This document shows positions 1 to 37,126 of a stretch of DNA of 37,126 nucleotides, one piece after another. The stretch is from Escherichia virus Mu_3F6. Positions within the stretch are counted from its first letter, which is position 1, and each line of letters begins with the position of its first letter. Location of the stretch: the sequence record LR595867.1; one strand, written 5' to 3'. Both the position numbers and the translations under genes were made by a program. The notes beneath the pieces are model-generated. The model did not search any database. It was not told the origin of the DNA and saw only the letters and a list, made by a program, of their open reading frames with translations.

Positions 1-149
1 CCAGTGTAAGGCTATCTCCTGCTGCCGGGCTGGCACCGGTGTCCGTCACGAATATTTTGAAATCACCTGTTGCCTGACCGGTGACGTTGAGCTGATCGCT
101 CTGATGATTAGCCATATCGGTACGCATATAAAAATTGCCGTTTCCCGAC
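1..149 (-). other. host flanking DNA; partial open reading frame on the minus strand running up to the prophage junction
   Basis: Lies left of the Mu-type terminus at 150. The minus-strand frame has no stop across all 149 bp (reads ...QSGNGNFYMRTDMANHQSDQLNVTGQATGDFKIFVTDTGASPAAGDSLTL leftwards). Host gene not recognised. Confidence 0.35.
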
Positions 150-330
150 TGTATTGATTCACTTGAAGTACGAAAAAAACCGGGAGGACATTGGATTATT
201 CGGTATTTGGCGGGATTAGATTTAGTGGGGCTTGCAAGCCTGTAGGACAGATTTTAGCCGTTACATCTTGAAACGCGAAAGATTGTTGGAAACAGCTTTT
301 GATTCATTAAAGACACGAAAAGCAATTACT
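150..330 (+). repeat. prophage left end (attL) with transposase end-binding sites L1-L3
   Basis: Terminal TGTATTGATTCACTTGAAGTACGAAAAA (150-177) plus internal CGAAA-containing repeats (TTGAAACGCGAAAGA near 277-292, TGATTCATTAAAGACACGAAAAG near 301-323) fitting the MuA end-site pattern. Confidence 0.8.
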
Positions 331-488
331 TCACGCATCATTTCAAGTACAGCTTCAAAAATGCTTCAAAAACGGTAACAACCAGGCTTTCAGCAAGTGA
401 TGTGTGTCAAAAACAATCATCACTGTTTGAGTATCTTACATATGTAATTACCTGGAGTGAAGTTTATGTCTTAGCTATTACCTGGTTG

Positions 489-1013
489 TTATACAGCTTT
501 CTTTACATCGTTTTCTCTTACAGGGAAATTATGTTCTTTGCCTTCATACTGAGACAAAATCTCTCTCACTTTTTCCGGTGGTAATGCCTGAAGAGTTTGC
601 AGGGTTTTCTGTTGCTCCACAGTAATCCCTAATGCCTCTAATGCCTTATCTTTACTGACAATTGTAGGCATAAGTCCTTTAATCCCTGCTACACGAATGA
701 TCTCCACTGCTGCGGCCTGCTCATCTGGTGTTAAGAAACTCATTGCATAAATTAGCCTCTCATCAACTGTATGGACGATTGATGTATGCACTGGTTTATC
801 AGAAAGTGAGGCTCCTTTAATGGCCCTGCGTGTTTCTTCTGGCAGACTGTTGATGTGATACTCATAAGCGACACCTTTCCCACCGTGACGCTGACGTTTT
901 ACCCAATCTTCCGCCACAGCTTTCCTGGTAATGTTAGTCGCCAACTTTGGTACACCAGGCATCCCTTCCAGCTCTTTCGCATTAAACCATTCTTTGATTT
1001 CAAAAGACATCAT
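489..1013 (-). CDS. c: immunity repressor c (D108-like variant, 174 aa)
   Basis: Leftward ORF at the left end, divergent from ner-A-B; N-terminal region resembles the N-terminal DNA-binding region of the A transposase in this window ([20 protein letters not shown]). RBS AGGA upstream of ATG. Confidence 0.8.
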   Translation of the reverse strand: MMSFEIKEWFNAKELEGMPGVPKLATNITRKAVAEDWVKRQRHGGKGVAYEYHINSLPEETRRAIKGASLSDKPVHTSIVHTVDERLIYAMSFLTPDEQAAAVEIIRVAGIKGLMPTIVSKDKALEALGITVEQQKTLQTLQALPPEKVREILSQYEGKEHNFPVRENDVKKAV

Positions 1014-1198
1014 TTAAAATCCTAGTGATTTCAATAGAGACAAAATAAATTCATATAAAAATCATGCTGTTATATGAAATCATGATAAATCCTTTCAAAT
1101 CACTATTGATTTAAAAATGATTCCACACTACATTGCACGATATGCCGTGAGCTACTTTATAGCGTAGCTCACGGGGGAATCTGAAAGGATTACATGAA
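1014..1198. promoter_or_regulatory. operator / early promoter / transposition enhancer region between c and ner
   Basis: AT-rich divergent intergenic region with repeated TGATTT/AAATCA motifs; position equivalent to Mu O1-O3, Pe and Pc. Exact sites not resolved. Confidence 0.6.
1145..1174. promoter_or_regulatory. perfect 11-bp inverted repeat with 8-bp spacer (CCGTGAGCTAC-TTTATAGC-GTAGCTCACGG), candidate Ner operator
   Basis: Seen directly, 25 bp upstream of the ner start; matches my recollection of the D108 Ner binding site architecture. Confidence 0.55.
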
Positions 1199-1420
1199 AT
1201 GCATATGAATAAAAGAACTAACCGCCAAGATTGGCACAGAGCTGACATCGTTGCAGAGCTACGAAAACGCAATATGTCACTAGCTGAATTGGGAAGATCT
1301 AATCATCTTTCGTCTTCAACATTAAAAAATGCTTTGGATAAGAGATATCCGAAAGCGGAGAAAATCATTGCAGATGCACTGGGAATGACACCGCAAGATA
1401 TTTGGCCGTCTCGATACTAG
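1199..1420 (+). CDS. ner: Ner, negative regulator of early transcription (73 aa, D108-like)
   Basis: Small basic HTH-like protein directly upstream of A; RBS AGGA 9 nt upstream; position and size as in Mu/D108. Confidence 0.8.
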
Positions 1421-1427
1421 GTGCGCT

Positions 1428-3416
1428 ATGAAAGAATGGTATACAGCAAAAGAGTTGCTCGGTTTGGCAGGTTTACCAAAGCAAGCCACTAACATTACAC
1501 GTAAGGCACAAAGAGAAGGCTGGGAGTTCAGGCAGGTTGCAGGGACTAAAGGTGTATCATTTGAATTCAATATCAAATCATTCCCTGTCGCATTACGTGC
1601 TGAAATTCTGTTGCAACAAGGGAGAATTGAAACAAGTCAGGGGTATTTTGAAATCGCCCGCCCCACGCTGGAAGCCCATGATTATGATCGTGAGGCACTG
1701 TGGAGCAAATGGGATAACGCCAGCGATTCCCAGCGCAGACTTGCTGAAAAATGGTTGCCTGCGGTTCAGGCTGCAGACGAAATGCTGAACCAGGGGATTT
1801 CAACGAAAACGGCTTTTGCGACCGTTGCAGGGCATTACCAGGTCAGCGCATCCACTTTGCGGGACAAGTATTACCAGGTACAGAAGTTTGCGAAGCCTGA
1901 CTGGGCGGCTGCACTTGTTGATGGACGTGGAGCATCCCGTCGCAATGTTCACAAAAGTGAATTTGACGAGGATGCCTGGCAGTTTCTGATTGCAGATTAT
2001 CTGCGACCGGAAAAACCCGCCTTCCGCAAATGTTATGAGCGTCTGGAACTGGCAGCCCGCGAGCATGGCTGGAGTATTCCCTCCCGTGCCACGGCCTTTC
2101 GCCGGATTCAGCAACTGGACGAGGCAATGGTTGTTGCCTGTCGTGAAGGTGAACATGCACTGATGCATCTGATACCGGCACAGCAGCGAACTGTGGAACA
2201 CCTGGACGCCATGCAGTGGATCAACGGCGACGGTTATCTGCATAACGTCTTTGTACGCTGGTTTAACGGTGATGTGATCCGTCCGAAAACATGGTTCTGG
2301 CAGGATGTGAAAACCCGAAAAATTCTGGGCTGGCGCTGCGATGTGAGCGAGAACATTGATTCAATTCGCCTCTCGTTCATGGATGTTGTGACTCGCTACG
2401 GTATCCCGGAGGATTTTCACATCACCATTGATAACACCCGTGGTGCTGCGAATAAATGGCTGACGGGAGGCGCGCCCAATCGCTACCGCTTTAAGGTAAA
2501 AGAGGACGATCCAAAAGGACTGTTTTTACTGATGGGGGCGAAAATGCACTGGACAAGCGTTGTTGCCGGTAAAGGCTGGGGCCAGGCAAAACCTGTTGAA
2601 CGTGCTTTCGGTGTTGGTGGGCTTGAGGAATACGTTGATAAGCATCCGGCACTGGCTGGCGCATATACGGGGCCTAATCCGCAGGCAAAACCTGATAACT
2701 ATGGCGACCGCGCTGTTGATGCAGAGCTGTTTCTGAAAACCCTTGCCGAAGGTGTGGCGATGTTCAATGCCAGAACAGGCCGTGAAACAGAAATGTGCGG
2801 AGGCAAACTTTCGTTTGATGACGTTTTTGAGCGTGAATACGCCAGAACGATTGTGCGTAAGCCTACCGAAGAGCAAAAACGGATGCTGTTACTGCCTGCC
2901 GAGGCAGTGAACGTTTCACGTAAAGGCGAGTTCGCGCTTAAAGTTGGTGGCTCCCTTAAAGGTGCGAAAAACGTTTATTACAACATGGCGTTAATGAATG
3001 CCGGAGTAAAAAAAGTTGTGGTCAGATTTGATCCACAGCAGTTACACAGCACGGTTTATTGCTACACCCTTGACGGTCGGTTTATCTGTGAAGCGGAATG
3101 TCTGGCACCTGTTGCGTTTAATGATGCTGCGGCAGGCCGTGAATATCGCCGCCGCCAGAAACAACTGAAATCTGCGACGAAAGCAGCAATTAAGGCACAG
3201 AAACAAATGGATGCACTGGAAGTGGCAGAGCTGCTGCCGCAGATAGCCGAACCTGAAGCACCAGAATCACGAATTGTCGGCATTTTCCGGCCTTCCGGTA
3301 ATACGGAACGAGTGAAGAATCAGGAGCGTGATGATGAATACGAAACTGAGCGTGATGAATATCTGAATCATTCGCTGGATATTCTGGAACAGAACAGACG
3401 TAAAAAAGCCATTTAA
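1428..3416 (+). CDS. A: transposase A (MuA, DDE transposase, 662 aa)
   Basis: Near-identical to recalled MuA over most of its length, ending ...[13 protein letters not shown]; N-terminal ~60 aa diverge (D108-like). Confidence 0.97.
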
Positions 3417-3454
3417 TTAACGTTTAAACAAAATTTAATTACGAGGTTATTCAG

Positions 3455-4393
3455 ATGAATATTTCCGATATTCGCGCAGGACTGCGCACGCTTGTAGAAA
3501 ATGAAGAAACCACCTTTAAACAAATTGCTCTTGAGAGCGGACTTTCTACCGGAACTATCAGTAGTTTTATCAATGATAAGTACAACGGGGATAACGAGCG
3601 TGTTTCACAAATGCTGCAACGCTGGCTGGAAAAATATCATGCAGTTGCAGAACTACCTGAACCGCCCCGCTTTGTGGAAACGCAGACGGTAAAACAAATC
3701 TGGACAAGTATGCGTTTTGCCAGCCTGACTGAAAGTATTGCTGTTGTATGTGGCAATCCTGGTGTGGGCAAAACCGAAGCGGCCCGTGAATATCGCCGCA
3801 CCAATAACAATGTCTGGATGATCACCATTACGCCATCCTGTGCCAGCGTTCTGGAATGTCTTACTGAACTGGCGTTTGAGCTGGGAATGAATGACGCACC
3901 ACGCCGTAAAGGGCCGCTCTCCCGCGCCCTGCGACGTCGCCTTGAAGGTACACAGGGGCTGGTTATCATCGACGAAGCTGATCATCTTGGTGCCGAAGTT
4001 CTGGAAGAACTCCGCCTGTTACAGGAATCAACCCGTATTGGCCTTGTGCTGATGGGAAATCACCGGGTTTATTCAAATATGACGGGGGGTAACAGAACGG
4101 TTGAATTTGCCCGTCTGTTTTCCCGTATTGCAAAGCGCACTGCAATTAATAAAACCAAAAAAGCCGATGTAAAAGCTATTGCGGATGCCTGGCAGATTAA
4201 CGGCGAAAAAGAACTGGAGTTATTACAGCAGATTGCGCAGAAACCAGGTGCGCTTCGCATTCTGAATCATTCACTTCGCCTTGCCGCCATGACGGCTCAC
4301 GGTAAAGGTGAGCGTGTTAACGAAGATTATCTGCGTCAGGCTTTCCGTGAATTAGACCTGGACGTTGATATTTCAACGCTGCTGCGTAATTAA
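3455..4393 (+). CDS. B: transposition ATPase / target DNA activator B (MuB, 312 aa)
   Basis: Walker A GNPGVGKT and Walker B VIIDEADH; size and position as MuB. Confidence 0.95.
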   Translation: MNISDIRAGLRTLVENEETTFKQIALESGLSTGTISSFINDKYNGDNERVSQMLQRWLEKYHAVAELPEPPRFVETQTVKQIWTSMRFASLTESIAVVCGNPGVGKTEAAREYRRTNNNVWMITITPSCASVLECLTELAFELGMNDAPRRKGPLSRALRRRLEGTQGLVIIDEADHLGAEVLEELRLLQESTRIGLVLMGNHRVYSNMTGGNRTVEFARLFSRIAKRTAINKTKKADVKAIADAWQINGEKELELLQQIAQKPGALRILNHSLRLAAMTAHGKGERVNEDYLRQAFRELDLDVDISTLLRN

Positions 4394-4408
4394 GAAGGAG
4401 AAGAAATT

Positions 4409-4636
4409 ATGATGGCCCGAAATATAAAAATGGCAACGGATGCGCAGAACTGGTTACAGGCGCGCGGGAGTCATGTAAATGAATCATATCTCGGCGTGGC
4501 GCGTCCGATTCTTGAAATCACTTACCCACCGGTGGAACTGGTAAAAAACGCGGTCAGAATTATGGAGCATAAGTCCGGGGTGGCCCGTTCTGTATGGACG
4601 GCCCGTCTTAATGGTTGCCAGATTATCTGGAGATAA
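4409..4636 (+). CDS. early-region small protein (75 aa), position of Mu kil
   Basis: Strong RBS AAGGAG before ATGATG; first gene after B. Assignment as Kil is positional only. Confidence 0.55.
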
Positions 4637-4638
4637 CG

Positions 4639-4869
4639 ATGTGTATTAAAGCTGAAAAATATATTGAATGGGTTAAACACTGTCAGTGCCACGGGTTGCC
4701 GCTGACGACATATAAATGCCCCGGATGTGGTGAACAGATTATGACGCAATGCTCACCCGAAAAGGAAATTCGGGATTCCCTGACATGTTGTCCGTGGTGC
4801 AGCGCGGTTTTCTTTAAGCAGGTAAAAGGCGCGAAGGTAAAAGCCAGCGCAGTTATTCAGAATCAATAA
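4639..4869 (+). CDS. Cys-rich early protein (putative zinc-binding, ~76 aa)
   Basis: CxxC...CPGCG...CCPWC pattern; ATG at 4639 preceded by GGAGA (preferred over the track start at 4615). Confidence 0.55.
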   Translation: MCIKAEKYIEWVKHCQCHGLPLTTYKCPGCGEQIMTQCSPEKEIRDSLTCCPWCSAVFFKQVKGAKVKASAVIQNQ

Positions 4870-4880
4870 GGAGAAACAAA

Positions 4881-5150
4881 ATGGCAAAGGTTATCTTTGA
4901 GTTTACATGGCTGGAAAGTAGTGACGGTTGCAATGGGCGCAGAGAAGTTCTGGATGCAAAAGCATGTCTTGCAGATATCTCGCCAACGGAAAATACCGGG
5001 CCTCATGATTTACTGGCAAATATCGTCCTGACTATGGCTCCTGAAATTATTAAAAAGGCCAAAGATGAGATGCTGACCACTATGAAGAAAGTGGGTATGG
5101 AAGCTGAATGTGATTTAGTACCACATCCGGTGAATGCGGTTAAACATTAA
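4881..5150 (+). CDS. early-region hypothetical protein (89 aa)
   Basis: RBS AAGGAGA upstream; tightly packed in the early operon. Confidence 0.55.
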   Translation: MAKVIFEFTWLESSDGCNGRREVLDAKACLADISPTENTGPHDLLANIVLTMAPEIIKKAKDEMLTTMKKVGMEAECDLVPHPVNAVKH

Positions 5151-5170
5151 TTCGCAAAGGAACGCTGACA

Positions 5171-5590
5171 ATGAACGTCAAAATCCGAAATGAAATTCAG
5201 GCATTAATCCGAATTCAGGAACGCAATAACAACGGTGGTGAATTACGCGAGTTTATTTGCGCCAGGAAAGTTGATGATTGTGGTGAAAAGACGTACCTGA
5301 TTGCTTTCGACCATTACAGCATCTGTGCGCGTTATTGCGGCGAAAGCATATCCCGCGCCATTGCATTTGGAGGTGCGTTCAACGTGGATTTATGGGAGTA
5401 CGTCATGGACCGGGAATACATCTGCGCATCAGACCCTGAAGCCCGTGAAATGTGGCAGCGTATCTGGCGCGATTACCGGTTAATGGCAAAAGGCTGGGCG
5501 CGCTGCTGTTATTCCTCGCTTGCCCTGAAAGCGGTTCAGTTATCGCTGCGACATATTCCGGCACCACTGCGCGAGCCTCTGCTGTACTGA
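5171..5590 (+). CDS. early-region hypothetical protein (139 aa)
   Basis: RBS AAGGAA upstream; operon context. Confidence 0.55.
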   Translation: MNVKIRNEIQALIRIQERNNNGGELREFICARKVDDCGEKTYLIAFDHYSICARYCGESISRAIAFGGAFNVDLWEYVMDREYICASDPEAREMWQRIWRDYRLMAKGWARCCYSSLALKAVQLSLRHIPAPLREPLLY

Positions 5591-5890
5591 ATGGTGGCTG
5601 ACATGAAGTGTAATCGTAAGCGCTGGTCACGCGAAGACCGGGAATTTATCGAAGCCAACGTCGGGAAAATGACCGTTGAAGAAATGGCGGAAAAACTGAA
5701 AGTCGCCACAACCGCCCTCCGGGCACATGCCAGAAGGCACGGAATATCATTGTGTGTATACCGAATCAGTGAGCACGACAAATATTTGTGTCGTGAACTT
5801 TATAAAGAAGGGCTGGATATTCATGTCATTGCCCGAAAGATGGAATTAAGCAATCGGGCTGTATCCAGCATTGTATACAGCGGATATTAA
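5591..5890 (+). CDS. early-region hypothetical protein (99 aa; start may be ATG at 5603)
   Basis: ORF abuts the stop of the previous gene; basic, helical. Confidence 0.5.
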   Translation: MVADMKCNRKRWSREDREFIEANVGKMTVEEMAEKLKVATTALRAHARRHGISLCVYRISEHDKYLCRELYKEGLDIHVIARKMELSNRAVSSIVYSGY

Positions 5891-5909
5891 TTAACAGGAG
5901 CTTTAATTT

Positions 5910-6434
5910 ATGGCTAAACCAGCAAAACGTATCAAAAGTGCCGCAGCGGCTTATGTGCCACAAAACCGCGATGCGGTGATTACCGATATTAAACGCATCG
6001 GGGATTTACAGCGCGAAGCATCACGTCTGGAAACGGAAATGAATGATGCCATCGCGGAAATTACGGAGAAATTTGCAGCCCGGATTGCACCGATTAAAAC
6101 CGATATTGAAACCCTTTCAAAAGGTGTTCAGGGATGGTGTGAAGCGAACCGCGACGAACTGACAAACGGCGGCAAAGTGAAGACGGCGAATCTTGTCACC
6201 GGTGATGTATCGTGGCGGGTCCGTCCACCCTCAGTAAGTATTCGTGGTATGGATGCAGTGATGGAAACGCTGGAGCGTCTTGGCCTGCAACGCTTTATTC
6301 GCACGAAGCAGGAAATCAACAAGGAAGCGATTTTACTGGAACCGAAAGCGGTCGCAAGTGTTGCCGGAATTACAGTTAAATCGGGAATTGAAGATTTTTC
6401 CATTATTCCGTTTGAACAGGAAGCCGGTATTTAA
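5910..6434 (+). CDS. gam: Gam, host-nuclease inhibitor / DNA-end binding protein (174 aa)
   Basis: Matches recalled Mu Gam in size and sequence; RBS AGGAG. Confidence 0.9.
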   Translation: MAKPAKRIKSAAAAYVPQNRDAVITDIKRIGDLQREASRLETEMNDAIAEITEKFAARIAPIKTDIETLSKGVQGWCEANRDELTNGGKVKTANLVTGDVSWRVRPPSVSIRGMDAVMETLERLGLQRFIRTKQEINKEAILLEPKAVASVAGITVKSGIEDFSIIPFEQEAGI

Positions 6435-6532
6435 TACCACCATTAATATTTAATTAATTCACATTCTTTTAATTATGGCGCGATGCGTCAGGGGATTGCT
6501 CGCGCCTGAAACAGATTACTGAGGAATAAAAC

Positions 6533-7063
6533 ATGGTTGATGCAAAAATTCTGAATGGTGTCAGCACATTATTACGGGCTTACGGACGCCTGACCTGCGG
6601 AGTTCTGGCTGAAAAAATGAATATGCTGCCCTCGTCAATGGTGTATTTCCTGCGTGATGCAGTTGATGCCGGAGTGCTCACCGAATGCAACGGATTTTAT
6701 GACGTTCCGCGCCCGCGTCCGACGCCGCCTGTAAGACGAAACGTAACTGAGCAGCCTGCTGTTGATGATGCGGTGTGGTGCAACTGGCGTCGCTCATTAC
6801 CCTGGGTGGAAGGTAATACCATCCCCGCGCTGGCAAAAGAGTTTGCGACGGGCGTACTGACCTGTGAATCCGTTCACATCGTTGCAGAAGTGGACAACAG
6901 CATGTGCGAACAGGGTATGCCCCGTTTTGTGATGGCTTATATCGATATCCGGCTGGGGCGTTTTATTTGCAGTTCAAGCGCCTGGAATATCACCGACCAT
7001 GTACTGCGTTATCTCATTCTTGATTGTTCTCCGGTTCCCGCAGCGGTGCAGGAGGTGGCGTGA
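6533..7063 (+). CDS. early-region hypothetical protein (176 aa)
   Basis: RBS GAGGA upstream; operon context. Confidence 0.55.
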   Translation: MVDAKILNGVSTLLRAYGRLTCGVLAEKMNMLPSSMVYFLRDAVDAGVLTECNGFYDVPRPRPTPPVRRNVTEQPAVDDAVWCNWRRSLPWVEGNTIPALAKEFATGVLTCESVHIVAEVDNSMCEQGMPRFVMAYIDIRLGRFICSSSAWNITDHVLRYLILDCSPVPAAVQEVA

Positions 7064-7593
7064 TGTTTTTTAAAACGTCAAATTCCGCAGCACTGCTGGC
7101 ATGGGACCAGTTTATGGCGGACTGCCTGAAACTACGCGAAGAAGCCCGCCATCTTGATAAGGTTCTGGGCTGTGGTTGCCGGTCAGTATTCAGCACAGGT
7201 ATTGGTGGGCGTCATTTTCATGGCGTGAATTTTCCGGGGAATGAGCGCCCCTTCTCGCGGGAGCTGTGGACCGTACAACGGCCCGCATCAGGTAACAGTT
7301 GCAGGCCCAGAACTTCACGGATACCTGCTCATCTCAGGGAGCAGGCAAGAGAGCTGGCGAAAATATGGCAGGAGAATATTCCGGTCACTTACGCCCGCAC
7401 AGACGCTCTTTTACCCGCACTGGGACTGGATTTCAGCGCAACAATATTCGGGCCGCTCCAGTGGTTCCGTGTTGGTGATGTGATTTACGTCATGACGGGG
7501 ATGACACCCGCACAAGGCCGCATGACTGAAATCCTTTCTGACGAATTTATCCGGGCGCAAAAACAGGCGGAGGTAAACAATGGAAAACAATGA
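7063..7593 (+). CDS. early-region hypothetical protein (176 aa; start moved to ATG 7063)
   Basis: GGAGG RBS 7 nt before ATG at 7063; the track start at 7024 overlaps the upstream gene. Confidence 0.5.
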   Translation: MFFKTSNSAALLAWDQFMADCLKLREEARHLDKVLGCGCRSVFSTGIGGRHFHGVNFPGNERPFSRELWTVQRPASGNSCRPRTSRIPAHLREQARELAKIWQENIPVTYARTDALLPALGLDFSATIFGPLQWFRVGDVIYVMTGMTPAQGRMTEILSDEFIRAQKQAEVNNGKQ

Positions 7594-7772
7594 AAAACAA
7601 TGAAACATCGTATTCGTGGCTGGGGAAATTTACCACGGTGAAACAGGAATGCCCGACCTGCGGTAATGAATCTCCTGAATATCTGAAAGAGTGCCCTCAT
7701 TGTGGCGGGCAGAAATGCAACCACTGCGATATGGGCGATGACACGGCGTGCATGAATTGTGAAGGTGAATAA
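7590..7772 (+). CDS. small Cys-rich protein (60 aa, zinc-ribbon-like)
   Basis: CPTCG...CPHCGG...CNHC...CMNC; start overlaps upstream stop (ATGA). Confidence 0.45.
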   Translation: MKNNETSYSWLGKFTTVKQECPTCGNESPEYLKECPHCGGQKCNHCDMGDDTACMNCEGE

Positions 7773-7773
7773 T

Positions 7774-8064
7774 ATGAATAATGAAACTAAATTTACGCCT
7801 AAAGACCTGGATGAAGAACTGGTGAAAGCTAAGATGCTTGAGCGTATGCGCGATGTTATTGAGACTGCAATCAGTAAAGGCTTTTCTGCGAGAGAGGCCC
7901 TTGAAATTATGACACGGGAAATTCATCTCATACGCGACGAAGTTTTGTTGCATAACAAAAAAGCCCACAACAATATTGTTTGTCGTGAGCTTGGCGTTGA
8001 TGATTCAGCGGTTATTCCACAGCGTCAGTATCTGTGTGCTCTGATGAGAGGTTCCCGGCATTAA
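7774..8064 (+). CDS. early-region hypothetical protein (~96 aa)
   Basis: ATG at 7774 preceded by AAGGTG; its 3' end overlaps the convergent minus-strand ORF 8012..8371. Confidence 0.45.
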   Translation: MNNETKFTPKDLDEELVKAKMLERMRDVIETAISKGFSAREALEIMTREIHLIRDEVLLHNKKAHNNIVCRELGVDDSAVIPQRQYLCALMRGSRH

Positions 8065-8371
8065 CAATATCCTGCCTTGAAGCCCAGAGCTTATTGAGCA
8101 GCAGATCAACATACTCATCGGCCTCAAAATCCAGTTCTTCGAACGTTTTTCGGTTCTTATAGCTGGCCTGTGTATTTCTGATGATGTCATAAGCATCGTG
8201 CATGTTGATAACACCGTTTTCAATCAGCTTAATCATCAGATTACCGACCAGCATAAAACCGGTTATACCAAAGAATTTATCCTGGTTATTAACAGGGGTG
8301 TCTTTCTGGTTTGTTTCGAAATCTGGGTTTTGTTCATCATCCGACACCGTATGTTGTTCTTGTTCAGCCAT
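8012..8371 (-). CDS. acidic hypothetical protein (119 aa) transcribed against the early operon; candidate acquired gene
   Basis: Leftward ORF with RBS AAGGAAA about 7 nt upstream of ATG; region visibly AT-rich; Asp/Glu-rich product. Confidence 0.5.
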   Translation of the reverse strand: MAEQEQHTVSDDEQNPDFETNQKDTPVNNQDKFFGITGFMLVGNLMIKLIENGVINMHDAYDIIRNTQASYKNRKTFEELDFEADEYVDLLLNKLWASRQDIVNAGNLSSEHTDTDAVE

Positions 8372-8440
8372 AATATTTCCTTTTATGTTATTACTGAATA
8401 TGGCGGTGTTGCAGCACCGCCTCTTTCCGGAGGTACGATC

Positions 8441-8992
8441 ATGAGTCGCACATCCCTGATTAAATTAATCCATGTCGCCCGTCGGGAGCTACAACTCGAC
8501 GACGACACTTACCGCGCTTTTCTGATGCAGAAAACGGGCAAAATCAGTTGCCGCGAGCTTACGGTTACGCAACTGGAACAGGTGCTCGATGCCATGAAAG
8601 AACGCGGCTTTAAGAAGCTGAATAAATACCCCCGTCGCCGCTTTAAGGAACATGTCACACCCCGCGAGAAGGTGTATAAAATCTGGCAGCAGATGGCAGA
8701 AGACGGTTTTATTACCGATGGCGGTGATGTGGCGCTGGACAGATATGTTCAACGCCTGACCGCGAAACGCAACGGCGGACAGGGTGTTTCCACACTGGCG
8801 TGGTGTCATGGCGACACGCTGCTGACAGTCCTCGAAACACTCAAACAGTGGCACATCCGCTGTATTCGTGAAGCCTTTTCCCGTCACGGGCTTCCATTGC
8901 CGGTCAGTCCGTCCGGTCGTGAACTGCGCGGCTATGATGCCATGACGGCGGCTTATGCCCATGCCAGAAAGACACGGAGGATGGCACAATGA
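8441..8992 (+). CDS. gemA: GemA-like early protein (183 aa)
   Basis: GGAGG RBS before ATG at 8441; directly precedes mor as in Mu. The upstream part of the track ORF 8198..8992 is rejected as an extension. Confidence 0.7.
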   Translation: MSRTSLIKLIHVARRELQLDDDTYRAFLMQKTGKISCRELTVTQLEQVLDAMKERGFKKLNKYPRRRFKEHVTPREKVYKIWQQMAEDGFITDGGDVALDRYVQRLTAKRNGGQGVSTLAWCHGDTLLTVLETLKQWHIRCIREAFSRHGLPLPVSPSGRELRGYDAMTAAYAHARKTRRMAQ

Positions 8993-9378
8993 CGGAAGAT
9001 TTATTTGGTGATTTGCAGGATGACACCATCCTGGCACATCTTGACAATCCCGCAGAGGATACGTCACGCTTTCCGGCACTGCTGGCGGAGCTGAACGATT
9101 TACTACGCGGGGAATTGTCCCGACTGGGTGTTGATCCTGCCCATTCACTGGAGATTGTTGTGGCTATCTGTAAGCATCTGGGCGGCGGTCAGGTCTACAT
9201 TCCACGCGGTCAGGTTCTGGACTCGCTGATTCGGGATTTGCGTATCTGGAATGATTTTAACGGTCGCAACGTCAGCGAACTGACCACCCGTTATGGTGTC
9301 ACTTTCAATACGGTTTACAAGGCCATTCGCCGGATGCGACGGCTGAAATACCGCCAGTACCAGCCCTCACTTCTGTAA
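8989..9378 (+). CDS. mor: Mor, middle operon regulator (129 aa)
   Basis: Recognised Mu Mor; clear paralog of C in this window (shared ...YIP.G...L...F NGRN..EL...Y... core). Confidence 0.9.
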   Translation: MTEDLFGDLQDDTILAHLDNPAEDTSRFPALLAELNDLLRGELSRLGVDPAHSLEIVVAICKHLGGGQVYIPRGQVLDSLIRDLRIWNDFNGRNVSELTTRYGVTFNTVYKAIRRMRRLKYRQYQPSLL

Positions 9379-9383
9379 ACAGT

Positions 9384-9408
9384 AAAGCCGGTTAATCCGG
9401 CTTTTTTT
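9384..9408 (+). terminator. rho-independent terminator at end of early operon
   Basis: Stem AGCCGG / CCGGCT with loop TTAAT followed by a run of 7 T, 6 nt after the mor stop. Confidence 0.8.
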
Positions 9409-9455
9409 ACGTCCTCAATATCCTGTGATGAATAACCGTACCGGGGGAAATCATC

Positions 9456-9674
9456 ATGGGTAAAGGCTGGAATGCATCCTTTCATCTTGGCAGACGTGAG
9501 CGGCTGCGTCAGGAGGTTTTGCACCGTGTCGCCGGTGGGCCACGTCCTGCGCCCCGCGACTATACCGGTCATGATGGCACCCACGGCAGTTATTACATGA
9601 AAGGCTGGCAGTCAGTTGATATGCCGGAAATTCTTCATCATTGCCTGCTTTACAGGGAGAAACATTATGTCTGA
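9456..9674 (+). CDS. middle-region hypothetical protein (72 aa)
   Basis: ORF between the early terminator and C. Confidence 0.4.
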   Translation: MGKGWNASFHLGRRERLRQEVLHRVAGGPRPAPRDYTGHDGTHGSYYMKGWQSVDMPEILHHCLLYREKHYV

Positions 9675-10029
9675 GCGTTCTGCTCGTCAGTGGCCTGATT
9701 TTTTATCGGTGGTGTTACTGGCGCTGTTATTGTGGATAAGTCTGTTTTGTGGCTGGCGCGCGCTGATGTTTTGCTGTGCCTCGGTTTTCAGTGTTGCTTT
9801 ATGTGTTGCCGGTGATTGCCTGGATGCGCTGATAATGAGCTGCCGGGTGCCTGAACATTTTGCCCGGTTCGTCTGGCCTCTGACCTGGCTGGGGAGTCTG
9901 TCCGGGCTGGGATTAGCCGTGATGGCAACGTCTCAACTGAAAACGGGTCCTGAGCATGTCATCTGGGCGCTGGCCGGATTGCTGACGTTCTGGATCTCCT
10001 TTCGTTTTCGCGCTCGTCTGTTCGGGTAA
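9667..10029 (+). CDS. middle-region integral membrane protein (~120 aa)
   Basis: Several hydrophobic segments (VVLLALLLWISLF, LSGLGLAVMA, LAGLLTFWI); ATG at 9667 chosen within track ORF 9616..10029. Confidence 0.5.
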   Translation: MSERSARQWPDFLSVVLLALLLWISLFCGWRALMFCCASVFSVALCVAGDCLDALIMSCRVPEHFARFVWPLTWLGSLSGLGLAVMATSQLKTGPEHVIWALAGLLTFWISFRFRARLFG

Positions 10030-10170
10030 AGGGGCACCATGTACAGAAAATTCAGTGATGAATGTTTCGGGCCGTCCACGCTGATTAGTGCGATAAAAGT
10101 GATTGCCCTTGTGGTTCTGATAACCATCAGTGCCGTGGTGTATCTTTCTGTCTGTTAACCGGGGGAAAAT

Positions 10171-10593
10171 ATGCAGCATGATTTATTTGAACACGATCCG
10201 GCAATTCGCCAGTTAATCGGACATATTGATAACATCCCGGCCCCGGAACTGGAATCACGCTGGCCCCGTTCGGTGGTTGATCTGATTGATGTTCTGGAAA
10301 ACGAACTGAAACGCCAGAACGTCAGCAATCCCCGTGAACTTGCCCGTAAACAGGCCGTTGCCCTGTCATGTTTTCTGGGTGGACGGCAGTTTTACATCCC
10401 CTGCGGCGATACGATCCTGACCGCGTTACGCGACGATTTGCTTTACTGCCAGTTTAATGGTCGTAACATGGAAGAACTGCGTCGCCAGTACCGCCTGTCC
10501 CAGCCGCAGATCTACCAGATTATTGCCCGCCAGAGAAAGCTGCATACACGACGTCATCAGCCTGATCTGTTCTCACCTGAAAGCCCAAAATAA
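10171..10593 (+). CDS. C: C, late gene transcription activator (140 aa)
   Basis: Recognised Mu C; RBS GGGGGAAA upstream; paralogous to Mor. Confidence 0.9.
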   Translation: MQHDLFEHDPAIRQLIGHIDNIPAPELESRWPRSVVDLIDVLENELKRQNVSNPRELARKQAVALSCFLGGRQFYIPCGDTILTALRDDLLYCQFNGRNMEELRRQYRLSQPQIYQIIARQRKLHTRRHQPDLFSPESPK

Positions 10594-10614
10594 CCGGCAT
10601 CCTGCCGGTTATTT
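10592..10614 (+). terminator. hairpin at end of middle transcript (candidate terminator)
   Basis: Stem AACCGGCA / TGCCGGTT with 3-nt loop overlapping the C stop, followed by ATTT. Confidence 0.5.
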
Positions 10615-10684
10615 CCTGTCACCATAATCCCGCATCTGCCACCTGATTTTTTAGACTGCCATCAGAGCATTTTTTCAGGGAAGC

Positions 10685-11203
10685 ATGATGGCGGGGATAC
10701 CAAAAAAACTGAAAGCCACACTGCTGGCTGTAACGATTGCCGGTGGCGGTGTGGGTGGTTATCAGGAAATGACCCGTCAGTCTCTGATCCATCTGGAAAA
10801 TATCGCTTATATGCCTTACCGCGATATTGCCGGTGTGCTTACGGTCTGTGTGGGACATACCGGGCCGGATATCGAAATGCGCCGTTACAGCCATGCGGAG
10901 TGTATGGCTCTCCTCGACAGTGATTTAAAACCGGTTTATGCGGCAATCGATCGTCTTGTCAGGGTGCCGCTGACGCCATATCAGAAAACGGCGCTGGCAA
11001 CGTTTATTTTCAACACTGGTGTTACCGCATTCAGTAAATCAACGCTGCTGAAAAAACTCAATGCCGGTGATTACGCCGGAGCGCGTGACCAGATGGCCCG
11101 CTGGGTGTTTGCCGCAGGCCATAAATGGAAAGGACTGATGAACCGTCGCGAAGTGGAAATGGCAATCTGGAATATCAGGGGGGCGGATGACCTTCGCAAG
11201 TAA
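10685..11203 (+). CDS. lys: endolysin, T4-lysozyme-type with N-terminal signal-anchor-release-like segment (172 aa)
   Basis: N-terminal Gly/Ala-rich hydrophobic stretch ATLLAVTIAGGGVGGY; E-x8-D-x5-T catalytic pattern (LENIAYMPYRDIAGVLT). Confidence 0.85.
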   Translation: MMAGIPKKLKATLLAVTIAGGGVGGYQEMTRQSLIHLENIAYMPYRDIAGVLTVCVGHTGPDIEMRRYSHAECMALLDSDLKPVYAAIDRLVRVPLTPYQKTALATFIFNTGVTAFSKSTLLKKLNAGDYAGARDQMARWVFAAGHKWKGLMNRREVEMAIWNIRGADDLRK

Positions 11204-11573
11204 AAGTTTACTGCTGGCAGCCGTGTTTGCCGCCGTTCTGTCCGGTGTGTTGTGGCACAGGCTGGGCAGCACCCGCCACGATAACCAGACGCTGCGCCGT
11301 GAATTACAGACGGAGCAACAGGCCCGCCACACGGCTGAATGGTTGTTACACGGTCAGGAGCAAACGATGCAGGTATTTTCCGCTATCCGTGCCGCAAATC
11401 GTGCCGCGCGGCTGGCAGACGAGACAGAACATCATGATGCAAAACAAAAAATTACAACCGCCATTACCGGTGACAATTGCAGCACTCGTCCTGTGCCTGC
11501 CGGTGCTGCTGACAGGTTGCGGGAACTCGAAAAACGCACCCGTGCCATCGGTGGTGCTCCTGCCCGAAACTGA
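11187..11573 (+). CDS. inner-membrane spanin component (Rz-like, 128 aa)
   Basis: N-terminal TM helix (LLLAAVFAAVLSGVLW) followed by charged helical region; immediately after endolysin. Confidence 0.6.
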   Translation: MTFASKSLLLAAVFAAVLSGVLWHRLGSTRHDNQTLRRELQTEQQARHTAEWLLHGQEQTMQVFSAIRAANRAARLADETEHHDAKQKITTAITGDNCSTRPVPAGAADRLRELEKRTRAIGGAPARN

Positions 11574-11775
11574 TGCAGAACTGACGGAAGCAACACCCGT
11601 TCCGCCCATGCCACAGCCCCTGACGTGGGGAGCATCCCTTCTCTGGAATGCTGACCTGTTGATGGCGCTCGGGCAGTGCAACCGCGACAAGGCATCAGTC
11701 CGGGAACAGGAGACCCGGAGGAAAGAAATTTATGAACGAAGACCAGAACCGGGCGGTGGTGCTGCTGCTCGCTGA
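11434..11775 (+). CDS. outer-membrane lipoprotein spanin component (Rz1-like), in alternate frame overlapping the i-spanin
   Basis: Starts MMQNKK..., lipobox LLTGC, Pro-rich mature region; starts inside the i-spanin gene in another frame. Confidence 0.55.
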   Translation: MMQNKKLQPPLPVTIAALVLCLPVLLTGCGNSKNAPVPSVVLLPETDAELTEATPVPPMPQPLTWGASLLWNADLLMALGQCNRDKASVREQETRRKEIYERRPEPGGGAAAR

Positions 11776-11926
11776 ACTCTGGCAGGGGGATACCCGTGAT
11801 ATTCCCCGCCCGGCGGCGTATGACCCGCCTGTATTGTGTGCCGGTTGCGGTCGTGAGCTGCGGCCTGATGTGCTGAGACAGCAGCCGATGGCGAACTACT
11901 GCCACTGGTGCCGTGGAGCAGAATAA
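11732..11926 (+). CDS. small zinc-ribbon-like protein (64 aa)
   Basis: RBS GGAGGAAA; CAGCG...CHWC motif pair. Confidence 0.5.
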   Translation: MNEDQNRAVVLLLAELWQGDTRDIPRPAAYDPPVLCAGCGRELRPDVLRQQPMANYCHWCRGAE

Positions 11927-12225
11927 TGGATTTGATTTCAGTTTTAGCGTTATGGCCTTACCTGTTGCCTGTTGTGGCCGGTGGGGCCGTCTGGGCGATG
12001 CGTCGTAGTTTTGCCAGCACCGAGCGTGTGGAGCGTCTTGAAAACCGGATGACCGAAATGGAAACCCGCTACGCCAGCATCCCAGGCACAGAAGATGTAC
12101 ACGAAATGCGCCTGCGTATTGCAGAGCTGTCCGGCGATATCCGGGTGCTGTCCCAGCGGGTGCAGTCATTTTCCCATCAACTGGAGCTGCTGCTTGAAAA
12201 CGCAGTAAACCGGAGTAATTCATGA
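11926..12225 (+). CDS. small membrane protein in lysis cassette (~100 aa), possible endolysin-release factor
   Basis: N-terminal TM segment (LISVLALWPYLLPVVAGGAVWA) then coiled-coil-like region; functional assignment is positional. Confidence 0.45.
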   Translation: MDLISVLALWPYLLPVVAGGAVWAMRRSFASTERVERLENRMTEMETRYASIPGTEDVHEMRLRIAELSGDIRVLSQRVQSFSHQLELLLENAVNRSNS

Positions 12226-12512
12226 TTAACGATATTCTGACTGAAGACCGTCGTCTGGTCATCCTGCGTTCCCTGATGGACTGCAATAACGAAGCCAACG
12301 AATCCATCCTTCAGGACTGTCTGGATGCATACGGACACAACGTTTCCCGCGATGTGGTTCGCGGCCAGATTGACTGGCTGGCAGAGCAGCAACTGGTCAC
12401 CGTGGAAAACCTGCGCGGCTTTTATGTCGTAACGCTGACCTCCCGAGGTCAGGATGTGGCGGAAGGCCGCGCCCGCGTTGCCGGTGTCAAGCGTCCGCGT
12501 CCCCGTGCATGA
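12222..12512 (+). CDS. hypothetical protein (96 aa)
   Basis: RBS GGAG upstream; precedes the packaging genes. Confidence 0.5.
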   Translation: MINDILTEDRRLVILRSLMDCNNEANESILQDCLDAYGHNVSRDVVRGQIDWLAEQQLVTVENLRGFYVVTLTSRGQDVAEGRARVAGVKRPRPRA

Positions 12513-12523
12513 CAGGAGGCGTG

Positions 12524-13099
12524 ATGGACAGGAAAACACGGGGCCGGGCTTCAAAAGTGGATTTACTGCCGGAAAACGTACGTAAAACGCTGCATGAAAT
12601 GCTGCGTGATAAGGCGATCCCACAGGCCCGCATTCTGGAAGAAATTAACGCACTGATTGAAGACGCTGGCCTGCCGGATGAGATGAAACTCTCCCGTTCC
12701 GGTCTGAACCGTTACGCGACGAACGTCGAGCAAGTAGGCCATAACCTGCGACAGATGCGTGAAATGACGTCAGCACTGACCGCAGAACTTGGCGACAAGC
12801 CAATGGGAGAAACCACAAAGCTGATTCTGGAAATGGCCCGCAGCCAGCTTTTTAAGGCCATGATGCGGCAAATCGAAAACCCGGAATCTGACGTGGATAT
12901 TGACCTGCTGAAAAATGCCATGCTGGCGGCACAGCGTCTGGAATCCACGGCAATGTCCAGCCACCGGCGCGAGAAAGAAATCCGCCAGGCATTCGCAGAA
13001 GAAGCGGCAAACGCCGTCAGTGAAGAACTGCGCGGGCAGGATGGCATCAGCGAAGAGCTGGAGCAGCGTATCCGTGATGTGCTGCTGGGTAAGGCATGA
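12524..13099 (+). CDS. putative terminase small subunit (~191 aa)
   Basis: AGGAGG RBS 6 nt before ATG at 12524; directly upstream of the large terminase. Confidence 0.6.
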   Translation: MDRKTRGRASKVDLLPENVRKTLHEMLRDKAIPQARILEEINALIEDAGLPDEMKLSRSGLNRYATNVEQVGHNLRQMREMTSALTAELGDKPMGETTKLILEMARSQLFKAMMRQIENPESDVDIDLLKNAMLAAQRLESTAMSSHRREKEIRQAFAEEAANAVSEELRGQDGISEELEQRIRDVLLGKA

Positions 13100-13106
13100 G
13101 AGGGTT

Positions 13107-14762
13107 ATGAACACCAGAGAAAACAACCTTAAAGCCCTTCATGCCCCCCGAAAAATCAACCTGCGTGAGGAAGCCGAACTGCTCGGCGTGCATATCGTGA
13201 CCGATATCGGGGAAGCACAGCCCCGCAATGAACCGGTTTTTCTGGGCTATCAGCGCCGCTGGTTTGAGGATGAAAGCCAGATTTGCATCGCTGAAAAATC
13301 CCGTCGTACCGGTCTGACATGGGCCGAAGCGGGCCGCAATGTCATGACGGCAGCAAAGCCGCGCCGCCGTGGCGGTCGCAACGTCTTTTATGTGGGTTCC
13401 CGTCAGGAAATGGCGCTGGAATATATCGCCGCCTGTGCCCTGTTTGCCCGCGCCTTTAACCAGCTGGCAAAGGCTGATGTCTGGGAGCAGACCTTCTGGG
13501 ACAGCGACAAAAAAGAAGAAATCCTCACTTATATGATCCGTTTCCCTAACAGCGGATTTAAGGTGCAGGCGCTGTCAAGCCGTCCGTCTAACCTGCGTGG
13601 TTTGCAGGGGGACGTGGTGATTGATGAGGCGGCATTTCATGAAGCCCTGGACGAACTCCTGAAAGCGGCCTTTGCTCTCACCATGTGGGGTGCCCGCGTG
13701 CGGATCATATCGACACATAACGGCGTCGATAACCTGTTTAACCAGTACATTCAGGATGCGCGCGAGGGGCGCAAGGATTACAGCGTTCACCGCATCACGC
13801 TGGATGATGCCATCGCTGACGGGTTGTACCGACGTATCTGTTACGTCACGAATCAGCCGTGGTCGCCGGAAGCGGAAAAAGCCTGGCGTGATGGCCTGTA
13901 CCGGAATGCGCCGAATAAAGAGAGTGCCGACGAGGAATACGGCTGCATTCCTAAAAAATCCGGGGGCGCTTATCTGTCACGCGTGCTGATTGAAGCCGCC
14001 ATGACGCCAGCGCGGGATATCCCGATTCTGCGTTTTGAAGCCCCGGACGATTTTGAATCGCTGACACCACAAATGCGCCACGGCATCGTTCAGGACTGGT
14101 GTGAACAGGAGCTGCTCCCGTTGCTCGATGCGCTGTCGCCGCTCAATAAACACGTACTGGGCGAAGACTTTGCACGCCGTGGCGACCTGACGGTGTTTGT
14201 TCCGCTTGCCATCACTCCTGACTTACGCAAACGCGAATGTTTCCGCGTGGAGCTGCGTAATGTGACCTATGACCAGCAGCGACAAATCCTTTTATTCATT
14301 CTGTCCCGTTTGCCCCGTTTTACCGGCGCTGCATTTGATGCCACCGGTAACGGCGGTTATCTGGCAGAAGCCGCCCGTCTGATTTATGGCCCGGAGATGA
14401 TCGACTGCATCAGTCTGACCGCCGCCTGGTATCAGGAGTGGATGCCGAAACTGAAAGGCGAGTTTGAAGCGCAGAACATCACGATTGCCCGGCATCAGAC
14501 CACACTCGATGACCTGCTTCATATCAAGGTGGACAAAGGTATTCCGCAGATTGATAAGGGGCGCACAAAAGATGAAAGCGGTAAAGGCCGACGACATGGT
14601 GACTTTGCCGTGGCGCTCTGTATGGCTGTCAGGGCGTCTTATATGAATGGTTTTGTTATCGACGAGGACAGCATACAGGCGCTGCCACCACGCCACCGTG
14701 GTGATGATGTTGATAACGATGATTTTGATGATTATCACCAGTTTGAACGAGGGGGCTGGTAA
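13107..14762 (+). CDS. terminase large subunit (551 aa)
   Basis: ATG at 13107 with GAGG RBS (the track ORF begins upstream at 12915 in the same frame); size and position as the Mu large terminase. Confidence 0.8.
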   Translation: MNTRENNLKALHAPRKINLREEAELLGVHIVTDIGEAQPRNEPVFLGYQRRWFEDESQICIAEKSRRTGLTWAEAGRNVMTAAKPRRRGGRNVFYVGSRQEMALEYIAACALFARAFNQLAKADVWEQTFWDSDKKEEILTYMIRFPNSGFKVQALSSRPSNLRGLQGDVVIDEAAFHEALDELLKAAFALTMWGARVRIISTHNGVDNLFNQYIQDAREGRKDYSVHRITLDDAIADGLYRRICYVTNQPWSPEAEKAWRDGLYRNAPNKESADEEYGCIPKKSGGAYLSRVLIEAAMTPARDIPILRFEAPDDFESLTPQMRHGIVQDWCEQELLPLLDALSPLNKHVLGEDFARRGDLTVFVPLAITPDLRKRECFRVELRNVTYDQQRQILLFILSRLPRFTGAAFDATGNGGYLAEAARLIYGPEMIDCISLTAAWYQEWMPKLKGEFEAQNITIARHQTTLDDLLHIKVDKGIPQIDKGRTKDESGKGRRHGDFAVALCMAVRASYMNGFVIDEDSIQALPPRHRGDDVDNDDFDDYHQFERGGW

Positions 14763-16300
14763 TGGGCCGTATTCTGGATATTTCCGGGCAGCCGTTTGAT
14801 TTTGACGATGAAATGCAGACCCGCAGCGATGAGCTGGCAATGGTCATGAAGCGCACGCAGGAGCATCCTTCCAGTGGTGTGACGCCGAACCGGGCCGCGC
14901 AGATGCTGCGTGATGCCGAACGCGGTGATCTGACAGCACAGGCTGACCTGGCCTTTGATATGGAAGAAAAGGACACCCACCTTTTTTCCGAACTGAGCAA
15001 GCGCCGCCTTGCCATTCAGGCGCTGGAATGGCGCATCGCTCCGGCACGTGATGCCAGCGCACAGGAGAAAAAAGACGCCGACATGCTGAATGAATATCTG
15101 CATGATGCGGCGTGGTTTGAAGATGCCCTGTTTGATGCCGGTGATGCCATTCTCAAGGGTTATTCCATGCAGGAGATTGAATGGGGCTGGCTGGGCAAAA
15201 TGCGCGTGCCGGTGGCGCTGCATCATCGCGATCCGGCGCTGTTCTGCGCGAACCCCGATAATCTGAACGAATTACGTCTGCGTGATACGTCTTATCACGG
15301 GCTGGAGCTGCAACCGTTCGGCTGGTTTATGCACCGGGCCAAATCCCGCACCGGGTATGTCGGCACCAATGGCCTTGTGCGCACGCTTATCTGGCCTTTT
15401 ATTTTTAAAAACTATTCCGTGCGTGATTTTGCAGAGTTTCTGGAAATTTACGGACTCCCCATGCGCGTCGGTAAATATCCGACCGGCTCCACGAACCGCG
15501 AGAAAGCCACGCTGATGCAGGCCGTGATGGATATCGGGCGACGTGCCGGTGGCATTATTCCGATGGGGATGACGCTGGATTTTCAGAGCGCCGCAGATGG
15601 TCAGTCAGACCCCTTTATGGCGATGATTGGCTGGGCAGAAAAAGCGATTTCAAAAGCCATTCTGGGCGGCACCCTGACCACAGAGGCTGGCGATAAAGGT
15701 GCACGGTCGCTGGGTGAAGTGCATGATGAGGTTCGCCGGGAAATCCGTAACGCGGATGTGGGCCAGCTTGCCCGCAGTATTAACCGTGACCTGATTTATC
15801 CCCTGCTGGCACTGAACAGTGACAGCACCATTGATATTAACCGCCTGCCGGGCATTGTATTTGATACCAGTGAAGCGGGTGATATTACGGCACTGTCTGA
15901 CGCCATTCCGAAACTGGCGGCGGGAATGCGTATTCCGGTCTCATGGATACAGGAAAAACTCCATATTCCACAGCCGGTCGGTGATGAAGCCGTGTTTACT
16001 GCTCAACCGGTCGTCATGGATAACGGTCCGCAGAAAGAGGCCGCATTATCCGCTGAAGATATCCCGCAGGAGGATGATATCGACCGGATGGGCGTCTCAC
16101 CGGAAGACTGGCAGCGTTCGGTTGATCCCCTGCTGAAACCAGTCATTCTTTCTGTGCTGAAAGATGGCCCGGAAGCCGCCATGAACAAAGCCGCTTCATT
16201 ATATCCGCAGATGGATGATGCAGAACTTATCGACATGCTGACCCGTGCCATTTTTGTTGCCGATATATGGGGGCGTCTGGATGCCGCAGCAGACCATTGA
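14762..16300 (+). CDS. H: portal protein (512 aa)
   Basis: Size and position after terminase; start overlaps terminase stop. Confidence 0.8.
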   Translation: MGRILDISGQPFDFDDEMQTRSDELAMVMKRTQEHPSSGVTPNRAAQMLRDAERGDLTAQADLAFDMEEKDTHLFSELSKRRLAIQALEWRIAPARDASAQEKKDADMLNEYLHDAAWFEDALFDAGDAILKGYSMQEIEWGWLGKMRVPVALHHRDPALFCANPDNLNELRLRDTSYHGLELQPFGWFMHRAKSRTGYVGTNGLVRTLIWPFIFKNYSVRDFAEFLEIYGLPMRVGKYPTGSTNREKATLMQAVMDIGRRAGGIIPMGMTLDFQSAADGQSDPFMAMIGWAEKAISKAILGGTLTTEAGDKGARSLGEVHDEVRREIRNADVGQLARSINRDLIYPLLALNSDSTIDINRLPGIVFDTSEAGDITALSDAIPKLAAGMRIPVSWIQEKLHIPQPVGDEAVFTAQPVVMDNGPQKEAALSAEDIPQEDDIDRMGVSPEDWQRSVDPLLKPVILSVLKDGPEAAMNKAASLYPQMDDAELIDMLTRAIFVADIWGRLDAAADH

Positions 16301-17600
16301 TCTGGCGTATGCCGCACGCCTCCCGCCAAAGGAGGCTGTCGCGTATTTCCGCGCCAAAGGTTACAACATCACCTGGAACTGGTACGAACAACTGGCAGAC
16401 GCGCACGCCTGCGCCTTTACCGTTGCCAAAGCCACCCGGATGGATGTACTGACCACAATCCGTGAGGAAGTGGAGCGGGCTGTCAGTGAAGGCATCACCC
16501 GTGAGGAATTTACCCGCACACTTGCCCCCCGGCTGCAAAAACTCGGATGGTGGGGAAAACAAATCATCGTGGATGCAGACGGAAACGCAAAGGTAATCGA
16601 GCTGGGCAGTCCGCGTCGTCTGGCAACCATTTATAACGTCAATACCCGTACGGCGTATGGGGCAGGACGTTATGCGCAGATGATGAATACCGCCGATTTG
16701 TACCCGTACTGGCAGTACGTTGCCGTTATGGATGGCAGAACACGCCCGGAACATGCGCGGCTGCACAATATGGTTTTCCGGTATGACGACATTTTCTGGC
16801 AGACGCATTACCCGCCCAATGGCTGGAACTGCCGCTGTCGCGTCCGGGCGCTGTCTGCGGCCCGCATGAAAGAACTGGGGCTACAGGTCAGTTATGGTAC
16901 GTCATTCATGAATACCCGCGAAGTGGATGCCGGTACGGATGAAAGCACCGGAGAGATTTTCCGCACATCGTCAACCACGTTTGACAACGGTCGGGTAAAA
17001 ATGACGCCAGATGTGGGCTGGTCATATAACCCCGGTTCGGCGGCATTTGGTACGGATCAGGCACTGATTCGAAAACTGGTGGAAGTTCGTGACGCGCAGC
17101 TGCGTGAGCAGGTTGTTCAGACGCTGAATAACAGCCGGGAGCGTCAGCTTGCTTTTTCCCTCTGGCTTAAACGTCTGGCGAAATCACGCCGGGCCGGACA
17201 TGAGGTCCGTACGCTGGGTTTTATGACGGGATCCGTGGCGGAGGCCGTATATCAGCGCACCGGGAATATGCCAGCCCGTCTGCTTGTGATGAACGGGAAA
17301 AGTCTGGCGACCACTGCTGATGCCGCCCTGAAACCGGAGGATTTACAGCGTCTGCCGTCGCTGATGGCAAAACCACAGGCGGTATTGTGGGACAGGGAGA
17401 ACCACCAGTTGCTGTATGTTGTGGCAACCCGCGACGGCACTGCAAAAGTTGTGGTCAGAACATCGCAGGCTGTCAGCAAACAGAATGACCGGGCGGATGT
17501 GCTGGTCAGTATCAGCCGCGTATCTGCACAGTCGCTTGAAGCCGCGATTGCTGACGGGATGATTGACATACTGGAGGGGCATGTGGAGGTGAATAAGTGA
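16281..17600 (+). CDS. F: Mu F-like head morphogenesis protein (~439 aa)
   Basis: ATG 16281 within track ORF 16245..17600; follows portal. Confidence 0.7.
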   Translation: MPQQTIDLAYAARLPPKEAVAYFRAKGYNITWNWYEQLADAHACAFTVAKATRMDVLTTIREEVERAVSEGITREEFTRTLAPRLQKLGWWGKQIIVDADGNAKVIELGSPRRLATIYNVNTRTAYGAGRYAQMMNTADLYPYWQYVAVMDGRTRPEHARLHNMVFRYDDIFWQTHYPPNGWNCRCRVRALSAARMKELGLQVSYGTSFMNTREVDAGTDESTGEIFRTSSTTFDNGRVKMTPDVGWSYNPGSAAFGTDQALIRKLVEVRDAQLREQVVQTLNNSRERQLAFSLWLKRLAKSRRAGHEVRTLGFMTGSVAEAVYQRTGNMPARLLVMNGKSLATTADAALKPEDLQRLPSLMAKPQAVLWDRENHQLLYVVATRDGTAKVVVRTSQAVSKQNDRADVLVSISRVSAQSLEAAIADGMIDILEGHVEVNK

Positions 17601-18067
17601 GTCTTGATATGAACGTTGCCGTGGATGTGCGACGTATTCAGCTTGCACTGGATGAACTGGGAACCGTTACACGTGACCGCGCCATTCCCCGTGTGATGGC
17701 TGCGGCGCTGCTGTCATCCACGGAACAGGCATTTGAACGGCAGGCAGACCCGGATACAGGGAAAGGCTGGGAAGCGTGGAGCGATTCGTGGCAGGCATGG
17801 CGTCAGGATCATGGTTTTGTTCCGGGCAGTATCCTTACCCTGCATGGCGATCTGGCACGCAGCATTACCACCGATTATGGACAGGATTATGCCCTTATTG
17901 GTTCGCCAAAAATTTATGCTGCCATTCATCAGTGGGGCGGTACACCCGATATGGCACCCCGCCCGGCAGGCGTTCCTGCGCGTCCTTATATGGGGCTGGA
18001 TAAGACCGGGGAACAGGAAATTTTTGATGCCATCAGAAAACGCGTCAGCGCCGCTCTGAGGCAATAA
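17597..18067 (+). CDS. G: Mu G-like virion morphogenesis protein (156 aa)
   Basis: GTG start with GGAGG RBS 7 nt upstream; position after F. Confidence 0.65.
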   Translation: MSLDMNVAVDVRRIQLALDELGTVTRDRAIPRVMAAALLSSTEQAFERQADPDTGKGWEAWSDSWQAWRQDHGFVPGSILTLHGDLARSITTDYGQDYALIGSPKIYAAIHQWGGTPDMAPRPAGVPARPYMGLDKTGEQEIFDAIRKRVSAALRQ

Positions 18068-18263
18068 ACTGAATCAGACATGAAATCAGCCGCACAGATT
18101 TTTTAAAACGCGCCACGGGATTTTTAAACCGGTATTTAACGGTGTATGAATCCCGTTTTATCTTCCTTCCACTTTCTTTCTCCATTACTCAAATAGCATA
18201 ACCCCAGATTTTCCCGCACCTCCCGCAAACTGACTGCTCACAAACCATGATGAGCAGCAGGAC
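18068..18263. promoter_or_regulatory. central intergenic region: candidate C-dependent late promoter for I and candidate strong gyrase site
   Basis: 196-bp non-coding gap at the centre of the element, between G and I. Assignment by position relative to Mu, not by motif. Confidence 0.45.
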
Positions 18264-19349
18264 ATGAAAAAACACGCGATTGGCATTGCCGCACTGAGTG
18301 CGCTGTCCATTGACGATGACGGCTGGTGCCAGCTATTGCCTGCCGGTCATTTCAGTGCCCGTGATGGTCGTCCGTTTGATGTGACAGACGGTCAGGGGTG
18401 GTTCATCGACGGTGAGATTGCCGGGCGTCTGGTTGAAGGCGTTCGCGCGCTCAACCAGGACGTGCTGATTGATTACGAGCATAACCAGCTACGTAAGGAC
18501 AAAGGATTACCCCCGGAACAACTCGTCGCGGCTGGCTGGTTTAACGCCGATGAAATGCAGTGGCGTGAAGGTGAAGGGTTATTTATCCACCCACGCTGGA
18601 CGGCGGCGGCCCAGCAGCGCATCGATGACGGCGAATTTGGTTATCTCTCTGCGGTTTTTCCGTATGACACCGCCACCGGTGCAGTGCTGCAAATCCGCCT
18701 TGCTGCGCTGACCAATGACCCCGGTGCCACCGGCATGAAAAAGCTGACCGCACTGGCGGCAGACCTTCCCGACATCCTTCAACAGGAGAACAAACCCATG
18801 AATGAAACGCTGCGCAAGCTGCTTGCGCGTCTTGGGGTGACGGTCCCCGAAAATGCAGACATCACCGATGAACAGGCCAGCGCGGCCCTGAGTGCGCTTG
18901 ATGCGCTCGAAACAGATGCCGGAAAAGTGGCGGCGTTGTCTGCCGAACTGGAAAAGGCACAGAAAGCCGCCGTTGACCTGACGAAATACGTCCCGGTGGA
19001 AAGCTACAACGCCCTGCGTGATGAACTGGCACAGGCGACTGCACAAAGCGCCACAGCCAGCCTGAGCGCCGTTCTGGACAAGGCGGAACAGGAAGGCCGC
19101 ATTTTCAAAAGCGAACGTACCTATCTGGAACAGCTTGGCGGTCAGATTGGCGTGGCGGCACTGTCGGCACAGCTTGAGAAAAAACAGCCTATCGCTGCGT
19201 TATCTGCCATGCAGACCACCACAGCGAAAATCCCGTCGCAGGAAAAAACGGCGGTGGCGGTGCTGTCTGCTGATGAACAGGCAGCAGTGAAGGCGCTCGG
19301 CATTACAGAGGCTGAGTATCTGAAAATGAAACAGGAACAAGAAAAATGA
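18264..19349 (+). CDS. I: prohead protease / scaffold protein I (361 aa), with possible nested scaffold product
   Basis: Recognised Mu I; Ala/Glu-rich helical C-terminal half typical of scaffold. Confidence 0.85.
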   Translation: MKKHAIGIAALSALSIDDDGWCQLLPAGHFSARDGRPFDVTDGQGWFIDGEIAGRLVEGVRALNQDVLIDYEHNQLRKDKGLPPEQLVAAGWFNADEMQWREGEGLFIHPRWTAAAQQRIDDGEFGYLSAVFPYDTATGAVLQIRLAALTNDPGATGMKKLTALAADLPDILQQENKPMNETLRKLLARLGVTVPENADITDEQASAALSALDALETDAGKVAALSAELEKAQKAAVDLTKYVPVESYNALRDELAQATAQSATASLSAVLDKAEQEGRIFKSERTYLEQLGGQIGVAALSAQLEKKQPIAALSAMQTTTAKIPSQEKTAVAVLSADEQAAVKALGITEAEYLKMKQEQEK

Positions 19350-20263
19350 TTGTCACCCCGGCATCCATTAAAGCCCTGATGACCTCCTGGCGTAAGGATT
19401 TTCAGGGCGGTCTTGAAGACGCCCCGTCGCAGTACAACAAAATTGCAATGGTGGTGAACTCTTCCACCCGCAGTAATACCTATGGCTGGCTGGGTAAATT
19501 CCCGACCCTGAAAGAATGGGTGGGTAAGCGAACCATTCAGCAAATGGAAGCGCATGGCTACTCCATCGCCAATAAAACGTTTGAAGGCACCGTGGGTATT
19601 TCCCGTGATGACTTCGAGGATGACAATCTGGGTATTTATGCGCCGATTTTTCAGGAGATGGGCCGTTCTGCGGCAGTTCAGCCGGATGAGCTGATTTTTA
19701 AACTTCTGAAAGATGGCTTTACCCAGCCGTGCTATGACGGTCAGAACTTCTTCGACAAGGAGCATCCGGTATATCCGAATGTGGACGGCACGGGCAGCGC
19801 GGTTAATACCTCCAACATCGTTGAGCAGGACAGCTTCAGCGGTCTGCCGTTCTATCTGCTGGACTGCTCCCGCGCAGTCAAACCGCTGATTTTCCAGGAG
19901 CGCCGCAAACCGGAGCTGGTCGCACGTACCCGTATCGATGACGACCACGTTTTTATGGATAACGAGTTCCTGTTTGGTGCCAGCGCCCGCCGTGCTGCCG
20001 GTTACGGCTTCTGGCAGATGGCTGTCGCGATAAAAGGCGATCTGACGCTGGATAACCTCTGGAAGGGCTGGCAACTGATGCGCTCTTTTGAAGGTGATGG
20101 CGGTAAGAAGCTGGGCCTGAAGCCGACGCATATCGTTGTACCGGTCGGACTGGAAAAAGCCGCAGAGCAACTGCTTAACCGTGAACTGTTCGCGGATGGC
20201 AATACCACCGTCTCCAACGAGATGAAGGGCAAGCTGCAACTGGTTGTCGCTGACTACCTGTAA
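19346..20263 (+). CDS. T: major capsid protein T (305 aa)
   Basis: Recognised Mu T; follows I. Confidence 0.9.
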   Translation: MIVTPASIKALMTSWRKDFQGGLEDAPSQYNKIAMVVNSSTRSNTYGWLGKFPTLKEWVGKRTIQQMEAHGYSIANKTFEGTVGISRDDFEDDNLGIYAPIFQEMGRSAAVQPDELIFKLLKDGFTQPCYDGQNFFDKEHPVYPNVDGTGSAVNTSNIVEQDSFSGLPFYLLDCSRAVKPLIFQERRKPELVARTRIDDDHVFMDNEFLFGASARRAAGYGFWQMAVAIKGDLTLDNLWKGWQLMRSFEGDGGKKLGLKPTHIVVPVGLEKAAEQLLNRELFADGNTTVSNEMKGKLQLVVADYL

Positions 20264-20271
20264 CCGTCGTT

Positions 20272-20297
20272 AAAAGGCGGTTCAGGCCGCCTTTTAA
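20272..20297 (+). terminator. hairpin terminator after major capsid gene
   Basis: Stem AAAAGGCGG / CCGCCTTTT with loop TTCAGG, 9 nt after the T stop. Confidence 0.65.
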
Positions 20298-20329
20298 CCT
20301 GATTTAAAGGAAAAGGAGGAGCATGTGTT

Positions 20330-20740
20330 ATGTCAGGCACTTCGCTTAATTCACAACGGCTGGACACTTCTCGCATCACTTGCACGGCGATTATTAAATG
20401 CCTTCGTCCGGTCTACCGCCGCGCCGGAATCGCCTTTACACGTGGTGAAAACACCGTGGAAGTCACCGAAGAACAACTGGCGATCATTCGTGCCGACAGC
20501 GTGCTGTCTGTGGTATCTGCATCGTCAGCAGAAACGCTCGCTGAGGCTGGGGGGCTGGACGTTCTGGGTGTGGGCGATCTGAATACCCGTATCCGTGCGA
20601 CCGTTGCCGGTCTGGATAAGGCAAACCCGGAGCACTTTACCGCAGGGGGAGAACCCAAAGTGAAAGCCGTCAGTGCGGCGCTGGGGGAACCGGTGAGCAG
20701 TGCGCAAATCAAAGCGGCGCTGGCTGAGGCGGATGCATGA
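20330..20740 (+). CDS. head-associated hypothetical protein (136 aa)
   Basis: RBS AGGAGGA upstream; between capsid and neck genes. Confidence 0.55.
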   Translation: MSGTSLNSQRLDTSRITCTAIIKCLRPVYRRAGIAFTRGENTVEVTEEQLAIIRADSVLSVVSASSAETLAEAGGLDVLGVGDLNTRIRATVAGLDKANPEHFTAGGEPKVKAVSAALGEPVSSAQIKAALAEADA

Positions 20741-21162
20741 ATTACGCGACGGTAAATGACCTGTGCGCCCGCTATACACGTACGCGGCTGGATATTCTCA
20801 CCCGCCCTAAAACAGCGGACGGGCAGCCGGATGATGCCGTGGCAGAACAGGCACTGGCAGATGCCTCGGCCTTTATTGATGGCTATCTCGCCGCGCGCTT
20901 TGTTCTGCCGCTTACCGTCGTCCCCTCACTGCTGAAACGGCAGTGTTGCGTGGTGGCCTGGTTTTATCTGAATGAATCACAACCCACCGAGCAGATCACC
21001 GCTGCCTACAGGGACACAGTGCGCTGGCTGGAACAGGTGCGCGATGGCAAAACAGATCCCGGCGTGGAAAGCAGGACGGCAGCCTCGCCGGATGGTGAAA
21101 ACCTTGTGCAGGTGCAGTCTGACGCGCCGGTCTTCTCACGAAAACAGAAGGGGTTTATCTGA
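20737..21162 (+). CDS. head completion / neck protein (141 aa)
   Basis: Position in Mu head-tail joining block. Confidence 0.55.
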   Translation: MNYATVNDLCARYTRTRLDILTRPKTADGQPDDAVAEQALADASAFIDGYLAARFVLPLTVVPSLLKRQCCVVAWFYLNESQPTEQITAAYRDTVRWLEQVRDGKTDPGVESRTAASPDGENLVQVQSDAPVFSRKQKGFI

Positions 21163-21710
21163 TGCTGGAAGAAACCGAAGCCGCACTGCTGGCGCGCGTT
21201 CGTGAGTTGTTTGGGGCAACCCTGCGGCAGGTGGAACCCCTTACCGGCACATGGACTAACGAGGATGTGCACCGTCTCTTTCTGGCCCCGCCATCGGTAT
21301 TTCTGGCATGGATGGGCTGTGGTGAGGGGCGTACGCGTCGGGAAGTTGAAAGTCGCTGGGCATTTTTTGTCGTGGCGGAGTTGCTGAACGGGGAACAGGT
21401 AAACCGGCCCGGTATTTATCAGATTGTGGAGCGACTGATTGCCGGTGTTAACGGTCAGACGTTTGGCCCGACCACCGGGATGAGACTGACGCAGGTCAGA
21501 AATCTTTGTGACGACAACCGTATCAATGCCGGTGTGGTGCTTTACGGCGTTCTGTTCAGTGGCACTACCCCGCTGCCGTCCGTGGTGGACATGGATTCGC
21601 TGGATGATTACGAGCGTCACTGGCAGACCTGGAAATTCCCGGACGAAACCCCGGAATTTGCCGCACATATCAATGTGAATCAGGAAAAGGATCATGATGC
21701 TGAAAATTAA
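21162..21710 (+). CDS. head-tail joining protein (182 aa)
   Basis: Position in Mu head-tail joining block. Confidence 0.55.
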   Translation: MLEETEAALLARVRELFGATLRQVEPLTGTWTNEDVHRLFLAPPSVFLAWMGCGEGRTRREVESRWAFFVVAELLNGEQVNRPGIYQIVERLIAGVNGQTFGPTTGMRLTQVRNLCDDNRINAGVVLYGVLFSGTTPLPSVVDMDSLDDYERHWQTWKFPDETPEFAAHINVNQEKDHDAEN

Positions 21711-21900
21711 ACCCGCAGCGGGAAAAGCCATCCGTGACCCGCTCACGATGAAATTACTGGCTCCGGAGGGAGAAGAAAAGCCCCGTAACAGTTTCTGGAT
21801 ACGTCGCCTTGCAGCCGGTGATGTGGTTGAAGTCGGGAACACCGAAAACACGGCGGATGATACCGACGCTGCGCCGAAAAAACGGAGTAAATCGAAATGA
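21694..21900 (+). CDS. small structural-region protein (68 aa)
   Basis: Precedes the sheath gene. Confidence 0.5.
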
Positions 21901-23384
21901 GCGATATTTCATTTAACGCGATCCCGTCAGATGTTCGCGTTCCTCTGACGTATATCGAATTTGATAACAGTAATGCCGTCAGCGGAACACCGGCACCCCG
22001 TCAGCGCGTGCTGATGTTCGGGCAAAGCGGAAGTAAAGCCAGTGCGGCACCAAACGTGCCTGTCCGTATCCGTTCCGGCTCACAGGCCAGTGCGGCGTTT
22101 GGTCAGGGTTCCATGCTGGCACTGATGGCAGATGCATTCCTGAACGCTAACCGCGTGGCGGAGCTGTGGTGTATTCCGCAGGGGAACGGCACCGGTAATG
22201 CTGCTGTCGGTGAAATTTCACTGTCAGGAACGGCAGGCGAAAACGGCTCGCTTGTGACTTACATTGCCGGTCAGCGACTGGCGGTATCTGTCGCAGCAGG
22301 TGCAACGGGAGCGGCGCTGGCTGACCTGCTGGTTGCCCGAATCAAAGGCCAGCCGGATTTACCGGTGACGGCAGAAGTTCGCGCAGACAGCGGAGATGAT
22401 GACACCCATGCAGATGTGGTTCTGAGTGCAAAATTTACGGGTGCATTATCTGCCGTGGACGTGCGCTGGAACTATTACGCGGGTGAAACCACCCCTTACG
22501 GGATTATCACGGCATTCAAAGCCGCCTCCGGGAAAAATGGCAACCCGGATATCAGCGCAAGTATCGCGGGAATGGGCGATCTGCAATACAAATATATTGT
22601 GATGCCCTATACCGATGAACCGAACCTGAATCTGTTACGCACTGAATTGCAGGAACGCTGGGGACCGGTCAATCAGGCTGATGGTTTTGCCGTGACAGTG
22701 CTGTCCGGCACGTATGGGGATATTTCTACGTTTGGTGTCAGTCGTAATGACCATCTGATCTCCTGTATGGGGATTGCCGGTGCACCGGAACCGTCATATC
22801 TGTACGCCGCCACACTGTGTGCCGTTGCCAGCCAGGCGCTTTCCATCGACCCGGCGCGTCCGCTCCAGACGCTGACGTTGCCCGGAAGAATGCCGCCTGC
22901 GGTGGGGGATCGTTTTACCTGGTCAGAACGTAATGCGCTGCTGTTTGACGGCATCTCCACGTTTAACGTGAATGATGGTGGTGAAATGCAGATTGAACGC
23001 ATGATCACGATGTACCGCACAAACAAGTACGGTGACAGTGATCCGTCTTATCTGAACGTGAATACCATCGCCACGCTGAGTTATCTGCGTTATTCGCTGC
23101 GAACCCGCATCACGCAGAAATTCCCGAACTACAAGCTGGCAAGTGATGGCACCCGCTTTGCCACCGGTCAGGCCGTGGTGACGCCATCCGTGATCAAAAC
23201 GGAACTGCTGGCACTGTTTGAAGAATGGGAAAACGCCGGACTGGTCGAGGATTTCGACACGTTCAAAGAGGAGCTGTATGTGGCACGTAACAAGGACGAC
23301 AAAGACCGTCTTGATGTGCTGTGCGGCCCGAATCTGATTAACCAGTTCCGCATTTTCGCGGCACAAGTTCAGTTCATTCTGTAA
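21897..23384 (+). CDS. L: contractile tail sheath protein L (495 aa)
   Basis: Size and position; recognised as Mu sheath. Confidence 0.9.
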
Positions 23385-23393
23385 GGAGCATTT

Positions 23394-23750
23394 ATGGCTG
23401 GAAATCAGCGTCAGGGGGTGGCGTTCATCCGTGTCAATGGCATGGAGCTTGAAACGATGGAAGGGGCCTCCTTCACACCTTCCGGCATCACCCGTGAAGA
23501 AGTGACCGGCTCGCGGGTTTATGGCTGGAAAGGTAAACCACGTGCCGCAAAGCTGGAATGCAAAATTCCGGGCGGTGGTGATATCGGTCTGGATGAAATC
23601 ATCGGCTGGGAAAATATCACGGCAGAGTTTCAGGCAGACACCGGTGAAACCTGGATGATGGCGAATGCCTGGCAGGCAGATGAACCGAAAAACGACGGCG
23701 GCGAAATTTCGCTGGTACTGATGGCAAAACAAAGCAAACGCATTGCATAA
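23394..23750 (+). CDS. M: tail tube protein M (118 aa)
   Basis: Small protein directly after sheath. Confidence 0.85.
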   Translation: MAGNQRQGVAFIRVNGMELETMEGASFTPSGITREEVTGSRVYGWKGKPRAAKLECKIPGGGDIGLDEIIGWENITAEFQADTGETWMMANAWQADEPKNDGGEISLVLMAKQSKRIA

Positions 23751-23759
23751 GGGGAAACA

Positions 23760-24194
23760 ATGGACGAAATGAATTTAGGTCCTGAAGCACAGGAACTGCA
23801 TGACAGCATTGTGGCAGAAATTCAGTCCGGCGTGCTGAAACTGAAAGACGGCCTGCCGTTCGGCACCGGTGACGAGACTGAAATGCAGTATGACGTGACA
23901 CTGCGTGAACTGACCGCAGGCGATATGATTGATGCACAGGCGGCTGCTGAAAAGCTGGTAATGAGCAAGGAAGGTCCGGTGCTGGTCAGTTCCCCGTCCC
24001 GGATGGGACTGGAAATGCTGCGCCGACAGATTGCCAGCGTGGGCTGCATCAAAGGCCCGTTGTCGATGGCGCTGATTCGTAAGCTGTCTGTCGATGACTT
24101 CCAGCGTCTGTCGCTGGCCACAGAAATGTACGACATGGCTGTGGCGGCATCGCTGACGCAAGAACGGGGGCGAGTGGCTGCGGTGCCGGAATGA
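23760..24194 (+). CDS. tail assembly chaperone (144 aa)
   Basis: Acidic protein between tube and tape measure; an alternate-frame ORF overlaps its 3' end and runs to just before the tape measure start. Confidence 0.6.
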   Translation: MDEMNLGPEAQELHDSIVAEIQSGVLKLKDGLPFGTGDETEMQYDVTLRELTAGDMIDAQAAAEKLVMSKEGPVLVSSPSRMGLEMLRRQIASVGCIKGPLSMALIRKLSVDDFQRLSLATEMYDMAVAASLTQERGRVAAVPE

Positions 24195-24338
24195 TATTGA
24201 GAAAGCGGCGACAGCGATTGGCGTTATTCTGAAAAGTGGCCCGGAATGGGCCTTATCCCTTCCGCTGTCCCGCTTTTTCCGGCACTGCCAGCAGGCTAAA
24301 ACCCTCTCTCAATATCACCGTTAAATCAGGAAATCTCT

Positions 24339-26411
24339 ATGACCGGGAAACGCTTAAAGGCGTCTGTCATTATTGATCTTAATGGCAATCTTTCCCGGCG
24401 TTCCCGCCAGTATTCGAACCAGATAAACGCCCTGTCCCGTAGCGGACAAAGTTCCCTTCGTGCCCTGCGTATGGAGGTTGTGCGCGTTTCTGGTGCCATT
24501 GACAGAATGGGTTCTCTGTCAACCCGTACATTCCGAATGCTGTCAGCCGGGGCGCTGGGTATCGCTGGCGTGGGTTACACCGCCAATAAACTGTTTATTG
24601 GTGCAGCCGCCCAGCGTGAGCAGCAGATCATCGCCATGAACTCGCTGTATCACGGCGATAAGGTCAGAGCGCAGGCCATGATGGCCTGGGCGAAGCAGAA
24701 CGCGAAGGACACCACGTGGGGGCTGAGTGGTGTTCTTGATGAGATCCGTTCGTCGAAAGGCTTCGGCATGACGGATGAACAGACGAAACAGTTCATCACC
24801 ATGTTGCAGGATCAGGGGGCCATGCACGGCTGGGATTTACCAACTGCACAGGGTGCCTCACTGCAACTGAAACAGATGTTTGCCCGCCAGCAAATCACAG
24901 CGGCGGATGCCAACCTGCTGACCGGTTACGGTATTAACGTTTACCAGACGCTGGCGGATGCACTGGGTAAAGACGTTAAGGATATCCGCAAACAAGGTGA
25001 AAAAGGCAAGCTGGGTCTGAAATCCATTCTGACGGTATTCAGAACGCTGTCAGAACAGTCAAAAGGTGCACAGGCCAGTGCGATGAACTCCTGGGACGGG
25101 ATGTTCGCCCAGATGGAAGCTAACCTGCTTGAATTTCGCATAAAGGTGGCAAACAGCGGCCCCTTTGAAGAAATCAAGAACGAGATGCGCCGGGTGCTTA
25201 ACTGGCACGACATGGCGGATAAATCCGGGGAACTTGACGCACTGGCAGAAAACATTGGTCAGAAATTTCTGACCACGTTCAGAACGGTAAAAATCGCGGC
25301 GCAGGAATTATGGCGCTGGCTGAAACCGGGTAAAGATGCGCTGGCATGGGTTGACCAGAATATTGTCAGCCTGAAAAAACTGGCTGCTGTTCTGGTGTCT
25401 GTCTGGCTTGCCAATAAAGCCCTGAGAGCAGGCTGGGCCGTGGCAAAACCCTCATGGCAGGTTGCCAGTTATCCGTTTAAAACCGGGCGTCGTATGTGGC
25501 GCTGGATGCGAAACCGCAAACGTGGGCAGGCAGGTCTGCCGGTCCCGGATGCCATGACGTCTGAGACGCTGTTGCAGGGTATCGGCATTCAGCGTGTGTT
25601 TGTCATCAACTGGCCCCGTGGATTTGGTGGCTACGGGAGTGGCGGCGGTCGTCGCGGACGGAGCGGCGGAAGAATGGCCCCGCTGTTACCCCGCCAGCCG
25701 TTATTGCTGTCCGGGCCACAGCCGCTGGCATTACCTGCACCACGCCCTGTACTGGCATTACCCCCACCCGGCGTACCGGTAACAGCACGGCCTGCACCAT
25801 TACCTTTACCCGGTAAATCCGGTCTTCTGAGCAGGCTTGCAGGCAGTGCTGCCGGGCAACTGGTTACGGGAACGGTCGGAAAGCTGGCTGATGCCGGGCG
25901 TGCTGTTGGCGGGTGGTTTTCCGGTATCGGAAACAAACTTGCAGGCAGTGCGATCGGTCGGGTTGTGACAAAAGGTGCCGGGGCGCTGGGCTGGATGGGG
26001 AAAGGTGCCGGTCGTGCGTTGTCACGTCTGGGTGGCCCGGTAATGGGGGCACTCCAGCTTGCCCCCGTCCTGATGGATGAGCAGGCGTCAACCCATGAAA
26101 AAGCAGGTGCAATTGGCAGTACAGCCGGTGCATGGCTCGGCGGTGCCGTTGGCAGCCTTGCCGGACCGCTGGGTACGGTTGCCGGTGCCACGCTGGGCAG
26201 TGTCGCCGGGGAGTATCTGGGCGGTTTTGTAACCGACCTGTATCAGAAATGGACGGCCCCGGATAAGGAACCGCAGGAACAAAAAGTGAATGCGGAAGCC
26301 TCGCTGCGCGTCGAACTTGGCGAGGGGTTACGTCTGGCCAGTTCCCGTGTCACCGAGGATGGTATGGGGCTGAATATTTACGCGGGCGATAACTACATTA
26401 CAGGCTGGTAA
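24339..26411 (+). CDS. tail tape measure protein (690 aa)
   Basis: Long protein with a Pro-rich segment and Gly/Ala-rich repeats (LAGSAAG..., LAGSAIG...); position after chaperone. Confidence 0.9.
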
Positions 26412-26415
26412 AACC

Positions 26416-27903
26416 ATGTTTGAAGATGCTTTAAATGCCGTTAATGCTGTCCGGGATAAAATCAGCGGTGGTAAGAAAACAACCGGCAAAGGCACGTTCC
26501 GTAACGTGCCGTTTCTCGTCATCGAGGAGCAAAAACAGGCTGGCGGACGTCGCCTGGTTAAACGCGAGTACCCGTTACGTGATACCGGCGGCGTCAATGA
26601 CCTGGGGAAAAAGCTTCGCTCCCGTACATTCAGCGCCTGCATTCTGAACAGCAACGCAGAAACAGCCAGAGATGAAGCGGGTGCGCTGATGGATGCTCTT
26701 GATGCTCCGGGTAGCGGTGAGCTGGTACATCCTGATTTCGGCACTGTGGACGTCATGGTGGATTCATGGGAATGCCGCACTAAAGCGGATGAACTGAATT
26801 ATTACGCGTTCACCGTTACCGTTTATCCGTCGTTGCAGGATACTGCCCCGGACGCAGAGACAGACACCAGTGCAGCCGTACCTGCACAGGCCGTTGCTGT
26901 AACCGGTTCTCTGGGAGATACGCTGTCCTCTGTCTGGCAAACCGTAAAAGATGGCACTGCGGCGGCAACCGCCGTGATGGAAGCTGTAACCGGTGTCATC
27001 GATGATATCAGTGATGCGGTGGACAATCTGGGGGTTACGCAGACTGTCAGCGGTCTGATGGGATCGCTTTCTGCGATGAAAGGCTCTGTGACCAGCCTGA
27101 TTAACCAGCCTGCCATGCTGGCCTCCTCGCTGATGGGGGCGCTGTCCGGCGTTTCATCGTTATGCGATACCCGGACAGCATTTTCCACATGGAACCGTCT
27201 GGCGCAGCGATTCGAACCTCGCCATGCCGCCACCGCAGGCAGACAGGGGACAATCACAACCTCGTACAACAGTCCGGTTGCAGAAAAAAATATTGCCACA
27301 CTGAACTACGTCATGCTGGCAGCGGCGCAGACATACCGGGCAGAAGCTGCCAGTCAGGCACTGACTGCGGCACTGGATTTCAGTCGCCGGATGGATAATG
27401 CCGCCCGTGCACCTGTACTGGATGCCCCGTCCACCACAACCGGCACAGCCAGCGGGGCCAGCAGCACATCTGCTACTGTCACACAGGGACAGTTACAGTT
27501 AACTGCCATAACCCCGGACGGCGGCTTTTCACAGGTATCCTTTTCAGACAGTGGTACAGCCACGCCCCCGGTATTTGAAAGTGTGTCCGATATCGGAAAA
27601 ACAGCCGCCATGCTGGGGGCTGCACTGGATACCGTCATTCTGACGGCATCTGAGCAGGGCTTTTCGACAGACAGCGTTCAGCTTACGCAACTGCGTCTGC
27701 TGGTTGTTGCCGACCTGGAAAAACGCGGGCTGCAACTGGCGGGCAGTGAAACGCACCGCCTGCCGGAGACGATGCCTGCAATGGTGGCCCTGTACCGTTA
27801 CACAGGAAACAGCCGGAACTGGCAACGGCTGGCCCGCAGGAACGGTATCAGCAACCCGTTGTTTGTTCCCGGTGGCGTCAGTATTGAGGTGATTAATGAG
27901 TAA
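26416..27903 (+). CDS. N: DNA circularisation protein N / baseplate hub-associated protein (495 aa)
   Basis: Recognised Mu N by size and sequence. Confidence 0.85.
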
Positions 27904-29035
27904 TACCGTCACGCTGCGAACGGATGGCAGGCTTTTTACCGGCTGGACGTCAGTCTCTGTCACCCGCTCGATTGAATCCGTAGCCGGATATTTTGAGCTG
28001 GGGGTGAACGTGCCACCGGGCACGGATTTATCCGGGCTGGCACCGGGGAAGAAGTTCACGCTCGAAATCGAGGGGCAGATTGTCTGCACCGGTTATATCG
28101 ATTCACGGCGACGCCAGATGACCGCTGACAGTATGAAAATCACTGTCGCCGGACGTGACAAAACGGCTGACCTGATTGACTGTGCTGCCGTTTACAGTGG
28201 CGGGCAGTGGAAAAACCGCACACTGGAACAGATTGCGCGTGACCTGTGCGCTCCTTATGGCGTTACCGTTCGCTGGGAGCTTTCCGATAAGGAAAGTTCG
28301 GCAGCTTTTCCCGGCTTCACGCTGGACCATTCAGAAACCGTTTATGAGGCGCTGGTGCGTGCCTCCCGCGCACGCGGTGTACTGATGACCAGCAATGCCG
28401 CAGGAGAGCTGGTATTCAGCCGGGCTGCCAGCACAGCCACTGATGAGCTGGTTCTCGGAGAAAATCTGCTGACACTGGATTTTGAGGAAGACTTCCGCGA
28501 CCGGTTCAGCGAATACACCGTCAAGGGGTATGCCCGCGCAAACGGTGCTGAGGGTGATGATATTGATGCGAAAAGTATCGTCTCCCGGAAAGGGACCGCC
28601 ACTGACAGTAATGTGACCCGTTACAGACCGATGATCATCATTGCCGACAGCAAAATTACGGCGAAGGATGCACAGGCCCGCGCCCTGCGTGAGCAACGCC
28701 GCAGACTGGCAAAATCCATCACCTTTGAGGCAGAAATTGACGGATGGACACGCAAGGACGGGCAACTCTGGATGCCGAACCTGCTGGTCACTATTGATGC
28801 ATCGAAATATGCCATCAAAACCACAGAATTACTGGTCAGCAAAGTCACCCTGATACTGAATGACCAGGACGGGCTGAAAACCCGCGTCAGCCTTGCACCA
28901 CGCGAAGGCTTTCTGGTGCCGGTTGAAAGCGACCGTAAAAACAGGAAAGGCGACGACAGTAACGGCGGTATTGATGCGCTGGTTGAAGATTATTATCGCA
29001 GACACCCGGAGAAAACGCCGCCGTGGAAAGAGTAA
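27896..29035 (+). CDS. P: baseplate hub protein P (379 aa)
   Basis: Position and size as in Mu. Confidence 0.8.
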
Positions 29036-29616
29036 ATGATTCCGCCCTGAACCGCCTGCTGATGCCGCTGATGCGTCGTGTGCGCCTGATGCTTGCGCGC
29101 GCTGTTGTTAACGTGATTAACGACGGGCGAAAGGTTCAGAACCTGCAGGTCGGCCTGCTGGATGATGAGGAATCTGATGAAGTGGAGCGCCTGCAAAATT
29201 ACGGGCATTTCAGCGTTCCCCTGCCGGGAGCAGAGGCGCTGATTGCCTGTGTGGGCGCACAACGTGATCAGGGGATTGCTGTTGTGGTGGAAGACCGCCG
29301 CTACCGCCCGACAAATCTTGAACCGGGTGATGCAGGCATTTACCACCACGAGGGGCATCGTATCAGGCTGACAAAGGACGGACGCTGCATCATTACCTGT
29401 AAAACGGTTGAGGTTTACGCTGATGAAAGTATGACAGTTGACACACCCAGAACCACGTTTACCGGCGACGTTGAGATCCAGAAAGGTCTGGGCGTTAAAG
29501 GTAAAAGCCAGTTCGACAGCAATATTACTGCCCCGGATGCCATCATCAATGGCAAATCGACGGATAAGCATATCCACCGTGGCGACAGCGGCGGAACCAC
29601 GGGGCCAATGCAATGA
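29023..29616 (+). CDS. baseplate central spike / assembly protein (197 aa; GTG start, true start uncertain)
   Basis: Position in Mu baseplate block. Confidence 0.65.
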   Translation: MERVNDSALNRLLMPLMRRVRLMLARAVVNVINDGRKVQNLQVGLLDDEESDEVERLQNYGHFSVPLPGAEALIACVGAQRDQGIAVVVEDRRYRPTNLEPGDAGIYHHEGHRIRLTKDGRCIITCKTVEVYADESMTVDTPRTTFTGDVEIQKGLGVKGKSQFDSNITAPDAIINGKSTDKHIHRGDSGGTTGPMQ

Positions 29617-30050
29617 CCGATTTAGCCATTATCTGGACGAACGGACGCGGCGATATTGCACAGGATGGCATTGATATGCTGACCGACGACAGCCTGACAA
29701 CCGATGTGACAATCTCCCTGTTTACCGACCGGCGCGCGCTGGATTCTGACACGCTGCCGGATGGTTCAGATGATCGCCGTGGATGGTGGGGTGACAGTTA
29801 CCGCGACCGCCCCATCGGTTCGCGGTTGTGGCTGTTATCACGTGAAAAAGCCACACCGGATACGCTGGAACGCGCCAGAGGGTATGCCGAAGAGGCGCTG
29901 GAATGGCTGAAAACAGCGGGCCGGGTAAGTGCGATTAACGTCAGAGTGGAACAGTTACATCAGGGCTGGTTATACCTCTACATTGCACTGACATTACCGG
30001 ATGGTTCCGTTATTCCTTATGAGTTTAAAGCAGCATTTAACGGGGTTTAA
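29613..30050 (+). CDS. baseplate wedge protein, T4 gp25-like (145 aa)
   Basis: Position in Mu baseplate block. Confidence 0.65.
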   Translation: MTDLAIIWTNGRGDIAQDGIDMLTDDSLTTDVTISLFTDRRALDSDTLPDGSDDRRGWWGDSYRDRPIGSRLWLLSREKATPDTLERARGYAEEALEWLKTAGRVSAINVRVEQLHQGWLYLYIALTLPDGSVIPYEFKAAFNGV

Positions 30051-31133
30051 ATGGCTTATTCACCACCGACATTATCATCGCTGATTGCCCGTACAGAACA
30101 GAATATTGAACAGCGCCTGCCGGGTAGCTGGCCTCAGGCCCGTGAAAAAACGCTGAGTGCCATTGCTTATGCTCAGGCAGGCCTTGCTGCCGGTTGTCAC
30201 GAGCATATTTCATGGGTTGGACGGCAGATTATCCCGTCGACAGCAGATGAAGATGAGTTGCTGGAGCACTGCCGGTTCTGGGGCGTGCGCCGCAAACAGG
30301 CGACAGCCGCCAGCGGCCCGCTGACTGTCACCACATCGGCAGCGACCACCATTCCTGCCGGTACACGCTGGCAGCGTGCTGATGGTGTGGTTTACAGCCT
30401 GGCTGATGCCATTGTGATTGACCGTGCAGGAACGACGGAAATTACCGTTACCGCACTGGCTGCCGGTGAAGCAGGAAATACCGGTGAGAATACCCTTTTA
30501 ACGTTGATCACCCCGGTTGCCTGTGTTGTTTCCGATGCCATCACTGTAAAAGGGTTTTCCGGTGGGGCAGATATTGAGAGTGCAGCGGAGCTGCTGTCAC
30601 GGCTGGAATATCGTGTCCAGTATCCTCCGTTCGGCGGTAATCAGTTTGATTACGTCCGCTGGGCACGTGAAGTCAGCGGCGTTACCCGTGCCTGGTGTTT
30701 TCCGACATGGAAAGGCGGTGGCACAGTCGGGGTGACGTTTGTTATGGATAACCGGATCAATATTTTTCCACAACCGGCAGATGTGGAACGTGTGGCGGAT
30801 TATATCGCCGGTCATACTGACCCGATAACCGGCCTGATTGTCGGGCAGCCTGATGGTGTAAATGTCACGGTATTTGCGCCAAAGGCAAAGCCGGTAAATC
30901 CACGGATTTATATATCACCGAAGACAGCCGAACTGAAACAGGCTATTACTCACGCCATTAATACCATGTTTTTTAATGAGGTGACGCCGGGCGGCGCACT
31001 TGCCCCCTCCCGTATTATCCGTGCGGTGGCAGGTGTTACCGGTCTGGATGATTTTGAAGTGCGTTTCCCGACAGAGATCCAGCGTTCGGAGAATACGGAA
31101 CTGTTAACACCGGGGACAATTGAATGGCTGTAA
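30051..31133 (+). CDS. baseplate wedge protein, P2 J-like (360 aa)
   Basis: Position in Mu baseplate block. Confidence 0.7.
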   Translation: MAYSPPTLSSLIARTEQNIEQRLPGSWPQAREKTLSAIAYAQAGLAAGCHEHISWVGRQIIPSTADEDELLEHCRFWGVRRKQATAASGPLTVTTSAATTIPAGTRWQRADGVVYSLADAIVIDRAGTTEITVTALAAGEAGNTGENTLLTLITPVACVVSDAITVKGFSGGADIESAAELLSRLEYRVQYPPFGGNQFDYVRWAREVSGVTRAWCFPTWKGGGTVGVTFVMDNRINIFPQPADVERVADYIAGHTDPITGLIVGQPDGVNVTVFAPKAKPVNPRIYISPKTAELKQAITHAINTMFFNEVTPGGALAPSRIIRAVAGVTGLDDFEVRFPTEIQRSENTELLTPGTIEWL

Positions 31134-31666
31134 CACCCTATCAGACGGCCTTTCTGCAATTACTGCCGTCAGGGCTTGCCTGGAATAAAAGCCCCGACAG
31201 CAAATTATCTGCGCTGGCGCAGGCCATCAGCGACGTGATTGCCACTGCGGCGGATGATGCGCGGCAAATGCTGCGGGAGCGTTTCCCGTCCACATCCCGC
31301 TGGTATCTGGGGGAGTGGGAATCATTTCTGGGGTTGCCGGACTGTACCAGCGAAAACGGCACCCTGTCCGAACGCCAGCGGGCTGCCGCGAATAAAATGC
31401 GTATGACCGGCAATCTGAGTCGGCGCTTTTATGAATGGCTGGCTGCGCAGTACGGTTTTACCGTCAGGCTGACGGATTCCACAGAAGGCCAGTGGGTTAC
31501 GCAGGTCAATATTTACGGTATTAAAAATTATCGCAACGCAACGGTGCTGGATAATGTTCTGACGCCGTTACGTGTTTATGAATCGGGTGCGCTGGAATGT
31601 TTACTGGAGAAATATAAACCCGCACATCAGATTTATAAATTTGTTTACCATGACGGAGATAACTAA
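31124..31666 (+). CDS. baseplate wedge / tail-fibre attachment protein, P2 I-like (180 aa)
   Basis: Position in Mu baseplate block. Confidence 0.65.
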   Translation: MAVTPYQTAFLQLLPSGLAWNKSPDSKLSALAQAISDVIATAADDARQMLRERFPSTSRWYLGEWESFLGLPDCTSENGTLSERQRAAANKMRMTGNLSRRFYEWLAAQYGFTVRLTDSTEGQWVTQVNIYGIKNYRNATVLDNVLTPLRVYESGALECLLEKYKPAHQIYKFVYHDGDN

Positions 31667-33132
31667 TGTTTTATATTGATAACGACAGCGGCGTAACCGT
31701 CATGCCGCCCGTATCCGCCCAGCGTAGTGCTATCGTTCGCTGGTTTTCAGAAGGTGACGGGAATAATGTTATCACATGGCCCGGCATGGACTGGTTTAAT
31801 ATTGTGCAGGCGGAGTTATTAAACACGCTGGAAGAAGCCGGTATTCAACCGGATAAAACAAAATTAAACCAGCTTGCACTGTCCATTAAAGCCATTATGA
31901 GCAATAACGCGCTGCTGATAAAAAATAACCTCAGCGAAATTAAAACTGCCGGGGCATCAGCACAGCGTACAGCACGTGAAAATCTGGATATCTGGGATGC
32001 CAGCCTGAACAAAAAAGGACTCGTTCAGCTAACCAGTGCCACTGACAGCCCCAGTGAAACGCTGGCAGCCACCGCAAAAGCGGTGAAAATTGCGATGGAT
32101 AATGCCAATGCCCGTCTGGCAAAAGACCGGAACGGAGCAGATATTCCCAATAAGCCGCTGTTTATCCAAAACCTCGGTTTACAGGAAACGGTAAATCAGG
32201 CTTCTGGCTCATTACAGAAAAACCAGAACGGCGCAGATATTCCGGGAAAAGATACCTTCACCAAAAATATTGGTGCCTGCCGCGCATATAGCTCATGGCT
32301 GAATATTGGTGGCGATAGTCAGGTCTGGACAACCGCGCAATTTATTTCGTGGCTGGAGAGTCAGGGAGCATTTAACCATCCTTACTGGATGTGCAAAGGC
32401 TCATGGGCTTATGCAAATAATAAGATCATTACAGATACAGGTTGCGGAAATATTTGTCTTGCAGGTGCTGTGGTGGAAGTTATTGGCACTCGCGGCGCAA
32501 TGACCATACGCGTTACTACGCCGAGCACGTCCAGCGGTGGCGGAATTACTAACGCTCAATTCACCTATATTAATCATGGTGATGCTTATGCTCCTGGCTG
32601 GCGACGAGACTACAACACGAAAAACCAGCAGCCTGCATTTGCTTTAGGGCAAACAGGAAGCACTGTCGGAAATGATAAAGCTGTTGGCTGGAACTGGAAC
32701 AGCGGGGTTTATTGCGCCAGCATCACCGGCGCATCAACATTAATTCTTCATTTCAATATGAATACGGGTAGTTGTCCAGCAGTACAGTTCCGCGTGAATT
32801 ATAAGAACGGCGGTATCTTTTATCGTTCAGCCCGTGATGGTTATGGTTTTGAAGCCGACTGGTCCGAATTTTACACCACCACCAGAAAACCTTCAGCAGG
32901 AGATGTTGGTGCATATACTAAAGCGGAATGTAATTCACGATTTATTACAGGTGTCCGTTTAGGAGGACTGTCATCTGTTCAAACATGGAATGGGCCTGGT
33001 TGGTCTGATAAGTCAGGTTATGTCGTTACAGGTTCAGTTAACGGAAACCGTGACGAATTAATTGATACAACTCAGGCAAGGCCAATTCAGTATTGCATTA
33101 ATGGGACGTGGTATAACGCGGGGAGTATTTAA
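31666..33132 (+). CDS. S: tail fibre protein S, constant part fused to the variable part of the current G-segment orientation (488 aa)
   Basis: ORF spans the left gix site at 32162-32188 (encoding ...LFIQNLGLQET...); constant part upstream, variable part inside the invertible segment. Confidence 0.85.
   Translation: MFYIDNDSGVTVMPPVSAQRSAIVRWFSEGDGNNVITWPGMDWFNIVQAELLNTLEEAGIQPDKTKLNQLALSIKAIMSNNALLIKNNLSEIKTAGASAQRTARENLDIWDASLNKKGLVQLTSATDSPSETLAATAKAVKIAMDNANARLAKDRNGADIPNKPLFIQNLGLQETVNQASGSLQKNQNGADIPGKDTFTKNIGACRAYSSWLNIGGDSQVWTTAQFISWLESQGAFNHPYWMCKGSWAYANNKIITDTGCGNICLAGAVVEVIGTRGAMTIRVTTPSTSSGGGITNAQFTYINHGDAYAPGWRRDYNTKNQQPAFALGQTGSTVGNDKAVGWNWNSGVYCASITGASTLILHFNMNTGSCPAVQFRVNYKNGGIFYRSARDGYGFEADWSEFYTTTRKPSAGDVGAYTKAECNSRFITGVRLGGLSSVQTWNGPGWSDKSGYVVTGSVNGNRDELIDTTQARPIQYCINGTWYNAGSI
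32162..32188. repeat. gix left recombination site (Gin invertase site)
   Basis: TTATCCAAAACCTCGGTTTACAGGAAA; inverted copy at 34939-34965. Confidence 0.85.
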
Positions 33133-33134
33133 CG

Positions 33135-33668
33135 ATGATGCACTTAAAAAACATTACTGCTGGCAATCCTAAAACAAAAGAGCAATATCAGCTAACAAAG
33201 CAATTTAACATCAAATGGCTTTATACAGAGGATGGAAAAAACTGGTATGAGGAACAAAAGAATTTCCAGTCTGATACGTTGAAAATGGTCTATGACCATA
33301 ACGGCGTTATTATTTGTATTGAAAAGGATGTTTCAGCAATTAATCCAGAAGGCGCAAGCGTCGTTGAATTACCTGATATTACAGCAAATCGCCGGGCTGA
33401 TATTTCGGGTAAATGGATGTTCAAAGATGGTGCGGTGATAAAGCGAACTTATACCGGGGAAGAGCAGAGGCAGCAGGCAGAGAATGAAAAACAAAGCCTG
33501 TTGCAACTTGTCAGGGATAAAACCCAGCTATGGGACTCACAGCTACGGCTGGGCATCATTTCCGATGAGAATAAACAGAAATTAACCGAGTGGATGCTCT
33601 ATGCGCAGAAAGTCGAATCCACAGACACCTCCAGCCTGCCGGTAACATTCCCCGAACAACCAGAATGA
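33135..33668 (+). CDS. U: tail fibre assembly protein U (177 aa)
   Basis: Directly after S. Confidence 0.8.
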   Translation: MMHLKNITAGNPKTKEQYQLTKQFNIKWLYTEDGKNWYEEQKNFQSDTLKMVYDHNGVIICIEKDVSAINPEGASVVELPDITANRRADISGKWMFKDGAVIKRTYTGEEQRQQAENEKQSLLQLVRDKTQLWDSQLRLGIISDENKQKLTEWMLYAQKVESTDTSSLPVTFPEQPE

Positions 33669-33670
33669 GA

Positions 33671-33696
33671 AAGGCCCGTTATCGGGCCTTAATTTT
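33671..33696. terminator. bidirectional hairpin terminator between convergent U and U'
   Basis: Stem AAGGCCCG / CGGGCCTT with loop TTAT followed by AATTTT. Confidence 0.6.
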
Positions 33697-33794
33697 ACTC
33701 AGGCTTTTGTGGCCATCCAGGCTTTTCCATATCCACATGACTGCGGAAAGCAAGGAAATACAAAATAACAAAAATGATAATAATTGTGCTGGTA

Positions 33795-34280
33795 TTATAG
33801 CGTCGTTTTCACATCCTCTGCGCTGCTCTCTTTGCCGCTTTGTTCGTCTGGAACAGCGGGCCACTCAATATCCGTCGCGGTTGATGTATCAATACGCATA
33901 AGCAGCACACGATATTTTTTCCATTCAGCCAGTACAGTGATTTCTGCTTCTGTCGCCATCCCTGCGTCAACAGCATCCTGCCGCCAGGCAATTTCTGTGT
34001 TCGCAATCTCGGCTAAATCCTTTTTCTTCTGCTCTTTTAATGCGATTAACTGCTCTGTTGTTGGTTCTGATACATCAATCCATGTAGGGAAACCAGATTC
34101 ATCACGGCCTCTCTTTTTTCCCTCTGGCGGTCTTCCCGTAAACTCTTCATACATATCGTTTGTGACTGCCACCAAATCGTCAGGCCATGCGCCTGATTTT
34201 TCATAGTCCGGTTTCATGGATTCAAAGAAAAACGTATTATTCCTGGCACTATAGAATATTTTACTGGACATGATTAACAC
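33795..34280 (-). CDS. alternative tail fibre assembly protein U' (161 aa)
   Basis: Minus-strand ORF inside the G segment, downstream of the S' variable part. Confidence 0.75.
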   Translation of the reverse strand: MLIMSSKIFYSARNNTFFFESMKPDYEKSGAWPDDLVAVTNDMYEEFTGRPPEGKKRGRDESGFPTWIDVSEPTTEQLIALKEQKKKDLAEIANTEIAWRQDAVDAGMATEAEITVLAEWKKYRVLLMRIDTSTATDIEWPAVPDEQSGKESSAEDVKTTL

Positions 34281-34938
34281 CCCACACCAATACAGAAGAA
34301 TGGTTTAGAAACAGCAACCCCAGACCTTTCCATTAACGTGACCTGCATATCGCGATCATTTAATCTTTTAACACCCGCAATTGCACTTGCTATCGAGTCA
34401 CCAGCAACGTTACAGGCTAACAAACCAAAGCAACGAACAGGCCAACCAACAGGAAACGGGGCAGATGCCCAGCCACTGGCATCAGTATTTCCCCAACACC
34501 ATTGAAAAATGATGCCATTTGGAAAACGTACCCAGCCAGCATCGGCCATCGCCTGGGTAAAATCACTGTTTTTTGTATACCCCTGAATGCTCCATCCATT
34601 CTGGGGAATTAACTGCCTGATATTTCCATCCAAAGTAAATGCAACCTTGCGGCGGTCAGAAATATTGCCTGCCGGAGACAATGCAACATCTATGTAGTTC
34701 GCGCCATTTTCCATTATTCCGCAAATGAGCGATGACATAATCGCTCCGCCAAATGAGAAATCGACTCCATTTGCACTTCCTGCAACCGTGCTCTTGTTTC
34801 TGATGTGAATACCAGAAAAGCCATTATCTTTTTCAATAAGTAATTCATTCCCAATTAACGAGAGAATGCCCTTGATAATCACATCACCGTTAACCACCCC
34901 GCCATATGTTGATAACGCTTCCGAAGCTAATTTTACAG
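34274..34938 (-). CDS. alternative tail fibre variable part S' (no own start; expressed only after G inversion as fusion to the S constant part)
   Basis: Minus-strand frame is open from the right gix site; after inversion at the gix core it continues the constant-part frame (...LQETVKLASEALSTYGGVVNGDVIIKG...). Confidence 0.7.
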
Positions 34939-34965
34939 TTTCCTGTAAACCGAGGTTTTAGATAA
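34939..34965. repeat. gix right recombination site
   Basis: TTTCCTGTAAACCGAGGTTTTAGATAA, inverted copy of the left site with one mismatch in the outer half. Confidence 0.85.
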
Positions 34966-35019
34966 TGGTTGTTTCCGGCCTGCATGGCATGATTTGCGCT
35001 TTTAAACGGGAGATCCAGA

Positions 35020-35637
35020 GTGCTGATTGGCTATGTAAGGGTATCAACAAATGACCAGAATACAGACCTGCAACGAAACGCTCTTGTTTGTGCAGGATGT
35101 GAACAAATATTTGAAGATAAATTAAGCGGAACAAGGACAGACAGACCTGGATTAAAACGCGCGTTAAAGCGCCTTCAAAAAGGTGACACACTGGTTGTCT
35201 GGAAACTGGATCGCCTCGGGCGAAGCATGAAACATCTGATTTCCCTCGTCGGGGAACTACGGGAGCGAGGGATTAATTTTCGCAGTCTTACCGACAGCAT
35301 AGACACATCTTCTCCAATGGGGCGTTTTTTCTTCCACGTTATGGGTGCCCTGGCTGAAATGGAACGAGAACTAATCATCGAGCGAACGATGGCTGGACTT
35401 GCTGCCGCCAGAAATAAAGGCCGTATTGGTGGGCGACCACCTAAACTAACCAAAGCGGAATGGGAGCAGGCCGGGCGTTTATTAGCACAAGGAATCCCCC
35501 GCAAGCAGGTTGCATTGATCTATGATGTGGCTCTGTCAACTCTGTATAAAAAACACCCCGCGAAACGAACGCATATAGAAAACGACGATCGAATCAATCA
35601 AATCGATCGGCAATACAGATCGATTATGCCCCAATAA
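35020..35637 (+). CDS. gin: Gin serine invertase (G-segment DNA invertase, 205 aa as read)
   Basis: Recognised Gin N-terminus MLIGYVRVSTNDQNTDLQRN with catalytic Ser; C-terminal HTH. Confidence 0.95.
   Translation: MLIGYVRVSTNDQNTDLQRNALVCAGCEQIFEDKLSGTRTDRPGLKRALKRLQKGDTLVVWKLDRLGRSMKHLISLVGELRERGINFRSLTDSIDTSSPMGRFFFHVMGALAEMERELIIERTMAGLAAARNKGRIGGRPPKLTKAEWEQAGRLLAQGIPRKQVALIYDVALSTLYKKHPAKRTHIENDDRINQIDRQYRSIMPQ
35587..35621. promoter_or_regulatory. cluster of three GATC (Dam) sites upstream of the com-mom operon
   Basis: GATC at 35587-35590, 35605-35608 and 35618-35621 within the 3' end of gin; matches the known methylation-dependent mom regulatory region. Confidence 0.75.
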
Positions 35638-35695
35638 CCACACTCAACCCACGATGTTTTTTAAGATAGTGGCGAATTGATGCAAAGGAGGTGAG

Positions 35696-35884
35696 ATGAA
35701 ATCAATTCGCTGTAAAAACTGCAACAAACTGTTATTTAAGGCGGATTCCTTTGATCACATTGAAATCAGGTGTCCGCGTTGCAAACGTCATATCATAATG
35801 CTGAATGCCTGCGAGCATCCCACGGAGAAACATTGTGGGAAAAGAGAAGAAATCACGCATTCTGACGAAACCGTGCGTTATTGA
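35696..35884 (+). CDS. com: Com, zinc-finger translational activator of mom (62 aa)
   Basis: Matches recalled Com ([16 protein letters not shown]...CPRCKRH...); RBS AAGGAGG. Confidence 0.95.
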
Positions 35885-36542
35885 GTATGAAAGCCAGATT
35901 GTTGGCTATGGTTCAAAGGAGCTGCGCGTTGAAACCATATCCTGCTGGCTGGCCCGCACAATTATTCAGACAAAGCACTATTCCCGCCGTTTTGTGAATA
36001 ACTCTTACCTCCACTTGGGAGTATTCAGCGGACGCGATCTGGTTGGCGTTCTCCAGTGGGGATATGCCCTTAACCCCAACTCTGGTCGTCGTGTCGTGCT
36101 TGAAACGGATAACCGGGGCTATATGGAGTTGAACCGCATGTGGCTACACGACGACATGCCCCGCAACTCTGAATCACGGGCCATCAGTTATGCACTGAAA
36201 ACCATAAGGTTACTGTATCCGTCAGTGGAGTGGGTTCAGTCTTTTGCAGACGAACGCTGCGGACGTGCTGGCGTTGTGTATCAGGCGTCAAATTTTGATT
36301 TTATTGGCAGCCATGAAAGCACGTTCTACGAGCTGGATGGTGAGTGGTATCACGAGATAACGATGAACGCAATTAAGCGCGGTGGACAACGAGGCATGTA
36401 TTTACGGGCTAATAAAGAGCGTGCCGTGGTGCACAAATTTAATCAGTATCGCTACATCAGGTTCCTGAACAAGCGAGCAAGAAAGCGGCTAAATACCAAA
36501 CTATTCAGGATTCAGCCATACCCAAAAAGCAGTTCTGATTAG
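35805..36542 (+). CDS. mom: Mom DNA modification protein (start codon uncertain; overlaps com)
   Basis: ORF overlapping the 3' end of com in another frame; recognised Mom; translation known to depend on Com. Confidence 0.85.
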
Positions 36543-36586
36543 TATCATATAAATTTATGTATTTACTCACATACGGAGCATATTAG

Positions 36587-37033
36587 ATGAAAAAATCAAA
36601 ATTGCTAATCAGTACCATCATCAGCCTATTCGTACTAACCGCCTCCTCAGTCAATCACGCTCAAGAAAAAGATTTTGATCCTGAAGTGGCTGCTGATGCA
36701 GTCTTAAGGTCCGCCGGGATAGATCCAGATAAGAGTGTTGCAAATAAAGCCCCTGCCTCTGGTTTTTGGACCTGCCACGGTATTCGTATGCATATGGGCG
36801 TTGATATGGGGTCATGGACAGACCTTGATACAGGTGAACTATACACTCAGATAGAAACAGGCCAAATTGACGAACAAGACAAGGATGAAAAGATTAAAGG
36901 GACTGATTATCTCTATGCTTTGACTAGAAATCCTGCGGTTATAAAGTATTTTATCGTTGATAAATCAGGAAAAAATCTTTATATCCGAGATGATGTGAAT
37001 ATTTTTAAGACGTATAAATGTAAACGAAACTGA
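36587..37033 (+). CDS. hypothetical secreted protein with N-terminal signal peptide (148 aa); candidate cargo gene between mom and the right end
   Basis: MKKSKLLISTIISLFVLTASSVNHAQ signal-peptide-like N-terminus without lipobox Cys; GGAG 9 nt upstream of ATG; visibly AT-rich; no counterpart recalled in canonical Mu. Confidence 0.6.
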   Translation: MKKSKLLISTIISLFVLTASSVNHAQEKDFDPEVAADAVLRSAGIDPDKSVANKAPASGFWTCHGIRMHMGVDMGSWTDLDTGELYTQIETGQIDEQDKDEKIKGTDYLYALTRNPAVIKYFIVDKSGKNLYIRDDVNIFKTYKCKRN

Positions 37034-37126
37034 CATACATAAAACAACTGTCTCAATTGAAGCGCGAAAGTTTTGAGTTTTCGTATTTTATTTGAAACGC
37101 TTTCGCGCTTTTCGTGCGCCGCTTCA
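37034..37126 (+). repeat. prophage right end (attR) with transposase end-binding sites
   Basis: Terminal ...TTGAAACGCTTTCGCGCTTTTCGTGCGCCGCTTCA ending in CA at the window end; CGAAA-containing repeats in inverted orientation relative to the left end. Confidence 0.85.

Follow-up and report, generated by a model that had tools for sequence, protein, structure and literature searches.

The window analysed here, the whole 37,126-nucleotide stretch of Escherichia virus Mu_3F6 (LR595867.1), opens with a short piece of Escherichia coli DNA and then consists of phage DNA up to its very last base. The features on which we draw are given below, with positions counted from the first letter of the window.

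1..149, minus strand: internal fragment of E. coli yejO, encoding an AIDA/pertactin-type autotransporter; equals NC_000913.3 2287433-2287581, exact in K-12 MG1655
145..149, no strand: CCGAC, the target pentamer abutting the left end of the phage; the empty site has a single copy, directly left of the break
150..37126, plus strand: complete D108-type Mu-like transposable phage, terminal TG to terminal CA; 36,977 bp, collinear with D108 1..37235
160..176, plus strand: predicted left-end MuA-type transposase-binding site, L1 equivalent; 0 mismatches, equals D108 feature 11-27
305..321, plus strand: predicted second left-end transposase-binding site; 1 mismatch, equals D108 feature 156-172
489..1013, minus strand: repressor c of the D108 immunity type, 174 aa; 99.4% amino-acid identity to D108 c, with PF02316 on identical proteins in related loci
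1428..3416, plus strand: transposase A, 662 aa; 100% amino-acid identity to D108 A
3455..4393, plus strand: target-capture ATPase B, 312 aa; 99.4% identity to D108 B
32162-34960: invertible G segment, in the orientation opposite to the D108 record
33795..34280, minus strand: tail-fibre assembly protein of the alternative G module; PF02413
34274..34897, minus strand: fibre tip of the alternative G module; PF21882 Gp53-like_C
36587-37033: gene 56 ('D108-specific protein'), 148 aa, past mom; signal-peptide-like N-terminus, 100% identical to D108, no Pfam match
37054..37116, minus strand: predicted right-end transposase-binding sites, at 37100-37116 (minus) and 37078-37094 (minus), with an inverted third at 37054-37070 (plus); 0-1 mismatch

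The phage element and its boundaries

A preliminary description had placed a Mu-type terminus at position 150 and the right terminus exactly at the end of the window, and alignment of the ends bears out both placements. Window 150 is base 1 of D108 (GQ357916) and of Mu (AF083977), the first 54 phage bases being common to all three, and window 37126 is D108 37235 and Mu 36717, ...GCGCCGCTTCA. From 150 the phage reads TGTATTGATTCACTTGAAGTACGAAAAAAACC..., the last bases of the window, up to 37126, read ...TTTCGTGCGCCGCTTCA, and the termini TGTATTGATTCAC ... GCGCCGCTTCA are the same as in D108 and Mu. When the first 1500 bases were compared with a phage collection by megablast, the match was to D108 at 99.9% and opened at window 150, which is D108 base 1. 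Over the whole length, window 150-32202 corresponds to D108 1-32043 at 98.3% nucleotide identity and window 34923-37126 to D108 35033-37235 at 99.2%, the G segment forming the exception to this collinearity at 98.3-99.2%.

The same agreement is seen at the protein level, where 32 of the 34 D108 proteins tested align over their full length at 96-100% amino-acid identity; the two exceptions, S and U, reach only 48-58% identity, and this to the S'/U' region. Ner is 100% identical to its D108 counterpart. The phage is intact and carries its transposition genes. Transposase A is the enzyme that makes the 5-bp staggered cut in the target, and the Pfam domains HTH_Tnp_Mu_1/2, DDE_2 and Mu-transpos_C are found on the 662-aa A proteins of related prophages. 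The exact B protein is shared by many Mu-type prophages, with a match to PF09077. The open reading frame past mom was considered as a novelty and ruled out, being the annotated gene 56 of D108, whose exact protein is very widespread among public E. coli assemblies (3273 index blocks).

Scanning the window with the transposase-binding consensus YMYNWRAARYRCGAAAR, as annotated in D108, gave six matches, five of them at the phage ends, against 0.34 expected by chance, and the two outer matches at the right end coincide with right-end sites annotated in D108. The sixth, with one mismatch, lies at 2954-2970 within gene A, distant from both ends, and is probably a chance match.

Taken together, the element belongs to Muvirus and to its D108 lineage: its termini read 5'-TG...CA-3' and both carry repeated transposase-binding sites, it encodes a DDE transposase A and an AAA+ target-capture protein B beside the left-end c/ner immunity region, it is collinear with the reference D108 over the whole genome, and it shares the near-random choice of sites with a degenerate N-Y-(G/C)-R-N preference, in that CCGAC fits and relatives lie in many genes. 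Judged from its sequence, 150..37126 is a complete D108-lineage Mu-type phage, and both of its boundaries had been set correctly.

In the G segment, D108 S' and U' match the plus strand at 32239-33129 and 33135-33665 with 96-97% amino-acid identity. The half at 33743-34923, on the other hand, has no nucleotide match in D108 or Mu; the S and U of the alternative G-segment module of D108 are replaced here by a different tail-fibre tip and assembly protein, and this differing half may provide a different alternative host range.

The left flank and the interruption of yejO

A search with the flank (window 1-149) found 100% identity to the interior of yejO, with at least 3815 complete E. coli genomes matching at 99% identity or more, and all of the flank matches listed are annotated as yejO or autotransporter YejO. 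In the phase of this gene, the flank runs from the third base of codon 467, at position 149, through codons 468-516, at positions 148 down to 2, to the first base of codon 517, at position 1. In NZ_AP018808, yejO lies on the minus strand relative to the window, and the arithmetic of its coding sequence, 4549-3148 = 1401 = 3 x 467, places the flank frame in phase with the annotated gene. That one minus-strand frame is open right up to the junction had been pointed out before, and this is so: the frame read from 148 is open over all 49 codons and translates as SGNGNFYMRTDMANHQSDQLNVTGQATGDFKIFVTDTGASPAAGDSLTL, and the other two minus frames hold stops. We nevertheless rejected the open frame as evidence on its own, since two of the six flank frames are open and 48% of flank shuffles contain at least one open frame; it is real because it is in phase with the annotated yejO coding sequence, that is, by homology and not by openness. 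We also rejected the flank as an identifier of the host strain, as it is identical in thousands of strains, K-12 included.

In sequence, in reading frame and in genomic continuity, the flank agrees with annotated yejO. In uninterrupted genomes the empty site reads ...GTTTCCCGAC / AGGGTATTGG and runs unbroken past the point at which the phage starts; a longer read of it is ...AAAAATTGCCGTTTCCCGAC / AGGGTATTGGTGGTCAACG..., the slash marking where the phage begins in the window. The phage-occupied left junction in the window is ...GTTTCCCGAC / TGTATTGATTC, and in K-12 MG1655 the break falls at NC_000913.3 2287581/2287582. Because the empty-site sequence runs on across the junction, the phage interrupts yejO. 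The earlier proposal that the element sits within a host gene is thus upheld by the identity of the flank, by the continuity of the empty site and by an open frame that is the yejO frame.

We searched widely for this junction in other public sequences. No match covering at least 80% of the 241-bp left-junction query was found in complete E. coli genomes, and the left junction was absent from GTDB representative genomes and JGI metagenomes, as was a right-junction pattern with a free gap of 0-12 bases, in which no duplication length is assumed. The exact left and predicted right junction strings were absent from IMG/VR. At the protein level, two small open reading frames spanning the junction were not found in the exact-protein index, and the predicted fusion of YejO(1-468) to a phage tail was not found among 5.8 billion proteins, where we saw only separate YejO fragments and the same tail on other host proteins. 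The 488-aa tail-fibre protein of the window itself was also not found in the exact-protein index; the source assembly is therefore probably not indexed.

Target choice here and in related phages

The pentamer CCGAC at 145-149 had been proposed as a target site of the form N-Y-(G/C)-R-N, and it does have this form. By chance, about 1/8 of pentamers would, and within yejO 14.2% of pentamers do, so that the fit by itself is weak evidence. In Mu, the nicked 3'-OH ends attack two bonds of the target that lie 5 bp apart, and target recognition follows the consensus 5'-CYSRG, the preference being a property of MuA (PMC7350765); CCGAC agrees with the stricter CYSRG at four of five positions on either strand.

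More can be said from the target behaviour of D108/Mu-type relatives, whose loci were fetched by exact-protein look-ups and gave 39 junction ends representing 36 independent insertions. NYSRN is fitted by 26 of these 36, against 12.5-14% by chance (in a first subset, 14 of 18, binomial p ~4e-10), and among the junction pentamers at the 39 ends, 37 have Y at position 2, 38 have S at position 3 and 31 have R at position 4. Furthermore, each of the three relatives for which both ends are available is flanked by a perfect 5-bp duplication, ATGCC for L006/L018, ACGGG for L008/L020 and CCGGT for L014. Mu-type prophages of wild E. coli share the same left-end sequence, each in a different host gene (yehR, ygfK, ssuA and an L,D-transpeptidase gene), and look-ups with the gene 56, c, gp30, B and mom proteins returned many relatives, none of them in yejO; among the copies retrieved, the yejO insertion site is so far unique. 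The phage-derived tail KRRTKSAKAFQIKYENSKLSRFN, 23 residues from the right end of Mu/D108, is fused to the N-termini of four unrelated host proteins in public protein predictions (P0004, P0007, P0009 and P0010), and comparable gene interruption has therefore occurred at other loci. This tail is a simple marker of genes interrupted by a D108/Mu-type phage in one frame.

The relatives also include some unusual arrangements. L014 (GCA_900449075.1, UGBI01000002.1, about 760-3870) is a natural deletion derivative of a D108-type prophage. It has kept both ends, and the roughly 3.1 kb between them hold c, com, mom and a truncated A of 283 aa, with the CCGGT repeat on either side. A single E. coli chromosome (GCA_046108995.1, CP151071.1) carries three Mu-type prophages (L033, L034 and L035) whose B proteins are identical but whose repressors are 174, 171 and 196 aa long, so that one cell holds three immunity types. 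In L046 (GCA_030577155.1), the sequence directly past a D108-type right end, from about 4347 onwards, carries genes of a different phage that give Pfam hits to Phage_Mu_Gp36 and Gp37, and this may be an insertion into or beside a second Mu-like prophage.

Insertion model, alternatives and known systems

In our assessment, the sequence very probably records the transposition of a D108-type Mu-like phage into the coding sequence of E. coli yejO. Transposase A would bind the repeated sites at both phage ends and nick each strand beside its terminal CA; the resulting pair of 3'-OH ends would then attack yejO phosphodiester bonds 5 bp apart, around CCGAC, and gap repair or replication would leave CCGAC on either side of the phage. 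At the right end this model predicts GCGCCGCTTCA followed by CCGACAGGGTATTGGTGG, i.e. GCGCCGCTTCA-CCGAC-AGGGTATTGGTGGTCAACG, with the upstream sequence of yejO continuing beyond 37126. By analogy with the relatives, a copy of CCGAC beyond position 37126 is a well-founded expectation, but we infer it, because the window carries no right flank and the junction is absent from the collections searched.

YejO contains AIDA repeats, a Pertactin domain (431-555) and an autotransporter beta-domain (602-841). The insertion would split the gene after codon 468, upstream of the beta-barrel translocator and in the part that encodes the pertactin-like passenger, so that the signal peptide and most of the passenger domain would be separated from the translocator by the break. 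Given the 5-bp repeat, translation of the N-terminal part would continue into the phage as ...TNTLS-VKRRTKSAKAFQIKYENSKLSRFN, across its right end, and stop after 24 foreign codons. If yejO of the host was intact, surface display of the YejO autotransporter would be abolished, because the beta-barrel translocator would be severed from the signal peptide and passenger domain. It is quite possible, if short of probable, that yejO was already a pseudogene at the time of insertion, in which case no working gene was hit and the event was phenotypically silent. In K-12 MG1655 the gene is split by IS5K 67 bp into its length, upstream of the insertion point discussed here, and the annotation of strain E2865 lists it as a pseudogene, with a stop inside the gene, the flank being 100% identical to both. 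The same 149 bp are, on the other hand, identical in thousands of strains, which has no bearing either way; the 'host gene' may have been dead before the phage arrived.

The window holds 149 bp of host DNA on the left and 0 bp on the right, an asymmetry for which the insertion model offers no explanation and which we count against it. In an alternative reading, the flank is real yejO but not a stable resident site, the sequence being a phage-sized contig or virion-derived DNA from phage present at several sites, either in several strains of a metagenome or in a culture undergoing replicative transposition, with the 149 bp as one flank among several, into which the assembly extended by chance. 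The window does stop on the very last phage base, and the exact gp30 variant (window 16281-17600) lies for the most part on contigs of phage size: of 39 index blocks, 25 span 20-50 kb, and the gp30-bearing contigs (L025-L028) include some of 35,975, 36,157 and 37,128 bp, the last of these being an ENA metagenome scaffold. This suggests that assemblies often break at the ends of this phage, as expected with different sites in a mixed sample, and such breaks may explain why the window ends where it does; the window is probably a contig whose assembly broke off at the ends of the phage. However, heterogeneous flanks should halt an assembler at both ends and not at one. As to virions, Mu packages some 100 bp of the host genome at the left end and roughly 1.5 kb at the right (PMC7350765), and the left flank of 149 bp is of the order of the former; the window, with no host DNA on the right, does not hold both on one molecule. 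Because virions carry about 1.5 kb of host DNA at the right end, packaged virion DNA is a less likely source than a contig break. We regard a population with several insertion sites as rather unlikely overall, and it would in any case leave the yejO insertion and the expected duplication valid for that one copy: whether from a contig break or from virion DNA, the flank records a real transposition into yejO.

A chimeric misassembly or cloning artefact, in which the phage never lay beside yejO, has a single point in its favour, namely that the junction occurs in no other public sequence searched. Unique insertion sites are, however, the norm for D108/Mu-type phages, and the join lies at the exact terminal phage base next to a pentamer that fits the target rule, both of which a random chimera would rarely achieve; we consider such an artefact extremely improbable. 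It is only slightly more credible, and still improbable, that the right end no longer lies beside yejO after a Mu-mediated rearrangement or, in a milder version, that yejO is a recurrent landing site for the lineage. The rearrangement could be a deletion or inversion next to the phage, or recombination of one copy with another; the CCGAC repeat would then be missing, which the sudden end of the window would mask.

That Mu inserts into genes, duplicates 5 bp and follows this target rule is textbook knowledge, and transposition into yejO would be ordinary behaviour of a kind already known, the sole new fact being one more insertion site. This natural insertion adds one case that obeys the known target rule, and its importance reaches little beyond annotation; its practical value lies in a clean left boundary of the phage and in a precise prediction for the right junction.

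Among known systems, D108 (GQ357916 / NC_013594; species Muvirus mu) is like the window phage in its ends, base for base, and in its gene order, and it shares the 174-aa repressor type (99.4%) as well as Ner, A and gene 56 (each 100%), with a length of 37,235 bp against 36,977 bp for the element in the window. Mu (AF083977) has the same first 54 and last 18 bases, and the same transposition machinery, 5-bp staggered attack on the target and headful packaging logic. From gene A rightwards, Mu and the window agree at 96-98%, except for short gaps at 4889-5155 and 7797-8401 and the G segment. In window positions of about 215-1615, on the other hand, which span the immunity region from c through ner to the N-terminus of A and are of the D108 type, Mu gives no strong nucleotide match, and it lacks gene 56, unlike the window phage and D108. 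By sequence comparison, the window phage is thus D108 apart from details, these being the orientation of the G segment and one of its halves.

Follow-up and report, generated by a model that had tools for sequence, protein, structure and literature searches.

A probable leftward gene, convergent with gene 14, in the rightward early region of a D108-type Mu-like prophage

The early region of Mu and D108, two phages familiar from textbooks, is commonly depicted as a single rightward operon. In the genome of Escherichia virus Mu_3F6 (sequence record LR595867.1; the whole stretch of 37,126 nucleotides is hereafter called the window), the early region, which is that of a D108-type Mu-like prophage, carries an open reading frame (ORF) on the opposite strand at 8012..8371. 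This raises the question of whether the ORF is a gene at all and, if it is, when it is expressed and what its product does. A preliminary description made from the sequence alone had drawn attention to it because the plus strand holds the other early genes, from ner to mor; this is true of all annotated ones in the D108 record, where c alone is on the minus strand. The ORF listing and translation gave an ATG start and a 119-aa product. The ribosome site, AAGGAAA, lies at 8376-8382 on the minus strand, with 4 nt to the ATG and the GG core ~8 nt upstream, and a GGA or GGAG motif was present ahead of the leftward start codon in 11 of 11 homologous loci examined. The protein is strongly acidic, as had been stated (pI 4.28; 24 D/E against 9 K/R residues), and the ORF does sit in an AT-rich patch, with a GC content of 42% as compared with 52% for the whole window and a lowest value of 36.5% at 8200-8399. 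The overlap between its 3′ end and that of plus-strand gene 14 (7774..8064), previously given as about 50 bp, is 53 bp. On the other side, the hairpin GGCGGTG-TTGCAG-CACCGCC was placed exactly at 8402-8421, 20 nt ahead of the gemA ATG at 8441. The gemA ATG and the ATG of the leftward ORF are separated by 69 nt, and the corresponding divergent spacing in distant Mu-like prophages is 69-75 nt. The features of the locus are as follows.

7774..8064, plus strand: gene 14, the convergent partner, 96 aa (ORF, D108 annotation and alignment of gp14 homologues from eight loci)
7951..7992, minus strand: predicted leftward intrinsic terminator, a 13-bp stem (7992..7961) and then UUUUUUGUU (terminator scan and folding)
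8012..8371, minus strand: coding sequence of the leftward gene, D108 allele, 119 aa, with an acidic N-terminal tail (residues 1-28), a core (30-105) and an acidic C-terminal tail (106-119)
8376..8382, minus strand: Shine-Dalgarno sequence AAGGAAA, read from the sequence
8402..8428, plus strand: GC-rich hairpin with a 7-bp stem (8402-8421) and the pyrimidine/U-rich tract TCTTTCC
8441..8992, plus strand: gemA, the divergent neighbour (Pfam GemA, 5e-31; D108 and Mu annotations)

Comparison with Mu and D108 had been proposed as a way to recognise a substitution at this position, and the outcome was divided. The region from ~7800 to 8400 is a substitution relative to Mu, whereas the leftward gene is the same as in D108, and a homologue of the leftward gene is found in Mu. 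The leftward ORF was 100% identical to an unannotated ORF in phage D108; it is therefore not new to this prophage but merely unannotated in D108 records, and the D108 reference has an annotation gap at the gene. D108 was also the sole match when the 119-aa protein was compared by tblastn with 50,697 phage records. In E. coli JCKP02, the gene was called by NCBI automatic annotation, as a hypothetical protein (WP_021526008.1). Because the Mu homologue, although distant, occupies the same position, the difference from Mu represents allelic replacement within a conserved family and not the gain of a foreign gene. The Mu allele at the equivalent slot encodes 88 aa, and the Mu record instead annotates an antisense 55-aa plus-strand ORF. 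Annotations of the Mu-type homologue exist in SfMu (gp16, YP_009152202) and in Yersinia phage Tongde (QMP18943), and in Mu the homologue corresponds to “F-134” (AAA32405.1; phrog_8747) of the 1991 left-end record M64097. The analysis suggests that the Mu reference annotation at Mup15/Mu_54 is on the wrong strand. The literature searched on Mup15, the semi-early promoter, the gem operon and Mu antisense transcription contained no description of a leftward early-region gene.

The 88-aa ORF of Mu and SfMu resembles that of the window in its slot, ~70 nt divergent from the gemA ATG, its orientation, its 3′ overlap with gene 14, the type of its Shine-Dalgarno sequence and the presence of a terminator inside gene 14, as well as in its three-helix core, which was matched via phrog_32893 and alignments A2-A4. 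It differs in sequence, sharing ~20% identity with the window protein, in having another C-terminal tail and no 26-aa acidic N-terminal extension, and in its pI of ~5.3 as compared with 4.3. When the D108 and Mu leftward proteins were compared directly by BLASTP, no significant match was obtained, and single-protein word-indexed homologue searches returned near-identical clusters only. The link between the two proteins emerged only through PHROG profiles and intermediate sequences.

Profile searches placed the leftward ORF in a conserved family, so that the frame, whose conservation in related prophages had been in question, is kept in relatives. The window protein matched phrog_38610 (8e-83) and, over residues 34-77, phrog_32893 (5e-7), and the D108 and Mu leftward proteins each matched phrog_32893 at equivalent residues. 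Five sequence types from GemA-anchored loci could be aligned in a single register. When a family profile was run against 1.84 billion proteins, 30 matches were obtained, 28 of which were proteins of 60-119 aa, and the D108-type cluster scored 6.6e-28 in this library. The 32 aligned members share a common core, xDxAGFxLAGNxLIKLVEKG-VIxxxEAxxII, followed by HLDNLxA. A Klebsiella member was matched by tblastn with the window protein (1e-22), and a subgroup-alignment scan of one genome per species found one locus, on a Klebsiella plasmid. The weakest profile matches (P0027, P0031, P0034 and P0036), which are on short contigs without recognisable Mu-like context, were left out, and what is said below on the arrangement in relatives covers well-supported members whose surroundings were read. 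The family consists of small, fast-evolving three-helix proteins of ~70-90 aa encoded in the early regions of Mu-like transposable phages.

The preliminary description had allowed that the plus-strand frames might be the real genes here, and substitution patterns favoured the minus frame as the coding one. Between the window and the Klebsiella homologue, pS was 0.81 (saturated) and pN 0.30 in the minus frame, as compared with 0.39 and 0.42, respectively, in the open antisense frame. Between the Mu type and the Mu2 type, dN/dS was 0.38-0.41 in the minus frame, a value of ~0.4 indicating moderate constraint only, and 0.59-1.1 in the plus frames.

The putative leftward terminator begins 19 nt past the leftward stop codon, within the coding sequence of gene 14. 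Its folding energy was -18.8 kcal/mol (z = -3.6), and none of 200 shuffled sequences was equally stable. A homologous hairpin with a U-rich tail was present at 12 of 12 homologous loci checked. In an 11-locus alignment, 93% of cells were paired, as compared with 34-46% in slid controls, compensatory changes were observed at three pairs, and 15 cells were G.U pairs that become A.C mismatches if read in the plus sense. The most conserved motif of gene 14, N-K-K-A-H-N-N-I-V-C-R-E-L-G, is the one that encodes this terminator. The two genes also occur together: among 63 GemA-anchored loci, 19 carried both, one carried gp14 alone, none carried the leftward gene alone and 43 carried neither. However, because the terminator sits inside gene 14, this co-occurrence may reflect physical overlap alone. 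Convergent overlap with a gene-14 homologue was found in Mu, SfMu, Tongde and the loci L075, L076, L084, L085, L086 and L087. Five distant members (P0019, P0022, P0024, P0029 and P0033) and the Klebsiella plasmid copy run antisense through a Mu-like early region, each of them facing a convergent gene of ~100 aa, which aligned with gp14 in five of these six loci. Gene 14, the leftward gene and the hairpins on either side form one cassette; Mu and D108 differ by an exchange of the whole of it, and relatives carry or lack it as a unit. The leftward gene is absent from 44 of the 63 GemA-anchored loci and from phages vB_YpM_3 and PhiR68_1; since these phages are viable without it, the gene is dispensable for plaque formation.

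These data bear on two explanations in which the leftward protein has no role. According to one, the ORF is open by chance, and it is the plus strand that carries the true genes; these could be 8202..8444 or an extended gemA with its start at 8198, in the manner of Mup15. Two plus frames are indeed open (8202..8444, 80 aa, and 8198..8992), the Mu record shows a gene of 55 aa on the plus strand in the corresponding slot, and the frame of this Mu gene is open in a diverged relative too. However, the open antisense frame behaves neutrally (pS ~ pN, omega 1.0-1.1) and its plus-frame translation is hydrophobic nonsense without homologues, whereas the minus frame belongs to a family, is under purifying selection and is accompanied by a ribosome site and a terminator. 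We regard a chance ORF as extremely unlikely and are highly confident that the leftward ORF is a real gene and a member of the family. According to the other, the leftward RNA, or convergent transcription itself, is the functional product, exerting antisense control of gene 14 and of gemA-mor read-through, and the protein is incidental. The convergence on gene 14 with its overlap would suit such a function, as would the hairpins on both flanks of the unit; moreover, as the terminator is inside gene 14, ~100 nt of the leftward transcript would be antisense to gene 14 mRNA. Against this, the amino-acid motif is kept across DNA that is no longer alignable, synonymous saturation with low non-synonymous change is seen in the minus frame only, and the Shine-Dalgarno site is kept at all 11 loci. 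Together, motif conservation, substitution pattern and Shine-Dalgarno site point to selection on the protein, to which an effect at the RNA level may be added, and an RNA-only function is accordingly improbable.

On the gemA side, the hairpin at 8402-8421 was kept in 10 or 11 diverse loci, in two of which gemA is not the neighbour, and was missing where another leftward gene fills the slot. An alignment with Mu and D108 placed the right boundary of the Mu/D108 substitution at this hairpin. In the loci L047, L084 and L086, wobble pairs give it greater stability in the sense of the early operon. With its TCTTTCC tract, the structure falls short of the 5-T rule of the terminator scan. The hairpin, situated just ahead of the gemA ribosome site, probably acts on rightward transcription as a leaky terminator or an attenuator, and it fits better as a structure in rightward-sense RNA than as a promoter element of the leftward gene. 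The distance from the hairpin to the leftward ribosome site is only ~20-30 nt. A consensus scan and a relaxed scan of 200 nt upstream found no sigma-70-like leftward promoter in the window or at 11 homologous loci, although a weak or factor-dependent promoter may exist. A sigma-54 pattern and a Mor-site-like geometry, looked for by eye near the hairpin, were rejected because their spacing was wrong and variable between loci.

The AlphaFold2 model of the 119-aa protein contains helices at residues 30-51, 57-73 and 84-105; pLDDT averages 88-92 in blocks over residues 41-70, is below 50 in both tails and has a mean of 67.6. The length of 119 aa in the window allele is owed to the two acidic disordered tails. 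The net charge of -15 is distributed as -7 in residues 1-28, -4 in residues 106-119 and -4 in the 77-residue core; thus, low-confidence tails, predicted to be disordered, account for 11 of the 15 net negative charges. In the family as a whole, the median pI is 5.2 (range, 4.3-8.8) and some members are neutral or basic, which indicates that strong acidity is peculiar to the D108 allele. Pfam, NCBIfam, PADLOC and PDB sequence-profile searches of the leftward protein gave nothing above threshold. Foldseek against the PDB gave a best E of 4.8 and listed no DNA mimic, in a test limited by the moderate confidence of the model; against BFVD nothing was below an E of 1, the model of Mu F-134 being ranked second without significance. 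Weak matches to CARD, MotA and SHOCT-like proteins were discarded, being attributed to noise or to a helical motif of general occurrence, and identity with YmgB/AriR-like proteins was rejected, as 0 of 32 members matched Pfam YmgB at E up to 1. The core L-V-x-K-G-V-I-T-x-E-E-A-x-x-I resembles the helix-turn-helix-shaped oligomerisation motifs of the SHOCT and DUF2680 families (PF22746, PF20612 and PF10925), and two repeat proteins bearing the motif surfaced in the profile search. However, only 2-3 of the 32 members give a match to any one family, all of them weak, and membership in SHOCT-like/DUF2680 families was rejected, the window protein having no match and three of 32 relatives only weak ones (best E 0.0014). 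Since these Pfam families have no defined function, the resemblance tells little beyond a helical hairpin that is probably oligomeric.

Two specific functions were weighed against these properties. The protein might be a small dimeric DNA-binding regulator, with the 7-6-7 inverted repeat at 8402-8421 as its operator, through which it would regulate both its own promoter and the divergent gemA-mor unit, and thereby entry into middle transcription. The repeat accompanies the leftward gene even where gemA is not its neighbour, as a regulator and its operator would, and a “semi-early promoter” is annotated over the interval in the Mu record. The core pattern of helix, G and helix is superficially like a helix-turn-helix, but these are acidic to neutral proteins, and D/E residues abound in the helix that would serve for recognition. 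The best PDB sequence matches include MotA, Tc3 transposase, LysR and Xre helix-turn-helix proteins, all of them non-significant, and helix-turn-helix families were all below significance. Furthermore, the repeat is near-invariant although the proteins share just 11-40% identity with the window protein, and its variants keep their pairing through wobbles that are valid only as rightward-sense RNA. A role as regulator is therefore unlikely. We consider still less likely the speculation of the preliminary description that the protein is a DNA mimic or anti-restriction factor; as such it would inhibit an enzyme of host restriction or defence, probably at an early stage of infection. T7 Ocr and ArdA are anti-restriction proteins of this kind, and the leftward protein is like them in being small, acidic and phage-encoded; its net charge and pI, its place in the early region and the fast evolution of a variable locus are also compatible with mimicry. 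Nevertheless, neither the family, nor the fold, nor the placement of the charge supports the idea. The charge is carried mainly by disordered tails, not by a rigid surface, the folded core contributing -4, and the relatives, several of which are neutral or basic, are not strongly acidic. Structure prediction and sequence profiles, of the kind suggested as a search for mimic folds, together with Foldseek, revealed no similarity to solved mimics or to other proteins, Ocr and ArdA included, and Pfam and PADLOC were blank. In addition, the orientation is wrong for immediate-early expression: as the gene opposes the early operon, Pe would not express the protein when anti-restriction is needed.

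As a whole, we favour, with some reservation, the reading that this is a real leftward gene forming a unit of its own and encoding an accessory product that binds another protein. That it is an independent transcription unit is likely. The gene is co-oriented with c, terminator-bracketed and AT-rich, and for these reasons it would most likely be transcribed apart from Pe, chiefly while Pe is repressed in the lysogen; during lytic growth, rightward early transcription would run against it. The protein bears no enzymatic, membrane or DNA-binding signature. Most likely, it would act by contacting another protein with its helical core, and the acidic tails would modulate this contact; candidate partners are gp14, which the convergent gene would supply in the lytic phase, or a protein of the host or of a superinfecting phage. 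The mode of action is a guess, because there is no homologue of known function and the fold searches were without significance. A functional pairing with gp14 is possible but doubtful.

A mainly prophage-expressed, moron-like accessory function, its timing conjectured from the orientation of the gene, is proposed tentatively, at somewhat less than an even chance. Morons are a concept of Hendrix and Juhala for temperate phages, with lambda bor as an example. The leftward gene is like them in being a lone small gene that is inserted among the genes of a lytic operon and followed by a terminator of its own, with deviant base composition, a patchy distribution among relatives and dispensability for plaque formation. 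It is unlike a typical sporadic moron in that it has long resided in Mu-like phages, where its many diverged alleles keep to one position and to one convergent partner, gp14; it also differs from morons in that no sigma-70 consensus promoter was found upstream of it in the window or at the 11 homologous loci.

A further proposal, which we consider rather unlikely, is that gene 14 and the leftward gene make up a two-gene convergent switch in Mu-like phages, Mu included. In such a switch, the leftward protein would be produced from the repressed prophage and gp14 from Pe upon induction, the two proteins or the overlapping transcripts would antagonise each other, and the cassette would owe its portability to the two hairpins on the flanks. 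If this were true, the cassette could provide the prophage with an activity in exclusion or defence whose built-in antidote is made in the lytic phase or, alternatively, with a checkpoint on gemA-mor read-through and hence on entry into middle transcription.

With regard to the biology of these phages, the early region of Mu and D108 includes, opposite to the rightward operon, a conserved gene equipped with a ribosome site and a terminator of its own. Should the prophage express this gene, it would be a candidate for a function in the lysogenic phase, for example in exclusion, in modulation of the host or in controlling passage from early to middle transcription.

The window is a D108-type, Mu-like prophage that shares 98.2% identity with phage D108 across 25 kb. 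The match begins at window position 150, that is, with 149 nt ahead of the D108 left end; positions 1–149 lie outside that end and presumably come from host DNA beside the inserted prophage. Positions 7500–9000 are 97.4% identical to D108, and positions 7950–8450 are found with 100% identity in the E. coli JCKP02 chromosome, the sole full carrier among 5,426 complete E. coli genomes. The D108 record has all annotated genes from ner to mor rightward and the repressor gene c leftward, in agreement with the preliminary description, which had singled out one minus-strand ORF in this otherwise plus-strand region. That ORF is present, begins with ATG and encodes 119 aa.

Features of the small leftward gene and its flanks
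8012..8371, minus strand: small leftward gene (ORF, 119 aa)
8376-8382, minus strand: Shine-Dalgarno sequence AAGGAAA (read from the sequence)
7992..7961, minus strand: 13-bp terminator stem (terminator scan and folding)
8402-8428, plus strand: GC hairpin and short U-rich tract (sequence and conservation)

The properties ascribed to this ORF were borne out. The ribosome-binding site AAGGAAA lies 4 nt 5′ of the ATG (the upstream sequence reads ...AAAAGGAAATATTATG), and the protein is acidic (24 D/E vs. 9 K/R; pI 4.28). The patch is AT-rich, with 42% GC in the ORF vs. 52% in the window and a trough of 36.5% at 8200–8399. The 3′ end shares 53 bp with that of the convergent gene 14 (7774..8064), and the hairpin GGCGGTG-TTGCAG-CACCGCC occupies 8402–8421, with the gemA ATG (8441) 20 nt further on.

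A tblastn search found the 119-aa protein 100% identical in D108 (GQ357916 and NC_013594, 7856..8212, minus strand), where the gene is unannotated: in both records, 376 bp without annotation separate gene 14 from gemA at this position. The NCBI pipeline annotates it in E. coli JCKP02 as a hypothetical protein (WP_021526008.1), and its PHROGs entry is phrog_38610, function unknown. The proposed comparison with Mu showed a substitution: the sequence diverges from approximately 7800 (about 26 nt into gene 14) to the hairpin at approximately 8400, and both flanks are near-identical. The Mu interval also encodes a minus-strand ORF, of 88 aa (AF083977, 7896..8162), with the Shine-Dalgarno sequence GAGAGGA and a start 70 nt from the gemA ATG. 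A longer version, named ‘F-134’, appears in the 1991 Mu left-end record, and the leftward ORF is annotated in SfMu and Yersinia phage Tongde. In the current Mu record its place is taken by a plus-strand 55-aa gene, Mu_54/Mup15 (AF083977 7960..8127; 3570-3737 in our Mu locus L002), which lies entirely within the leftward ORF (L002 3506..3772, minus strand). Since the leftward frame has the stronger Shine-Dalgarno sequence, a family, a terminator and the lower dN/dS (0.38–0.41 vs. 0.59–0.65), Mup15 is probably a mis-call, annotated on the wrong strand.

BLASTP gave no link between the D108 and Mu leftward proteins. Both matched phrog_32893 at equivalent residues (5e-7 and 6e-4, respectively). 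Using GemA as an anchor, we collected 63 viral loci and listed the minus-strand ORFs starting just 5′ of gemA. The small leftward ORFs (79–119 aa) fell into five sequence types, every one starting 70–74 nt from the gemA ATG and all aligning in one common register. A profile of the five types, run against 1.84 billion representative proteins, returned 30 matches, 28 of them 60–119 aa long and two longer, with repeats of a similar helical motif. The core common to 32 aligned members comprises helix 1 (xDxAGFxLAGNxLIKLVEKG), helix 2 (VIxxxEAxxII) and helix 3 (HLDNLxA). The D108 allele is the outlier: an acidic stretch of 26 residues is inserted behind its start codon, and its acidic C-tail is longer; pI across the family has a median of 5.2 (range 4.3–8.8).

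Conservation of the frame in relatives had been named beforehand as a test, and the minus frame is kept across diverse loci. Between the window gene and a Klebsiella homologue (51% protein identity), pS was 0.81 (saturated) and pN 0.30 in the sense frame, vs. 0.39 and 0.42 in the open antisense frame (plus-strand ORF 8202..8444), values which indicate that the latter evolves neutrally (omega ~1.1). ORF 8202..8444 is very unlikely to be a real gene, given this neutral pattern, set against the constrained minus frame. A comparison of the Mu type with the Mu2 type gave dN/dS values of 0.38–0.41 in the minus frame and 0.59–1.1 in the plus frames. As judged from these substitution patterns, it is the minus frame that codes for protein, the plus-strand frames being by-products of the leftward gene.

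Five distant family members (P0019, P0022, P0024, P0029 and P0033) and a copy on a Klebsiella plasmid each occupy an antisense position within early regions of Mu-like prophages. At all six loci the small gene converges on and overlaps a gene of ~100 codons, whose product aligned with gp14 in five. Four of the six are divergent from GemA-Mor by 67–75 nt; the other two have a different upstream neighbour and retain the convergent partner. Of the 63 loci collected via GemA, 19 had both gp14 and the small gene, one had gp14 alone (a deletion variant), none had the small gene alone and 43 had neither. The small gene is swapped together with gene 14 as one cassette. Two isolated phages, vB_YpM_3 and PhiR68_1, are without the small gene, which is therefore dispensable for growth. 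Loci L006 (vB_YpM_3, around 1215) and L031 (~137 nt 5′ of gemA) still have a Mu-type gene 14 and the hairpin inside it but have lost the small ORF; these natural deletion variants show that a phage can do without the small gene and stay viable.

At L013 (2054-2470, minus strand), the slot 5′ of gemA is occupied by another leftward gene, of 134–138 aa, also found in ten more IMG/VR loci (L014, L015, L029, L030, L032, L033, L035, L036, L041 and L055). This gene (phrog_585, function unknown, no Pfam match) starts just 31 nt from the gemA ATG, and these loci lack the hairpin as well as gene 14 and the small gene; the slot is therefore a hot spot for alternative leftward cassettes. The gp14 homologues share I-V-R-R-E-L-G-L/V-(D/S), reminiscent of a helix-turn-helix turn; gp14 had no family match. 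Gene 13 (7590-7772, plus strand), labelled hypothetical in both D108 and Mu, encodes a 60-aa protein with CxxC...CxxC...CxxC motifs and weak matches to the DnaJ CXXCXGXG domain and a rubredoxin-like zinc ribbon; this small protein probably binds zinc.

Inside gene 14, 19 nt past the small-gene stop codon, the minus strand carries a 13-bp hairpin (7992..7961) followed by UUUUUUGUU. Its fold (-18.8 kcal/mol, z = -3.6) was equalled in stability by none of 200 shuffles. A homologous hairpin and U-rich tail were detected 3′ of the small gene in 12 of 12 diverse loci, 19–77 nt past the stop. In an alignment of 11 of these, 93% of cells were paired, vs. 34–46% with the partner columns slid, and three pairs showed compensatory changes. 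Fifteen cells were G.U, corresponding to A.C mismatches in plus-sense RNA; selection therefore acts on the leftward transcript. The most conserved gp14 motif, N-x-K-A-R-D-x-I-V-R-R-E-L-G, encodes this hairpin.

The GC hairpin before gemA is kept in nearly all cassette-bearing loci, including two without an adjacent gemA, and is missing where an unrelated leftward gene fills the slot; it therefore belongs to the cassette. In variants L047, L084 and L086, wobble pairs valid in the early-operon sense only keep the pairing, and the L084 and L086 hairpins, but not that of L047, are 2–4 kcal/mol more stable in that sense. Read in the early-operon sense, the hairpin leads into a short tract rich in pyrimidines and U (TCTTTCC, CTTTTTC, ATTTTTAA or similar) lying just ahead of the ribosome site of the next gene. 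We infer that 8402–8428 may be a leaky rightward terminator or attenuator; it fails the 5-T criterion of the terminator scan. The Mu record annotates a ‘semi-early promoter’ across this interval. The early-operon terminator 3′ of mor (9386-9410, plus strand; AAGCCGGTTAATCCGGCTTTTTTT) falls in the interval equivalent to the Mor-dependent middle promoter of the Mu record, a second case of a terminator hairpin overlapping a promoter region.

An AlphaFold2 model built from the 32-sequence alignment has helices at residues 30–51, 57–73 and 84–105; pLDDT averages 88–92 in blocks covering 41–70 and is below 50 at 1–15, 17–23 and 108–119. The net charge of -15 resides mostly in disordered tails, since -7 falls in residues 1–28 and -4 in 106–119, the 77-residue core having -4. 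The speculation that the protein is a DNA mimic was not supported: Foldseek gave no match with E <1 in the PDB or BFVD, Pfam, NCBIfam, PADLOC and PDB sequence searches gave nothing above threshold, and the acidity is neither concentrated in the core nor marked in the family (median pI as stated). A few relatives had weak SHOCT-like Pfam matches (best E 0.0014), which fits a helical hairpin of generic type.

These data show a real, conserved, protein-coding leftward gene with its own ribosome site and terminator, tied to gene 14: a small accessory gene of a temperate phage. Its c-like orientation, the outward-facing terminators on both sides, AT-richness and patchy distribution suggest a moron-like gene that would be transcribed independently of the early promoter Pe, probably in the lysogen; after induction, rightward early transcription would oppose it. 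No conserved sigma-70 promoter was found by a consensus scan or by a relaxed scan covering the 200 nt 5′ of the gene in 11 loci, which is the chief gap in the case for an independent leftward unit. Without an enzymatic, membrane or DNA-binding signature, the protein most likely acts by binding another protein, for which gp14, its convergent partner, would be an obvious candidate, although their joint occurrence may stem solely from the physical overlap of the two genes. Regulation exerted at the inverted repeat (8402–8421) and a role at the RNA level alone are minority possibilities. Database entries for the ORF already exist, namely one RefSeq hypothetical protein and three PHROG families without an assigned function, the Mu homologue having been listed as a putative ORF in 1991. 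In the searchable literature we found no description of how the alleles are related as one family, of the constant convergent arrangement with gene 14, or of the gene-14-embedded terminator and portable cassette. The finding is relevant to Mu biology and to the correction of reference annotations.

What the first reader, a model, noticed from the sequence alone, without database searches (positions are those of the whole stretch)
24157..24338. Alternate-frame ORF bridging tail chaperone and tape measure gene (possible +1/-2 frameshift product)
The chaperone gene (23760..24194) and the tape measure gene (24339..) are separated by 145 bp with no plus-strand ORF in the chaperone frame. The +1 frame is open from 24157 (35 nt before the chaperone stop) to a TAA at 24322-24324, 15 nt before the tape measure ATG. 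It contains no ATG or GTG, so it could only be expressed by frameshifting from the chaperone frame. The overlap contains a G-run (GAACGGGGGCGAG, 24162-24174). This mirrors the conserved chaperone frameshift architecture of tailed phages, with an unusual shift direction.
Basis: partly seen in the sequence, partly recalled or inferred. Interest (0 to 1): 0.45.

Follow-up and report, generated by a model that had tools for sequence, protein, structure and literature searches.

The report
Known phage Mu −2 chaperone frameshift

Summary
The chaperone gene (23760..24194) is overlapped by a start-less +1/−2-frame ORF, open from 24157 to the TAA at 24322-24324. The overlap contains CGG GGG CGA (24165-24173). 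The window is a Mu/D108-type myophage genome (97-99% identity). GenBank AF083977.1 annotates exactly this feature as Mu_56, "verified -2 translational frameshift in PMID 15469818". The 188-aa −2 product built from the window is residue-for-residue Swiss-Prot P0DJY4 (FS-gp41 of Mu). Reviews cite it as the classic natural −2 frameshift, at about 2.2% efficiency.

Comparative work here supports the function independently. 106 of 107 Mu-like loci, down to about 38% chaperone identity, keep a G-run plus CGA in phase. They also keep a 45-51-aa extension in the +1 frame. That extension has pN/pS 0.33 and no stops, against 1.0 and 2.5 with 31-40 stops in the other two frames. Synonymous sites at the slip site are frozen in the pattern a backward slip requires.

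Independent initiation, a chance ORF and a 3' RNA stimulator are not supported.

Minor new points:
- two curated entries disagree on the junction residue (Gly or Arg);
- fused four-G alleles exist;
- non-Mu clades carry an upstream Shine-Dalgarno-like element.

Novelty: already known. Interest is low.

The parts
21897..23384 (+). Tail sheath gene (Mu gp39/L), upstream context
   Evidence: Pfam Phage_sheath_1, Phage_sheath_1C and Phage_sheath_domII; annotated as tail sheath in the Mu and D108 records.
23394..23750 (+). Tail tube gene (Mu gp40/M), immediately upstream of the chaperone
   Evidence: Pfam Tail_tube PF10618, E=3.1e-35; annotated as tail tube in the Mu record.
23760..24194 (+). Tail assembly chaperone gene 41 (analogue of lambda G and P2 E): the 144-aa product of standard decoding
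   Evidence: ORF and translation. Pfam Gp41_Mu PF23746 at 119.5 bits against a cut-off of 27; Phage_TAC_7 at 24.7 bits against 25. PHROG 508, tail assembly chaperone. Corresponds to Mu_41 in AF083977.1.
24165..24173 (+). Slip site CGG GGG CGA, written in the chaperone frame. The tRNA-Gly on GGG (24168-24170) can re-pair perfectly on GGG (24166-24168), two bases back.
   Evidence: Sequence. Identical in Mu, D108 and PhiR68_1. A G-run plus CGA is present in phase in 106 of 107 related loci. Synonymous sites are frozen relative to the genes' own codon usage.
24169..24324 (+). −2-frame extension (GGC GAG TGG ... TAA): 51 codons plus the stop, giving the 188-aa fusion FS-gp41 (Mu_56) when joined to 23760..24170
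   Evidence: Translation. The fusion is an exact match to Swiss-Prot P0DJY4. The extension alone matches phrog_12783 at E=5e-30. pN/pS is 0.33 with no stops in this frame only. It forms a family-wide alignment with a conserved LPL(S/R)R(L/F) core.
24328..24331 (+). Ribosome binding site (AGGA) of the tape measure gene
   Evidence: Position transferred from the RBS feature of Mu_42 in AF083977.1 and read in the window sequence.
24339..26411 (+). Tape measure protein gene (Mu gp42), downstream partner of the chaperone
   Evidence: ORF of 690 aa; Pfam TMP_3 PF20155, E=8.3e-16; annotated as tape measure protein in the Mu record.

Best explanation
This is the programmed −2 ribosomal frameshift of the phage Mu tail assembly chaperone gene 41.

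Most ribosomes translate 23760..24194 and make the 144-aa chaperone gp41. A small fraction slip back two nucleotides on CGG GGG CGA (24165-24173); the published figure for Mu is about 2.2% in vivo. The peptidyl-tRNA-Gly on GGG re-pairs with the GGG two bases upstream. Translation then continues in the new frame to the TAA at 24322-24324. This gives a 188-aa fusion (FS-gp41, Mu_56) that carries a 51-residue C-terminal extension.

By analogy with lambda gpG/gpGT, the shared N-terminal part is expected to coat the tape measure protein. The extension is expected to recruit the tail tube protein. The fixed low ratio of long to short product would be what tail assembly requires.

Shown here: the anatomy, identity with Mu, family-wide conservation of the site and the frame, and purifying selection on the extension.
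Taken from the literature and database annotation: that the product is made, and that the shift is −2.
Inferred: the division of labour between the two domains in Mu, and whether the Arg codon CGA acts as a slow A-site codon or takes part in tandem slippage.
For: - The frames, stops, lack of any start codon and the G-run are as described.
- The window is 97-99% identical to Mu, D108 and PhiR68_1 in this region and genome-wide to D108-type phages.
- The slip region is identical to Mu's. The three substitutions inside the extension are all third-position and synonymous in the +1 frame.
- The window's −2 model product is exactly Swiss-Prot P0DJY4, 'Probable tail assembly protein FS-gp41'.
[quoted passage not shown] PMC3498833 gives about 2.2% efficiency for the Mu gpGT analogue. 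A 2025 preprint measured 14% for a 10-mer Mu site in a purified cell-free system.
- The gene order sheath, tube, chaperone, tape measure is confirmed.
- The 107 related loci were retrieved with peptide patterns unrelated to the slip site. Of these, 106 carry G4-7 plus CGA near the 3' end. Of 83 distinct sequences, 77 have exactly xGG GGG CGA in phase. The frame-0 tail varies from 2 to 23 codons, while the +1 extension stays at 45-51 aa.
- In the part beyond the frame-0 stop, pN/pS is 0.33 with 0 stops in the +1 frame. The other frames give 1.01 and 2.49 with 40 and 31 stops.
- Codon −2 ends in G in 80 of 80 sequences even where the amino acid changes. All 77 Arg codons there are NGG, against 12% NGG among Arg codons elsewhere in these genes. 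GGG is used in 80 of 80 (background 19%) and CGA in 80 of 80 (background 10%). Fixed G's 5' of the P-site codon are needed for a backward slip, not a forward one.
Against: - Nothing in the window contradicts the explanation.
- I could not read the primary paper. The experimental proof of the product and of the −2 direction therefore rests on the GenBank note, Swiss-Prot and secondary citations.
- The two curated entries disagree on the junction residue...QERG-G-EWL in P0DJY4 and ...QERG-R-EWL in UIW09302.1. The exact slippage event (P-site only, or tandem P and A sites) is therefore not settled by what I could access.
- No significant RNA structure follows the site (z=-0.25), and the Mu clade has no upstream SD-like element. 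What sets the efficiency is therefore unexplained.
- The related sequences share ancestry, so the counts of frozen sites are not independent observations.
- The roles of the two domains in Mu are transferred from lambda, not shown.
Confidence: 0.92

Rival explanations
1. The same extension is reached by a +1 slip instead: the tRNA-Gly moves from GGG 24168-24170 forward to GGC 24169-24171. This would give a 187-aa product, ...QERGEWL..., one glycine shorter.
For: +1 and −2 lead into the same frame, and the reporter assay in the 2025 preprint cannot tell them apart. Some relatives have only four G's in phase: TCG GGG CGA in L010/L065 and CAG GGG CGA in L063/L064. There a −2 slip would re-pair on only 2 of 3 bases, so a +1 slip is about as plausible in those variants.
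Against: The curated annotation and the reviews state that −2 was verified for Mu. Both database products are 188 aa, and the 187-aa sequence is not on record for Mu. The G's upstream of the P-site codon are frozen in 80 of 80 sequences, which a forward slip does not need.
Confidence: 0.04
2. The +1 ORF is a separate small gene translated from its own non-canonical start. D108 annotates it this way as gene 41.5, starting at the CTG that corresponds to window 24178.
For: D108 records list a 48-aa '41.5' protein. The extension has its own PHROG family. The G-run lies 7 nt upstream of the CTG and could resemble a ribosome binding site.
Against: The window's ORF has no ATG, GTG or TTG. Across 79 distinct relatives the first start codon in this frame lies anywhere from −26 to +28 codons around the slip site. 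It has an SD-like sequence in only 4 of the 75 sequences that have one, and four sequences have no start codon at all. The CTG is not conserved in other clades, where the equivalent codon is for example CTT or ATG at other positions. What is conserved is the in-phase slip site.
Confidence: 0.02
3. RNA polymerase slips on the G5 run. Adding two G's or dropping one in a fraction of transcripts would let standard translation make the fusion.
For: An mRNA with two extra G's would encode exactly ...QERGGEWL..., so protein data alone cannot exclude it. Genomic alleles with four G's exist, which shows the run is prone to indels at the DNA or sequencing level.
Against: From my own knowledge, known bacterial transcriptional slippage needs longer runs, typically 7 or more A or T; five G's is short. 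The invariant CGA after the run fits an A-site codon effect on the ribosome better than polymerase slippage. The literature classifies the event as ribosomal.
Confidence: 0.015
4. The open frame is a chance feature of non-coding spacer DNA between the chaperone and the tape measure gene, and has no product.
For: From my own arithmetic, a 55-codon open stretch arises by chance about 7% of the time in sequence of this composition.
Against: The frame is open, with an alignable peptide, in essentially all relatives down to about 38% chaperone identity. It has pN/pS 0.33 and no stops, while the other frames accumulate 31-40 stops.
Confidence: 0.005

Closest known systems
Phage Mu gp41 / FS-gp41 (Mu_41 and Mu_56; Swiss-Prot P0DJY4; Xu, Hendrix and Duda 2004, PMID 15469818)
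   Same: Everything that could be compared matches: identical slip region, identical 144-aa and 188-aa products, the same flanking genes and the same ORF end.
   Different: Only silent nucleotide differences: 24158 upstream of the site, 24255, 24258 and 24261 at third positions of the extension, and 24335 in the spacer. This is the same element in a sister genome.
Phage lambda gpG / gpGT
   Same: A chaperone gene sits between the major tail or tube gene and the tape measure gene. A start-less overlapping ORF is reached by a low-efficiency programmed frameshift near the 3' end. A fixed ratio of short to long product is needed for tail assembly, and neither product is in the virion (summary in PMC5009743).
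   Different: Lambda shifts −1 by tandem slippage, on G GGA AAG from my own knowledge; Mu shifts −2 on a G-run. Lambda is a siphovirus and Mu is a contractile-tailed phage. No sequence similarity was detected, and Pfam assigns the Mu protein to Gp41_Mu.
Phage P2 gpE / gpE+E'
   Same: A myophage with the same order: sheath (FI), tube (FII), E, E+E', tape measure (T). The N-terminal domains both touch Pfam Phage_TAC_7, 'E, or 41 or 14'. The extensions are of similar length (51 and 56 aa) and align in register around a P-x-E...(L/M)(S/P)L..(L/F) core.
   Different: P2 uses a −1 shift on TTTTTTG. The extension homology is weak (hhalign E=0.0044, probability 8%). None of 20 Mu-like extensions hits Pfam Phage_P2_GpE. 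The Mu chaperone scores 24.7 bits against a cut-off of 25 for Phage_TAC_7.
Other natural −2 frameshifts (arterivirus nsp2TF; Trichomonas vaginalis virus 1)
   Same: A backward shift of two nucleotides gives access to the +1 frame and adds one residue compared with a +1 shift (PMC5009743).
   Different: These are eukaryotic RNA viruses with different slip sequences. In arteriviruses a protein-dependent 3' stimulator acts and the efficiency is about 20%. They have no relation to tail assembly.

Membership tests
Tailed-phage tail assembly chaperone frameshift (G/GT type, Xu et al. 2004) | The chaperone gene lies between the major tail or tube gene and the tape measure gene | tested here: met
   Tube 23394..23750 (PF10618), chaperone 23760..24194, tape measure 24339..26411 (PF20155); the same layout is annotated in Mu.
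Tailed-phage tail assembly chaperone frameshift (G/GT type, Xu et al. 2004) | A second ORF without its own start overlaps the 3' end of the chaperone gene in another frame and ends just before the tape measure gene | tested here: met
   The +1 frame is open from 24157 to 24324 with no ATG, GTG or TTG. It overlaps the chaperone gene by 35 nt and ends 14 nt before the tape measure ATG.
Tailed-phage tail assembly chaperone frameshift (G/GT type, Xu et al. 2004) | A slippery sequence lies inside the overlap and allows tRNA re-pairing in the new frame | tested here: met
   CGG GGG CGA at 24165-24173: GGG re-pairs perfectly two bases back. The site is identical to the Mu site, conserved family-wide, and has frozen synonymous positions.
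Tailed-phage tail assembly chaperone frameshift (G/GT type, Xu et al. 2004) | The frameshift product is actually made, at a low fixed ratio | not testable with these tools
   Reported for Mu, whose sequence is identical here: GenBank note 'verified -2 translational frameshift'; about 2.2% efficiency (PMC3498833); 14% for the 10-mer in a cell-free system. The primary paper is not held.
Tailed-phage tail assembly chaperone frameshift (G/GT type, Xu et al. 2004) | The extension is maintained as a protein by selection | tested here: met
   pN/pS is 0.33 with 0 stops in the +1 frame, against 1.01 and 2.49 with 40 and 31 stops in the other frames. The peptides align across clades.
Canonical −1 tandem-slippage site (X XXY YYZ) | A heptamer that allows a −1 shift into an extended −1 frame | tested here: not met
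   The −1 frame closes 12 codons after the chaperone stop in the window, and is short in most relatives. The conserved extension is in the +1/−2 frame.
Pfam PF23746 Gp41_Mu | Score above the gathering threshold | tested here: met
   119.5 bits against a cut-off of 27, covering residues 28-138.
Pfam PF10109 Phage_TAC_7 (P2 E, Mu 41, gp14) | Score above the gathering threshold | tested here: inconclusive
   24.7 bits against a cut-off of 25, E=2.5e-5. Several homologues carry a precomputed PF10109 hit. hhalign of the Mu-like profile against P2 E alone finds nothing.
Pfam PF06528 Phage_P2_GpE (the E' extension of P2) | The extension matches the family model | tested here: not met
   0 of 20 diverse Mu-like extensions match at E<=1, whereas P2 E+E' matches at 1.2e-21. 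The profile-to-sequence alignment is in register but weak.
Mu FS-gp41 itself (Swiss-Prot P0DJY4) | Sequence identity of the predicted fusion product | tested here: met
   The exact-sequence look-up finds the window's 188-aa −2 model as P0DJY4.

The most novel reading that the evidence does not exclude
The element in the window is not new, but the family-wide comparison suggests features that may not have been described.

1. The nonamer xGG GGG CGA, including the rare Arg codon CGA, is essentially invariant across Mu-like prophages of Enterobacterales, Vibrionales, Aeromonas, Shewanella, Marinomonas, Rheinheimera and Bilophila. This points to an A-site role for CGA, as a slow codon or as a partner in tandem −2 slippage that keeps 5 of 6 base pairs.
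2. All the non-Mu clades except Bilophila and L012, but not Mu itself, carry a GGAG/GAGG element 11-14 nt upstream of the P-site codon. The spacing is like that of the dnaX stimulator, so it could be a 5' stimulator of backward slippage.
3. Variants with four G's in phase may have switched to +1.
Probability: 0.3. Interest if true: 0.3.

Novelty: already known. Interest (0 to 1): 0.1.

Why it matters
The Mu gene 41 frameshift is the classic bacterial example of programmed −2 ribosomal frameshifting. It is also part of the evidence that tailed phages universally make two overlapping chaperone products in a fixed ratio to build tails of the right length. Finding it here adds nothing new biologically.

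It does have two practical uses:
- It confirms that the scan can recover genuine recoding signals from raw sequence.
- It flags an annotation gap. Apart from the re-annotated AF083977.1, the close Mu-like records whose annotation I read omit the frameshift product (PhiR68_1) or list the extension as a stand-alone ORF (D108). The other ten list no second chaperone feature under the match. The two curated Mu entries disagree on the junction residue.

Tried and rejected
- **Primary paper.** PMID 15469818 is not held. A full-text search for the DNA string CGGGGGCGA returned only unrelated papers. The SPP1 paper and the Atkins review gave no junction details. Several literature searches failed on term syntax.
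- **3' stimulatory RNA structure.** The 100 nt from 24171 fold no better than shuffled sequence (z=-0.25). I did not pursue covariation.
- **Pfam assignment of the extension.** None was found.
- **Homology of the extension to P2 E'.** The alignment is in register but statistically weak, so I do not claim it.
- **Homology of the chaperone profile to P2 E by hhalign.** Nothing was found.
- **Independent initiation of the +1 ORF.** Rejected.
- **Chance ORF.** Rejected.
- **In-frame fused proteins P0001, P0002 and P0006 as evidence of a naturally unshifted gene.** The DNA of the comparable fused loci (L007/L056, L009) shows a run of four G's. L007 also has a second indel. I read these as mutant alleles or homopolymer errors, not a different architecture.
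- **Structure prediction.** Not run, because it would not test any of the open points.

Full report
**1. The observation**

- The chaperone ORF runs 23760..24194 (144 aa, TGA at 24192-24194).
- In the +1 frame a TGA lies at 24154-24156. The frame is then open from 24157 for 55 sense codons to the TAA at 24322-24324.
- That frame contains no ATG, GTG or TTG.
- The overlap with the chaperone frame is 35 nt and contains GAACGGGGGCGAG (24162-24174). In the chaperone frame this reads GAA CGG GGG CGA G.
- The tape measure ATG is at 24339. The spacer is therefore 144 nt, and 14 nt separate the TAA from the ATG.

An open stretch of this length is not improbable in itself. From my own arithmetic it has about a 7% chance. 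The case rests on comparison.

**2. What the window is**

The region 23394-24500 is 95-99% identical to Escherichia phages PhiR68_1, D108 and Mu, to Shigella phage SfMu, and to several Yersinia Mu-like phages. The last 25 kb of the window match D108-type genomes at about 98% over about 90% of their length.

The flanking genes are tail sheath, tail tube, tape measure protein and the DNA-circulation protein (Pfam). The chaperone matches Pfam Gp41_Mu at 119.5 bits. It falls just under the cut-off of Phage_TAC_7, the family of P2 E and Mu 41.

**3. It is already annotated and published**

- The current Mu GenBank record AF083977.1 carries two CDS that start at the same ATG. One is Mu_41 (the 144-aa chaperone). 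Mu_56 spans exactly what corresponds to window 23760..24324.
- D108 lists the extension as a stand-alone "41.5" that starts at a CTG, equivalent to window 24178.
- PhiR68_1 does not annotate the extension at all, and the other close records list no second chaperone feature under the match.
- The slip region is identical in the window, Mu, D108 and PhiR68_1.
- The window's chaperone and model fusion products are 100% identical to Mu's.
- An exact-sequence look-up finds the window's 188-aa −2 model as Swiss-Prot P0DJY4, [quoted passage not shown].
- The review by Atkins et al. [quoted passage not shown] It cites Xu, Hendrix and Duda 2004 and Baranov et al. 2006.
- Firth et al. 2012 (PMC3498833) call it the only natural programmed −2 case known at that time, with about 2.2% efficiency.
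- The KS10 genome paper repeats the point.
- A 2025 preprint used the Mu site as its −2 positive control and measured 14% in a purified cell-free system.

I could not read the primary paper.

**4. Independent comparative evidence**

I retrieved 107 loci that encode gp41 relatives: 27 from bacterial genomes and 80 from viral contigs. The peptide patterns used come from the middle of the protein, so retrieval did not depend on the slip site. The relatives range from 100% down to about 38% identity. They include prophages of Kluyvera, Erwinia, Edwardsiella, Pluralibacter, Vibrio, Photobacterium, Aeromonas, Shewanella, Marinomonas, Rheinheimera and Bilophila.

*The site.* Every locus that includes the 3' end of the gene (106 of 107) has a G-run followed by CGA there. 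Among 83 distinct sequences, 77 read xGG GGG CGA in phase with the chaperone frame.

*The two tails.* The frame-0 tail after the site varies from 2 to 23 codons. The +1-frame extension is always 45-51 aa. The extensions align as one family with a conserved LPL(S/R)R(L/F) core. The −1 frame is usually closed within a few codons.

*Selection.* I used 28 distinct enterobacterial sequences and only the part of the extension beyond the frame-0 stop:

| Frame | pN/pS | Stops in the set |
|---|---|---|
| +1 (extension) | 0.33 | 0 |
| Shifted by one more base | 1.01 | 40 |
| Chaperone frame continued | 2.49 | 31 |

The three differences between the window and Mu inside the extension (24255, 24258, 24261) are all synonymous third positions of the +1 frame.

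**5. Direction and mechanism**

The peptidyl-tRNA-Gly on GGG (24168-24170) can re-pair perfectly on GGG (24166-24168), two bases back. A forward slip would land on GGC.

Codon choice at the site is frozen far beyond what the proteins need:

| Codon (chaperone frame) | At the site | Same codon class elsewhere in these genes |
|---|---|---|
| −2 | ends in G in 80 of 80, even where it codes for Arg, Gly, Ser or Gln; all 77 Arg codons are NGG | 12% of Arg codons are NGG |
| −1 | GGG in 80 of 80 | 19% of Gly codons |
| 0 | CGA in 80 of 80 | 10% of Arg codons |

Fixed G's 5' of the P-site codon are what a backward slip needs. This agrees with the published −2 assignment. The sequences share ancestry, so these counts are not independent observations.

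The invariant CGA is partly explained by the +1 frame, where GA starts a conserved Glu or Asp codon. Its first base is less easily explained. That base could change to A without altering either protein, yet it never does. CGA may therefore act as a slowly decoded A-site codon, or take part in tandem slippage. After a −2 move, tRNA-Arg with anticodon ICG would still pair with GGC at two of three positions. This step is inference.

No RNA structure better than shuffled controls follows the site (z=-0.25). The Mu clade has no SD-like element upstream.

**6. Function**

In lambda, gpG and the G part of gpGT bind the tape measure protein. The T part binds the major tail protein. The roughly 30:1 ratio is needed for assembly, and neither protein is in the virion (summary in PMC5009743).

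For Mu I infer the same division of labour from the gene position and architecture. It was not tested here.

**7. Rivals**

- *Independent initiation, as D108's 41.5 implies.* Not supported. Start codons in the +1 frame lie anywhere from −26 to +28 codons around the site. They have an SD-like sequence in 4 of 75 cases, and are absent in the window and three other distinct sequences.
- *A chance ORF.* Excluded.
- *A +1 slip.* It would give a 187-aa product that is not on record for Mu, and it would not need the upstream G's. It remains possible for the in-phase four-G variants (L010/L065, L063/L064).
- *Transcriptional slippage on five G's.* It cannot be excluded from sequence alone. It is unlikely given the short run and the conserved A-site codon.

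**8. Comparison with known systems**

The element is the Mu gp41/FS-gp41 frameshift itself, in a sister genome. It works like lambda G/GT and P2 E/E+E' but shifts −2 instead of −1.

P2 has the same gene order and a −1 site on TTTTTTG. The Mu-like extension profile aligns with P2 E' in the expected register, but only weakly (E=0.0044, probability 8%). No Mu-like extension reaches Pfam Phage_P2_GpE. Homology of the extensions is therefore unproven.

**9. Verdict**

Novelty is nil: the feature is published, annotated in GenBank and present in Swiss-Prot.

The by-products of this check are small. They are the Gly/Arg disagreement at the junction between two curated entries, fused four-G alleles in several assemblies, and an SD-like element 11-14 nt upstream of the site in the non-Mu clades other than Bilophila and L012.

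Noticed in passing
window 24168-24173 (junction of the frameshift product): Two curated entries for the same Mu product disagree at residue 138. Swiss-Prot P0DJY4 reads ...QERG-G-EWL..., meaning GGC is read after the slip. GenBank UIW09302.1 (Mu_56) reads ...QERG-R-EWL..., meaning CGA is decoded and the shift follows. Both are 188 aa and both are −2, but they imply different slippage events.
   Followed up: partly
L007/L056 (Kluyvera genomosp. 3, CP022114.1) about 2883; L009 (Erwinia tracheiphila ICMP 5845) about 2901; proteins P0001, P0002, P0006, P0047, P0057: In-frame fused chaperone-extension genes exist in several assemblies. In the loci I could read (L007/L056, L009) the G-run has four G's instead of five. 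L007 also carries a second indel inside the extension. Other copies in the same species have the normal five G's (P0019 for Erwinia; the 159-aa members of the Serratia cluster for P0006). These are either homopolymer sequencing errors or dead prophage alleles.
   Followed up: partly
L013-L029 and L067-L110, 11-14 nt upstream of the GGG codon of the slip site; absent at window 24140-24165: Apart from the Bilophila clade and L012, the non-Mu clades carry a Shine-Dalgarno-like GGAG, GAGG or AGGAG 11-14 nt 5' of the P-site codon (47 of 83 distinct sequences). The Glu codon there is always GAG. The Mu/D108/Kluyvera/Erwinia clade, including the window, has none. The Bilophila clade has GAGGGAG further upstream. 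The spacing resembles the dnaX −1 stimulator, so this could be a 5' stimulator of backward slippage. It could also simply encode a conserved (K/A)E(A/L)L.
   Followed up: partly
L010/L065 (Edwardsiella anguillarum) and L063/L064, slip site: These variants have only four G's, still in phase (TCG GGG CGA and CAG GGG CGA), and the extension is still in the +1 frame. A −2 slip would re-pair on only 2 of 3 bases here, so these lineages might use +1 instead. L008 has seven G's (CAG GGG GGG CGA).
   Followed up: no
window 24178-24324, equivalent to D108 gene 41.5 (GQ357916.1 24019..24165): D108 annotates the extension as a free-standing 48-aa protein translated from a CTG, written as Met. Apart from AF083977.1, the close Mu-like records list no joined frameshift product: PhiR68_1's feature table lacks one, and NC_000929, SfMu and the Yersinia phages show no second chaperone feature under the match. 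This is an annotation gap rather than biology.
   Followed up: yes
L107 (IMGVR_UViG_2718217984_000001), extension: The extension is cut to 33 aa and diverges after ...GLQLA, compared with its near-identical relatives L108-L110. It looks like a frameshift mutation or a sequencing error inside the extension. L011 (Apirhabdus) has a premature frame-0 stop before the slip site, like a pseudogene.
   Followed up: no
window 24214-24309 compared with P2 E' (L112 986-1158): The Mu-like extension profile aligns in register with the P2 E' extension...AIGVIL--GPEWALSLPLSRFFRHCQQA against ...VAVIFHWPPSELYPMSLTELITWREKA. The score is weak (E=0.0044, probability 8%). This hints that the −2 extension of Mu and the −1 extension of P2 share ancestry despite different shift directions.
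   Followed up: partly
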